This document shows, piece by piece, positions 1-64,000 of a DNA stretch of 64,000 nt. The position numbers were made by a program, and so were the translations under genes. The DNA is from Mustelus asterias. Its lineage: Eukaryota. Positions within the stretch are counted from its first letter, which is position 1. Every line of letters starts with the position of its first letter. The stretch lies in the NCBI RefSeq assembly GCF_964213995.1, contig NW_027590185.1:1-64000 (forward strand), given 5' to 3'. The notes under the pieces were generated by a model. That model was not told the origin of the DNA. It ran no database searches and saw only the letters and a program-made list of their open reading frames with translations.

Positions 1-443
1 CTTCTGGGCAAGTTGTGACCTGAAAAACCCGCTCCAAACCGCTCGACTTAACCTAATTGCATTACTTTAGCGTTCGGCCTTTTTCCCGTCTCACTTTTTA
101 CCCATTCACAGACAATACAGTATTCGCAGCGCGCTTTTGCATGCAAAAATTCTGCTCTTCGGATCAGACTCAGTCTCTCAAAATTTTTACACAATTTGGT
201 TTTACCTGTGCAGGATATCTTTTTGGGTTGGGGAGATCCAGGACCAGCAGAGAGCCGGGCGCACCGGGCCTCGAGAAAACCCCTTTCTGACAACAAGGAT
301 TTACATGCATGCAAGTCTGCTTACCTTGTTGACAGAAGGCCGGCTGGGGACCTCTCGGTTCCGGTTGGACCACCGTCTCCGCCACTCCTTCCAGATGCTT
401 TTCTGGGCGATCTCTCACCAACCCTGCTAAGCAGCGCCAATTT
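1..443 (-). mobile_element. ERV/LTR-element internal leader with primer-binding site (PBS at 422-439); element continues off the left edge
   Basis: Minus strand reads TGGCGCTGCTTAGCAGGG 4 nt inside an LTR end (..CA), resembling the complement of a tRNA-Ser 3' end (imperfect match). Confidence 0.65.
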
Positions 444-1258
444 TGTCGTGGTTCCCCAGGACGACAATTCGTTCACATCGGTTTAAAACAGAGAGTCTGA
501 GCAGCGATCTTCCAAGCAATAGACTTTATTTCTCAGCACAAGCGATAAAGTCGGGAACGTCCGGAACACTCCAAAGAGCCCTTGGGCTTACAATCTTTTA
601 TGTACATTTCAGCCTCATATCTCAAGATCCTTATCTCCCTTTTACAGCCTGTCCTTGGTCGTTATCTTACCCTACAGCCCGATCTTTCTTTGGCCACCAT
701 TATTTTTAGTTGACTCTTTATCTGTTTTCTTTTCAATTGGTCGTTCCCTGTTATATCTCTTCGTTTCTTAAACCATGGTGGTTATAACTCTTGCTCTTAT
801 CTGAACTTTTCTGTTTGTACAATAATCGTGGTTTTGCAGGCTAAGGCCGAATGTGTTTAGAAGAAAAGATATCCCCTCTGCTGATTTATGGTCCACTAAT
901 GTGTTTAGAAGAAAAGACATTCTCTCTGCTGACTTATGGTCCACTAATGTGTTTAGAAGAAAAGACATTCTCTCTGCTGGTTTATGGTCCACTATTAAGT
1001 TGAACCACCGAGCAGTCTTCCTTGTTTTCCCAGGTGGCTATTGTTTGCTTTCCTTAATTAGTGATTGCTATATTACTTCTCTAGTTCCTCTAGTTCCTCC
1101 ACTTTGATCATATCGACTACACTTGATTATATTAGGTCGGTCACACGAGGTTACTTTAGGTTATATACCCATCTCACTACTCACCTAAATCTGCTATATC
1201 ATTTTACTAAAACCTGTGAATCTGAATTTCATACCTCGCTCATACAATTTCCCTTACA
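444..1258 (-). mobile_element. 5' LTR of an ERV-like element (~815 bp), inserted into an old CR1 fragment
   Basis: Minus strand TGTAAGGG...GACA termini, AATAAA near 525-530, internal direct repeats, adjacent PBS. CR1 sequence resumes at 1259. Confidence 0.7.
850..993. repeat. 3 x 48-bp tandem repeat within the LTR U3-like region
   Basis: aatgtgtttagaagaaaaga..ctctgct..ttatggtccact at 850, 898 and 946. Confidence 0.95.
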
Positions 1259-1406
1259 CACCCTGGGGAATTTCCTCTGCACCTTCTCCAGTGCAATTAC
1301 ATCCTTCCTCTCGTGTGGCAACCAGAACTGCACACAGTACTCCAGCTGTGGCCTATCCAGTGTTTTATACAGCTCCATCATAACCTCCCTGCCCTTATAT
1401 TCAATG

Positions 1407-1749
1407 ATGTGGAGATGCCGGCGTTGGACTGGGGTGAACACAGTAAGAGTTTTAACAACAACAGGTTTATTTGGTAGCCAATGCCATTAGTTTCAGAGTG
1501 CTGCTCCTTCGTCAGATGGAGTGGATATCTGCTCTCAAACAGGGCCATGATGTGGAGATGCCGGCGTTGGACTGGGGTGAACACAGTAAGAAGTCTCACA
1601 ACACCAGGTTAAAGTCCAACAGGTTTATTTGGTAGCAAATACCATAAACTTTTGGAACGCTGCTCCTTCGTCAGATGGAATGGAAACAGGGCACAGAGGC
1701 ACAAAATCAAGTTACAGAATACTGATTAGAATGTGAATCTCTACAGCCA
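1407..1749 (-). mobile_element. Penelope-like element terminal repeat, partial tandem of two copies
   Basis: atgatgtggagatgccggcgttggactgggg occurs twice (about 1404 and 1547), the same terminus as the GIY-YIG element at 2869-3486. Flanked by duplicated tatattcaatg (1396-1406, 1750-1760). Confidence 0.8.
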
Positions 1750-1999
1750 TATATTCAATGCCTTGGTTAATAAAGGCAAGTATTCCATGTGCCTTCTGAA
1801 CCACCTTATGTAACTGTCCTACTGTCTTCAGAGATCTATGGACATTCACACCAAGGTCCCTCTGATCCTCTGTACTTCCTAGGATCTGACCATTCATTGT
1901 GCATTCCGTTACCTTGCTCGTCCTCCAAAAATTAACTAAACTTTTCAGGGTCGAATTCCACTTGCCACTATTCTGCCCATTTAACTAAAGTTTTAAGGT

Positions 2000-2290
2000 T
2001 TATTTACCAGTGTCACAAGTAGGCTTACATTAACACTGCAGTGAAGTTACTGTGAAAATCCCTGAGTCGCCACACTCCAGCGCCTGTTTGGGTACACTGA
2101 GGGAGAATTTAGCATGACCACTGCACCTAATCAACACGGCTTTTGGACTGTGGGAGGAAACCGGAGCACACGGAGGAAACCCACGCAGACATGGGGAGAA
2201 TGTGCAGACTCCACACAGAGGGTGACCCAAGCCGGGAATCAAACTTGGGTCCCGGGCACTGTGAGGCAGCAGTGCCTCCGTGCCACCCTG
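2000..2290 (-). mobile_element. tRNA-derived SINE (HE1/V-SINE-like)
   Basis: Core gtggagtctgcacattctccccatgtctgcgtgggtttcctcc on the minus strand, with a tRNA-like head. Confidence 0.85.
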
Positions 2291-2868
2291 TCGATATCAT
2301 CCTGTCATCTAAGGCTTTGCTCCTCGGTTTTTAGCACATCATCAATTTTTGTGTCATCTGCAAACTTACTTATCATACCTTCTATATTCACCTCCAGATC
2401 ATTAACGTACACTCCAAGTAACAAACAACCCAGCACCAATCCCTGCGGAACATCACTAAACACAGGCATCCTGTCACAAACACAATTTTGAGTCCAGTTT
2501 GGCAAATTGCCCTGGATCCCATGGGCTTTTACCTTCTTCGTCAGCCTCCCATGTCAAAAGCCTTAATGAAGTCCATGTTGACGACATCAACTGAACTCCC
2601 CTCATCTGCACACCGAGTCACCTCCTCAAAAATTCAACCAGGTTTGTAAGGCATGATCTCTCTTTGCCAAAACCATGCTGCCCATCCTTGATTAATCCTT
2701 ACCTCCCCAAGTGGAAATTAATTCTGTCCCCCAGAATTTTTTCCAATCGTTTCCCTATTGCTGAATTTAGACTCACTGGCCAGTAATTTGTTGTTTTTTT
2801 CCCTACTTCTCTTCTTGACTAGTGGTACCATATCAGTTGTCCTCCAGTCCTCTGGCACCGCTCCTGTC

Positions 2869-3486
2869 CCGAGGCAGATACATTAGGGAGACCATGCAGA
2901 CGCTACGACAACGAATGAATGAACACCGCTCGACAATCACCAGGCAGGAGTGTACCCTTAAGTTGAGAAACACTTCAGCAGTCACGGGCATTCAGCCTCT
3001 GATCTTCGGGTAAGCGTTCTCCAAGGCGGCCTTCATGACACATAACAACGCAGAATCGCTGAGCAGAAACTGATCGCCAAGTTCCACACACATGAGGATG
3101 ACCTCAACCGGGATCTTGGGTTCATGTCACACTATCTGTAACCCCCACGACTTGCCTGGGCTTGCAAAATCTCACTAACTGTCCTGGCTGGAGACAATAC
3201 ACATCTCTTTAACCTGTGCTTGGCCCTCTCTCCACTCACATTGTCTGTACCTTTAAGACTTGATTACCTGTAAAGACTCGCATTCCAACCATTATTTTGT
3301 AAATTGAGTTTGTGTCTTGATTAATATGCCCTGTTTGTGAACAGAACTCCCATTCACCTGATTAAGGGACAGCGCTCTGAAAGCTAGTGGCTTGTGCTAC
3401 CAAATAAACCTGTTGGACTTTAACCTGGTGTTCTGAGACTTCTTACTGTGTTTACCCCAGTCCAACGTCAGCATCTCCACATCATA
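2869..3486 (+). mobile_element. Penelope-like element 3' part: GIY-YIG endonuclease relic plus terminal repeat
   Basis: Translates YIRETMQTLRQRMNEHRS...LQGGLHD..RRIAEQKLIAKFHTHEDDLNRDLGF, typical of the PLE endonuclease C-terminus. Contains a frameshift and a stop. Confidence 0.85.
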
Positions 3487-3549
3487 ACTGAAGCATAACA
3501 TCCTCTTTCCTATGTTCAATTTCCCTCGTAATAAAGGACAGCATTCCAT

Positions 3550-6500
3550 TTGTAAAAACTTTGATTTATTTAAATGAAGATTTATAGGGTTCACTTGTTT
3601 ACAATAACCTCCCTAATCGTAAATCACACCAGGTTCCAGTGACTTAACCAAATGGCAAGAAAGAACGCTTTAAATGGTGAATTCAGAAAGTTTATTAATG
3701 ATTAAAAATTTAACAAGAGAGAAGGATGAAAAAAGCAAAGAATCTATTACCAGTAAAAGGAGAAAGCTTAACTTAAACAATTGAACAAACTTCTCTCCAT
3801 CCTTCTCAGACCAGGGCAAAAAGTGACCGCTCCAAAAACATGGATAACTTGTAAAATCAACAGCTTTCAACACCTCTCTGTCGGGCACAGTGGTTAGCAC
3901 TGCTGCCTCACAGCGCCAGGGACCCGGCTTGGGTCACTGTCTGTGCAGGGTCTGCATATTCTCCCCCAGTCTGTGTGGGTTTTCTCCCACAGACCGAAGG
4001 ACTTGCTGGTTAGGTACATTGAGCATGCTGAATTCTCCCTCAGTTTACCCTAACAGGCGCCAGAGTGTGGTGACTGGGGGATTTTCAGAGTAACTTCATT
4101 GCAGTGTGAATGTGTGACACGAATAAATAAACTTTAAAAAACCATGAACTTTTAAAAACTTCAACCAAATTGGTTTCTTGAATCCCCTTTTTTATACTTT
4201 CAAAATGTAGAAAGCCCAGCTCAGCCAATTGTTGGGAATTAGCCAATTGGTCGATAACTTGTCAATAATGAAACTGGTTTGGTTTTTAGCTAGTTACACA
4301 CATTGTCTGAATTTTAAGACAATTCTTTCTCTCAAACGATATCTCTTAGCTTGGGGTAGCCTGAGTGTTGACCAATAATTGGTGAACATCAGTCATTCAA
4401 TGTTGAGACATCTTGAACAGGAACTGATTCATTCCCTCCAGTCAAGGTTAAGAAAGTATTAAAGTTTATTTATTAGTGTCACCAGTAGGCTTACGTTAAC
4501 ACTGCAATGAAGTTACTGTGAAAATCCCTTAGTTGCCACACTCTGGCGTCTGATCGGATACACTGATTGAGAATTTAACATGGCTAATGCACCTAACCAG
4601 CACGTCTTTCGGACTGTGGGAGGAAACTGGAGCACCCGGAGGAAACCCACGCAGACACGGGGGAGAACGTGCAGACTCCTCATAGTCACCCAAGCCGGGA
4701 ATCGAGTCCAGGTCACTGGCACTGTGACGCAGCAGTGCTAACCACTGTGGCACCGTGCCACGCTAACAAGTCTTGTTATCTGTTTTTTTCTATTCTGTTG
4801 CTGCCAGAAGGTAACATTTTATAATTCCCACAGAATTTTAAACATTCTTTATATCTTTATAATTCTAAACGTTATAAACTTTTGTGTTCAAATTTACATT
4901 TCGAGCCTAACAACTGTATTAATGAATCATTTATTCTTCAATTGTCACACAATTCAGGCTGTCCATTTAACTAATCTCCTGCTTTACAATTGTGGGAACT
5001 TCATTCCACAAATAAGGTAGTCAAATGTGTTGTTAAAAGCAGGATGTTCTTTATATAAATAAATAACAACGTTTAAAAATCATTGGCAAACAAAAGGAAA
5101 CAGGAGCATTGGAACCAGCCTGGACTTGCAGACTGAAACCCCGCCCAAAGCCCGCACGTGCTCAGAAGGGAGAGAGGTTGTGAAGAACACTCTGGAACAC
5201 TTCTCCTCTCCTTAAATTTCAATCCCCCATCAGGACAGAAATACAACAAAGTAATGTCTTTAACAATACGGAAGCCTGTCAGGAGCTTTGTGGTTGCATT
5301 GCAACCTGTACAATACCACTGGTAAATCTTGTAATGGTGTTTCTGGAATGGGAGGTGAAGAGGTAGTTTGAGAATCTGTACATGAACATTCCTCTTCCAC
5401 TCCCACAGCAGAGTCAACTGGCAAAGCTGGAACCATTTCCTGGTGATCTGTGCTTCCAACCATTATCAATGCACATTTACAACGACCCCTCAAAGGCCAC
5501 ATTGAGTCTGGACCACGGCCTATCAGGCCACTCCTAAGGATGAAGTGGGAATGTACCCAGTGTGTTGTGCCTGATTCAATCGACAAACAATTTATTGAGT
5601 TACGCCAGCGGGGAGAAGCCACAGGGGCTGACCATGTGCAACTCCACCCAACAAAGAATATCATCAATTCTTATCCAGTTACTCAGCGCATCAGAATGGT
5701 GATAGATTACATGCATTATAGGTTCAATAAAATTAGTATCTGGGCATTATGGGGCTTTGTGATCATCTCATGGACAGGTGCCCCCATCATGATGCTTTCC
5801 AGACCCCCCTTGGTGGGGTCTTTCTTGGGCTTTCTTTGTACATAGACTCCCTTAGTGAGAAATGGGGTGGATTAAAAGTTCTCAAATGGACGTCAGCACT
5901 CTTCCTTTGTTTTAATCGAATGACCACATGGTCTGGGAACATTTCTATTTAACACTCTCTCTTTTTAAACTCTTTTCTTCAGTATCCAATTCCAGAATTT
6001 TCCCTTTCTTTGTGTTACTTGCGTCAGGAATAAATCTTTGGACCTGACAGGAAGTTTAACCCAAGATCAATCCAACACAGGATTGGTCAGAATCATTTCA
6101 CATGTGTCAAATTTTAAATAACCATTACAAATTAAAACTCTCATTCTCACATGGGTGAATTGTATCCGGATTAAAATTCCCACATGTTTAGTAAAATATC
6201 CTGGAATCCTGTCTCTGGCCAGTAAATATGGCTCCAGGTTCACAACTTCAGAACAAAAAAAGTTTTATTGATCACACTTCCTTTGTTAAAAATCTGTTTG
6301 ATTTAAATCACAGACAGAAAACCTCAAAGCTTGAAGCATTCAACACACAAATATCATCCATACACAAACAGAGAAACTTAGCATGTGCTTTACAACAACA
6401 ATAACCAAAATTAATTACTTAAGCGTTCTTGTGATCCTGTTTTTAAACTTCCAAAAATGCCTTTAATTAAAGACTCAAGGTAAGGTTAATTCTCCAGAAA

Positions 6501-6572
6501 GATAAACCTTAACAAATGTAGCCCAAAACAATGATAAAACACATCGACAAACATCCACAAAAAACAAATGAA
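3550..6572 (-). mobile_element. Composite LTR-element relic (copy 1 of 3) with two nested SINEs (about 3882-4135 +, 4462-4765 -)
   Basis: Begins TGTAA inside a CR1 fragment. Homologous to 21322-24341 and 49432-52473 up to about 5445. Contains a purine tract followed by TG and a KAPDRL motif on the minus strand. Confidence 0.5.
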
Positions 6573-6576
6573 ACAC

Positions 6577-7216
6577 ACAGGTGGAAAAAGTGGTGAAGAA
6601 GGCATATGGCATGCTTGCCTTTATTGGACGGGGCAGAGTATAAAAGTTGGCATATGATGTTGCAGTTATATAGAACGTTGGTTCGGCCACATTTGGAATA
6701 CTGCGTCCAGTTCCGGTCGCCACACTACCAGAAGGATGTGGAGGCTTTGGAGAGAGTGCAGAGGAGGTTTACCAGGATGTTGCCTGGTATGGAGGGTATT
6801 CGCTATGAGGAGAGATTGGGTAAACTAGGGTTGTTCTCACTGGAAAGACGGAGGTTGAGGGGCGACCTAATAGAAGTTTATAAAATTATGAAGGGCATAG
6901 ATAGGGTGAACAGTTGGAAGCTTTTTCCCAGGTCAGAAATGACAAACACAAGGGGTCACAAGTTCAAGGTAAGGGGGGCAAGGTTCAATACAGATATGCG
7001 GGGGACGTATTTTACACAGAGGGTGGTGGGAGCCTGGAATGCACTGCCAAGCAAGGTGGTTGAGGCAGACATGCTAGGATCATTTAAAACTTATCTAGAT
7101 AGCCACATGAACAGACTAGGAATAGAGGGATACAAACGGATGGTCGAGCGAGGAACACATGATCGGTGCAGGCTTGGAGGGCCGAAGGGCCTGTTCCTGT
7201 GCTGTATTGTTCTTTG
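6577..7216 (+). mobile_element. 5'-truncated CR1 (HER1-like) 3' end
   Basis: LYRTLVRPHLEYCVQF...FTQRVVGAWNALP, followed by a 3' tail ending ttgttctttg. Confidence 0.92.
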
Positions 7217-7737
7217 TACACATTCCAGACTTTCACTCGACTGTAGGTGGATATCAGATTGAAATATTCCATTCAACCACACCCAAGGTGAGTTACTCCA
7301 ATTCCTTTTTTGTCCAGGACAATATATTCACAATATCTTTAAAACAGAAATTAAACATTCCCATTTGATTTCAGACAGGAACATATTCTGTTAGTTTGTT
7401 CTTTAGTGTCAATGTCAGGCTGGGGTTGTTCTCCTTGGAGCAAAGGAGGTTGAGGGGAGATTTGATAGAGGTGGACAAGATTCTGACAGGTTTAGATAAG
7501 GTGGACAAAGAAAAGCTGTTCCCATGAGCTGAAGGGACAAGGATGACAAGGGGACACAGATTTCTTGTTTTGAGTCAGAGATGCAAGGGGGAGAATGGTG
7601 GGGGGGAGATGTGAGGAAGAATATTGTGATGCAGCGAATGGTAATGACCTGAAACCCGCTGCCTACGAGGGTGGAGGAAGTGGAGACAATAAACAATTAA
7701 AAAGGAAATTGGATGGGCATTTGGGGTGTTCCAAACA

Positions 7738-9340
7738 GAACGAAGAACAAAGAAAATTACAGCACAGAAACAAGGCCTTTGGCCCTCCAAGCCTGCAGCA
7801 ACCATGCTGCCCGTCTGAACTAAAACCCCCTACCTTTAAGAACATAAGAAATAGGAGCAGGAGTAGGCCATCAAGCCCCTCGAGCCTGCCCCACCATTCA
7901 ATCAGATCATGGCTGACCTGAAGTGGATCAGTTCCACTTACCCGCCTAATCCCCATAACCCCTAATTCCCTTACCGATCAGGAATCCATCTATCAGTGAT
8001 TTAAACATATTCAACGAGGTAGCCTCCACCACTTCAGTGGGCAGAGAATTCCAGAGATTCACCACCCTCTGAGAAGAAGAAGTTCCTCCTCAACTCTGTC
8101 CTAAACTGACCCCCCTTTATTTTGAGGCTGTGCCCTCTAGTTCTAGCTTCCTTTCTAAGTGGAAAGAATCTCTCCACCTCTACCCTATCCCGCCCCTTCA
8201 TTATCTTATAGGTCTCTATAAGATCCCCCCTCAGCCTTCTAAATTCCAACGAGTACAAACCCAATCTGCTCAGTCTCTCCTCATAATCAACACCCCTCAT
8301 CTCTGGTATCAACCTGGTGAACCTTCTCTGCACTGCCTCCAAGGCCAATATATCCTTCCGCAAATACCTTTCCGGGGACCACATCCCTCTATTCCTATGC
8401 TATTCTTATATTTGTCAAGACACATCTTAAAAGTCACGATCATATCTGCTTCCACTACCTCCCCCGGCAACGGGTTCCAGGCACCCACCACCCTCTGTGT
8501 AAAAAACCTGCCTTGTACATCTCCTTTAAACCTTGCCCCTCGCACCCTAAAACAATGCCCCCTAGTCATTGACTCTTCCACCCTGCGAAAAAGCTTCTGA
8601 TTATCCACTCTGTCCATTCCTCTCATAATCTTGTAGACTTCTATCAGGTCGCCCCCCTCAACCTCCGTCGTTCCAGTGAGAACAAACCAAGTTTCTCCAA
8701 CCTCTCCTCATAGCTAATGCCCTCCACACCAGACAACATCCTGATAAATATTTTCCGTACCCTCTCCAAAGCCTCCATATCCTTCTGGTAGTGTGATGAC
8801 CAGAATTGAACACTAGATTCCAAGTGCGGTCTAACTAAGGTTCTATAAAGCTGCAACATGACTTACCAATTTTTAAACTCAATGCCCCGGCCGATGAAGG
8901 CAAGCATGCCATATGCCTTCTTGATTATCTTCTCCACCTACATTGCCACTTTCAATGACCTGTGTACCTGTACACCCAGATCCCTCTGCCTATGAATATT
9001 CTTGAGGGTTCTGCCATTTAATGTATATTTCCCATCTGTATTAGACCTTCCAAAATGCATTACCTCACATTTGTCCAGATTAAACTTCATCTGCCATCTC
9101 TCCGCCCAAGTCTCCAACTGATCTATATCCTGCTGTATCCTTTGCCGGTCCCCATCGCTATCCGCAATTCCACCAACCTTTGTGTCATCCACAAACTTAC
9201 CAATCAAACCAGTTACATTTTCCTCCAAATCATTTATATATATTACAAACAGCAAAAGTCCCAGCACTGATCGCTGAGGAATGTCACTTGTCACAGCCCT
9301 CCATTCAGAAATGTACCTTTGCACTGCCAACCTCTGTTTT
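7738..9340 (-). mobile_element. 5'-truncated CR1 downstream of ZNF gene 1, shared with 60750-61796
   Basis: RT C-terminal ORFs at 8938-9330, 8644-8859 and 8309-8626. Same 5' junction as the inverted paralog. Confidence 0.92.
7838..8364 (-). mobile_element. Second CR1 3' fragment nested in the 3' UTR of the previous CR1
   Basis: Tail ttcttatgttctta and duplicated taccttt (7831-7837, 8365-8371). The empty site is visible at about 61710-61720. Confidence 0.9.
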
Positions 9341-9581
9341 CTTCTGACTAAATATCTCTAAACTTCCTAACACCCTGTCACTCTGTGATCCTTGTGACAT
9401 TTGAAATCAGGTATTCACAAAAAGACACAAATAGCATCAGCCCACTGGAGGCTGAGACCGGCCAGTCCATCACAAAGAAACCCTCTGACCCTTCCCATTG
9501 ACCAACTGTGAGAATGAACAAAATGCAGTCCTGGATGTAACTGAGAGCAGAAACAATAACAGCAGAATCCAACCCCTGTCA

Positions 9582-10424
9582 TCACTCGTGAACTTGTTGA
9601 TGTCTCAGCAGCCGGGATGAAACGCTGAAACCCTTCCCACACACAGAGCAGGTGAATGGCCACTCCCCAGTGTGAACTTGCTGGTGTCTCCGCAGGTCAG
9701 ATGACTGAGTGAATCCCTTTCCACACTGAGAGCAGGTGAATGGCCTCTCTCCAGTGTGAACTTGCTGGTGTCTCCGCAGGTCAGATGACTGAGTGAATCC
9801 CTTTCCACACTGAGAGCAGGTGAATGGTTTCTCTACAGTGTGAACTCGCTGGTGTGTCTGCAAGTTGGATAACTGAGTGAATCCCTTCTCACACTGTGAG
9901 CAGGTGAACGGCCTCTCCCCAGTGTGAACTCGCTGGTGTGTCAGCAGGCTGGATAACTGAGTGAATCCCTTCCCACACTGGGAGCAGGTGAATGGCCTCT
10001 CCCCAGTGTGAACTCGCTGGTGTGCCCGCAGGTTGGATACCCGAGTGAATCCCTTCCCACACTGAGAGCAGGTGAATGGTCTCTCCCCAGTGTGAACTTG
10101 CTGGTGTCTCTGTAGGTGGGATAACCGAGGGAATCCCTTCCCACACTGAGAGCAGGTGAATGGTTTCTCCCCAGTGTGAACTTGCTGGTGTGTCCGCAGG
10201 CTGGATAACTGAGTGAATCTCTTCCCACACTGAGAGCAGGTGAATGGTTTCTCCCCAGTGTGAACTCGCTGGTGTCTCTGCAGGTCGGATAACTGAATGA
10301 ATCCCTTCCCACATTGAGAGCAGGTGAATGGTCTCTCCCCAGTGTGGATGCGCCGATGAGCTTCCAGCTCTGATGGGGCTCTGTATCCCTTCCCACAGTC
10401 TACACATTTCCATGGTTTCTCCAT
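9582..10424 (-). CDS. C2H2 zinc-finger protein gene 1, 280 aa, 10 fingers, no effector domain
   Basis: ATG at MEKPWKC, ten CxxC-x12-HxxxH units with TGE(R/K)PF linkers. Confidence 0.9.
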
Positions 10425-10911
10425 GGTGCAGGTGTCCTTACCTCTCTCTTGAGTGGACAATTAGTTGAAACTTCGTCCACACACAGAACAAGATTACAGT
10501 CTCTCCCCGCTGTGAATGGTGTGATATTTATTCAGACTATGTAACTGGTTAAAGCTCTTTAGTCAGTGCATTGGAACACACTCACTCGAGTGTGGCAGTG
10601 TGTTGATGCTTTTTCACTCACACTGACATTTCAAATCTTTTCAAATCGACAGACTGGACAATCATTTCTCCTTCTGGATTCAAAGTCCGATGATATTGAG
10701 GTCGCAAGGAATATGATTCTGTCACGTCGAGACGTGACATTTGCGATTTCAGCCTGTGATTCCTCTTTCAATATCCTGGAAAATGAGTTTACAAAAGTCA
10801 TCAGTGTCAGTACAGGATAGAAATTCAGAACAGACAATTTCTATGGAACATTCTTTCCTCTCTCATTCCCCAAAAGCTGTAAATCTCCATCCCACACACT
10901 CTCTCCCCATT

Positions 10912-11093
10912 CTCAGCAGGTCTGGCAGCATCTGTACGGAGAAAAGAACTGATGTTTCAGAGCTTTGACAAAGGGTCATCTAGACAAGAAACATCAGCTC
11001 TTTTCTCTCCTTACAGATGCTGCCAGACCTGCTGAGATTTTCCACCAATTTCTCTCTTGGTTTCAGATTCCAGCATCCGCAGTAATTTGCTTT
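10912..11093. mobile_element. Short fold-back repeat, probably Penelope-derived; related copies at about 20720-20795, 23765-23940, 41030-41120 and 51900-52070
   Basis: Inverted arms tcagcaggtctggcagcatctgta / tacagatgctgccagacctgctga. Confidence 0.6.
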
Positions 11094-11097
11094 TATA

Positions 11098-11915
11098 AGG
11101 CTGCAGATACCTCCTCCCAAGTAACATGCGTGTGCCCAAGACATCACCACTTGTTTCCCTTATTTCTTTAGCACCCATGGTGCTCTCCGCAGTAAACACA
11201 GAGGAGAAGTATTCATTAAAAATCTCACCCATCTCCTGTGGCTCCACACACAGATGGCCATACTGATTTTTAAGGGGATCTATTCTCTCTCTGTCCACCC
11301 TTTTACTCTTAATATAGCGATAGAACCTCTTGGAATTTTCTTTAATCTTACCTGCCAGATCCATATCAGACCCTCTTTTTGTCCTCCTGATTTCCCTCTT
11401 CAGTATTTTCTTACACTTTTTATAGTCAGAGTGATTCACTTGTCCCCGATTGCCTAAACCCAATGTATGCTTCCTCCTTTTACCTGACCAGAGCCTCAAT
11501 GTCCCTTGTCTGCCAGAGATCCTTAAATTTACCATTCTTTCCCTTCATCTTAACAGGAATATACTGCCCCTGGATTCTTGATATCACACTTTTAAAACCT
11601 CCCATTTGCCAGTCATTCCTTTCCCTTCAAACAAACTCACCGAATCGACATCTGCTCGATCCTGCCTAATGCCCACAAAAGTGGCCCTGCTCCAGTTTAG
11701 GGCCTTGACCTGTGGACCTGTCCTATCTTTTCCAAAACTATTTGAAATTATTGTTGCTCCCAATAGTGCTCCCTGACTGACACTTCAGTCACTTGCTCCA
11801 CCTCATTTCTTAACTGTCTAATAGAAAGTGAGTCCAGGAATTGATAATGAAAAATAAGAAGCTGGGAGATGAATTGAACAAGTATTTTGCCTCGGTGTTC
11901 ACAATAGAGGATACA
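11098..11915 (-). mobile_element. Old CR1 ORF2 middle fragment, with a short plus-strand piece at the right end
   Basis: Minus ORF IKENSKRFYRYIKSKR...FNEYFSSVFT. Confidence 0.8.
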
Positions 11916-11974
11916 GTTAAAACTCAGAAACAGCTGGAAATCAGAATAGTAATTAATAATAATAATGAATAATA

Positions 11975-12252
11975 AAATACAGTGTAGAAGGAGGCCATTC
12001 AGCCCATCGAGCCTGCACCGACAACAATCCCACCCAGGCCCAATCCACATATTTACCTGTTAATCCCCCTGATACCAAGTGACAATTTATCATGGCCAAT
12101 CCGTCTAACCGGCACATCTTTGGACTGTGGAAGGAAACCCACACAGACACGGGGAGAATGTAGAACCTCTGCACAGACAGCGACCTGAGGCTGGAATTGA
12201 ACCCGGGTCCCTGGCGCTGTTAGGCAGCTGCACTAACCACTGTGCCACCGGG
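11975..12252 (-). mobile_element. HE1-like SINE
   Basis: tRNA-like head ggtggcacagtggttagtgc and CR1-derived tail gatgggctgaatggcctccttct. Confidence 0.85.
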
Positions 12253-12326
12253 CCACATGTCAGTGCCATCGCCCGACTCCAGCCCAGTCTCAGCTCATCT
12301 GGAACCCTCACCCATTCCATTGTGAC

Positions 12327-12885
12327 AAAGAACAAAGGACAGTACAGCACAGGAAACAGGCCCTTCGGCCCTCCAAGCCTGTGTCGCTCCATGGTCCAAC
12401 TAGACCAATTGTTTGTATCCCTCCATTCCCAGGCTGCTCATGTGACTATCCAGGTAAGTCTTAAACGATGTCAGCGTGCCTGCCTCCACCACCCTACTTG
12501 GCAGCGCATTCCAGGCCCCCACCACCCACTGTGTAAAAAACGTCCCTCTGATATCTGAGTTATACTTCGCCCCTCTCACCTTGAGCCCGTGACCCCTCGT
12601 GATCGTCACCTCCAACCTGGGAAAAATCTTCCCACTGTTCACCCTATCTATCCCCTTCATAATCTTGTACACCTCTATTAGATCTCCCCTCATTCTCCGT
12701 CTTTCCAGGGAGAACAACCCCAGTTTACCCAATCTCTCCTCATAACTAAGCCCCTCTGTACCAGGCAATATCCTGGTAAACCTCCTCTGTACTCTATCCA
12801 AAGCCTCCACGTCCTTCTGGTAGTGTGGTGACCAGAACTGGGCGCAGTATTCCAAATGCGGCCGAACCAACGTTCTATACAACTC
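12327..12885 (-). mobile_element. 5'-truncated CR1 inserted into the 28-bp minisatellite
   Basis: ORF 12400-12882 is the CR1 RT C-terminus. One minisatellite unit is stranded at about 12304-12326. Confidence 0.92.
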
Positions 12886-12887
12886 TC

Positions 12888-13171
12888 GTCACACTCTCAC
12901 CCATTCCATTGTGACATCACACTCTCACCCATTCCATTGTGACGTCACACCCACACCCATTCCATTGTGATGTCACACCCACACCCATTCCATTGTGACG
13001 TCACACCCACACCCATTCCATTGTGACGTCACACTCTCACCCATTCCTTTGTGACGTCACACTCTCACCCATTCCATTGTGACGTCACACTCTCACCCAT
13101 TCCATTGTGACGTCACATTCACACCCATTCCATTGTGACGTCACACTCTCACCCATTCCATTGTGACGTCA
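12888..13171. repeat. 28-bp minisatellite, about 10 units, eight with a perfect CRE (TGACGTCA)
   Basis: Unit gacgtcacactctcacccattccattgt. TGACGTCA at 12940, 12996, 13024, 13052, 13080, 13108, 13136 and 13164. Confidence 0.95.
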
Positions 13172-13189
13172 GGGCTTCACTCTCCGATC

Positions 13190-14050
13190 ACAATCCCTGC
13201 CGGCCTCCCACATGCAGCCTCAATGGCGGCAGTCAGCCCGGGTCTAACACTACAAGCTGCCGCTCCATTTGGGACAAAGGGGGGGACCGGGAAGTTCATT
13301 TCCGGGGTTTGGGTTTGAACAACATGTTTACAAAGCCTGTCCACCCACCCGCCACATTTATCATTTCCCGCACGTCACCCTCTACCTCGTATTGATCTCG
13401 CTTCCAAGTGAAAACCGTCCGTCGCCATTACCCGCACTGCGCATGCTTCAGGTTCCGCCTCTCATTCACTCCGATTGGTTGGAGGATCAGCCGCTCCCGC
13501 TCGGTCCTCCAGCCCCGCCCCCTCTTCCTATTGGTTCGGAGCTGCCGTCAATCAGCCCCCGGGCATTGTGATGTGGAGCATGCGCAGTGTCATTACTGTC
13601 CTTGGCGCTTGTTTGTCCCGAGAAGCGGAGTCAGCGTTAGGCGGTGGCTGGGAAGATTTGGAAACACTTTGTGGATCCGCAAACCCTTCAGAATCATTGT
13701 CAGCTCCCTGGTTTGCAGCTGCGGGGCTTCTCCCTCCCTCCCTCCCTCCCGGGAACAGGCCCAGGTTAACGGCCCCATCCTGGCTCAGCCACTGGAGGAT
13801 GGTTCACATCAGAGGATGGGGGAGGGGGACAATAAATAAGAGGTTACACTTTGGCATCAAATCAATGAGGACTCTGATCTCTGGGAAGGAAGGAAACCCT
13901 GGGAGGTGGGCGGGGAGGATTCACAAACACCCGCTGGAGGCTCCAACACCCCCAGTAAAAAGCTGCAGCTCCCGGGTTTGCAGCTTTTTCCCGGGAGGGA
14001 GTTGGGGAAGTTTTGTGGAGACAATTCCCGGCTGGTTCAGTTAGTGCTTC
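13190..14050. promoter_or_regulatory. CpG-rich, probably bidirectional promoter between ZNF gene 1 (-) and gene 2 (+)
   Basis: High CpG, NRF1-like tgcgcatg/gcatgcgca, ETS-like ggaag, two ATTGG boxes, GC box ccccgcccc. Homologous to 43810-43957. Confidence 0.65.
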
Positions 14051-14214
14051 CTGGAGCTCAGAAACCCTGACTTAGAATCCCGAATCCCACACTGGGTGGT
14101 TGTTTTATTAAATGCTTTTTATTTATTAATCATTAAAATATTAATTTGTTTTGAAAAATCATTTTATAGCATTTGTGAAAATACCCATTAAAATAGCAAT
14201 TCTCCCAAAGTATT

Positions 14215-14545
14215 TCATAGAATCGCTACAGTGCTGAAGGTGGTTATTCGGCCCATCGAGTCTGCACCGACAACAATCCACCGTTGCCCTATTCCCATTC
14301 CCCCACATATGTAACCTGCTCATCCCTCTAATTTACTCATCCCAGGACACTAAGGGGCAATTTTGCATAGCCAATGCACCTAACTGGCATATCTTTGGAC
14401 GATGGAAGGTAACCAGAGCATCAGGAGAAAACCCACGCAGACATGGGGAGAATGGGCAGACTCCACATGGACAGTGACCCAAGTTGGGAATCGAACCCAG
14501 GTCCCTGGAGCTGTGCGACAGCAGTGCTAACCACTGTGCCGCCTA
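14215..14545 (-). mobile_element. HE1-like SINE
   Basis: Head ggcggcacagtggttagcactgctg and V-SINE-like core on the minus strand. Confidence 0.85.
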
Positions 14546-15502
14546 CATTGCTGATGAGAATTTTAATTTCCTGACTTGGGAATTAATTCTTGAGAATAGT
14601 CATTCTGAAAATGACCATTAAAATGTGTTTAATTTACCCCACAATGCCAGATTTCAGTTTGCATTTCAAAATTGAATTGAGAATGTCTGGGAGCAAATGG
14701 TAAAATGAGATTTGAGACACCAGCTGCAATTATTTTCTGTGACTGATGATACCTATGTGCCTGTGAAGGAGGTAATTCCGCTGCTGTTGTGGCACAAATA
14801 AAATGGAGCTTTTCCAAGGAACAGGCCCATGTTAATGGTCACCATGGTCTTTCATTGGTGAGCAGAGCACATGTGCCTATTGTGGTAACAACAGAGTCAG
14901 TCGGGCTGCACGTCCCCTGACTTGGAAGGAAAACAATTGACTCCTTGATTGTCATCTCAATCAGTCCATGGTCTGGAGGACTGAATCCAGCTGGAGGGAG
15001 AGGGAGCTGGGCTCAGAGTGGAGATGGGGCAATGAGTTTGATTTCAGCTCAGGGACAAGAGAGAGTGTGTGGGATGGGGATTACAGCTCAAGATAAATGA
15101 GACAGAGAAATCTTTCGTGGAAACTGAAATTGTCTGTTCTGAAGCAGTTTTTTAAAAACTCTTTGTCTGGAAGAGAAAGATTCACAGACAGGAAACTCAA
15201 ACTAAACTTCACATCAAAGTCTGACAGAGCCATTCGATTCATCATGACCTAAATATGATTGTTTTTGACAGTGGAGGGATAAATCATTCCCTGTTTTGTC
15301 AGTGGAAGAAAATTTCAAAATTCAATGTGACAGAAAAAGAACTGAGACACACACGCACACCCGAGTGAGCGTGCTCCAGTGAACTGACTGTGGATAGAGC
15401 TTTAACCAGTTACGTAGCCTGAAAAACATCACACCATGGTCTGTATGTGGATGAGGCTTCAACTAATCATCCAACCTGGAGAGACAGAAGGATACCAGCA
15501 CC

Positions 15503-15946
15503 ATGGACAAACCGTGGAAATGTGAGGATTGTGGTAAAGGATTCAATTGTCCATCCCGGTTGGAAACCCATCGACACGGTCACATTGGGGCTGGGAAAAT
15601 GGAGAAACCATGGAAATGTGATGATTGTGATAAAGGATTCAATTATCCATACTTGCTGGAAAACCATAGACACAGTCACACTGGAGAGAGGCCATTCATC
15701 TGTTCTGCGTGTGGGAAAGGATTCACTATCTCCTCCCACCTGCTGTTACACCAGCAAATTCACACTGAGGAGAGGTCGTTCAGCTGCTCCACCTGTGGAA
15801 AGGGGTTCTCATGTTCATCCAACCTCAGTGCACATCAGCGAGTTCACACTGGGGAGAGATTGTTCACCTGCTCCTTGTGTGGGAAGGATTTTGCTGGGCC
15901 ATCCAGTCTTTGGACACAACAGCGAATTCACACAGGATATATATGA
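15503..15946 (+). CDS. Divergent C2H2 ZNF gene 2, 4 intact fingers plus 1 degenerate, C-terminus cut by a CR1 insertion (possible pseudogene)
   Basis: MDKPWKC..., a second MEKPWKC unit, finger 5 lacks its first His, and the stop lies in insertion-junction sequence. Confidence 0.65.
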   Translation: MDKPWKCEDCGKGFNCPSRLETHRHGHIGAGKMEKPWKCDDCDKGFNYPYLLENHRHSHTGERPFICSACGKGFTISSHLLLHQQIHTEERSFSCSTCGKGFSCSSNLSAHQRVHTGERLFTCSLCGKDFAGPSSLWTQQRIHTGYI

Positions 15947-15947
15947 C

Positions 15948-16912
15948 ATATATAAATGATTTGGAGGAAAATGTAACTGGTTTGATTAGTAAGTTTGCGG
16001 ACGACACAAAGGTTGGTGGATTTGCAGATAGCGATGAGGACCATCAGAGGATACAGCAGGATATAGACCAGTTGGAGACTTGGATGGAGAGATGGCAGAT
16101 GGAGTTTAATCCGGACAAATGTGAGGTAATGCATTTTGGAAGGAGTAATACAAATAGGAAATATACGGTAAATGGTAGAACCTTTAATAATATTGATAGG
16201 CAAAGGAATCTGGGTGTACAAGTACACAGATTACTGAAAGTGGCAATGCAGGTGGAGAAGGTCATCAAGAAGGCATACGGCATGCTTACCTTCATCAGCT
16301 GGGGCATTGAGTTTAAAAATTGACAAGTCATGTTGCAGCTTTATAGAACCTTAGTTAGGCCGCACTTGGAATATAGTGTTCAATTCTGTTCGCCACACTA
16401 CCAGAAGGATGTGGGGGCTTTGGAGAGGGTCCAGAAAAGATTTACCAGGATGTTGCCTGGTATGGAGGGCATAAGCTATGAGGAGAGGTTGGAGAAACTT
16501 GGTTTGTTCTCACTTGAGCGATGGAGGTTGAGGGGAGACCTAATAGAAGTCTACAAGATTATGAGAGGCATGGAAAGAGTGGATGCTCAGAAGCTTTTTC
16601 CCAGGGTGGAAGAGTCAATTACTGGGGGAAATAGGTTTAAGGTGCGAGGGGTAAAGTTTAAAAGAGATGTACGAGGCAGATTTTTTACACAGAGAGTGGT
16701 GGGTGCCTGGTATTCATTGCCGGGGGAGGTAGTGGAAGCAGATACGGTAGTGACTTTTAAGCGGCGTCTTGACAAGTACATGAATGAGATGGGAATAGAG
16801 GGATATGGTCCCTGGAAGGGTAGTGGGTTTTAGTTAAGTCGGGCAGTATGGTCGGTGCAGGCTTGGAGGGCCGAAGGGCCTGTTCCTGTGCTGCAATTTT
16901 CTTTGTTCTTAG
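15948..16912 (+). mobile_element. 5'-truncated CR1
   Basis: YINDLEENVTGLISKFADDTK...; acacagg duplicated at 15930-15936 and 16914-16920. Confidence 0.92.
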
Positions 16913-17439
16913 TACACAGGCCAATTTATCTTTCTAGGGGTGAGTGTGTCTGAGAGGTATGCAACTGGAAAACATTTTCCATTCACCTCCTACATTGCTG
17001 CAGTATAAATAGATGTTGTTCTCACTCTGCCAGCAGGGCTGTGGGATTAATTGGACAGATCTTAAAGACAGCCCGACTGGGCAGGATGTGCCAAGTGGTT
17101 TCCATTTGTGATGTATCATTCCATAAAACAGAATATTCAGCATCAGGAGAAAGAAAGTGAAAGAAACCAGTCTCTGTGGGATTTACCCAACCAGTATGAG
17201 CACCTTCAGGAGAGCAGAGAGAGGAGAGGAAACCAGTGGGAAAAGTTTTAAAAACTCGGGGTATTCCCACAGGAGAGCACTGGTTTAAATCAATTTTAGA
17301 AATAGAGAATGGCAGCGCACAAATTCCGAGGAATGCATTTTTTAAAATTAATTGATCTTAATTGCACAAGATAATTTTCTATTATTGTCTTTGATCGACA
17401 ATGACGCCGTTAATTCCCAGGTGCCCCTGCGGGTGTGAA

Positions 17440-17810
17440 AGTGTCCTATTCATTCCACAGGAGCCTATTGCGCAGGCGCGGTGCTATATCTGGAGCGTGC
17501 GCAGTGTCACTTTGCCCAGAGCCCCATGAATGCGGGAGATGCTTTTTTCAACGGGTGAGTCGGTGGGGCTGCGGGAGAAATGGAGCCGGGAGTCGGGGTA
17601 GGGAGGGAGCTCTGGCTTCACAAACACCCGCTGTAGGCCGCACGGCCCGAATAGACCCTGCAGGTCCCGGGTTTACAGCTCCCAGGCTTTTATCCCGGGA
17701 ACAGGCCCCGGTTATCGTCCGCCATCTTGTTTCAGCGGGGAAGGAGAGCGCATGCGCTGCTGTCGGTGGCGGGTCACAATGGGCGTGGTTTCAGGGGCTG
17801 GTTCAGAACC
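17440..17810 (+). promoter_or_regulatory. CpG-rich promoter candidate for ZNF gene 3
   Basis: gcgcatgcgc (NRF1-like), cgccatcttg (YY1-like), gggcgtgg. Partial similarity to the 13.6-14.0 kb region. Confidence 0.55.
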
Positions 17811-17827
17811 TCTGTCTTCAGAGGGAC

Positions 17828-18457
17828 AATAGAATCATAGAAACCCTACAGCACAGAAAGAGGCCATTCGGCCCATCGAGTCTGCACCGACCACAATCCC
17901 ACCCAGGCCCTACCCCCATATCCCTACATATTTTACCCGCTAATCCTTCGAATTTATGCATCCCAGGACACTAAGTGGCAATTTGTTTTAGCATAGCCAA
18001 TCAACTTAACCCGCACATCTTTGGACCGTGGGAGGAAACCGGAGCACCCGGAGGAAACCCACGCAGAGAGGGGCGGGTCGGGATGGCGACTTCCTCGTGA
18101 ACCTGCTCCTGGGCGGCACGATAGCACAGTGGTTAGCGCTGCTGCTTCACAGCTCCAGGGTCCCGGGTTCGATTCCTGGCTCGGGTCGCTGTCTGTGTGG
18201 AGTTTGCACATTCTCCTCGTGTCTGCGTGGGTTTCCTCCGGGTGCTCCGGTTTCCTCCCACATCCAAAGATGTGCGGGTTAGGTTGATTGGCCAGGTTAA
18301 AAATTGCCCCTTAGAATCCTGGGATGCGTAGGTTAGAGGGATTAGCGGGTAAATATGTGGGGGTAGGGCCTGGGTGGGATTGTGGTCGGTGCAGACTCGA
18401 TGGGCCGAATGGCCTCCTTCTGCGCTGTAGGGTTTCTATGATTTCTATGATTTCTAT
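17828..18457. mobile_element. Two oppositely oriented HE1-like SINEs (17828-18068 -, truncated; 18111-18457 +, full length)
   Basis: Complementary cores and tails; tail (ttctatga)n. Confidence 0.88.
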
Positions 18458-18802
18458 GGGCCTGGCGAAGCGTGCCATTTATCGGTCCAGGCAGCGGGCG
18501 ATCGAGGGAGCCGTCCACCCTGACTGTCTGCCCCTCTACTGCGGCTACGTTCGTGGCCAGGTGTCCCTGGAGAGGGAGCATGTGGTGTCCACGGGCGCGG
18601 TTGACGCCTTCCGCCCCCGTTGGGCACTGCAGGTGTTGGGGTGCGTTATCGACCCTAATAATCACACTTTGATTTGATGGTTTTAAGTTTCCTTTGTACT
18701 TTGATTTTTGTTCGGGCTGTTCCCCCTCCTTTTGGGGAGCTGCCCCTTTTACTTTGTCCTGATTTAACTTGAGTTTGTTTATTTGGTTTGGCCTTAAAAG
18801 AG
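18458..18802 (+). mobile_element. 3' end of a Tx1-like (L1 clade) non-LTR retrotransposon
   Basis: GLAKRAIYRSRQR...VRGQVSLEREHVVSTGAVDAFRPRW resembles the Tx1 ORF2 C-terminus. T-rich 3' UTR ending ttaaaagag. Confidence 0.7.
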
Positions 18803-19405
18803 GCCAACATCTGTGAGTAAAACACTTTATTTTCTCCCCCTTTCCATTTCTTTTCTCATTCTGGGGGAAATTGGGACTTGCAGCAACTGAAGGGAAAGGA
18901 AGTGAATCCAGTCAGTATGTTCCACACATTGTTAGTCCAGTCAGATAGACATATATCTGTCTGGCAGCCTGCATGGAGATTTCCAGCTCTCTCTGTCCAG
19001 GACAGGAAGCAGTGAGCATGGATCTGTCAATCAGCACCTACAGGAGAATTGGGAGGGTGAATATTAGATACAGCAGAGTGAGAATGGAGGGAGAGTGTGT
19101 GGGATGGAGATTTGCAGCTCTTGGGGAATGAGAGTGGAAATAATGTTCCATGGAAACTCGAATTGTCTGTTCTGAATTTCTATCCTGTACTGTCAGTGAT
19201 AACCTTTGTAAACTCCTTTTACAGGATATCAGAAGTTGAGGATTTTACAGACAGAAATCTCAAACCAAACATCACATCAACATCCGACAGAGTCACTCAA
19301 TTCATCGGGACCTGAATATCTTCGGTCTTTGAATCCAGAAGGAGAAATGTTTCTCTGTTCTATCGGCTTTAGCAGTCTTTAAACATCATTGTGACTGGAA
19401 CAGGA

Positions 19406-19407
<2 letters not shown>

Positions 19408-19461
<54 letters not shown>
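19408..19461. repeat. (CA)n microsatellite in the 5' region of gene 3
   Basis: About 26 CA units; paralogs carry only a short acacacac at this position. Confidence 0.97.
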
Positions 19462-19465
<4 letters not shown>

Positions 19466-19620
19466 CAACTGAGATTTTCCCATGCAGTGACTGAGGAAAG
19501 AGCCTCCCAGTTACACAGCCTGAAAAAATATTGCACCATCGCAGCAGGGCACTATAATCTTGTTCTGTGTGAGACTTCAACTGATGGTCAAACCTGGAGC
19601 AACACAAGGACACCTGCAAC

Positions 19621-20463
19621 ATGGAGAAACTGTGGAAATGTGGGGACTGTGGGAAGGGTTGCAAAACCCCCTCTGAGCTGCAAATTCATCGACGTATTCA
19701 CACTGGAGAGAAGCCGTACACCTGTTCTGTGTGTGGGAAGAGATTCACTCGGTTATATCATCTGCAGCGACATCAGCTGGTTCACACTGGAGAAAGAGCA
19801 TTCATCTGCTTTGAGTGTGGGAACGGATTCGCTCATTTACCCGATCTGCAGAGACACCAGCGCGTTCACACTGGAGAGAGACCATTCACCTGCTTGGTGT
19901 GTGGGAAAGGATTTATGCAGTTATCCAATCTGTCAAAACACAAAGTCACTCACAGCAATGAGAGACCCTTTAAATGCTCTGACTGTGGAAATGGTTTCAA
20001 AAGCTCTCGGGAACTGACGATCCACCAGCGGATTCACACTGGGGAGAGACCGTTCAGCTGCTCTCACTGCACAAAGACATTTAGAACGTTATCTCACCTG
20101 CGGGAGCACCAGCGAATTCACACCAGGGAGAGACCGTTCACCTGCTCTGTGTGTGGGAAGGGATTCACTCATTCATCCAGCCTGCTGAGTCACAATCTCA
20201 CTCATACCCAGGAGAGACCCTTTAAATGCTCTGACTGTGGCAGTGGTTTCAAAAGCTCTCGGGATCTGGTTATCCACCAGCGCATTCACACTGAGGAGAG
20301 ACCGTTCAGCTGCTCTCACTGCACAAAGAGATTTAGAACTTCATTCAGCCTGCGGGAGCACCAGCGAGTTCACACTGGGGAGAGACCGTTCATCTGCTCT
20401 GTGTGTGGGAAGGGATTCACTCAGTCATCCAGCCTGCGGAGACACCAGCAAGTTCACAAGTGA
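19621..20463 (+). CDS. C2H2 ZNF gene 3, 280 aa, 10 fingers
   Basis: MEKLWKC start and ten canonical fingers, including a TCxVC/KCSDC/SCSHC triplet pattern. Confidence 0.9.
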   Translation: MEKLWKCGDCGKGCKTPSELQIHRRIHTGEKPYTCSVCGKRFTRLYHLQRHQLVHTGERAFICFECGNGFAHLPDLQRHQRVHTGERPFTCLVCGKGFMQLSNLSKHKVTHSNERPFKCSDCGNGFKSSRELTIHQRIHTGERPFSCSHCTKTFRTLSHLREHQRIHTRERPFTCSVCGKGFTHSSSLLSHNLTHTQERPFKCSDCGSGFKSSRDLVIHQRIHTEERPFSCSHCTKRFRTSFSLREHQRVHTGERPFICSVCGKGFTQSSSLRRHQQVHK

Positions 20464-20861
20464 TGACAGGGGTTGGATGCTGCTATCAATCACATCCAGG
20501 ACTGAACCATGTTCATTCTGACAGTTGGTGAAGTGGGAGGGTCGGAGGGTTTCTTTCTGCTGGACTGGCCGGTCTCACGACTTTGCTTCCAGTGGGCTGA
20601 TGCTCTTTGAGCCTGGGAGAGCACATTTCCACTGAAATGATCCACAAAAGCTGATGAAGGACATTTATTTATCCTGGATAGTAAATAGTGTTTTTCCTAC
20701 CACCACAGGTAGATCTGAAATAAATACAGAAAGGACTGGAAAAATGCATTAGGTCTGGCAACATTTATGGAGAGAGAAACAGTGTTAATATTTCACACTA
20801 CTGGATTGGGAATCAATCTAGTAAATCTCCTCTGAACTGCTTCCATGGTATTTATAAAATG

Positions 20862-21190
20862 GGACAGCACGGCAGCACAGTGGTTAGCACTGCTGCCTCA
20901 CAACGCCAGGGGCCCAGGTTCAATTCCAGCCTGGGTCACTGTCTGTCTGTGTGGAGTTTGCACATTCTCCCCGTGTCTGCGTGGGTTTCCTCCGGGTGCT
21001 CCGGTTTCCTCCCACAGTCCAAAGATGTGTGGGTTAGGTTGATTGGCTGTGCTAAATTGACCCTTAGTGCCAGGCGGACTGGCTGGAGTAAATGCATGTG
21101 GTTATGGGAATAGGGCCTGGATGGGATGGTGTTTGGTACAGACTCGATGGACAGAACGGCCTCTGTCTGTACTGTAGGGATTCTACAATC
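20862..21190 (+). mobile_element. HE1-like SINE (its 3' half is duplicated at 43958-44080)
   Basis: ggcagcacagtggttagcactgctgcctc head, core and tail. Confidence 0.88.
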
Positions 21191-21321
21191 CTTTGTTTAA
21201 TAGGAGACAAAAACTGCAGCCACTATTCAAGATGCAGTTTCAGCAACGCCCTGTATAACTGAAGCAGAACATCTTTACTTCTCTGTTCAATTTCTCTCAG
21301 AATAAAGGATTGCATTCCATA

Positions 21322-24300
21322 TGTAAGAATTTTGATTTGTTTGAACTAAGATTTATGGGGATCACTTGTTTACAACAACCTCCCTAATCATAACTCACCC
21401 AGGTTCCAGTGACTTAACCATGTGGCAAGAAAGAACACTTTAAATGGTGAATTCAGAAAGTTTATTCACCATTAAAAATGTAACAAGTCAGAAAGATTTA
21501 AAAAAGCAAAGTATCGATCAACAGTAAAGGAGAAAGCTTAACTTTAACTTCTCTCCATCCCTCTCAGACCAGGACATGAAGTGGTGGCTCTGAGAACACG
21601 GATAACTTGTAAAATCAACAGCTCCCAACACCTCTCTGTAGGACACAGTGGTTCGCACTGCTGCCTCACAGCGCCAGAGACCCGGGTTTGAGTCCCGCCT
21701 TGGGTCACTGTCTATGCAGAGTCTGCATATTCTTCCCCTGTCTGTGTGGGTTTTCTCCCACAGACCGAAGGACTTGCTGGTTAGGTACATTGAGCATGCT
21801 AAATTCTCCCTCAGTTTACCCGAACAGGCGCCAGAGTGTGGTGACTGGGGGATTTTCAGAGTAACTTCATTGCAGTGTGAATGTGTGACACTAATAAATA
21901 AACTTTAAAAAACTTTGAACTTTTAAAAACTTTTGCCAAATTGGTTTCTTGAATCCCCTTTTTTATACTTTCAGAATGTAGAAAGCCCAGCTCAGCCAAT
22001 TGTTGGGAATTAGCCAATTGGTCTATAACTTGTCAATAATGAAACTGGTTTGGTTTTTAGCTAATTGCACACATTGTCTGAAATTTAAGACTATCCTTTC
22101 TCTCAAACGATATCTGTTAGCTTGGGGTAGCCTGAGTGTCGACCAATAATTGGTTAACATCAGCCATTCAATGTTGAGACATCTTGAACAGGAGCTAATT
22201 CATTCCCTCCAGTCAATGTTAACAATGTTTTAAAGTTTATTTATTAATGTCACAAGTAGGCTGACATTAACACTGCAATGAAGTTACTGGGAAAATCCCC
22301 CTCGTCGCAACACTCCGGCATCTGTTCAGGTACACAGAGAATTTAGCATAGTCAATCCACCTAACTCGCACGTCTTTTGGACTGTGGGAACAAACAGGAG
22401 CACCCGGAGGAAACCCACGCAGACACGGGGAGAATGTGCAGACTCCACAGTGTCACCCAAGCCGGGAATCGAACCCAGGTCCCTGGCACTGTGAGGCAGC
22501 AGTGCTAACCACTGTGGCACCGTGCCACGCTAACAAGTCTTGTTATCTGTTTTTTTCTATTCTCTTGGCCTCAGAAGGGAACATTTTATAATCTCCACAG
22601 CATTTTAACCATTCATAGTATGTTTATAATTCCAAACGTTATAAACTGTTGTGTTCAAATTTACATTTCCAGCCTAACATCTGTATTAATGAATCATTTA
22701 TTCTTTAATTGTCTCTCAATTCAGGCTGTCCATTTAACTAATCTCCTGCTTTACAATTGTGGGAACTTCACTCCACAAACAAGGGAGTCAAATGCATTGT
22801 GAAAAGCAGGATCTTCTTTATATCAAAAAATAACAAAGTTTAAAAATCATTGGCAAACAAAAGAAAACAGGAGCATTGGAACCAGCCTGGACTTGCAGAC
22901 TGAAACCCCGCCCAAAGCCCGCACGTGCTCAGAAGGGAGAAAGGTTGAGAAGAACACTCTGTAACACTTCTCCCCTTAAATTTCAATCCCCCATTAGGAC
23001 AGAAATACAACAAAGTAATGTCTTTAACAATACGGAAGTCTGTCAGGAGCTTTGTGGTTTCATTGCGACCTGTACAATACCACTGGTAAATCTTGTAATG
23101 GTGGATCTGGAATGGGAGGTGAAGAGGTAGTTTGAGAATCTGTACATGAACATTCCTCTTCCACTCCCACAGCAGAGTCAACTGGCAAAGCTGGAACCAT
23201 TTCCTGGTGAACATCCACAGCAGCATGACCCTTTGCCATGTTCTCAGTAATGGTTGCTGACTCTGAAACTGTTCCTGACTCAGGGTCACACCGCAAGCGA
23301 ATATGGTCTTAGTGGCTATGCTTAAAATTTCCACATTTAACTGGTTCCCATAAATCCTCAATTATAAAGCAAAATAGACATAAGTTTCCGGGCGATTTAA
23401 AAACAAATTAACTTTTCTACAGAACCTAAAGGGGTGGGGAGTGAGCAGAAAAAACCTTGGCCCACAATTACATCACTTTACATAATTTAAAAAATCTCTA
23501 ACAACAAAACAATCTTAATTTTAAACTTCATCTATTATTCTTTTTGTTTTCTTCCTCAACCGAATAATTTTAATTTGATCAGTTTTTGTTAGGGATGGGT
23601 AACTTCTGTTCTTTATAAACTGATTCACTCATATTGTTAGTTCTACATGAGAATCAGAACCCAGACTTTATCATCCTTATCCTTTTTCTCCTTCTGCCAC
23701 CACTCCCTCTGTTTTGCGGGCGGGTCGTGGGGATTCCAATCAGAACTAATCATTTCATCATAAAAGTGAAATACTGCGGATTCTGGAATCTGAAACAAAA
23801 ACAGAAAATGTTGGAAAATCTCAGCAGGTCTGACAGCTTCTGTGGAGAGAGAATAGAGCTAATGTTTCCAGTCTGGATGAGCCTTCATAAGAGCTCTTCT
23901 GAAGTGTAATCCAGACTCAAAACATTGGCTCTATTCTCTTAACATTGTATCAATAAGTTTCTTGTTCTTAGTTTCCAAATGGCAGGTAAGAGACCTGTCC
24001 GGTCCCCACTCGAGCTCTGATTTTTCACTGGCCATGCTTGGGTAAGATTATAACCATTAGAATCTACTCTCAGAGGTCTGCTTTTCAGTCCAGTGCTACT
24101 TGGAGTATACCGTCACCTCACCAACTATCAGGTCACAAATATATGATAAAATAATTTAAATAATGCCTGAGAACGCTCTGAACCAACTACCTATCATCGT
24201 TTGTTGATTGGTCAGACCCCCTTTTTACAGATTCAGGAATCTCAGCCGCTGAACATCAGCCAGTCCTAGAATAAGTTTAATTCTAACTCATTCTGAGTAA

Positions 24301-24341
24301 ATATTCTCACCAGCTCCTCTGTCGGGGCCCTGCTAAGCAGC
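21322..24341 (-). mobile_element. Composite LTR-element relic (copy 2) with nested SINEs (about 21640-21905 +, 22235-22530 -)
   Basis: Starts TGTAAG and ends at ccctgctaagcagc (24328-24341), identical to 14 nt of the PBS at 422-435. Confidence 0.55.
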
Positions 24342-25254
24342 TTTAATGGTTCATGATTGCAGAAACTGAGCAGTCACAGGAATGTGGTCAAGATAGTCCA
24401 GTCCCATAATGCCTCACATTCAATCTGCAGTCCTTCAATTATAACAGAATATGTGGCTGTATGTAGCTGCCTCGGCCACGATCAGCGCCAACACTGCTTT
24501 CTTGAACTCCTACAATGCCTGAGGTGTAAGTACACCCACAGTGATGTTAGGGAGGGCTTTCCAGCTACACATTCCAGACATTCACTGGACTGTAAGTGGA
24601 TACCAGATTGATATATTCCATTCAACCACTCCCAAGGGGAGTTATTGCAATTTCTTTATTGTCCAGGAAAGTATATTCACAATATCTTTAAAACAGAAAT
24701 TAAACATTCCCATTTAATTTCAGGTATTAACATATTCTGTTAGTTTGATCTTTATTGTCAATGTCAGGCTGGGGTTGTTCCTCTTGGAGCAAAGGAGGTT
24801 GAGGGGAGATTTGATAGAGGTGGACAAGATTCTGACAGGTTTAGATAAGGTGGACAAAGAAAAGCTGTTCCTATTAGCTGATGGGACAAGGACGAGGGGG
24901 ACACAGATTTATGGTTTTGGGTCAGAGATGCAGGGGGGGATGTGAGGAAGAATATTTTGATGCAGTGAGTGGTAATGACCTGGAACTCGCTGCCTACGAG
25001 GGTGGAGGAAGTGGAGACAATAAACAATTACAAAGGAAATTGGATGGGCATTTGGGGGGCTTTCAAACAGAAATGCTAACTAAATATCTCTTAACTTCCG
25101 AGCACCAGCCACTGGAGGCAAAATAGTGAGACCGGCCAGTCCCGCAGAAAGAAACCCTCGTCCCTCCCCATTGACCAACTGTGAGAATGAACAAAATGCA
25201 GTCCTGGATGTAATTGAGAGCAGAAACAATAACAGCAGAATCCAACCCCTGGAA

Positions 25255-26012
25255 TCACTCGTGAACTTGTTGGTGTCTCAGCAGCTGGGATGAAACTCTG
25301 AATCCCTTCCCACACTGAGAGCAGGTGAATGGTCTCTCTCCAGTGTGAACTCGCTGGTGTGACTGCAGACTGGATGACTGAGTGAATCCCTTCTCACACT
25401 TAGGGCAGGTGAACGGCCTCTCCCCAGTGTGAACTCGCTGGTGTGTCTGCAGACTGGATGAGGCAGTAAATCCCTTCCACACTGACAGCAGGTGAATGCT
25501 CTCTCCCCAGTGTGAACTCGCTGGTGTGTCCACAGGCTGGAAGAGTTAGTGAATCCTTTCTCACACTGAGGGCAGGTGAATGGCCTCTCTCCGGTGTGAA
25601 CTCGCTGGTGTGTCTGCAGACTGGATAATTGATTGAATCCCTTCCCACACACAGTGCAGGTGAACGGGCTCTCCCCAGTGTGAACTCACTGGTGTGTCCG
25701 CAGGGTGGATAACTGACTGAATCTCTTCCCACACACACAGCAGGTGAATGGCTTCTTCCCAGTGTGAACTCGCTGGTGTTTCTGCAGGCTGGATAACTGA
25801 GTGAATCCCTTCCCACACACAGAACAGGTGAATGGCCTCTCCCCAGTGTGAACTAGTTGGTGTGTCCACAGTTCAGATGACTGAGTGAATCCCTTTCCAC
25901 ACACACAGCAGCTGAAGGGCCTCTCCCCAGTGTGACTGCGTCGATGAATTTCCAGCCGAGATGGGCACATGTATCCCTTCCCACAGTCCCCACATTTCCA
26001 CGGTTTCCCCAT
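25255..26012 (-). pseudogene. C2H2 ZNF gene 4, 9 fingers, nonsense codon in finger 4 plus a downstream frameshift
   Basis: HQ-TGA-VH at 25686-25688 and a 1-nt loss near 25475, shown by split ORFs in the track. Confidence 0.88.
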
Positions 26013-26710
26013 GGTTCGGGTCCTTGTGACTCTGTAGTTTAAACAATCAGTTAAATCTCACACAGACCATGGGTGCAGTTCTCCCCGCTGTGAATGCTGC
26101 GATGTATTTTCAAGCTGTGTAACTGGTTAAAGCTCTTTCCACACTCAGTGCACTGGAACACTCTTGCTCAGGTGTGTGTGTGTCTCGGTGCTTTTCCAGT
26201 CACACAGATGCTTAAAATCTTCAGAAGCTGACAGAACAGAGAAACATTTCCCCTTCTCGATTCAAAGGTCAGTGATATTCAGGTCCGGATGAATTGAATG
26301 ATCCTGTCAGATTTGATGTGACATTTGGTTTAAGATTTCTGTCTGTAAATTCTCACTTTCTGATATTCTGTAAAAGGAATTTACAAAATTCATCAGTGTC
26401 AGCACAGGATAGAAATTCAGAACAGACAATTCTAGTTTCTATGAAACATTCTTTTCTCTCTCATTCCCCAAAAGCTGTAAATCTCCATCCCACACACTCT
26501 CCCTCCATTCTCACTCTGCTGTATCTAATATTCACCCTCCCAATTCTCCTGAAGGTGCTGATTGAGGCTGATTGACAGATCCATGCTCACTGCTTCCTGT
26601 CCTGGACACAGCTGGAAATCTCCATGCAGGCTGCCAGACAGATGTATGTCTATATGATTGGACCAACAATGTATGGATTATATAGACTGGACTCACTTCC
26701 TTTCCCTTCA

Positions 26711-28160
26711 GTGGCTAAGGGTGGACAAGTCACCAGGACCCAATGAACTGCACGCTAGCTTTTTAATGGACGTTGCTAAAGAGATAGTGGAGAATTTTGT
26801 TGAAATTTTTCGTAACTTGCTAGATTCCGGGAGAGTATCAGAAGATTGGCAATCAGCCAATGTGACTCCCTTGGTCAAAAAGGGAGAAAGGCAGAAGGCA
26901 GGGAACTCTCGGCCAGTTAATTTAACATCTATTATTGGCAAGACGCTGGAGTCAATAATCAAAGAGCAAATAGCTAATCATTTAGGAAGGCTGAATATAA
27001 TCAAACCTCGTCAACATAGTTCTATGAAAGATAAATCATGTTTGACAAATTTGCTTGAATTGTTTGAGGATGTAAGAAGGAGGGTAGATCGAGAGAAATC
27101 TGTACTTGTAGTTTATTTAAAAAGGGCGCCACGGCAGCACAGTGGTTAGCACTGCTGCTTCACAGTGCCAGGTACCTGGGTTCAATCCTGGCCTTGGGTG
27201 ACAGGCTGTATGGAGTATGCGCATTTTCTCCATGTCTGTGTGGATTTCTGAGTGCTCCAGGTTCTTCCCACAGTCCAAAGATGTGCGGGTTAGATTGATT
27301 GGCCATGCTAAATTGCCCCTTTGTGTCCCAGTAGAAGTAGATTAGGTGGATTAGTGGGGTAAAAATGTAGGGCTACAGGGATAGGGCCTGGGAAAGATGA
27401 GTCAAGAGTTGGGGAAGATGCAATAAAGTCACCCCTCTGTCTTCAAAACGTGGCAAATGGAGTTTAAAGTGGGGAAGTGTGAGGTCATGTATTTCAGTAG
27501 GAGGAATCAACAGGGAGATTATCTAAATAGAGAGAGGCTGCCGGTGAGTGAAGTACAGAGGGATCTTGGTGTTCTTGTGCATGAATCACAAAAAGCTAGC
27601 AGGCAGGTTCACACAATAGGTAAAAAGGAAAATGGCATTTTGGCTTTTATTGCAAAGGGGTTGGAGTTTAAAAACAGCGAGATTTTGTTGCAACTGTACA
27701 GTGTGTTGGTGATGCCTCACCTGGAATAGTGCATACAGTTTTGATCCCCTTACCTAAACAAGGATTTAGTAACATTGGACATAGTCCAAAGGACATTCAC
27801 CAGGCTAATTCCTGGATGGGAGGGTTGTCCTATCAAGAGGGAGTAAATTGTCAAGGTCTGAGTTCCTTGAAGTTTTGAAGACAAAGGGGTTACTGAAACA
27901 TATAAGATCCTGAGGGGGCTTGACAGGGTAGATGGTGAAATATTTTCACGAGTGGGAGAGTCTCAAACAAAATAAATACCTCATTGAATGTTTTTAAGGC
28001 AAAGATAGATACATTTTTGAACAGTTAAGGAATTAAGGGTTATGGTGAGCGGGCGGGTAAGTGGAGCTCAGTCTACGAAAAGATCAGCCGTAATCTTATT
28101 GAATGGCAGAGCAGGCTTGAGGGCCAGATGGCCTACTCCTGCTCCTAGTTCTTATGTTCT
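26711..28160 (+). mobile_element. Decayed CR1 RT pieces with a nested SINE (about 27124-27400) in the gene 4 intron
   Basis: DKSPGP..WQSANVTPLVKKG..SCLTNLLELFE; MEFKVGKCEVM. Confidence 0.85.
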
Positions 28161-28311
28161 TATCAGCACTGATTCCAGATTGTTCAGTACTTCTAATTTG
28201 AATCGCTCTGCTTTCCTTCTCCCATATGTACTCTATGATGTACCGATCATGATGCCCTAACTAAACTAAAACAAAAAACCTTCTGACTCAACTAGGGATC
28301 GGTAATAAATG

Positions 28312-28536
28312 CTGTAAGAAGTTTAACAACACCAGGTTAAAGTCCAACAGGTTTATTTGGTAGCAAAAGCCACACAAGCTTTCGGAGCTGCAAGCCCCCC
28401 TCACCTGAAGAAGGGGCTTGGAGCTCCGAAAGCTTGTGTGGCTTTTGCTACCAAATAAACCTGTTGGACTTTAACCTGGTGTTGTTAAACTTCTTACTGT
28501 GTTTACCCCAGTCCAACGCCGGCATCTCCACATCAT
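28312..28536 (+). mobile_element. Penelope-like terminal repeat in inverted (hairpin) arrangement with a hammerhead-like core
   Basis: Near-perfect arms at about 28314-28397 and 28413-28498; CTGAAGA...GAAA at 28405-28431. Confidence 0.8.
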
Positions 28537-28609
28537 AATAAATGCTGGCCAGCCAGCGATGCCCATGTCCCATGAATGAATAAAAGAAATCACAGAATTG
28601 TTTTGATTC

Positions 28610-29410
28610 AAAGTTGAGACCTCATCCACACACACAACACGAGTAGAGTCTCTCCCGCTGTGAATGCTGTAATATTTTTTCAGGCTCTGTAACTAGTTAA
28701 AGCTCTTTCCACAGTCAGTGCACTGGAACACTCTCATTCGAGTATGTGTGTGTCTCGGTGATTTGCCACTCACATTGACGTTTAAAACTTTCTGAAGCAG
28801 ACGGTACAGAGAAACATTTCTTCTTCTGGATTCAAAGGCCGATGATAATCAGATCCCGATGAATTGAGTGAGGACGGGACGTTTGGTTTGAGATTTCTGT
28901 CTGTAAATCCTCATCTCCTGATATCCTGCAAAATAAGTTTACAAAAGTCATCACTCAGTACAGGATAGAAATTCAGAACAGATAATTTTAGTTTCTAAGG
29001 AACATTCTTTCCCCTCTCATTCCACAAAAGCTGTGAATCTCCATCTCACACACTCTCCCTCCATTCTCACTCTGCTGTATCTAATTTTCACCCTCCCAAT
29101 TCTCCTGAAGGTGCTGATTGAGGCTGATTGACAGATCCATGCTCACTGCTTCCTGTCAATCTCTTCGGTAAAACAATTAAACTAAATCAAATCAACTGAG
29201 GGACAAATAAACATTCTGTTAATCTTTTTGGCAAAACAATTAAACCAAATTAAATTAAATGAGGGACAGATCAAAAGGGGCAGACCTCAAAAAGAAGGGA
29301 ATCGCCTGCAAGTCCCCAATTTCTCCCAGAATGAGAAAAGAAATGGAAAGGGGGAAACATTGATTTCCTCCCAGATGTTGCAGAGGAGGAAGTTTCACTC
29401 TGAAGCTCAT
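28610..29410 (-). pseudogene. ZNF 5'-region relic (exon 1, micro-exon, fossil fingers) with no coding fingers
   Basis: Homologous to 26040-26600. The exon-1 donor is degraded (acatct|gggagg) and homology stops before the MEKPW start. Confidence 0.75.
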
Positions 29411-29915
29411 TGGACAACTTCCGCACGGTGACGTCACAACGGTGTCCTGCCTGAATCAGCCAATAGACATCAGTTTGCTCTGCGGTGACGTCTTCGGGTT
29501 CCAGTGCGCAGGCTCGGGGCGCGGACACAGGAGCCCCGCACCCACCCATTGTTCCCCTCCCCCTCCACCACATCGAGCCAAGGTTTCCAGGCAACCGGCT
29601 GGCGGCTCCGGCCAGAGCGAGAAGACGCTCGGTTAGCTCCCCCTCCCCCCGGCCGGGGACTGCGCATGTCCAAGGGAAGGGGAAATTGCGCATGTGCAGA
29701 GATCGGCCACCGCCCCCCCCACCTGAATGCTGAGGTGTTGACCAATGGAAAGAGTTGGAGGGCCGGAAGTACCTTTCTCCTCCAGCCAACCAGACCTTCC
29801 CCCATTGTCTGAATGCGGAAACCAGACAATGAGCTTGTTCACCCGGAAAGCTGCTGTTCTCTCTCTGAATGAACATTGAGTACAGACAGACTCAAACTTC
29901 CTTCTGTCTCCCACA
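29380..29915. promoter_or_regulatory. Bidirectional-type CpG promoter and first exon of gene 5
   Basis: TGACGTCA, CCAAT boxes, two tgcgcatg, ccggaagt; donor acatct|gtgagt at about 29919. Confidence 0.65.
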
Positions 29916-30549
29916 TCTGTGAGTAAAACACTTTCTTTTCTCCCCCTATCCATTTCTTTTCTCATTCTGGGGGAAATTGGGGACTTGCAGCAACTGAAGG
30001 GAAAGAAAGTGAATCCAGGGAGGCTGCAGACTCTGGAAAGGTTGGCCCAGGTCTCTCTCTTTCTGACTTAAAGACATTGACATCCTTTGCTCCCTCAGCT
30101 TGACACATTGATTTGTCTGGCTAAAAGGATGGTCCCTTTCCTAATGTTCACAATTAAAGGGCTGGTTTTCCCAGGAGATGCCTGACATTTAAGAGAACAA
30201 TAAATTAATACAGGACAGAGATATGCCTAGTGTTGTTATATTGTAGATTTGATATATTATTTATGGTTCTGTAACAAAGTACATTTATTATTATTTCTCA
30301 TCTTGTAATGTAACACTGAAGCTATGTTATATATTTCCACTCATCGAGTCATTACAGCGCAGAAGGAGTCCATTCAGTAACTCGAATCCATGCCGACTCT
30401 TTGTAGAACAATCCAGTCAGTCCCATTCCCCTTCTATATTCCCTTTTCCCTGCAAGTTTATTTCCTTCATGTGCCCATCTAATTTCTGAAATATATTAAA
30501 GGGGACAGTAAACTAATATCGGACAGAGACATGTCTGATGTTGGGTTTT

Positions 30550-30848
30550 TTTAATTCATCCTTGGGACACGGGCATTGCAGGCTGGGCCAGCATTTATTG
30601 CCCATCCCTAATTGCCCTTGAACTGAATGGCTCGCTGGCCCATTTCGGAGGATGGTTGAGAGTCAACCACATTGCTGTGGCTCTGGAGTCACATGTAGGC
30701 CAGACTGGGTAAGGACGGCAGATTTCCTTCCCTTAAATTCAAATTCCACCATCTGCCGTGGCAGGATTCGAACCTGAGTCCCCAGAGCATTAGCTAAGTT
30801 TCTGGATTAATAGTCTAGCGATAATACCACAAGGCTATCAGCTCCCCT
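30550..30848 (-). mobile_element. DeuSINE-like SINE (SacSINE1-type); related copy at about 34995-35380
   Basis: gagtcacatgtaggccagac..ggcagatttccttccc core, with a tRNA-like head at the right end. Confidence 0.6.
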
Positions 30849-32146
30849 GTTGTTATATGGTACAGATTAGATATATTATTTATAGCTCTGTAATAAAATA
30901 CACTTATTATATCTGGCTGTGTAATTTTGGACTGCAGCTATATTTTATATTTCCAACAATCTCTTCCCTCAGAGAATTGTTAGTATCTAGATTTCTCTTC
31001 CATAGGGACCAGTGGAGGGATTGAATATATTCAAGGATGAGTTAGACAGTTTTCGAATGACAAGGGAGTCAATAATTATTGGGAACAGGCTGGAAAATGG
31101 AGAGAAAGCTCAGATGAGGAAGGATTTCTTCACTCAAGGACGTGGTGATGTTTTGGATTCTCTACCCCAGAGGACTATAGAGCCTCAGTCATCAAAAATT
31201 TTCAAGAGAGGGATTGATAGGTTTCTAGATAGTGAAGATATCGATGGATATGGGGGAAAGTGTGGGGAAAATAATGCAGAGGTAGATCAACCAATAATCT
31301 CAATGAATGGTTGAGCAGACTCGATGGGCTGAATGCTGACTGCAGCTCCTATTTGTTCTGATTTCTGTGCTGGACAGGAAGCAGTGAGCATGGATCTGTC
31401 AATCAGCCTCAATCAGCACCTTCAGGAGAATTGGGAGGGTGAATATTAGATACAGCAGAGTGAGAATGGAGGGAGAGTGTGTGGAATGGAGATTCACGGC
31501 TTTTGGGGAATGGGAGAGGAAAGAATGTTCATTAGAATCATAGAATTGCTGCATCTTATCAACCGTCCCTGAGCTTTCACAATGAATCCCACTTCTGAGG
31601 ACACCCTTATCTCTGACTTGTCTGTACTGCTGGCAGTCTCACAAAGCAGCTGCCTGTGTGCTGATACGGGAGGCCCTGCTGGGCAAGTTTAATGCTCCAT
31701 GACTGTGTCTTTAATGAATGCTCCATAAACTAGAAATGTAGATTTGAATTTCGATTGTATTCTGAATTGCGATTTTTTTTCTAAATTGACTTACAGGATA
31801 TTAGACAAGGAGAAATCAGACAGAAATCTCCAACATCACATCGAGATCTGACAGAGTGACTCGATTTCTTGGGACCTGAATATCATTGGCCTTTGAATCT
31901 AACAGGAGAAATGTTTGTTTGGCCTCTTGGCTTCAAAAGATTGTAAACATCGCTGTGACGAGAAATGCACTGAGATACACACACCCGAGTGAGAGTGTTC
32001 CAGTGCACTGAGTGTGGAAAGAGCTTTAACCAGTTACACAGCCTGAAAATGCATCACAGCATTCACAGCAGGGAGAGACTGTACCCGTGTTCTGTGTGAG
32101 ATTTAACTGATTGTTTAACCTGGAGAGTCACAAGGACACCCGCACC

Positions 32147-33100
32147 ATGGAGAAACCGTGGAAATGTGGGGACTGTGGGAAGAGATTCGGGTTCCCATCT
32201 GAGCTGGAAATTCATCACCGCAGTCACACTGGGGAGAGACCATTCACCTGCTCTGTGTGTGGGAAGGGATTCACTCATTTATCCAGCCTGCAGAAACACA
32301 ATCTCACTCACACCAATGAGAGACCATTTAAATGCTGTGACTGTGGGAGTGGTTTTAAAAGCTCTCAGTATCTGATGTCCCACCAGCGCATTCACACTGA
32401 GGAGAGACCGTTCAGCTGCTCTCACTGCTCAAAGAAATTTAGAACTTCATGCAACCTGCAGATTCACCAGCGAATTCACACCAGGGAGAGACCGTTCACC
32501 TGCTCTGTGTGTGGGAAGGGATTCACTCATTCATCCAGCCTGCTGAGTCACAATCTCACTCACACCAATGAGAGACCCTTTAAATGCTCTGACTGTGGGA
32601 TCAGATTCAAAAGTTCTCAGGTACTTAGGGTCCACCAGCGCACTCACACTGAGGAGAGACCGTTCAGCTGCTCTCACTGCACAAAGAGATTTAGAACTTC
32701 ATGCAACCTGCAGATACACCAGCGAGTTCACACTGGGGAAAGGCCGTTCACCTGCTCTGTGTGTGGGAAGAGATTCACTCAGTTATCCAGCCTGCTGAAA
32801 CACAAAGTCACTCACACCAATGAGAGACCCTTTAAATGCTCTGACTGTGGGAGCGGATTCAAAAGCTCTCAGGGACTGGTGTCCCACCAGCGCATTCACA
32901 CTGAGGAGAGACCATTCAGCTGCTCTCACTGCACAAAGAGGTTTAAAACGTCATCCAACCTGCAGGAACACCAGCGAGTTCACACTGGGGAGAGACCATT
33001 CCCTTGCTCTGTGTGTGGGAAGGGATTCACTCAGTCATCCAGCTTGCTGAGACACAAAGCCACTCACTCCAAGGAGAGCCCCTTTAAATGCTCTGCCTGA
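32147..33100 (+). CDS. C2H2 ZNF gene 5, 317 aa, 11 intact fingers, stop within finger 12
   Basis: accATGG start at MEKPWKC; repeating three-finger unit. Confidence 0.88.
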
Positions 33101-33481
33101 GAGGCCGGCTTCAGAAGCTCTCAGGAACTGATGATCCCCGAGCACATTCACACCGGGGAGAGGCCGTTCAGCTGCTCTCACTGTTCAAGGAGGTTTAGAA
33201 TATCATCAACACTGCTGAAACACCAGTGAGTTCACACCGGGGAGAAACCATTCACCTGCTCGGTGTGTGCGAAAGGATTTACTCGGTTATCCAGCCTGCC
33301 CAGACACAACATCATCACACCCAGGAGAGACCCTTTAAATGTGGGCATGGCTTCAAAAGCTCTCGGGAACTAATGTCCCACCAGTGAGTTCACACCAGGC
33401 AGAGGCTGGTCACCTGCTCTGACTGGGAAGGGATTCACTCAGTCAGCAAACTTGGTGAAACACCAGTGAGTTCACAAGTGA
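33101..33481 (+). pseudogene. Dead finger tail of gene 5 (about five decayed fingers ending HK-stop)
   Basis: Finger-like sequence continues past the stop, with TGA at 33227, 33385 and 33467 and deletions. Confidence 0.85.
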
Positions 33482-33565
33482 TGACAGTTCTGGGATTATT
33501 CTTGTGAATCTTTCTTGCCCCTTCTCCAGTGCCTCTATTTCCTTTTTCTAAATGGAGATCACAAA

Positions 33566-34360
33566 TAGAACGTAGAACAGTACAGCACAGGAACAGACCC
33601 TTCAGCCCACCATGTTGTGTCGAACATGATGCCAAATTAAACTATTCCTTTTTGCCTGCCCATGGTCCATATTCCTCTATTCCTTGCATATTCATGAGCT
33701 TATTTAAAACCCCCTTAAACGCCCCTATCGTATCTGCCTCCACCACCACTCCGAGCAGTGCATTCCAGACACCTACCACTCTCTGTGTAAAAAAAACTTA
33801 CCTCTCACATCTCCTTTGAACTTTCTTGATTCCCAAGATCCCTCTGTACATTAACTGTATACTTATCCTTAATAGTTGATCTTCCAAAGTGCAGCACCTC
33901 ACACTTGTCTGGATTAAAATCCATCTGCCATTTCTCCGCTCATATCTGCAGCTGATCTACATCCCACTGTAACCTTTCACAACCTTCTACACTATCTACA
34001 ACTCCATCTAGCTTTGTGTCGTCTGCAAGCTTACTAACCCACCCATCCACGTTTTCATCAAAGTCATTTATATATATCACAAATAACGCAGGTCCCAGTA
34101 CGGATCCCTGCAGAACACCACTAGTCACGGACCTCTAGCCAGAAAAACACCCTCCACCACTACTCCCTGACTTCTATGGGCAAGTCAATTCTGAATCCAA
34201 GTGGCCAAGTCACCGTGAATCCCATGCATCTTAATCTTCTGGATGAGCCGACCGTGAGGGACCTTGTCGAAAGCCTCACTAAAATCCATGTTCACAACAT
34301 CCACTGCTCTACCCTCATCGATCACCTTCATCATCTCCTCGATAAAATTGATCAAGTTAG
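33566..34360 (-). mobile_element. CR1 fragments with internal deletions
   Basis: SGVLQGSVLGPALFVIYINDF..SKLADDTK; tail tgttctacgttcta. Confidence 0.85.
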
Positions 34361-37229
34361 TAAGATGTTGACGGTGCTCCCACTGCAGTCCTGTGATGAA
34401 AATATAGACTGGTTGGTGAAATGTAGATAACAGGTAGAATTGATATCTAATGAGGACTTTATACTTTAGAATTGAATACAGGGCTCATTGTTACTAACGG
34501 GGAAAGAAGGGTTAAAACCCTGACCCAGAACCCTTTTCACACACACGTGGACATCTCTGAATCTGACGCACACCAAATGGAACGTTACACAAGGGGCTGG
34601 AATTCACTGGAATTTCTTCACAACCTTTCAATAGAAATGTCCTGGTACCGACTGTGACAAAGGACACAACAGACAGCAAGAACCAGGAGGAACCTTTAAC
34701 CCAGAGAATGTTAATAACCTTGTTCAGGACACCGGTGCCAGGCACAGGAGGATCCCAAGAAAAAGGGAACATTTAATTTCTGTCTGTTTCACAATTCTAA
34801 ATGACTGATTCTTTAACATAGGAATGTTTAAAAACAGCATTGTGATATTCCGAGGTCAACTGTGTCTGGGAAAGGGACACACTGATGTGTTTTTATTTTA
34901 AACAGGAGGATCCATTGAAAAGCAGCTCTGGACGATACGAGCACCTCCTGACCTTTCAATTCATTTCAAATCACCCATCACTTTCCGTGGAATATTCTTT
35001 ATTCTTTCCTGGGATGTGGACACTGCTGGCAAAGCCCCAGCACACGTTCCTCATCTCCTAATTGCCCTTGAACGGAGTGACTTGCTCAACCATTTCAGAG
35101 GGACAGTTAAGAATCACCCACATCGCTGTGTGGGTCTGGATTCACATGTAGGCCAGACCGGGTAAGGATGGCAGATTTCCCTCCCTAATAGGGAGCATTA
35201 ATAGGGTGAACTGGATGGGTTTTTACAACAGTCGATAGTTTCATGGTCACCGTTTCTGAGACTAACTTTATATAATTCCAGATTGATTCACTGAATTCAA
35301 ATCCCACCAGCTGCCTGTCCCCGGATCCTTTGCTGGATCTCTGCATTACTCGGCCAGAGACATTCCCACCACCTCCCCCTGAATGGAATATTCCACAGAC
35401 CCTTAGTTAAACAGGAAGGAGAAAAGAGAAAGGCTTTGACCTTTGGATGACCTCATCACGAACTACAGAAACCTTAAAGCTGACCATTCTGTAAAAGTTT
35501 ATAAACTTTATTTTTATAAAACACAGAGTAAGAAACAGGTGAAAAGTAACGATGGACGTTCCGACTGACATCAGAAACATTGATTGACCGGATAAACACT
35601 CACTACATCACAGAGCGATCCTCAACCATTAAAGAATTGACCCACTATAAGGAATGAGAGAGCCTTATAAAAAGGGGCAGGAGTTTACACAGAGAGGTGA
35701 CACCCACAGCTGCTCAGGATGATGGAATTCAGTTCAGGAAGGGGATAAAGTGAGAAGCTTTTGTGATTCAAGGCAGAAGTATTGAACAATCTGGAATCAG
35801 TGCTTCTCGAGTTTGCTGACGAGCCGAACACTTCAATTAATCTCATCATAAAACCCCCAGTGTCAATAACATGGATTTGACTGACAAATGTTGAAGTGTT
35901 GGTTTAGAGCCACAAGTTTCAACTTCCCATTTGAGCCTCAGGCACCTTTCTGTCTCTCTCCTGCTCGTGTCAATGACAGCCAGGCGACGGAGCTGAGGGC
36001 TGAATTTAGCTGAGAATAATGGTGCCTGCGCCCCAGTTGGGAAACTGCCCTGGGCGTCGCACTAATAGGGAGACAGGAATGTACTGGAGTGGGCAATGGG
36101 CCTCCAACCAATCAGGGCACCGGAGGAGGTGACCGGGGCTGATGATGACGTGACCCCCGGGGTTCAGTGTCCCTGTGTCCAAAGCGGGGAGTCACAGGAA
36201 CAGGGGACAGAGCAGCTGAACAGAAACCATTTGTGTCCAGAACATTGTGAACATCCTTTTACTCTGGTTGTCTTTGATCCTCAAGTCATTTTCTGTTTGT
36301 TTTAACCATGTTCTGTTTCATCAATAAACTTTTATCAGTAAAAATATTTGATTGTTCTGGACATTTCCTGCTGAGATTGATGCACTTTAGGGAAAGTGGG
36401 TGAGAGGGGTTGGCAGGCTCTTTAACATGCTGGGCTTTCAAGAGAGCTGTTAAACATGCTCTCTCTCTGACCCCTCACTCAACTTCACTCCGTTATTTTC
36501 CAGTTCTGTTCTGGTCCCGCCTGGGGTAACATCTACTCGATCTTTTCTCCTGAAGGAGCACTGTGAGTTCTAGGTTACTCGTACATAAGGACAGATGCTT
36601 CAAGCAACAGATCAAGCATGGATGTAAAAGATTCTCCAGCTCTCTCTTTACCCTTATCCAAGTTGTGGACAGTTCTTACTCTGTGTTATTTCCCCCAAGC
36701 CCTTAATTGTCCCAATCTATAATATTATTCCTTTTAGTTTAATTTTCCTCACTTTGTGTCCATGTGCAGTGTGTTTAATTGGATCCTGATTGTTTTGAAC
36801 TCAGTTTCTCTGGAGTGTGTGTCAGTGCCTTGATGATGTCACAATGTTGTCTCAATCCCCTGTCACATTAACCATTTCATTTCCTGCTGTGTCTCAAGTA
36901 GCTGTGTGTGTTTGGGACCCGCTCTTCACTCCATCTCACCATGAAGTTAGGCTTGCTATTTTTCACACGTAACAAATCACATCTGCACACTCACTCCGGT
37001 GTCCCAAAATCATGTCACACATTCTTAACTCTCAGATGTGCTGACGAAAGGATCAAAGTGAGTGTCTGTCTTTCTTATTTCCCCGTTATTGTCTGATATT
37101 TCATGCAATGACCGAGCTTTCAAATGTAGATTTCTTTAAAACAAAGTTCATGGATGGCGGAGTGTTTCACAGACCAAGTATTATGCTGGCCTTCACTGAT
37201 TTACAACTCCGCTAATACAAAGAACAATA

Positions 37230-37550
37230 TGGCGGCATGGTGGCGCAGTGGTTAGCACTGCTGCCTCACAGCACCAGGGATCCAGGTTTGATTCCTGGCT
37301 TGGGTCACTGTCTGTGTGGAGTTTGCACATTCTCCCCGTGTCTGCATGAGTTTCCTCCGGATGCTCCGGTTTCCTCCTGCAGTCCAAAGCTGTGTGGGTT
37401 AGGTTGATTGGCTGTGCTAAATTGACCCTAGTTTCTGGGGGATTAGCAGGGTAAATATGTGGGGTTACGGATATAGGCTGGGATTGTTGTCAGTGCAGGC
37501 TTGATGGGCCAAATGGCCTCCTTCTGTACTATCGGGATTCTATTCTATGA
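37230..37550 (+). mobile_element. HE1-like SINE
   Basis: ggcggcatggtggcgcagtggttagcactg head and ttctattctatg tail. Confidence 0.88.
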
Positions 37551-37616
37551 ATATAATGAAGCAATATAATGGGCATCTTGTTTATTTTCAGCCTGGGCTA
37601 ATACAGTAACCTGGAG

Positions 37617-38280
37617 TTTTATGACCCTTTTGGAATTGTTGGGTGGAGCCTGATTGAAAGGTCAGCGTTCTCTTTGGACATTTTTTTAAACAGGAGAAAG
37701 ATTTTAGTTTTCTTTCGTAACAAGCTCTTTGGACTGCAGACTGAGAGCAGTGTTTCTCATCTCTCTCTGTGGAGTGAAGATTCTGCTGCCTGTGAGTTGC
37801 CAGCTGGAAGATAGTGGCAAGCAGTCTCTCTCTCTCTCTGTCTCTCTCTCAAGGTCCTGAAAGTTCCAGCACTGGGAAGTCAAAGTTTGAATTCAACATT
37901 TAAAGGACTAATTCACAACAGGTGTTAAAAAGCTGCCAAATCCAGCATCACGTGAGCATACCTGCTTTCTGGGCAAAACCTAGAACTAGGGTGTATGTTT
38001 GAAGGGATTATTTGATTTGCAACTGTATACTTAGCTGTGCTGGTTGATACAAGATCATGGTTGCTTTTTATTGCAATTGGTAAAAGTTATGCTAATTTTT
38101 CTTCTTATACTTTAACTGTGTTCTTAAATACACTTTGTTTGATAAAAGCTTCCTCGTGGCTCACTTGAATCGTACCTGGAGTGAAATATTTATGCTCACC
38201 CATGCCAAAATCAAAGTGCAAAACTTCTGGCTAGGCTGACTTTGTAAAACACTTTGGAGTTTCTGACCTGGGTCATAACA
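37617..38280. mobile_element. Probable solo LTR
   Basis: Termini ttttatgaccc ... gggtcataaca form an 11-bp inverted repeat with one mismatch; internal (TC)n; cluster-shared sequence resumes at 38281. No clear TSD. Confidence 0.55.
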
Positions 38281-38982
38281 CGTTTAACCACGCTCAAGGT
38301 GAGTTATTCAAATTCCTTTATTGTCCAGGACAATATCTTCACAGTATCTTTAAAACAGAAATTAAACATTCCCGTTTGATTTCAGGTATTAACATGTTCT
38401 GTTAGTTTGTTCTTTATTGTCAATGTCAGGCTGGGGTTATTCTCCTTGGAGCAAAGGAGGTTGAGGGGAGATTTGATAGAGGTGACAAGATTCTGACAGG
38501 TTTAGATAAGGTGGACAAAGAAAAGCTGTTCCTATTAGCCGATTGGACAAGGACGAGGGGGGACACAGATTTAAGGTTTTGGGTCAGAGATGCAGTGGGG
38601 GGATGTGAGGAAGAATATTTTGATGCAGCGAATGGTAATGACCTGGAACTCGCTGCCTACGAGGGTGGAGGAAGTGGAGACAATAAACAATTACAAAGGA
38701 AATTGGATGGGCATTTGGGGCATTTCAAAAATAAATGCTGACTAAATATCTCTGAACTTCCTAACATCCTGTCACTCTGTGATCCTTGTGAAATTTAAAA
38801 CAAGGTATTTACAACAAGACTCAAAGAGCATCAGCCCACTGGAGGCAAAGTTGTGAGACCGGCCAGTCCAGCAGAAAGAAACCCTCCGACCCTCCCCATT
38901 GACCAACTGTGAGAATGAACAAAATGCAGTCCTGGATGTAATTGAGAGCAGAAACAATAACAGCAGAATCTAATCCCCATAT

Positions 38983-39825
38983 TCACTTGTGAACTTGTTG
39001 GTGTGTCAGCAGGGTGGATGAATCACAGAATCCCTTCCCACACTGAGAGCAGATGAACAGTCTCTCCCCAGTGTGAACTCGCTGGTGTGATTGCAGGGTG
39101 GATAACCGAGTGAATCTCTTCCCACACACGGGGCAGGTGAACGGCCTCTCTCCAGAGTGAACTCGCTGGTGTCTCCGCAGATTAGATAACTGAGTGAATC
39201 CCTTTCCACACTGAGAGCAGGTGAATGGCCTCTCCCCAGTGTGAACTCGCTGGTGTGTCTGCAGGTTTGATAAATGAATGAATCCCTTCCCACACTGAAA
39301 GCAACTGTATGGCCTCTCCCCAGTGTGATTGCGCTGGTGTGTCTGCAGGCTGTACAATTGAGTGAATCCCTTCCCACACTGAGAGCAGGTGAATGGTCTC
39401 TCCCCAGTGTGAACTCGCTGGTGTGACTGCAGATGAGATAACTGAGTGAATCTTTTCCCACATGCAGAGCAGCCGAATGGCCTCTCTCCTGTGTGAACTC
39501 GCTGGTGTTTCTGTAGGTTGGATGACTTACTGAATCCCTTCCCACACTGAGAGCAGGTGAATGGCCTCTCCCCAGTGTGAACTCGCTGGTGTGTCTGCAG
39601 GCTTGATATCTGAGTAAATCCCTTCCCACACTGACAGCAGGTGAATGCACTCTCACCAGTGTGAACTTGCTGGTGTCTCTGCAGAGTGGATGAATCAATG
39701 AATCCCTTCCCACACACCCAGCAGGTGAACGGCCTCTCCCCAGTGTGGCTGTGCCGATGAGCTTCCAGTAGAGAGGGCGCTTTGTATCTCTTCCCACAGT
39801 CCTCACATTTCCACGGTTTTACCAT
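38983..39825 (-). CDS. C2H2 ZNF gene 6, 280 aa, 10 fingers
   Basis: MVKPWKC start, ten canonical fingers, 3' UTR shared with genes 1, 4, 7 and 8. Confidence 0.9.
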
Positions 39826-40544
39826 ATTTTCAGTCTCCTTGTATCATTTGAAACCTTGTCCACACAGAGAACACGGTATGGTCTCTCCCTGCTGTGAATG
39901 CTGCGATGTATTTTCAGGCTGTGTAACTGGTTAAAGCTCTTTTCACTGTCAGTGCACTGGAACATTCTCACTCAGGTGTGTGTTTGTGTCCCGGTGTTTT
40001 TCCAGTCACACTGCTGCTTAAAATCTTGCAGTCAAACATTTCTCCTTCCCATTCAGAGGCTGAGGATATTTAGTTTCCAAGGAATCGAGTGACTCTGTCA
40101 GATCGAGATGTGATCGTTAAGATTTATCGGTGTGATTCCTCTTCTAATATCCTGTAAAAACAATTTACAAAATTCATCACAGTCAGTACAGGATAGAAAT
40201 TCAGAACAGACAATTCTAGTTTCTGTGGAACATTCTTTCCTCTCTGATTCCCCAAAAGCTGTAGATCTCCATCCCACACACTCTCCCTCCATTCTCACTC
40301 TGCTGTATCTAATATTCAACCTCCCAATTCTCCTGAAGGTGCTGATTGAGGCTGATTGACAGATCCATGCTCACTGCTTCCTGCCCTGGACACAGAGAGC
40401 TGAAAATCTCCATGCAGACTGCCAGTCTAACAGAAATATGGCTACATTCTTGACTAAGAATGTTTTAAATGGATTGTTTCAGTGAGTGAAGATACAGGGG
40501 GGTTGTGATTGATGATGATATTGAACTTGCTGCCAACGTGGGTG

Positions 40545-40915
40545 ATCATAGAGTTTTACAGCATGGAAAGAGGCCCTTCGGCCCATGGTGTTTGTGCCGG
40601 CCATCAAGCACCGTTCTATTCTAATCCCATTTTCCACACTTGATGTGTAACCTTCCATACTATGGCATTTCAAGAGCTTATCTAAATTCTTCTTAAATGT
40701 TATGATGATTCCCACCTCTACCACCCTTTCAGGCAGTGAGTTCCAGATTCCCACCACCATCTGAGTGAAAAAGCTTTCCCTCACATCTCCTATAAACCTC
40801 CTGCCCCTGAACTTAAATCCAGGCCCCTGGTTATTGACCTCTCTACTAAAGAGAAAAGTTCCTTCCTGTCCCCCCCTATCTGTGCCCCTCAGAATTTTAT
40901 ACACCTCAATGTTAG
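40545..40915 (-). mobile_element. Old CR1 3' fragment
   Basis: IEVYKILRG..FFTQMVVGIWNSLPERVVE. Confidence 0.8.
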
Positions 40916-41397
40916 GCTGGATAACTTGGGGTTGTTCTCCTTGGAGCAAAGTAGATTGATAGAGGTGTACAAGGGTACATGGAGGTGTCAAAGTTTTCAT
41001 GCTCTGTTTACACGTGTACAAGCTCTGACTATGGGTCATCCAGTCTCGAAACGTTGGTTCTATTCTCTCTCCACGGATGATGTCAGATCTGCTGAGATTT
41101 TCCAGCATTTATTGTTTTTATTTCCCTTTCTATTTCCTTCTCTGTCACCGCTCTGCCTCATCAATAAGACATTGGGACTCAGAGGGTTGATGCAGTTTGA
41201 TGGACAAGTTGTCTCCATTCTGAACACTGATTGACAACATTGCCCTCTACAAACATGGCGGCCGCACATGCGCACTGTTGCATATTGCCCCCAATAAAGA
41301 TGGCGAACGTTAAACCGAAACGAACATGAGGAACTGCAGCCCTGCTCGGTACAAACTGGGTCCGGGAAGCTCTCTTCCGCATTTTGCGACTCTCACA

Positions 41398-43716
41398 ACA
41401 TAGAACATAGAACATTACAGCGCAGAACAGGCCCTTCGGCCCACGATGTTGCACCGACCAGTTAAAAAAAAACTGTGACCCTCCAACCTAAACCAATTTC
41501 TTTTCGTCCATGAACCTATCTACGGATCTCTTAAACGCCCCCAAACTAGGCGCATTTACTACTGATGCTGGCAGGGCATTCCAATCCCTCACCACCCTCT
41601 GGGTAAAGAACCTACCCCTGACATCGGTTCTATAACTACCCCCCCTCAATTTAAAGCCATGCCCCCTCGTGCTGGATTTCTCCATCAGAGGAAAAAGGCT
41701 ATCACTATCCACCCTATCTAAACCTCTAATCATCTTATATGTTTCAATAAGATCCCCTCTTAGCCGCCGCCTTTCCAGCGAAAACAATCCCAAATCCCTC
41801 AGCCTCTCCTCATAGGATCTCCCCTCCATACCAGGCAACATCCTGGTAAACCTCCTCTGCACCCTCTCCAAAGCCTCCACATCCTTCCTGTAATGTGGGG
41901 ACCAGAACTGCACACAGTACTCCAAGTGCGGCCGCACCAGAGTTGTGTACAGTTGCAACATAACGCTACGACTCCTAAATTCAATCCCCCTACCAATAAA
42001 CGCCAAGACACCATATGCCTTCTTAACAACCTTATCTACTTGATTCCCAACTTTCAGGGATCTATGCACACATACACCTAGATCCCTCTGCTCCTCCACA
42101 CTATTCAAAGTCCTCCCGTTAGCCCTATACTCAACACATCTGTTATTCCTACCAAAGTGAATTACCTCACACTTCTCCGCATTAAACTCCATCCGCCACC
42201 TCTCGGCCCAACTTTGCAACCTGTCTAAGTCTTCCTGCAAACTACGACACCCTTCCTCACTGTCTACCACACCACCGACTTTGGTGTCATCAGCAAATTT
42301 GCTAATCCACCCAACTATACCCTCATCCAGATCATTAATAAATATTACAAACAGCAGTGGCCCCAAAACAGATCCCTGAGGTACACCACTTGTAACCGCA
42401 CTCCATGATGAATATTTACTATCAACCACCACCCTCTGTTTCCTATCCGCTAGCCAATTCCTGATCCAATTTCCTAGATCACCCCCAATCCCATACATCT
42501 GCATTTTCTGCAGAAGCCTACCATGGTGAACCTTATCAAACGCCTTACTAAAATCCATATATACCACGTCCACTGCCTTGCCCCCATCCACCTCCTTGGT
42601 CACTTTCTCAAAAAACTCAATAAGGTTAGTAAGGCACGACCTACCTGCCACAAAACCATGCTGACTATCACCTATCAATTCATTACTCTCCAAATAACTA
42701 TAAATCCTATCCCTTATAATTTTTTCCAACATCTTGCCGACAACAGAAGTGAGACTCACCGGTCTATAATTCCCGGGGAAGTCTCTGTTCCCCTTCTTAA
42801 ACAATGGGACAACATTCGCTAACCTCCAATCTTCTGGTACTATACCAGAGGCCAACGACGACCTGAAGATCAGAGCCAGAGGCTCTGCAATCACTTCTCT
42901 TGCCTCCCAGAGAATCCTTGGATAAATCCCATCCGGACCAGGGGATTTATCTATTTTCAGACCCTCCAGAATATCCTGCACATCCTCCTTATCAACTGTA
43001 ATACTGTCTATTCTACTCCCTTGCAACCCAGTGTCCTCCTCAGCTATATTCATGTCCCCTTGCGTGAACACCGAAGAGAAATATTGGTTCAATGCTTCAC
43101 CAATCTCCTCCGGTTCCACACATAACTTCCCTCTGCCATCTATAACTGGCCCTAAACTTGCCCTAACCAACCTTCTGTTCTTGACATACCTATAGAACGC
43201 CTTAGGATTCTCTTTAACCCTATCCGCCAAAGTCTTCTCATGTCCCCTTTTAGCCCTTCTAAGCTCGCTCTTCAACTCCCTCTTAGCCAATCTAAAGCTT
43301 TCTAGTGCACTACCCGAGTGCTCACGTCTCATCCGAACATAAGCCTCCTTTTTCTTTTTAACCAACAAAGAAACTTTTTTGGTGCACCACGGTTCCCTAG
43401 CCCTACCAATTCCTCCTTGCCTGACAGGGACATACCTATCACAGACTCGCAGTAGCTGCTCCTTGAAAAAACTCCACATGTCGGACGTTCCCAGTCCCTG
43501 TAATCTCCTAGTCCAACCTATGTTTCCTAATTCTCTCCTAATAGCCTCATAATTACCCTTCCCCCAGCTAAAACCACTGGCCCGAGGTTCATGCCTATCC
43601 CTTTCCATCACTAAGGTGAACGTAACCGAATTGTGGTCACTATCACCAAAATGCACACCAACTTCCAAGTCTAGCACCTGGTCTGGCTCATTTCCCAGCA
43701 CCAGATCCAATATAGC
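41398..43716 (-). mobile_element. Young 5'-truncated CR1 (2.3 kb)
   Basis: Tail (atgttct)n, possible TSD ctcaca (41392-41397, 43717-43722), uninterrupted ORF. Confidence 0.95.
41488..43710 (-). CDS. CR1 ORF2, N-terminally truncated (end of the APE domain plus complete RT), 740 codons open
   Basis: GDSDH, NYRPVSL, QHGF, DFSKAFD, VPQGSVLGP, FADD. Confidence 0.85.
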   Translation of the reverse strand: MDLVLGNEPDQVLDLEVGVHFGDSDHNSVTFTLVMERDRHEPRASGFSWGKGNYEAIRRELGNIGWTRRLQGLGTSDMWSFFKEQLLRVCDRYVPVRQGGIGRAREPWCTKKVSLLVKKKKEAYVRMRREHSGSALESFRLAKRELKSELRRAKRGHEKTLADRVKENPKAFYRYVKNRRLVRASLGPVIDGRGKLCVEPEEIGEALNQYFSSVFTQGDMNIAEEDTGLQGSRIDSITVDKEDVQDILEGLKIDKSPGPDGIYPRILWEAREVIAEPLALIFRSSLASGIVPEDWRLANVVPLFKKGNRDFPGNYRPVSLTSVVGKMLEKIIRDRIYSYLESNELIGDSQHGFVAGRSCLTNLIEFFEKVTKEVDGGKAVDVVYMDFSKAFDKVHHGRLLQKMQMYGIGGDLGNWIRNWLADRKQRVVVDSKYSSWSAVTSGVPQGSVLGPLLFVIFINDLDEGIVGWISKFADDTKVGGVVDSEEGCRSLQEDLDRLQSWAERWRMEFNAEKCEVIHFGRNNRCVEYRANGRTLNSVEEQRDLGVCVHRSLKVGNQVDKVVKKAYGVLAFIGRGIEFRSRSVMLQLYTTLVRPHLEYCVQFWSPHYRKDVEALERVQRRFTRMLPGMEGRSYEERLRDLGLFSLERRRLRGDLIETYKMIRGLDRVDSDSLFPLMEKSSTRGHGFKLRGGSYRTDVRGRFFTQRVVRDWNALPASVVNAPSLGAFKRSVDRFMDEKKLV

Positions 43717-44213
43717 CTCACATGCTTACACGGCGTTTCCACCCACCAGGACGATCCATTGCTCTCTCCGTACCGCCAATCACCTCGAACAGATTTCCGA
43801 GCCCAAAATAACCGTTTTCCATCGCCATTACTCACACTGCGCATGCTCATGTCAAAGTTGACCCCGCCCCTCGTTCGCTCCGATTGGTTGGAGGACCGAC
43901 CGCTCCAGATCGGTCCTCCAGCACTGCACCTTCTTCCCATTGGTCCGCGCTGCCGTCAGTGTCAGGCGGACTGGCTGGAGTGAATGCATGTGGTTATGGG
44001 AATAGGGCCTGGATGGGATGGTGTTTGGTACAGACTCGATGGACAGAACGGCCTCTGTCTGTACTGTCGGGATTCTACAATGCTTTGTTTAATAGGAGAC
44101 AAAAACTGCAGCCACTATTCAAGATGCAGTTTCAGCAACGCCCTGTATAACTGAAGCACAATATCTTTACTTCAATGTTCAATTTCTCTCAGAATAAAGG
44201 ATTGCATTCCATA

Positions 44214-45050
44214 TGTTGTTTGGGTTTAATATCAGTTGTTTGGGTTTAATATCAGTTGTTTGGATTTAATATCAGTTGTTTGGATTTAATCTCAGTTGTT
44301 GTGGGTTTAATCTCAGTTGTTTGGATTGAATCTCAGTTGTTTGGGTTTAATCCCAGTTGTTGTGGGTTTAATCTCAGTTGTTTGGATTTAATCTCAGTTG
44401 TTTGGGTTTAAACCCAGTTGTTGTGGGTTTAATCTCAGTTGTTTGGATTTAATCTCAGTTGTTTGGGTTTACTCTCCGTTATTTGGGTTTAATCTCAGTG
44501 GTTTGGGTTTAATATCAGTTGTTTGGATTTAATCTCAGTTGTTTGGATTTAATCTCAGTTGTTTGTGTTTAATCCCAGTTGTTGTGGATTTAATCTCAGT
44601 TGTTTGGATTTAATCTCAGTTGTTTGGGTTTAATCTCAGTTGTTTGGGTTTAATCTCAGTTGTTTGGGTTTAATCTCAGTTGTTTGGGTTTAATCTCAGT
44701 TGTTTGGGTTTAATATCAGTTGTTTGGATTTAATCTCAGTTGTTTGGGTTTAATATCAGTTGTTTGGGTTTAATATCAGTTGTTCTGGGTTTAATCTCAG
44801 TTGTTTGGGTTTAATATCAGTTGTTTGGGTTTAATATCAGTTGTTCTGGGTTTAATCTCAGTTGTTTGGGTTTAATCTCAGTTGTTTAGGTTTAATCTCA
44901 GTTGTTTTGGGTTTAATCTCAGTTGTTTGGGTTTAATATCAGTTGTTCTGGGTTTAATCTCAGTTGTTCTGGGTTTAATATCAGTTGTTTGGGTTTAATC
45001 CCAGTTGTTTGGGTTTAATCTCAGTTGTTTGGGTTTAATATCAGTTGTTA
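44214..45050. repeat. 20-21 bp tandem array (GTTGTTTGGGTTTAATCTCA)n, roughly 40 units, abutting the CR1 5' UTR
   Basis: Directly visible; absent from the paralogous site at 21311-21330. Confidence 0.97.
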
Positions 45051-45388
45051 ATATCAGGGATTTGTTCCCAGGAGCAGGCTGAGGGTGAGAGAGTGGGTTT
45101 TCTGACTTTAATTAATTATTTATTTTTTCAGTTAATTTTGGGTTTAAAATCGGAGGTTTTTTTCAAAACCGGAAGTCGGGCCAGGAGTGGCCTGGGGAAG
45201 TTTTTGGAGGGTTTAAAAGCGCACCAAAGTATACAGCGGGCAGCATCGTAGCGGGCAGCAGAGTGAGTGGGAAGTTGAGTGAGCTGTCAGGGCTTTGGCT
45301 CACAGGGCTTGGACGAGCAGGGGTGAGTTTTTGTTTCCTTACACGCTTATTAACTTTTCACTGTCTTACTTGACATAAAGTGTCCAGT

Positions 45389-46318
45389 ATGAGTGTGAAA
45401 CCAGTGTGCTGTTCCCAGTGTAGGATGTGGGAGGTCCTGGAGGCATCTGGCCTCCCGGACATCCACATCTGTGAGGGGTGTGTCGAGCTGCGGTTCCTGA
45501 GGGACCGTGTTAGGGAGCTGGAACTGCAGCTCGAGGATCTTAGGCTGATGAGGGAGAATGAGGAGGTGATAGACAAGAGCTATCATCAGGTGGTCACACC
45601 AGGGCAACGGGAGGAGGCCAAGTGGGTGATGGCCAGGAAGGGTAAGGCTAGGGTGGTTGAGAGCACCCCAGTGGATTTGCCCCTGCACAACAAGTACTCC
45701 TGCTTGAGTACTGCTGGGGGGGACAGCCCGCCTGGGGGAAGCAGCAGTGGCCGTGTCTCCGCAGTGGAGTCCAGCCCTGTAACTCAGAGGGCTAAGGAAA
45801 AGAGGAGGAAGGCGGTATTAATCGGGGACTCGATGGTGAAGGGGACAGACAGGCGTTTCTGCGGAGGTAGGCGGGATTCTCGCATGGTGGTCTGCCTCCC
45901 TGGGGCCGGGATCCAGGATGTCGCTAGTCGCGTCCCGGAAATCCTGAGGTGGGAGGGAGAGGAGCCTGAGGTAGCGGTACATATTGGTACCGCTGAAGTG
46001 GGTAGGAAGGGAGAAGGGGTCATGAAAAGGGAGTACAGGGAATTAGGGAGACAGCTGAGAAAGAGGAAAGCAAAGGTAGTAATCTCAGGATTACTGCCTG
46101 TGCCACGGGAAGGTGAGGGCAGGAATGGAGTGAGGTGGAAGATGAATGTGTGGCTGAGGGACTGGTGCAGGGGTCAGGGATTCAGGTTCCTGGACCATTG
46201 GGACCTCTTTAGGGGCAGGGGTGCTCTGTATACAAAAAACGGGTGGAACTTGAATCACACGGGGACCAATATCCTGGCCGGTAGGTTGGCTAAGGTTACT
46301 GGGGAGAATTTAAACTAG
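45389..46318 (+). CDS. CR1 ORF1: zinc finger/leucine zipper plus SGNH esterase-like domain
   Basis: CSQC..HICEGC, LRDRVRELELQLEDL, LIGDS, CLPGA, VHIGT, VVISGLLP. Confidence 0.92.
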   Translation: MSVKPVCCSQCRMWEVLEASGLPDIHICEGCVELRFLRDRVRELELQLEDLRLMRENEEVIDKSYHQVVTPGQREEAKWVMARKGKARVVESTPVDLPLHNKYSCLSTAGGDSPPGGSSSGRVSAVESSPVTQRAKEKRRKAVLIGDSMVKGTDRRFCGGRRDSRMVVCLPGAGIQDVASRVPEILRWEGEEPEVAVHIGTAEVGRKGEGVMKREYRELGRQLRKRKAKVVISGLLPVPREGEGRNGVRWKMNVWLRDWCRGQGFRFLDHWDLFRGRGALYTKNGWNLNHTGTNILAGRLAKVTGENLN

Positions 46319-46372
46319 ATAGGTTGGGGGGAGGGGAGCTAGAAGAGTTGACTAGGATCAAGGAACTAATTG

Positions 46373-49330
46373 ATGGGGGGGGAGGATGCAGGGGTAAGGG
46401 GAATTACAAAATTAATGGTAGAGGAGAGGGTGCAAGTGAATGAAGGCGGTAATTTAGATAAGGGAGTAGAGGGAGAGGGTGTTCGCGACTCATCAAAGCG
46501 GGTCCAGATAAAAGCTGGAATAAGGACACTTTGCCTGAATGCACGAAGCATTCGGAACAAGGTAAATGAGTTGATGGTGCAAATCAGCACGAGTGGGTAC
46601 GATCTAGTGGCCATTACAGAAACGTGGCTGAAAGGTGACCAGGACTGGGAGATGAATATCCAGGGGTATCAGGCGTTTAGGAAGAATAGACAGGAAGGAA
46701 AAGGTGGTGGGGTCGCGCTATTAATAAGAGATAATATCAGGGTAGTACTGAGGGATGACATAGGCTCTGAGGAACAAAACGTGGAATCATTATGGGTAGA
46801 GATGAGGAATAGTAGAGAGAGAAAGACACTAGTAGGTGTGGTATATAGGCCCCCAAATAATAATGTTGAGGTAGGGAGGGCTATAAACAAGCAGATAAGG
46901 GATGCGTGTAAAAACGGAACGGCAATAATCATGGGGGACTTCAACATGCACATTGACTGGCAGACTCAAGTCGGTAAGGGTGGAATGGAGGAAGAGTTCT
47001 TAGAATGCTGTCGGGATAGTTTCCTTGAACAGCATGTTACGGAACCGACGAGGGAACGAGCTATTTTGGATCTGGTATTGTGTAACGAGGTAGGTAGAAT
47101 TAAGGATCTTATTGTGAAGGACCCTCTTGGGTCTAGTGACCACAATATGGTCGAATTTCTGATTCAGATGGAAGAGGAGAAAGTTTGGTCCCAAACCAGT
47201 GTCCTCTGTTTGAACAGAGGGAAATATGATAGGATGAGGGATGAATTGGCTAAGGTAGACTGGGAGAGCAGGCTGGCAGGTAGGATAGCTGAGGAACAGT
47301 GGAGGATTTTTAAGGAGATCCTTTTCAGTTCTCAGCAAAAATATATTCCAGCAAAAAACAAGGATTGTAAGCAAAGGGAGAACCGGCCGTGGATAACGAA
47401 GGAAATAAAGGAGAGTATTAAAATAAAAACAGCTGCGTACAGAGTGGCCAAAAATAGTGGAGAAACAAGTGATTGGGGAAAATTTAAGAAACAACAAAGA
47501 GAGACTAAGAAAGCGATAAAGAAAGGAAGGATAGACTATGAAGCTCGGCTAGCAATTAATATAAAAAATGATAGTAAAAGTTTTTATAAATATATAAAAA
47601 GGAATAGAGTGGCTAGAGTGAATGTTGGACCCTTGGAGGACGAGAGGGGGGAGTTAATAGTGGGAAATGAGGATATGGCTGAGTCTTTAAATAAGTTTTT
47701 TGTGTCGGTCTTCACGGTGGAGGACACAAATAGTTTGCCAAATATTAACGATAGAGGGTTGGCAGCAGGAGAAATACTTAATACAATTAATGTTACCAGA
47801 GAGGCAGTGCTGGGTAGACTAATGGGACTGAAGGTGGATAAGTCCCCGGGTCCGGATGGAATGCATCCCAGGGTATTGAAAGAAATGTCAGAGGTAATAG
47901 TGGATGCGTTAGTGATTATTTATCAAAACTCGTTGCATTCTGGGGTAGTGCCGGTTGATTGGAAAACGGCTAATGTTACGCCGCTGTTTAAAAAAGGAAG
48001 GAGACAAAAGGCGGGTAACTATAGGCCGGTCAGCTTAACGTCTGTAGTAGGGAAAATGCTGGAATCCATTATTAAAGAGGAGATAGCAGGGCATCTGGAT
48101 AGAAATGGTTCGATCAATCAGACGCAGCATGGATTCATGAGGGGAAAGTCGTGCTTGACGAACATGTTGGATTTTTATGAAGATGTGACTAGGGCGGTTG
48201 ATGGAGGAGAACCGGTGGATGCGGTGTTTTTGGATTTCCAAAAGGCGTTTGATAAGGTGCCCCATAAAAGGCTACTGAAGAAGATTAGGGCACACGGAGT
48301 TGGGGGTAGTGTGTTAAAGTGGATTGGGGACTGGCTATCCGACAGGAAGCAAAGAGTCGGAATAAATGGGTGTTTTTCCGGTTGGAGGAAGGTAACTAGT
48401 GGCGTGCCGCAGGGATCGGTACTCGGGCCGCAACTATTTACCATTTATATAGATGATCTGGAGGAGGGGACGGAGTGTAGGGTAACGAAGTTTGCAGACG
48501 ACACAAAGATAAGTGGAAAAGTGAATCGTGTGGAGGACGGAGAAGATCTGCAGAGAGATTTGGACAGGCTGAGTGAGTGGGCGAGGATATGGCAAATGGA
48601 GTATAACGTTGAGAAATGCGAGGTTATACACTTTGGAGGAAATAATAACAAATGGGATTACTATCTCAATGGAAACAAATTAAAACATGCTACCGTGCAA
48701 AGGGACCTGGGGGTCCTTGTGCATGAGACGCAAAAGCCCAGTCTGCAGGTACAGCAGGTGATCAAGAAGGCAAATGGGATGTTGGCCTATATTGCGAAGG
48801 GGATAGAATATAAAAGCAGGGATGTCTTGATGCACCTGTACAGGGCATTGGTGAGGCCGCAGCTGGAATACTGTGTGCAGTATTGGTCCCCTTATATGAG
48901 GAAGGATATATTGGCATTGGAGGGAGTGCAGAGAAGGTTCACCAGGTTGATACCGGAGATGAGGGGTTTGGATTATGAGGAGAGGCTGAGGAGATTGGGT
49001 TTGTACTCGTTGGAGTTTAGAAGGATGAGGGGGGATCTTATGGAGACTTATAAGATAATGCGGGGGCTGGATAGGGTGGAGGCGGAGAGATTCTTTCCAC
49101 TTAGTAAGGAAGTTAAAACTAGAGGACACAGCCTCAAAATAAAGGGGGGTCGGTTTAAGACAGAGTTGAGGAGGAACTTCTTCTCCCAGAGGGTGGTGAA
49201 TCTCTGGAATTCTCTGCCCACTGAGGTGGTGGAGGCTACCTCGCTGAATATGTTTAAAGCGCGGATGGATGGGTTCCTGATCGGTAAGGGAATTAAGGGT
49301 TATGGGGATCAGGCGGGTAAGTGGTACTGA
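46373..49330 (+). CDS. CR1 ORF2: APE endonuclease plus reverse transcriptase, intact
   Basis: LNARS, ITETW, YRPP, MGDFN, SDH; NYRPVSL, DFQKAFD, PQGSVLGP, FADD; no stops. Confidence 0.96.
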   Translation: MGGEDAGVRGITKLMVEERVQVNEGGNLDKGVEGEGVRDSSKRVQIKAGIRTLCLNARSIRNKVNELMVQISTSGYDLVAITETWLKGDQDWEMNIQGYQAFRKNRQEGKGGGVALLIRDNIRVVLRDDIGSEEQNVESLWVEMRNSRERKTLVGVVYRPPNNNVEVGRAINKQIRDACKNGTAIIMGDFNMHIDWQTQVGKGGMEEEFLECCRDSFLEQHVTEPTRERAILDLVLCNEVGRIKDLIVKDPLGSSDHNMVEFLIQMEEEKVWSQTSVLCLNRGKYDRMRDELAKVDWESRLAGRIAEEQWRIFKEILFSSQQKYIPAKNKDCKQRENRPWITKEIKESIKIKTAAYRVAKNSGETSDWGKFKKQQRETKKAIKKGRIDYEARLAINIKNDSKSFYKYIKRNRVARVNVGPLEDERGELIVGNEDMAESLNKFFVSVFTVEDTNSLPNINDRGLAAGEILNTINVTREAVLGRLMGLKVDKSPGPDGMHPRVLKEMSEVIVDALVIIYQNSLHSGVVPVDWKTANVTPLFKKGRRQKAGNYRPVSLTSVVGKMLESIIKEEIAGHLDRNGSINQTQHGFMRGKSCLTNMLDFYEDVTRAVDGGEPVDAVFLDFQKAFDKVPHKRLLKKIRAHGVGGSVLKWIGDWLSDRKQRVGINGCFSGWRKVTSGVPQGSVLGPQLFTIYIDDLEEGTECRVTKFADDTKISGKVNRVEDGEDLQRDLDRLSEWARIWQMEYNVEKCEVIHFGGNNNKWDYYLNGNKLKHATVQRDLGVLVHETQKPSLQVQQVIKKANGMLAYIAKGIEYKSRDVLMHLYRALVRPQLEYCVQYWSPYMRKDILALEGVQRRFTRLIPEMRGLDYEERLRRLGLYSLEFRRMRGDLMETYKIMRGLDRVEAERFFPLSKEVKTRGHSLKIKGGRFKTELRRNFFSQRVVNLWNSLPTEVVEATSLNMFKARMDGFLIGKGIKGYGDQAGKWY

Positions 49331-49431
49331 TCCACGTCAGATCAGCCATGATCTTATTGAATGGCGGGGCAGGCTCGAGGGGCTAGATGGCCTACTCCTG
49401 CTCCTATTTCTTATGTTCTTATGTTCTTATA

Positions 49432-52400
49432 TGTAAGAATTTTGATTTGTTTGAACTAAGATTTATGGGTTCACTTGTTTCCAACAACCTCCCTAATCAT
49501 AACTCACCCAGGTTCCAGTGACTTAACCATATGGCAAGAAAGAACACTTTAAATGGTGAATTCAGAAAGTTTATTCACCATTAAAAATGTAACAAGTCAG
49601 AAAGATAAAAAAGCAAAGTATCGATCAACAGTAAAGGAGAAAGCTTAATTTTAACTTCTCTCCATCCCTCTCAGACCAGGACATGAAGTGGTGGCACTGA
49701 AAACACGGATAACTTGTAAAATCAACAGCTCCCAACACCTCTCTGTAGGACACAGTGGTTCGCACTGCTGCCTCACAGCGCCAGAGACCCGGGTTTGACT
49801 TCCGTCTTGGGTCACTGTCTGTGCAGAGTCGGCATATTCTCCCCCTGTCTGTGTGGGTTTTCTCCCAAAGTCCAAAGGACTTGCTGGTTAGGTACATTGA
49901 GCATTCTCCCTCAGTTTACCCGAACAGGCGCCAGTGTGTGGTGACTGGGGTATTTTCAGAGTAACTTCATTGCAGTGTGAATGTGTGACACTAATAACTA
50001 AACTTAAAAACACCTTGAACTTTTAAAACCTTTTGCCAAATTGGTTTTTAGAATCCCCTTTTTTATACTTTCAAAATGTAGAAAGCCCAGCTCAGCCAAT
50101 TGTTGGGAATTAGCCAATTGGTCTATAACTTGTCAACAATGAAATTGGTTTGGTTTTTGGCTAATTGCACATATTGTCTTAATTTTAAGACAATTCTTTC
50201 TCTCAAACGATATCTCTTAGCTTGGGGTAGCCTGAGTGTCGACCAAGAATTGGTTAACATCAGTCATTCAATGTTGAGACATCTTGAACAGGAGCCAATT
50301 CATTCCCTCCAGTCAATGTTAACAATGTTTTCAAGTTTATTTATTACTGTCACAAGTAGGCTGACATTAACACTGCAATGAAGTTACTGGGAAAATTCCC
50401 CTAGTCACAACACTCCGGCATCTGTTCAGGTACATTGAGGGAGAATTTAGCATGGCCAATCCACCTAACCCGCATGTCTTTTGGACTGTGGGAACAAAAA
50501 AGAGCACCGGAGGAAACCCACACAGACACAGGGAGAACGTGCAGACTCCGCACAGTCACGCAAGCCGGGAATCGAACCCAGGTCCCTGGCACTGTGAGGC
50601 AGCAGTGCTAATCACTGTGGCACCGTGCCACGCTAACAAGTCTTGTTATCTGTTTTGTTTTAGTCTGTTGTCCTCAGAAGGGAACATCGTATAATCCCCA
50701 CAACATTTTTACCATTCTTAATGTTTATAATTCTAAAAGTTATAAACTTTTGTATTCAAATTTACATTTCCAGCCTTTCTAACATATGCAGCAATGAATC
50801 ATTTATTATTTAATTGTTTCACAATTCAGGCTGTCCATTTAACTAATCTCCTGCTTTACAATTGTGGGAACTTCAGTCCAAAAATAAGGTAGTCAAATGT
50901 GTTGTCAAAAACAGAATGTTCTTTATATAAATAAATAACAAAGTTTAAAAATCATTGGCAAACAAAAGGAAACAGGAGCATTGGAACCAGCCTGGACTTG
51001 CAGACTGAAACCCCGCCCAAAGCCCGCACGAGCTCAGAAGGGAGAAAGGTTGAGAAGAACACTCCATAACACTTCTCCTCCCCTTAAATTTCAATCCCCC
51101 ATCAGGACAGAAATACAACAAAGTAATGTCTTTAACAATACGGAAGTCTGTCAGGAGCTTTGTGGTTTCATTGCGACCTGTACAATACCACTGGTAAATC
51201 TTGTAATGGTGTTTCTGGAATGGGAGATGAAGAGGGAGTTTGAGAATCTGTACATGAACATTCCTCTTCCACTCCCACAGCAGAGTCAACTGGCAAAGCT
51301 GGAACCATTTCCTGGTGAACATCCACAGCAGCATGACCCTCTGCCATGTTCTCAGTAATGGTTGCTGACTCTGAAACTGTTCCTGACTCGGGGTCACACC
51401 GCAAGTGAATCTGGTCTTCGTGGCTATGCTTAAAATTTCCACATTTAACTGGTTCCCATAAATCCTCAATTATAAAGCAAAATAGACAGAAGTTTCCAGG
51501 CGATTTAAAAACAAACAAACTGTCTGCTGAAAGGGTTAACTTTTCTACAGAACCTAAAGGGGTGGGGAGTGAGCAGAAAAAAACTTGGCACACAATTACA
51601 TCACTTTACACAAGTTAAAAAATCTTCTCTAACAACAAAACAATCTGAATTTTAAACTTCATCGATTATTCTTTTTGTTTTCTTCCTCAACCGAATAATT
51701 TTAATTTGATCAGTTTTTGTTTGAGATGGGTAACTTCTGTTCTTTATAAACTGATTCACTCGTTTTGTTAGTTCTACATGAGAATCAGAACCCAGCCTTT
51801 ATCATCCTTATCCTTTTTCTCCTTTTGCCACCACTCCCTCTGTTTTGCGGGAGGGTCGTGGGGATTCCAGTCAGAACTAATCATTTTATCACAAAAGTAA
51901 AATACTGCGGATACTGGAAACTGAAACAAAAACAAAAAATGCTGGAAAATCTCAGCAGGTCTGACAGCATCTGTGGAGAGAGAATAGAGCCAATGTTTCG
52001 AGTCTGGGTGACCCTTCATAAGAGCGCTTCTGAATTGTAATCCAGACTCGAAACATTGGCTCTATTCTCTTATCATTTTAATCGATATGTTTCTTGTTCT
52101 TAGTTTCCAAATGGCAGGTAAGAGACCTGTCCAGTCCCCACTTGAGCTCTGATTTTTCACTGGCCATGCTTGGGTAGGATTATAACCATTAGAATCTACT
52201 CTCAGAGGTCCGCTTTTCAGTCCATTGCTACTTGAAGTATACCGTCACTTCACCAACTATCAGGTCACAAATATATGATAAAATAATTTAAATAATGCCT
52301 GAAAACGCTTTGAACCAACTACCTATCATCGTTAGTTGATTGGTCAGACCCCCTTTTTACAGATTCAAGTATCTCAGCCACTGAACACCAGCCAGTCCTG

Positions 52401-52473
52401 GAATAAGTTTAATTCTCACTCATTCTGAGTAAATATTCTTACCAGGTCCTCTGTTGGGGCCCTGCTAAGCAGC
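49432..52473 (-). mobile_element. Composite LTR-element relic (copy 3) with nested SINEs (about 49745-50005 +, 50335-50632 -)
   Basis: Colinear with 21322-24341; PBS remnant at 52460-52473. Confidence 0.55.
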
Positions 52474-53406
52474 TTTAATGGTCTGTGATTGCAGAAACTG
52501 AGCAGTCACAGGAATGTGGTCAAGATAGTCCAGTCCCATAATGCCTCACATTCAATCTGCAGTCCTTCAATGATAACAGAATATGTGGCTCTATGTAGCT
52601 GCCTCGGCCACGATCAGCGCCAACACTGCCCTCTTCAACTGCCACAATGCCGGAGGTGTAAGTACACCCACAGTGCTGTTAGGGAGGGATTTCCAGCTAC
52701 ACATTCCAGACATTCACTGGACTGTAGGTGGATACCAGATTGATATATTCCATTCACCCACACCCAAGGTGAGTTATTCCAATTTCTTTATTGTCCAGGA
52801 CAATATATTCACAATATCTTTAAAACAGAAATTAAACATTCCTATTTAATTTCAGGTATTAACATATTCTGTTAGTTTGTTCTTTGTTGTCAATGTCAGG
52901 CTGGGGTTGTTCCCCTTGGAGCAAAGGAGGTTGAGGGGAGATTTGATAGAGGTGGACAAGATTCTGACAGGTTTAGATAAGGTGGACAAAGAAAAGCTGT
53001 TCCCATTAGCTGATGGGACAAGGACGAAGGGGGTGCAGATTTTGGTTCAGATATGTGGGATGGGGGGTGGAGGGGCGGGGAGGGGGGCGATGTGAGGAAG
53101 AATATTTTGATGCAGCGAATGGTAATGACCTGGAACTCGCTGCCTACGAGGGTGAAAGAAGTGGAGACAATAAACAATTACAAAGGAAATTGGATGAGCA
53201 TTTGGGCGGGCTTTCAAACAGAAATACTGACTAAATATCTCTGAACTACCGAGCACCAGCCACTGGAGGCAAAATCGTGAGACCGGCCAGTCCAGCAGAA
53301 AGAAACCCTCTGACCCTCCCCATTGACCAACTGTGAGAATGAACAAAATGCAGTCCTGGATGTAATTGAGAGCAGAAACAATAACAGCAGAATCCAACCC
53401 CTGGAA

Positions 53407-54165
53407 TCACTCGTGAATTTGCTGGTGTCTCAGCAGCTGGGATGAAACTCTGAATCCCTTCCCACACAGAGAGCAGGTGAATGGTCTCTCCCCAGTGTGA
53501 ACTCGCTGGTGTGTCCGCAGGCTGGATGAGTTAGTGAATCCCTTCTCACACTTCGGGCAGGTGAATGGCCTCTCTCCGGTGTGAACTCGCTGGTGTGTCT
53601 GCAGACTGGATGAGGCAGTAAATCCCTTCCCACACTGAGAGCAGGTGAATGGTCTCTCCCCAGTGTGAACTCGCTGGTGTGTCTGCAGGCTGGAAGACTT
53701 GGTGAATCCTTTCTCACACTGAGGGCAGGTGAACAGCCTCTCTCCGGTATGAACTCGCTGGTGTTTCTGCAGGGTGGATAATTGAGTGAATCCCTTCCCA
53801 CACACAGTGCAGGTGAACGGCCTCTCCCCAGTGTGAACTCGCTGGTGTGTCCGCAGGGTGGATAACTGACTGAATTTCTTCCCACACACGCAGCAGGTGA
53901 ATGGCTTCTTCCCAGTGTGAACTCACTGGTGTTTCTGCAGGCTGGATGACTGAGTGAATCCCTTCCCACACACAGAGCAGGTGAATGGCCTCTCCCCAGT
54001 GTGAACTAGTTGGTGTGTCCGCAGTTCAGATGACTGAGTGAATCCCTTTCCACACACAGAGCAGCTGAACGGCCTCTCCCCAGTGTGACTGCGTCGATGA
54101 ATTTCCAGCCGAGATAGGCACATGTATCCCTTCCCACAGTCCCCACATTTCCACGGTTTCCCCAT
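53407..54165 (-). pseudogene. C2H2 ZNF gene 7, 9 fingers, single nonsense codon in finger 3
   Basis: HQ-TGA-VH at 53923-53925, frame otherwise intact; paralog of gene 4. Confidence 0.85.
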
Positions 54166-54213
54166 GGTTCGGGTCCTTGTGACTCTGTAGTTTAAACAAT
54201 CAGTTAAATCTCA

Positions 54214-54321
<108 letters not shown>

Positions 54322-54869
54322 TCAGGTGTGTGTGTGTCTCGGTGCTTTTCCAGTCACACAGATACTTAAAATCTTCAGAAGCTGACAGAACAGAGAAACA
54401 TTTCCCCTTCTAGATTCAAAGGTCAGTGATATTGAGGTCCCGATGAATTGAGTGATTCTGTCAGATGTTGATGTGACGTTTGGTTTGAGATTTCTGTCTG
54501 TAAATTCTCACCTTCTGATATGCTGTAAAAGGAATTTACAAAAGTCATCAGTGTCAGTACAGGATAGAAATTCCGAACAGACAAATCAAGTTCCTAAGGA
54601 ACATTCTTTTCTCCCTCATTCCCCAAAAGCTGTGAATCTCCATCCCACACACTCTCCCTCCATTCTCACTCTGCTGTATCTAATATTCACCCTCCCAATT
54701 CTCCTGAAGGTGCTGATTGAGGCTGATTGACAGATCCATGCTCACTGCTTCCTGTCCTGGACACATAGAGCTGGAAATCTCCATGCAGGCTGCCAGACAG
54801 ATATATGTATATATGACTGGACCAAAAATGTATGGATTATATAGACTGGACTCACTTCCTTTCCCTTCA

Positions 54870-56398
54870 GTGACTAAGGACGGACAAGTCACCAGGACCC
54901 AATGAACTGCGTGTCAGCTTTTTAATGGAGGTTGCTGAAGAGATAGTGGAGAATTTTGTTGAAATTTTTTGTAACTTGCTAGATTCCGGGAGAGTATCAG
55001 AAGATTGGCAATCAACCAATGTGACGACCTTGGTCAAAAAGGGAGAAAGGCAGAAGGCAGAGAACTATAGGCCAGTTAATTTAACATCTATTATTGGCAA
55101 GATGCTGGAGTCAATAATCAAAGAGCAAATAGCTAATCATTTAGGAAAGCTGAATATAATCAAACCTCGTCAACATGGTTCTAAGAAAGATAAATTATTT
55201 TTGACAAATTTGCTTGAATTGTTTGAGGATATAAGAAGGAGGGTAGATCGCGAGAAATCTGTAGTTTATTTAGATATGGTGCCATGGCAGCACAGTGGTT
55301 AGCACTGCTGCCTCACAGTGCCAGGGACCCGGGTTCAATCCTGGCCTTGGGTGACAGTCTGTGTGGAGTATGCGCATTCTCTCCATGTCTGTGTGGATTT
55401 TTGAGTTCTCCAGGTTCTTCCCACAGTCCAAAGATGTGCGGGTTAGACTGATTGGCCGTGCTAAATTGCCCCTTTGTGTCCCAATAGATGTAGATTAGGT
55501 GGATTAGTGGGGTAAAAATGTAGGGCTACAGGGATAGGGCCGGGAAAGATAAGTCGAGAGTTGGGGAAGATGCAATAAAGTCACCCCTCTGTCTGCTAAA
55601 CCTGGCAAATGGAGTTTAAAGTGGGGAAGTGTGAGGTCATGTATTTCAGTAGGAGGAATCAACAGGGAGATTATCTAAATGGAGAGAGGCTGCCGGTGAG
55701 TGAAGTACAGAGGGATCTTGGTGTTCTTGTGCATGAATCACAAAAAGCGAGCAGGCAGGTCCCACACGAGTTAAGGAGGAAAATGGCATTTTGGCTTTTA
55801 TTGCAAAGGGGTTGGAGTTTAAAAACAGGGAGGTTTTGTTGCAACTGTACAGTGTGTTGGTGATGCCTCACCTGGGATAATGCATACAGTTTTGATCCCT
55901 TTACCTAAACAAGGATATAGTAATATTGGACATAGTCCAAAGGAAATTCACCAGGCTAATTCCTGGGATAGGAGGGTTGTCCTATCAAGAGGGAGTAAAT
56001 TGTCAAGGTCTGTGTTCCTTGAAGTTTTGAAGACAAGGGAGTTATTGAAACATTTCAGATCCTGAGGGGGCTTGACAGGGTAGATGGTGAGATATTGTCA
56101 CGAGTGGGAGAGTCTCAAACAAAATAAAGGGTCAGTCATTTAAAACTGAGGTGTGCAGGAATTTCTTCTCATGGAGGATGATGAAGCTCTGGAATTCCCC
56201 GCCCCAAAGGGTGGTGGAGGCTGGATCGTTAGAAGTATTTAAAGTGGAGGGGGATACATATTTGATAGATCGGGGACTACAGGGCTATGGGGAAATGGCA
56301 CAGTAAAGGAGTTGAAACCGGCATCAGTCAGCTATGATCGGATTGAATGGCGGGACAGGCTTCAAGGGCCTGGTGGCCGCTCCTGTTTCTATTTCTCG
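54870..56398 (+). mobile_element. Decayed CR1 with a nested SINE (about 55277-55550) in gene 7 intron 1
   Basis: Paralogous to 26711-27976; interrupts the shared motif cttcctttcccttcag|ttgctgcaag. Confidence 0.85.
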
Positions 56399-56479
56399 TG
56401 ATCAGTTGCTGCAAGTCAACAATTTCCCCCAGAATGAGAAACAAAATGGAAAGGGTGAGAAAAGAAAGTGTTTTACTCA

Positions 56480-57040
56480 CAGATGTTGAAGACAGATGGA
56501 AGTTTGAGCCTGTCTGAAGCTCAATCTTCATTCAGAGAAAGAGCAGCAGCAGCTTCGCTGGGCAGGAATGAGCAGTTGAACAAGCTCATTGTCCAACTTC
56601 CGCATTCAGACAATGTGGGAGCTCTGATTGGCTGGAGGATCAGAGGCCTTCCGGTCCTCCAGAGTTCCCATTGGTCAATCCCCCGCAGACAGACAATGAG
56701 GGGCGGAGCCCCACGTGGGGATGGGCGGGCCTGTGCCCTCCAGCCGCGCTGAGCTGTTGTCCAATTGGAAAGGCTGGAAGACCCAGACAGACAATGGTCA
56801 GTGCGCCGGCTTTGTCCCGGGCCCCGCCCCACACCCGCACATGCGCATTCCCCCAAAACCCGCACATGCGCACTTCTGATTCACTTCCGCTCACCAGCTC
56901 TGGCCAATGGGAAGACTTGGAGGACCGGAAAGACCGTGGTCCTCCAGCCAATCAGAGCGCGGGCTTTGTGTGCATGAAGATTGAGCTTCAGACAGACTCA
57001 AACTTCCTTCAGTCTCAACCTAAAAGAGGCCAACATCTGT
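56480..57040. promoter_or_regulatory. Mirror-image bidirectional promoter and first exons of gene 7 (-) and gene 8 (+)
   Basis: Inverted homologous arms, each ending acatct|gtgagt; paired CCAAT boxes, two gcacatgcgca, GC boxes. Confidence 0.75.
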
Positions 57041-57169
57041 GAGTAAAACACTTTCTTTTCTCATTCTGGGGGTAATTGGAGAATTGCAACAACTGAAGGA
57101 AAAGGAAGTGAATCCAGGGAGAGTGCAGACTCAGGAAAGGTTGGCCCAGGTCTCTCTCTCTTAAAGAAA

Positions 57170-57655
57170 TTTAAGAGAAACAGAAGATCGGAGCAGGAGG
57201 AAGCCATTTGGCCCTTCGAGCCTGCTCTGCCATTCATTAAGATCATGGATGATCAAGCAACTCAATCGTCTAATCCTGCTTTCTCCCCATAACCTTTGAT
57301 CCCATTTGCCCCAAGTGCTATATCTAGATGCTTTTGAATACATTCAATGTTTTGGCATCAATTACTTCCTGTGGTCATGAATTTCAGAGACTCACCACTC
57401 TTTGGGTGAAGAAATGTCTCCTCACCTCTGTCCTAAATGGTCTACCCTGAATCCTCAGACTGTGACCCTTGGTTCTGGACTCCCCCCACCATCAGAAACA
57501 TCCTCCCTGCATCTATCCTGTCTCGACCTGTTAGAATTTTATAAGTCTCTATGAGATCCCCCCTCATTCATCTGAACTCCAGCGAAAACAATCCTAACCG
57601 AGTCAGTCTCTCCTCATACATCAGTCCCGCCATTCCCTGAATCAGCCTGGTAAAC
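57170..57655 (-). mobile_element. CR1 3' fragment in gene 8 intron 1
   Basis: CR1 tail and RT end; absent from the paralogous intron at about 30070. Confidence 0.8.
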
Positions 57656-58738
57656 ATCCTTTGCTCCCTCAGCTTGACACATTTATTTGTCTGTCTAAAA
57701 GGATGGTCTTTTTTCTAATGTTCACAATTAAAGGGCAGCTTGCCCCAGGAGATGGCTGACATTTACGTTAATATAGGACAGAGATATGTCTAGTGTTGTT
57801 ATAAGGTACCCAGATTAGATATATTATTTATGTTTCTGTAATAAAATACTTTTATTATTATTTCTTGCATTGTAATATAATGCTGTAGCGATGTTATACA
57901 TTTCCAGTCATAAAGCCCATTACAGCACAGAAGGAATCCATTCGGTAACTCGAGTCCATGCTGACTCTCTGTATAACATTCCAGTCCCATTCCCACTCTC
58001 TATCCCCATTCTCCTGAAAGTTTATTTCCTTCAAGTGCCCATCCACTTTCATTTTTAAATAGAATCCATAGATATGGATGGAGATTTACAACTTTCTGGG
58101 AATGAAATCGGAAAGAATGTTCCATAGAAACTAGAATTGTCTGCTCTGAATTTCTATCCTATACTGACTGTGATGACTTTTGTAAACTCATTTCACAGGA
58201 TTTTGAATGAGGAATCACAGGCAAAAATCTCAACCGTCAAATCTAGAAAGAGTCATATTCCTTGGGATCTGAATATCTTGTAATATGGAACTGTTGCTAC
58301 GTTATATATTTCCAGACATCTCTTCCCTCAGAGGGTTGTGAGTCTTTTGGATTTCTCTTCCACAGGAACCAGTTGAGGATGAGGATCATTGAATATATTC
58401 CAGTTAGACAGATTTTTGACTGACAAGGGTGTCAAGGGTTATGGGGAACAGACAAGAGGATGGAGCAAAAGCTAATATGTGGGGGGATTTCTTCACTCAA
58501 GGATGTGGTAAAGCTTTGGAATTCTCAACCCCTGAGGACAGTGAAACCTCAGTCATCAACTATTTTCAAGAGAGAGATTGATTGGTTTCTAGATATTGAA
58601 GATATCAAGGGATATGGGTTTAGTGTGGGGACAATAATGCTGAGGGAGATGAACAAATTATCTCATTGAATAGGTTAAAAGGCTCGATGGGCCAAATGGC
58701 CGACTGCAACTCCTATTTGTTATGGTCTCTGTGTCCAG

Positions 58739-58804
58739 GACAGGAAGCAGTGAGCATGGATCTGTCAATCAGCATCAATCAGCACCTTCAGGAGAATTGG
58801 GAGG
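58739..58804 (+). other. Predicted 66-nt micro-exon conserved across the ZNF paralogs (also about 19001-19066, 26536-26601, 29092-29156, 31373-31438, 40320-40385, 54691-54756)
   Basis: tgtccag|GACAGG...GGGAGG|gtgaat; next acceptor ttttacag|gatatt at 58972/58973. Confidence 0.6.
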
Positions 58805-59323
58805 GTGAATATTAGATACAGCAGAGTGAGAATGGAGGGAGAGTGTGTGGGATGGAGATTCACAGCTTTTGGGGAATGAGAGAGGAAAGAAGGTTCTATA
58901 GAAACTAGAATTGTCTGTTCTGAATTTCTATCCTGTACTGACACTGATGACTTTTGTGAACTCGTTTTACAGGATATTGAAAGAGGAATCACAGGCCAAA
59001 ATCTCAAACGTCACGTCTCGATCTGACAGAGTCATATTCCATGGGAGCTGAATATCATCGGCCTTTGAATCTAGAAGGAGAAATGATTGTCCAGTCTGTT
59101 GATTTGAAAAGATTTCAAACATCAGTGTGACTGCAAAAGCACCAACACTCTGCCACACTCGAGTGAGAGTGTTCCAGTGCACTGACTAAAGAGCTTTAAC
59201 CAGTTACACAGCCTGAATAAATATCACACCATTCACAGCGGGGAGAGACGGTACCCGTGTTCTGTGTGTGGACGAGGCTTCAACTGATTGTCCACCCAAG
59301 AGAGAGGCAAGGACACCTGCACC

Positions 59324-60502
59324 ATGGAGAAACCATGGAAATGTGGGGACTGTGGGAAGAGATACAGAGCCCCATCTCTGCTGGAAGCTCATCGGCGCAG
59401 CCACACTGGGGAGAGGCCGTTCACCTGCTCTCAGTGTGGGGAGGGATTCACTCTGTCATCCAGCCTGCAGTCACACCAGCGAGTTCACACTGGGGAGAGA
59501 CCGTTCACCTGCTCTCAGTGTGGGAAGGGATTCACTCGGTCATCCAGCCTGCAGTCACACCAGCGAGTTCACACTGGAGAGAGGCCATTCACCTGCTCTC
59601 AGTGTGGGAAGGGATTCACTCAGTTATCCCACCTGCGGATACACCAGCGAGTTCACACTGGGGAGAGGCCATTCACTTGCTCTCAATGTGGGAAGGGATT
59701 CACTCAGTCATCCCAGCTGCAGAGACACCAGCGAGTTCACACTGGGGAGAGGCCGTTCACCTGCTCTCAGTGTGGGAAGGGATTCACTCGGTCAATCAAC
59801 CTGCTGACTCACCAGCGAGTTCACACTGGGGAGAGGCCATTAATCTGCTCACAGTGTGGGAAGGGATTCACTCAGTTATCCAGCCTGCAGACACACCAGC
59901 GAGTTCACACTGGGGAGAGGCCATTAATCTGCTCGCAGTGTGGGAAGGGATTCACGCAGTTATCCAGCCTGCAGACACACCAGCGAGTTCACACTGGGGA
60001 GAGGCCATTAATCTGCTCGCAGTGTGGGAAGGGATTCACGCAGTCATCCCACTTGCAGACACACCAGCGAATTCACACTGGGGAGAGGCCATTCACCTGC
60101 TCTCAATGTGGGAAGGGATTCATTGAGTTATCCAGCCTGCAGAAACACCAGCGAGTTCACACTGGGGAGAGGCCATTCACCTGCTCTCAGTGTGGGAAGG
60201 GATTCACTCAGTCATCCAGTCTGCGGACACACCAGCGAGTTCACACTGGGGAGAGGCCGTTCACCTGCTCTCAGTGTGGGAAGGGATTCACTCAGTTATC
60301 CAGCCTGCGGACACACCAGCGAGTTCACATTGGGGAGAGGCCATTAATCTGCTCGCAGTGTGGGAAGGGATTCACGCAGTCATCCCACTTGCAGACACAC
60401 CAGCGAATTCACACTGGGGAGAGGCCATTCACCTGCTCTCAATGTGGGAAGGGATTCACAGTTTCATCCCAGCTGCTGAGACATCAACAAGTTCACGAGT
60501 GA
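59324..60502 (+). CDS. C2H2 ZNF gene 8, 392 aa, 14 fingers
   Basis: accATGG at MEKPWKC; 14 x 28-aa units, highly homogeneous. Confidence 0.92.
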
Positions 60503-60749
60503 TTCCCAGGGGTAGGATTCTGCTGTTATTGTTTCTGCTCTCAATTACACCCAGGGCTGCATTTTGTTCATTCTCACAGTTGGTCAATGGGAAGGGTCAG
60601 AGGGTTTCTTTGTGCTGGACTGGCTGGTCTCTGCCTCCAGTGGGCTGATGCTCTTTGAGTCTTTTTGTGAATACCTGGTTTCAAATGTCACAAGGATCAC
60701 AGAGTGACAGGGTGTTAGGAAGTTTAGAGATATTTAGTCAGAAGAAAAC

Positions 60750-61796
60750 CGAGGTTGGCAGTGCAAAGGTACATTTCTGAATGGAGGGCTGTGACAAGTG
60801 ACGTTCCTCAGGGATCAGTGCTGGGACTTTTGCTGTTTGTAATATATATAAATGATTTGGAGGAAAATGTAACTGGTTTGATTGGTAAGTTTGTGGATGA
60901 CACAAAGGTTAGTGGAATTGTGGATAGTGATGGGGACCGGCAGAGGATACAGCAGGACATAGATCAGTTGGAGACTTGGGCGAAGAGATGGCAGATGAAG
61001 TTTAATCTGGACAAATGTGAGGTAATGCATTTTGGAAGGTCTAATACAGATGGGAAATATACAGTAAATGGCAGAACCCTTAAGAGTATTGATAGGCAGA
61101 GGGATCTGGGTGTACAGGTACACAGGTCATTGAAAGTGTCAATGCAGGTGGGGAAGATAGTCAAGAAGGCATACGGCATGCTTGCCTTCATCGGCCGGGG
61201 CATTGAGTTTAAAAATTGGCAAGTCATGTTGCAGCTTTATAGAACCTTAGTTAAACCGCACTTGGAATCTAGTGTTCAATTCTGGTCACCACACTACCAG
61301 AAGGATGTGGAGGCTTTGGAGAGGGTATGGAAAATATTTATCAGGATGTTGCCTGGTGTGGAGGGCATTAGCTATGAGGAGAAGTTGGAGAAACTTGGTT
61401 TGTTCTCACTGGAACAACGGAGGTTGAGGAGGGCAACCTGATAGAAGTCTACAAGATTATGAGGGGTATGGACAGAGTGGATAATCTGAAGCTTTTTCCC
61501 AGGGTGGAAGAGTCAATTACGAGGGGCATAGGTTTAAGGTGTGAGGGGCAAGGTTTAAAGGAGATGTACGAGGCAGGTTCTTTACACAGAGGTTGGTGGG
61601 TGCCTGGAACTCGTTGCCGGGGAAGGTAGGGGAAGCAGATACGATAGTGACTTTTAAGATGTGTCTTGACAAATATATGAATAGCATAGGAATAGAGGGA
61701 TATGGTCCCCGGAAAGGTAGGGGGTTTTAGTTCAGACGGGCAGCATGGTTGCTACAGGCTTGGAGGGCCAAAGGGCTTGTTTCTGTGCTGTAATTT
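60750..61796 (+). mobile_element. 5'-truncated CR1 downstream of gene 8, followed by a partial minus-strand SINE (about 61800-61975)
   Basis: VPQGSVLG..KFVDDTK..PHLESSVQFW, with variants shared with 7738-9340. Confidence 0.92.
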
Positions 61797-62484
61797 TACA
61801 GAGAATAGAATAGAATCCCTCCAGTACAGAAGGAGGCCATTCAGCCCATCGAGCCTGTTCCGACCACAATCCCACCCAGGCCCTACTCCCGTAAACTCAC
61901 ATTTACCCTGCTAATCCCCCTGACACTAGGATCAATTTAGTATGGCCAATCAACCTAACCTGCACATCTTTGGACATTTATTGGTGAAACTAACAATGCA
62001 ATAACACGAAGGGCCGATAGTTAACAGTGCTATAAAACAGGTGGATGTAATCGTCAACAGAGCCCAATTCCCTAAACCTTTCTCATATAGACTTTCACCC
62101 GTGCCCTCCTGGCGACCCCACAACATCTCCATCTCCCGTGGTCCAGCGCCACATCAACGCATCCCCCCAGGATGCACATCAGAACTGGAGGCAGCCAGCT
62201 GCACTCCGCACCCATTTGCCTGTGATGCCCCTGGCAGGCGTCTGCTGGAGAGCTGGGACCTAGAGGGGTCCAGCCGTCTTCCTGGTGATATGGATGTATC
62301 CTTGCCTTGCTGTTCACCCTGCTGCTCTTGAGATGCTCCGGTGTCAGGAAAGGGGGAGTCGGAAAGCCCTGCATCCCATCGGCCGGAATCCCCCGGGTGG
62401 AAGGCCCCAGCACCGTCCCCAGGCCCCCCTCCTCCCTCGAGGCGCCAATGGACCCCTGGGTCACTCCGTGGGACGGTGAAGCTG

Positions 62485-62750
62485 ACTCGGGGGAGGGAGT
62501 GGTGATTGGGAAATTCTGCAGGGGTGGTGATTGAGGAGGGGGATAGCGGGGGGGGGGGGGGAGCTCTGCAGGAGTCCTGATGGGGGAGGGAGCTGGTGAT
62601 CGGGGAAACTCTGCAGGGGTGGCGATCGGGGAGGGGGCGAGAGGGGGAACTCTGCAGGGATGCTGATTGGGGGGAGGGGTTGGTGATTTGGGGGAAACGC
62701 TACAGATGAGGAGATTGGCGGGGCGATTTCTGTGGGGAGGGGGGGATGTC
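62485..62750. repeat. G-rich degenerate tandem repeat
   Basis: Recurring ggggaggg..tggtgat(t/c)gggg..aactctgcaggg units. Confidence 0.7.
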
Positions 62751-63129
62751 CACTGAAGATGGAAACTGGGAGGATGGAGCGCCTGCACAATGACACCCCT
62801 CCAGATCAGCAGCTGGCTTCCCCAGCAAGTTTAGGTTCCTCCCCTTCCTCCTGCAGTGAGGATTATATTGTGACTGTTTTTGACTAAGTGCCACAAGATT
62901 GATTTTTTAAATTTGCCCAAGAAATGAGTTTGAAACTTTTCTCACTCATTCAGCACTTCGAATTTTTTTCATGAAATTCCACCCGATGTCTTTTGGTTCT
63001 AAACCAGTGGAAACAGACATGCATTTTATCAAAACCTCGCAAAAGTTTGAATATCACTATTAAATCTTTCCTTAACCTTTCCTGCTCTATAGAGTGCAAT
63101 TCCAGCTTCTCTAATCTCTCCATATGGAT

Positions 63130-63720
63130 TATCCATCCTGAGGTCCCCAGTATCACAGATGCACATCTTCAGCCAATTCGATTCACTTCAAGGGATATCA
63201 ATAAGCAGCTGAAGGCAATGGATAAGGAAAAATCCAAACTGGCCAACTGCCCTCCAATGTCTCTCGTCTCGATCATCAGCAAAATGATGGAAGATGTTGT
63301 TGCCAACGGTGCGATCAAGCAGCATTTATACAGCAACAACCTGCTCACTGATGCTCAATTTGGGTTCCACCGAGGACCACTCACCTCCTGCCTCATTTAC
63401 AGCCTTTGTCCAAACATGGACAAAAGAGTTGAACTGGGTGATGTTGGAGTGATTGCCATTGACATCAAGGCAGCATTTGACTGTGCGTGGCATCAAGCAA
63501 CCCGATTAACATTGAAGTCAATGGGAATCAGGGGGTAACTCTCCACCGGCGAGAGCCACATCCCGCACAGAGGAGGATGATCGCGGTTGTTGGAGGCCAA
63601 TCATCTCAGCCCCAGGGTAGTGTCCGAGGCCCATCCATCCTCAGTTGCTCCACCAATGACCTTCCCCCGATCATAAAGTCGAAAGCGAAGCTGTTCATTG
63701 ATAATTGCAGTCCTCATGGC
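63130..63720 (+). mobile_element. Old non-LTR RT relic with deletions, from a family distinct from the main CR1s
   Basis: SLVSIISKMME..NLLTDAQFGF..AIDIKAAFD..PQGSVRGP. Confidence 0.75.
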
Positions 63721-64000
63721 TGAGAATGATACCAGGGATGAGGATTTTGTTTTATTCTTTCAGGGGATGTGAATGGCTGGCAAGGCCAACATTCATTGCG
63801 CATCACTAATTGCCCCTGTGAAGAAAGTGAGCCACTTTCTTGAATCGCTGCAATCCATCTGGTGTAGGTATACCCACAACGCTGTTAGGGAGTTCCAGGA
63901 ATTTGATGCAGTGACAGAGAAGGAATGGTGAATGAGTTTCAAGTCAGAATGGTATGTGATGTGGAGTACAATTTACAGATGGTGGCATTCCCATACGCTG

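What the first reader, a model, noticed from the sequence alone, without database searches (positions are those of the whole stretch)
58739..59326. Effector-less ZNF family whose conserved 5' cassette is a fossil N-terminal extension closed by a shared in-frame stop
Seen: upstream of the start codons lie 2-3 decayed fingers (e.g. 31990-32146 reads [31 protein letters not shown]). Most copies have a stop in aac-TGA/TAA 13 codons before and in frame with the ATG (59285, 19582, 32108, 15464, 10461-10463). The start Met replaces the Gly of a TGEKP linker. Inference: the family descends from a founder that lost its N-terminus and reinitiated at a linker, then amplified as finger-only proteins. Without KRAB/SCAN/BTB they may act as competitors or through a partner, a possible shark counterpart of the tetrapod KRAB-ZFP response to transposons. 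Readthrough or reinitiation control is an alternative.
Basis: partly seen in the sequence, partly recalled or inferred. Interest (0 to 1): 0.7.

Follow-up and report, generated by a model that had tools for sequence, protein, structure and literature searches.

The report
Shark zinc fingers shed their front
Hundreds of zinc-finger genes in this shark genome carry a start codon inside an old finger linker, behind three dead fingers that an intact relative still encodes, so they likely make bare DNA-binding proteins with no known silencing domain, and their fast-changing DNA-reading residues suggest an untested contest with transposons.

Summary
Observation confirmed and sharpened. The first 351 nt of the coding exon (58973-59323) are a fossil: a ~40-codon spacer and three broken C2H2 fingers. 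The ATG (59324) stands where sister genes read HTGEKPWKC. The stop 13 codons upstream is shared (59 of 66 sampled copies) but is one of several lesions (median 5 in-frame stops; 0 of 66 open). It is no better kept than its neighbours and is kept in broken copies too, so readthrough control is unlikely. The leader evolves like non-coding DNA; purifying selection starts at the ATG. A solitary gene on another contig still encodes spacer and all three fingers behind a 13-codon first exon, so the part lost was probably not a KRAB/SCAN/BTB-type domain: the ancestor seems to have had none. Contigs of probable RNA runs from relatives show the leader as exon sequence. Base-contacting residues have dN/dS about 1.5-2.2, the poly-ZF arms-race signature. 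Transposon binding and any partner are untested. Database models show the same start in distant shark orders. This scan already noted the family on other DNA of this genome. Verdict: new variant of a known kind.

The parts
56880..57038 (+). Candidate non-coding first exon in the promoter region shared head-to-head with the 54147 gene; donor GTGAGT at 57039; 5' end approximate
   Evidence: Block found upstream of 35 of 66 copies, some only in part; one probable-RNA contig of a paralogue joins 57115 to the cassette start. Not shown for this locus.
58169..58279 (+). Orphan duplicate of the acceptor and spacer start, without fingers
   Evidence: nhmmer hit, model positions 2-120
58739..58749 (+). 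Candidate 11-nt micro-exon (AG at 58737-58738, GT at 58750-58751)
   Evidence: Sequence; similar block in 26 of 66 copies; no RNA joint seen
58750..58972 (+). Intron segment copied along with the genes, ending in the acceptor AG 58971-58972
   Evidence: Alignment; depth step at the boundary in probable RNA runs, absent in a DNA-like run
58973..59082 (+). Fossil spacer, about 40 codons in the intact relative; the ATG kept by the relative and by sister genes is CTA here (59071-59073); upstream ATG at 59041
   Evidence: dN/dS 1.2 in disjoint pairs
59083..59160 (+). Fossil finger -3, with upstream ATG 59083 and shared TGA 59128-59130 (TGG in the intact relative)
   Evidence: TGA in 61 of 66 copies; dN/dS 1.53
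59169..59239 (+). Fossil finger -2 (4-nt deletion near 59187 in this subfamily)
   Evidence: dN/dS 0.97 in disjoint pairs, 0.48 in all pairs
59240..59323 (+). Fossil linker and finger -1
   Evidence: dN/dS 1.17
59285..59287 (+). Shared in-frame TGA inside finger -1 (CAA or CGA in intact relatives and sister genes)
59324..59326 (+). Start ATG in ACC-ATG-G context at the Gly position of a TGEKP linker
   Evidence: purine at -3 and G at +4 in 33 of 33 intact ATG copies
59324..59404 (+). Family-diagnostic lead finger (W before the first Cys; P+1, S+2, E+5)
   Evidence: dN/dS 0.58, p=6e-5
59324..60502 (+). Finger-only ORF, 392 aa, 14 C2H2 fingers
9582..10805 (-). Paralogue, cassette plus 10 fingers; TAA 10461-10463, ATG 10424
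15150..15946 (+). Paralogue, degraded cassette, 4 intact fingers with a duplicated lead finger
19195..20463 (+). Paralogue, 10 fingers; (CA)n expansion in the leader
25261..26397 (-). Paralogue, broken array (internal stop and frameshift)
31770..33235 (+). Paralogue, 11 fingers in the ORF; best-kept fossil finger -2 at 31992-32096
38983..40181 (-). Paralogue, 10 fingers; 18-nt deletion between stop and ATG
53407..54552 (-). Paralogue head-to-head with the 59324 gene; internal stop in finger 3

Best explanation
This is one member of a large shark family of tandem C2H2 genes whose last exon opens with a decayed spacer and three broken fingers, followed by an ATG at an old linker, so that each intact copy likely makes a finger-only DNA-binding protein. 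History (inferred from extant copies): an ancestor like the intact gene at G000:C1:169.14 Mb (short exon-1 peptide, ~40-aa spacer, fingers) gave a founder in which the linker codon for Gly/Arg became ATG. The flanking Thr and Glu codons supplied a ready strong start context. The front then decayed; the stops at 59128 and 59285 and the loss of the older ATG are founder scars copied with every duplication. Sister genes shortened the front by an internal deletion instead. Working (inferred): ribosomes reach the ATG by leaky scanning or reinitiation past 2-3 short upstream ORFs; these lie in the last exon and so would not trigger junction-dependent decay (established knowledge). The protein likely binds sequence-specific repeat DNA through fast-changing contact residues, most plausibly transposons (about 0.5), and acts by occupancy or through a partner docking on the conserved lead finger (about 0.3).
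For: Shown: 0 of 66 cassettes open from acceptor to ATG, median 5 in-frame stops; 40 of 189 leader indel runs are multiples of 3, against one 9-nt indel in finger 1; dN/dS 0.97-1.53 in the fossil frame against 0.58 (p=6e-5) in finger 1, 19 disjoint pairs; intact relative with exon 2 open for 376 aa, matching phase-2 exon 1 of 38 nt, 1753-nt intron, median 80% identity to the 66 cassettes; tree; strong start context in 33 of 33; no effector-domain Pfam match in 150 of 160 upstream ORFs; KRAB 0 of 76 candidates; probable-RNA depth step at the acceptor 33x, 8x and 4x against 0.3x in a DNA-like run, with contigs that start to match at 58968-58978 behind foreign letters and one that spans 58968-59294; contact-residue dN/dS 1.54-2.16 for kappa 1-5, bootstrap 95% 1.33-1.89 at kappa 1, zinc/core 0.04-0.07; 39 of 39 distinct fingerprints.
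Against: No run is on record as RNA, none is shown to be of this organism, and all are short contigs summed over paralogues, so expression of this locus and full transcript structure are not shown. Every intact copy has upstream ATGs and 9 of 33 have an out-of-frame ORF overlapping the start, which should cut translation. 16 of 66 copies are broken (2 fingers or fewer) and 11 are short. Finger -2 differs less than other leader parts (136/1243 against 146/755 in the intron) and gave dN/dS 0.48 in all pairs, unexplained. Finger shuffling and conversion can inflate contact-site dN/dS, and several of the 23 pairs are near-identical. The KRAB search had no positive control; only 150 of 604 SCAN candidates were scored; BTB was not searched genome-wide. 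Monophyly falls to 94/93 without trait columns and rests on one outgroup. No evidence on binding targets.
Confidence: 0.7

Rival explanations
1. The leader is a kept regulatory device: upstream ORFs and the stop gate translation (reinitiation or readthrough), for instance in germ line or under stress.
For: All 33 intact ATG copies have upstream ATGs, median 3; ATG 59083 in 49 of 66 and TGA 59128 in 61 of 66; finger -2 is less divergent than the intron.
Against: 14-15% of leader triplets are kept as well as the stop or better; the stop is present in 36 of 39 intact and 16 of 16 broken copies; upstream ATG 59083 changes at the leader's average rate (9/57); frame to the main ATG kept in only 8 of 33, so readthrough has no frame to read.
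Confidence: 0.12
2. A hidden effector exon, too short or too diverged for Pfam, is spliced onto the fingers in some isoforms.
For: Emerson and Thomas list missed small exons as a cause of apparent finger-only genes (PMC2604467, passages). An earlier scan note reports another shark ZNF group spliced to a transposon tail (e1-8795615, not tested here). One sister-type model splices a 34-aa exon 1 in frame (P0001).
Against: Splicing to the shared acceptor meets stops in 66 of 66; probable-RNA contigs enter at 58973 and no GT..AG joint past the stop is among those listed (lists were cut); the exon-1 type of P0001 has a stop before codon 33 in 14 of 30 paralogues and mixed phases; promoter-to-acceptor distances are a few kb with no effector ORF.
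Confidence: 0.08
3. The family is largely passive: segmental duplication in unstable regions spread the genes, and most are weakly translated or dying, with no role in transposon control.
For: 27 of 66 copies have fewer than 7 fingers in frame; near-identical copies on many small contigs, some perhaps uncollapsed haplotypes; heavy upstream-ATG load.
Against: Zinc/core dN/dS 0.04-0.07 and contact dN/dS above 1; the same start in models from distant shark orders.
Confidence: 0.1

Closest known systems
Poly-ZF lineage-specific expansions (Emerson and Thomas 2009, PMC2604467, passages read; Wells et al. 2023, PMC10547256, passages and supplement rows read)
   Same: Clustered tandem C-X2-C-X12-H-X3-H arrays with TGEKP linkers in one exon; positive selection at -1, 3 and 6; shark genomes are already counted as ZNF-rich (Scyliorhinus canicula 3586, Carcharodon 1851 ZNF ORFs; supplement file 2).
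   Different: The passages read do not describe shark gene structure, a linker-derived start or a fossil-finger leader.
KRAB-ZFPs of sarcopterygians
   Same: Works-like resemblance: clustered, birth-and-death, diversifying contact residues, spacer-then-fingers last exon.
   Different: No KRAB found; the spacer is a non-coding fossil; TRIM28 recruitment and TE targets untested. PMC11603059 (passages) places the origin of KRAB-ZNFs in bony fishes, with only PRDM9 in whale shark.
FiNZ-ZNFs of cyprinids (PMC10547256)
   Same: Independent fish expansion under positive selection.
   Different: FiNZ is a conserved 28-aa coding N-terminal domain; here no conserved coding sequence precedes finger 1.
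ZNF146/OZF (PMC8896011, abstract and passages)
   Same: Finger-only protein of 10 C2H2 fingers without KRAB that binds LINE-1, a precedent for the proposed action.
   Different: A single gene rather than a family; no homology to it was tested.

Membership tests
Poly-ZF tandem C2H2 genes | 4 or more tandem C2H2 fingers with canonical linkers | tested here: met
   14 fingers in 59324-60502
Poly-ZF tandem C2H2 genes | Clustered lineage-specific expansion | tested here: met
   66 full cassettes in 1.064 Mb; 370 exact 26-mer matches on many contigs
Poly-ZF tandem C2H2 genes | dN/dS above 1 at helix -1, 3, 6 | tested here: met
   1.84-2.64 for these three positions, 23 pairs, counting method, conversion not excluded
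KRAB-ZFP | N-terminal KRAB domain in an upstream exon | tested here: not met
   0 of 76 candidates genome-wide, no positive control; none in 150 upstream ORFs; exon closed to upstream frames in 66 of 66
KRAB-ZFP | TRIM28 recruitment and binding to transposons | not testable with these tools
   Needs ChIP and co-IP
SCAN-ZF / BTB-ZF | SCAN or BTB domain upstream of the fingers | tested here: not met
   None in 150 upstream ORFs; none of 146 listed SCAN matches lies in the sampled cluster stretches, 150 of 604 candidates scored; BTB not searched genome-wide
FiNZ-ZNF | Conserved coding N-terminal peptide | tested here: not met
   Leader dN/dS about 1 and frameshifted; one exon-1 type frameshifted. 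No FiNZ profile was run.
Readthrough- or uORF-regulated genes | Conserved open frame around a conserved stop | tested here: not met
Readthrough- or uORF-regulated genes | Upstream ORFs that change main-ORF output | not testable with these tools
   Upstream ATGs are present; effect unknown

The most novel reading that the evidence does not exclude
Sharks police transposons with a family of hundreds to thousands of effector-less ZNFs, born from one linker-to-start mutation before the split of the two shark superorders, in which the conserved lead finger is itself the co-repressor docking module: a solution independent of KRAB and FiNZ.
Probability: 0.2. Interest if true: 0.8.

Novelty: new variant of a known kind. 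Interest (0 to 1): 0.5.

Why it matters
Sharks have thousands of ZNF ORFs but lack KRAB-ZNFs (PMC8455134 and PMC11603059, passages), so how they control a transposon-rich genome is open. This family gives defined, testable candidates: known start, known lead finger, diversifying contact residues. It is also a clean case of a new start codon arising in a pre-adapted linker, with the intact form, the decayed leader and a second truncation (sister genes) all in one genome. For annotation, the heterogeneous N-termini of several database models of this family are likely fusions.

Tried and rejected
Readthrough or selected stop: rejected. Coding signal in finger -2: seen in all pairs (0.48), gone in disjoint pairs (0.97). 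The MAAVN exon 1 as a conserved coding effector exon: rejected, frameshifts and stops; read as a YY1-like promoter motif (label recalled). Open cluster copies: none among 30 of 54 sense-codon loci (19 sister type, 11 leader type open for at most 59 codons), 12 of 12, 4 long-frame hits, or the pattern hits (3 read, the fourth is the same place as L191); the intact gene came. Head-to-head pairing: 27 head-head, 23 tail-tail, 37 tandem; head-head closest (median 4.3 kb), excess of opposite orientation not significant, p=0.10. Micro-exon: no RNA joint. No RNA holder listed. Uninformative: protein search for longer relatives of L208 found none; the representative search was flooded by long generic ZNFs; exact look-ups found nothing, and 3 of the 6 lacked the first Met by my error; the protein atlas gave no answer for the spacer; no Pfam match for the spacer; the by-sequence look-up of earlier findings was blank. 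A branch-wise count of changes was not done. Literature: searches (listings) showed no paper on this leader or start; most subscription papers are not searched, and 3 supplement files of PMC10547256 were not searched and could bear on this.

Full report
1. Observation. The window holds eight C2H2 arrays. Five have a stop 13 codons before an in-frame ATG at the coordinates given; the other three carry the same TGA displaced by deletions. Aligning the upstream DNA shows a shared block from a splice acceptor (AG 58971-58972) to the ATG at 59324. The family is large: the cassette had 4250 first-look candidates, which is not a copy number, and an exact 26-mer over the stop has 316 stop and 54 sense matches. 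The nearest named proteins are from sharks.

2. Sample. I took 1.064 Mb from six stretches (the window with 200 kb beside it, and five stretches chosen around pattern hits, so biased to this type). Of 230 HMM hits touching the cassette, 66 covered it fully (model start at or before 60, end at or after 455, over 150 bits); partial hits and internal fingers were dropped. 59 of 66 have a stop triplet at the site, 48 in frame; 61 have a second TGA at 59128; none is open from acceptor to ATG; the median is five in-frame stops. 39 have at least 7 fingers in frame, 16 have at most 2.

3. The leader is a fossil. Only 40 of 189 indel runs are multiples of three, against one 9-nt indel in finger 1. In 19 disjoint pairs of intact copies dN/dS in the old frame is 1.2 (spacer), 1.53, 0.97 and 1.17 (fingers -3, -2, -1) and 0.58 in finger 1 (p=6e-5). 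The all-pairs count gave 0.79, 0.95, 0.48, 0.75 and 0.26; the low value for finger -2 did not survive independent pairs, though that finger stays less divergent than the intron. The stop is not special: 14-15% of leader triplets are kept as well, and broken copies keep it (16 of 16) as intact ones do (36 of 39).

4. What was lost. A lead from an earlier scan note (e1-8850973) sent me looking for intact relatives. A protein search of the genome found one: a solitary gene at C1:169.14 Mb. Its exon is open for 376 aa from the same acceptor and encodes the spacer, all three fingers and nine more. A CpG-rich region 1.9 kb upstream holds an ATG and a donor 38 nt later, in the matching phase, with a 1753-nt intron; this exon 1 is my prediction, without RNA support. 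Its exon start is a median 80% identical to the 66 cassettes. It has TGG and CAA where the cluster has its two stops. The spacer matches no Pfam family. So the lost front was probably a short peptide, a spacer and three fingers, not a classical effector domain.

5. Sister genes and the start. 19 of 30 sense-codon loci examined belong to a sister type that shares acceptor and spacer, keeps an older ATG (MEGK...), and lacks finger -3 and most of finger -2 by deletion. Some sister proteins keep HTGEKPWKC (P0024, P0039), which fixes the alignment: the cluster's Met stands at Gly. The neighbouring Thr and Glu codons give a purine at -3 and G at +4, present in 33 of 33 intact ATG copies and 21 of 22 others. 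In a tree of 22 of the 39 intact copies drawn at random, one dispersed copy, 14 sister genes and the intact gene as outgroup, the leader type is one side of a branch (100/98; 94/93, not starred, without stop and start columns). Sister genes as one clade are neither shown nor rejected (p-AU 0.33). Database models with the MEKPWKC start or its remnant come from Pristiophorus, Heptranchias, Heterodontus, Chiloscyllium and Mustelus, the sister type from Scyliorhinus and Cetorhinus. That spans both shark superorders (classification recalled), so the founder is likely older than their split.

6. No effector exon found. 150 of 160 sense ORFs of 40 aa or more between promoter and ATG of the eight window genes were scanned (10 LINE ORFs or frames inside them left out): two zinc-finger matches and three sub-cut-off chance matches, no effector domain. 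KRAB has no match in the genome, without positive control. SCAN-like matches are scattered outside the sampled clusters. One exon-1 type begins with an ATG and is modelled as coding in P0001, but 14 of 30 paralogues stop before codon 33 and phases vary.

7. RNA. No holder is on record as RNA. In runs guessed to be RNA from other organisms, laid at 85-88% likeness, summed contig depth rises at the acceptor (33x, 8x, 4x; 0.3x in a large DNA-like run), several contigs begin to match at 58968-58978 behind foreign letters, one spans 58968-59294, and one joins the exon-1 region to the cassette. This supports the leader as spliced exon sequence in the family; it shows neither the level of expression nor anything about this locus alone.

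8. Function. In 23 pairs of close arrays (regional copies and loci L001-L030; first four fingers), dN/dS at -1, 2, 3, 6 is 1.54-2.16 depending on the transition weight (bootstrap 95% 1.33-1.89 at weight 1), at zinc/core positions 0.04-0.07. All 39 intact arrays have distinct fingerprints. This is the pattern that PMC2604467 reports for poly-ZF expansions (passages). The lead finger is distinctive (W 38, P 35, S 34, E 35 of 39; W 2, P 9, E 4 of 374 inner fingers) and its non-contact positions are more constrained (0.39-0.54 against 0.72-1.03), though its contact residues also diversify. Inferred: sequence-specific DNA binding in a conflict, most plausibly with transposons given the metazoan ZNF-retroelement correlation (PMC10547256, passages) and the finger-only LINE-1 binder ZNF146 (PMC8896011, abstract and passages); action by occupancy or by a partner on the lead finger. 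None of this is shown. All intact copies carry upstream ATGs and 9 of 33 an overlapping out-of-frame ORF, so output may be low.

9. Known and new. It is a poly-ZF expansion by every feature tested, and not a KRAB, SCAN, BTB or FiNZ member by the tests run. Shark ZNF abundance is in print (supplement of PMC10547256); the main text has no shark passage. PMC8455134 and 10.1101/2025.06.08.657570 were read as passages and do not describe this family. Six searches listed no paper on the fossil leader or linker start. Earlier notes of this scan describe the same family on other DNA of this genome; they are not independent support. Verdict: real, well-supported history, unproven function; new variant of a known kind; interest 0.5.

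Noticed in passing
G000:C1:169139.9k-169142817 (-), loci L220, L223: Solitary intact 12-finger gene that still encodes the spacer and three fingers that are fossil in the clusters; best outgroup for the family.
   Followed up: partly
L034-L060 (CAA loci), L135; C153:73478, 100085, 228252, 239828: Sister subfamily starting MEG(K/E)..., derived by internal deletion; some copies are open from the acceptor.
   Followed up: partly
L161-L190; 217 genome matches: Promoter/exon-1 family with a YY1-like AAGATGGCGGC motif, listed matches almost all on ZNF-cluster contigs; not a conserved coding exon.
   Followed up: partly
window 13250-14050, 29250-30070, 56400-57150: Promoter-like regions between head-to-head gene pairs (10424/15503, 26012/32147, 54165/59324); head-head neighbours lie closest (median 4.3 kb).
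   Followed up: partly
window 59169-59239: Fossil finger -2 is less divergent among paralogues than the rest of the leader and the intron; unexplained (splicing enhancer, low mutability or conversion).
   Followed up: partly
window 28612-28954 (-): Cassette with fossil fingers but no array behind it, between the 26012 gene and its promoter.
   Followed up: no
window 45374-49330 (+), 41488-43725 (-): Near-complete LINE (ORF1 of 314 aa with esterase-like look, ORF2 of 986 aa) and a 745-aa ORF2 fragment; family label CR1-like is recalled, not tested.
   Followed up: no
window 5073-5845, 22840-23361, 50945-51605: Three copies of an unidentified repeat with similar open frames on the minus strand.
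   Followed up: no
L208 (C16:91.53 Mb), L212, L213, L215: Dispersed, diverged cassette copies outside the clusters; L208 has an intact array and shares the finger -1 stop.
   Followed up: partly
P0002, P0004, P0005, P0017, P0022: Database models fuse family members with histone H2A, RT fragments or neighbouring ZNF genes; likely annotation artefacts.
   Followed up: no
G000: 146 SCAN-like matches scattered over large contigs, many with stops, probably retrotransposon gag remnants (recalled origin of SCAN).
   Followed up: no
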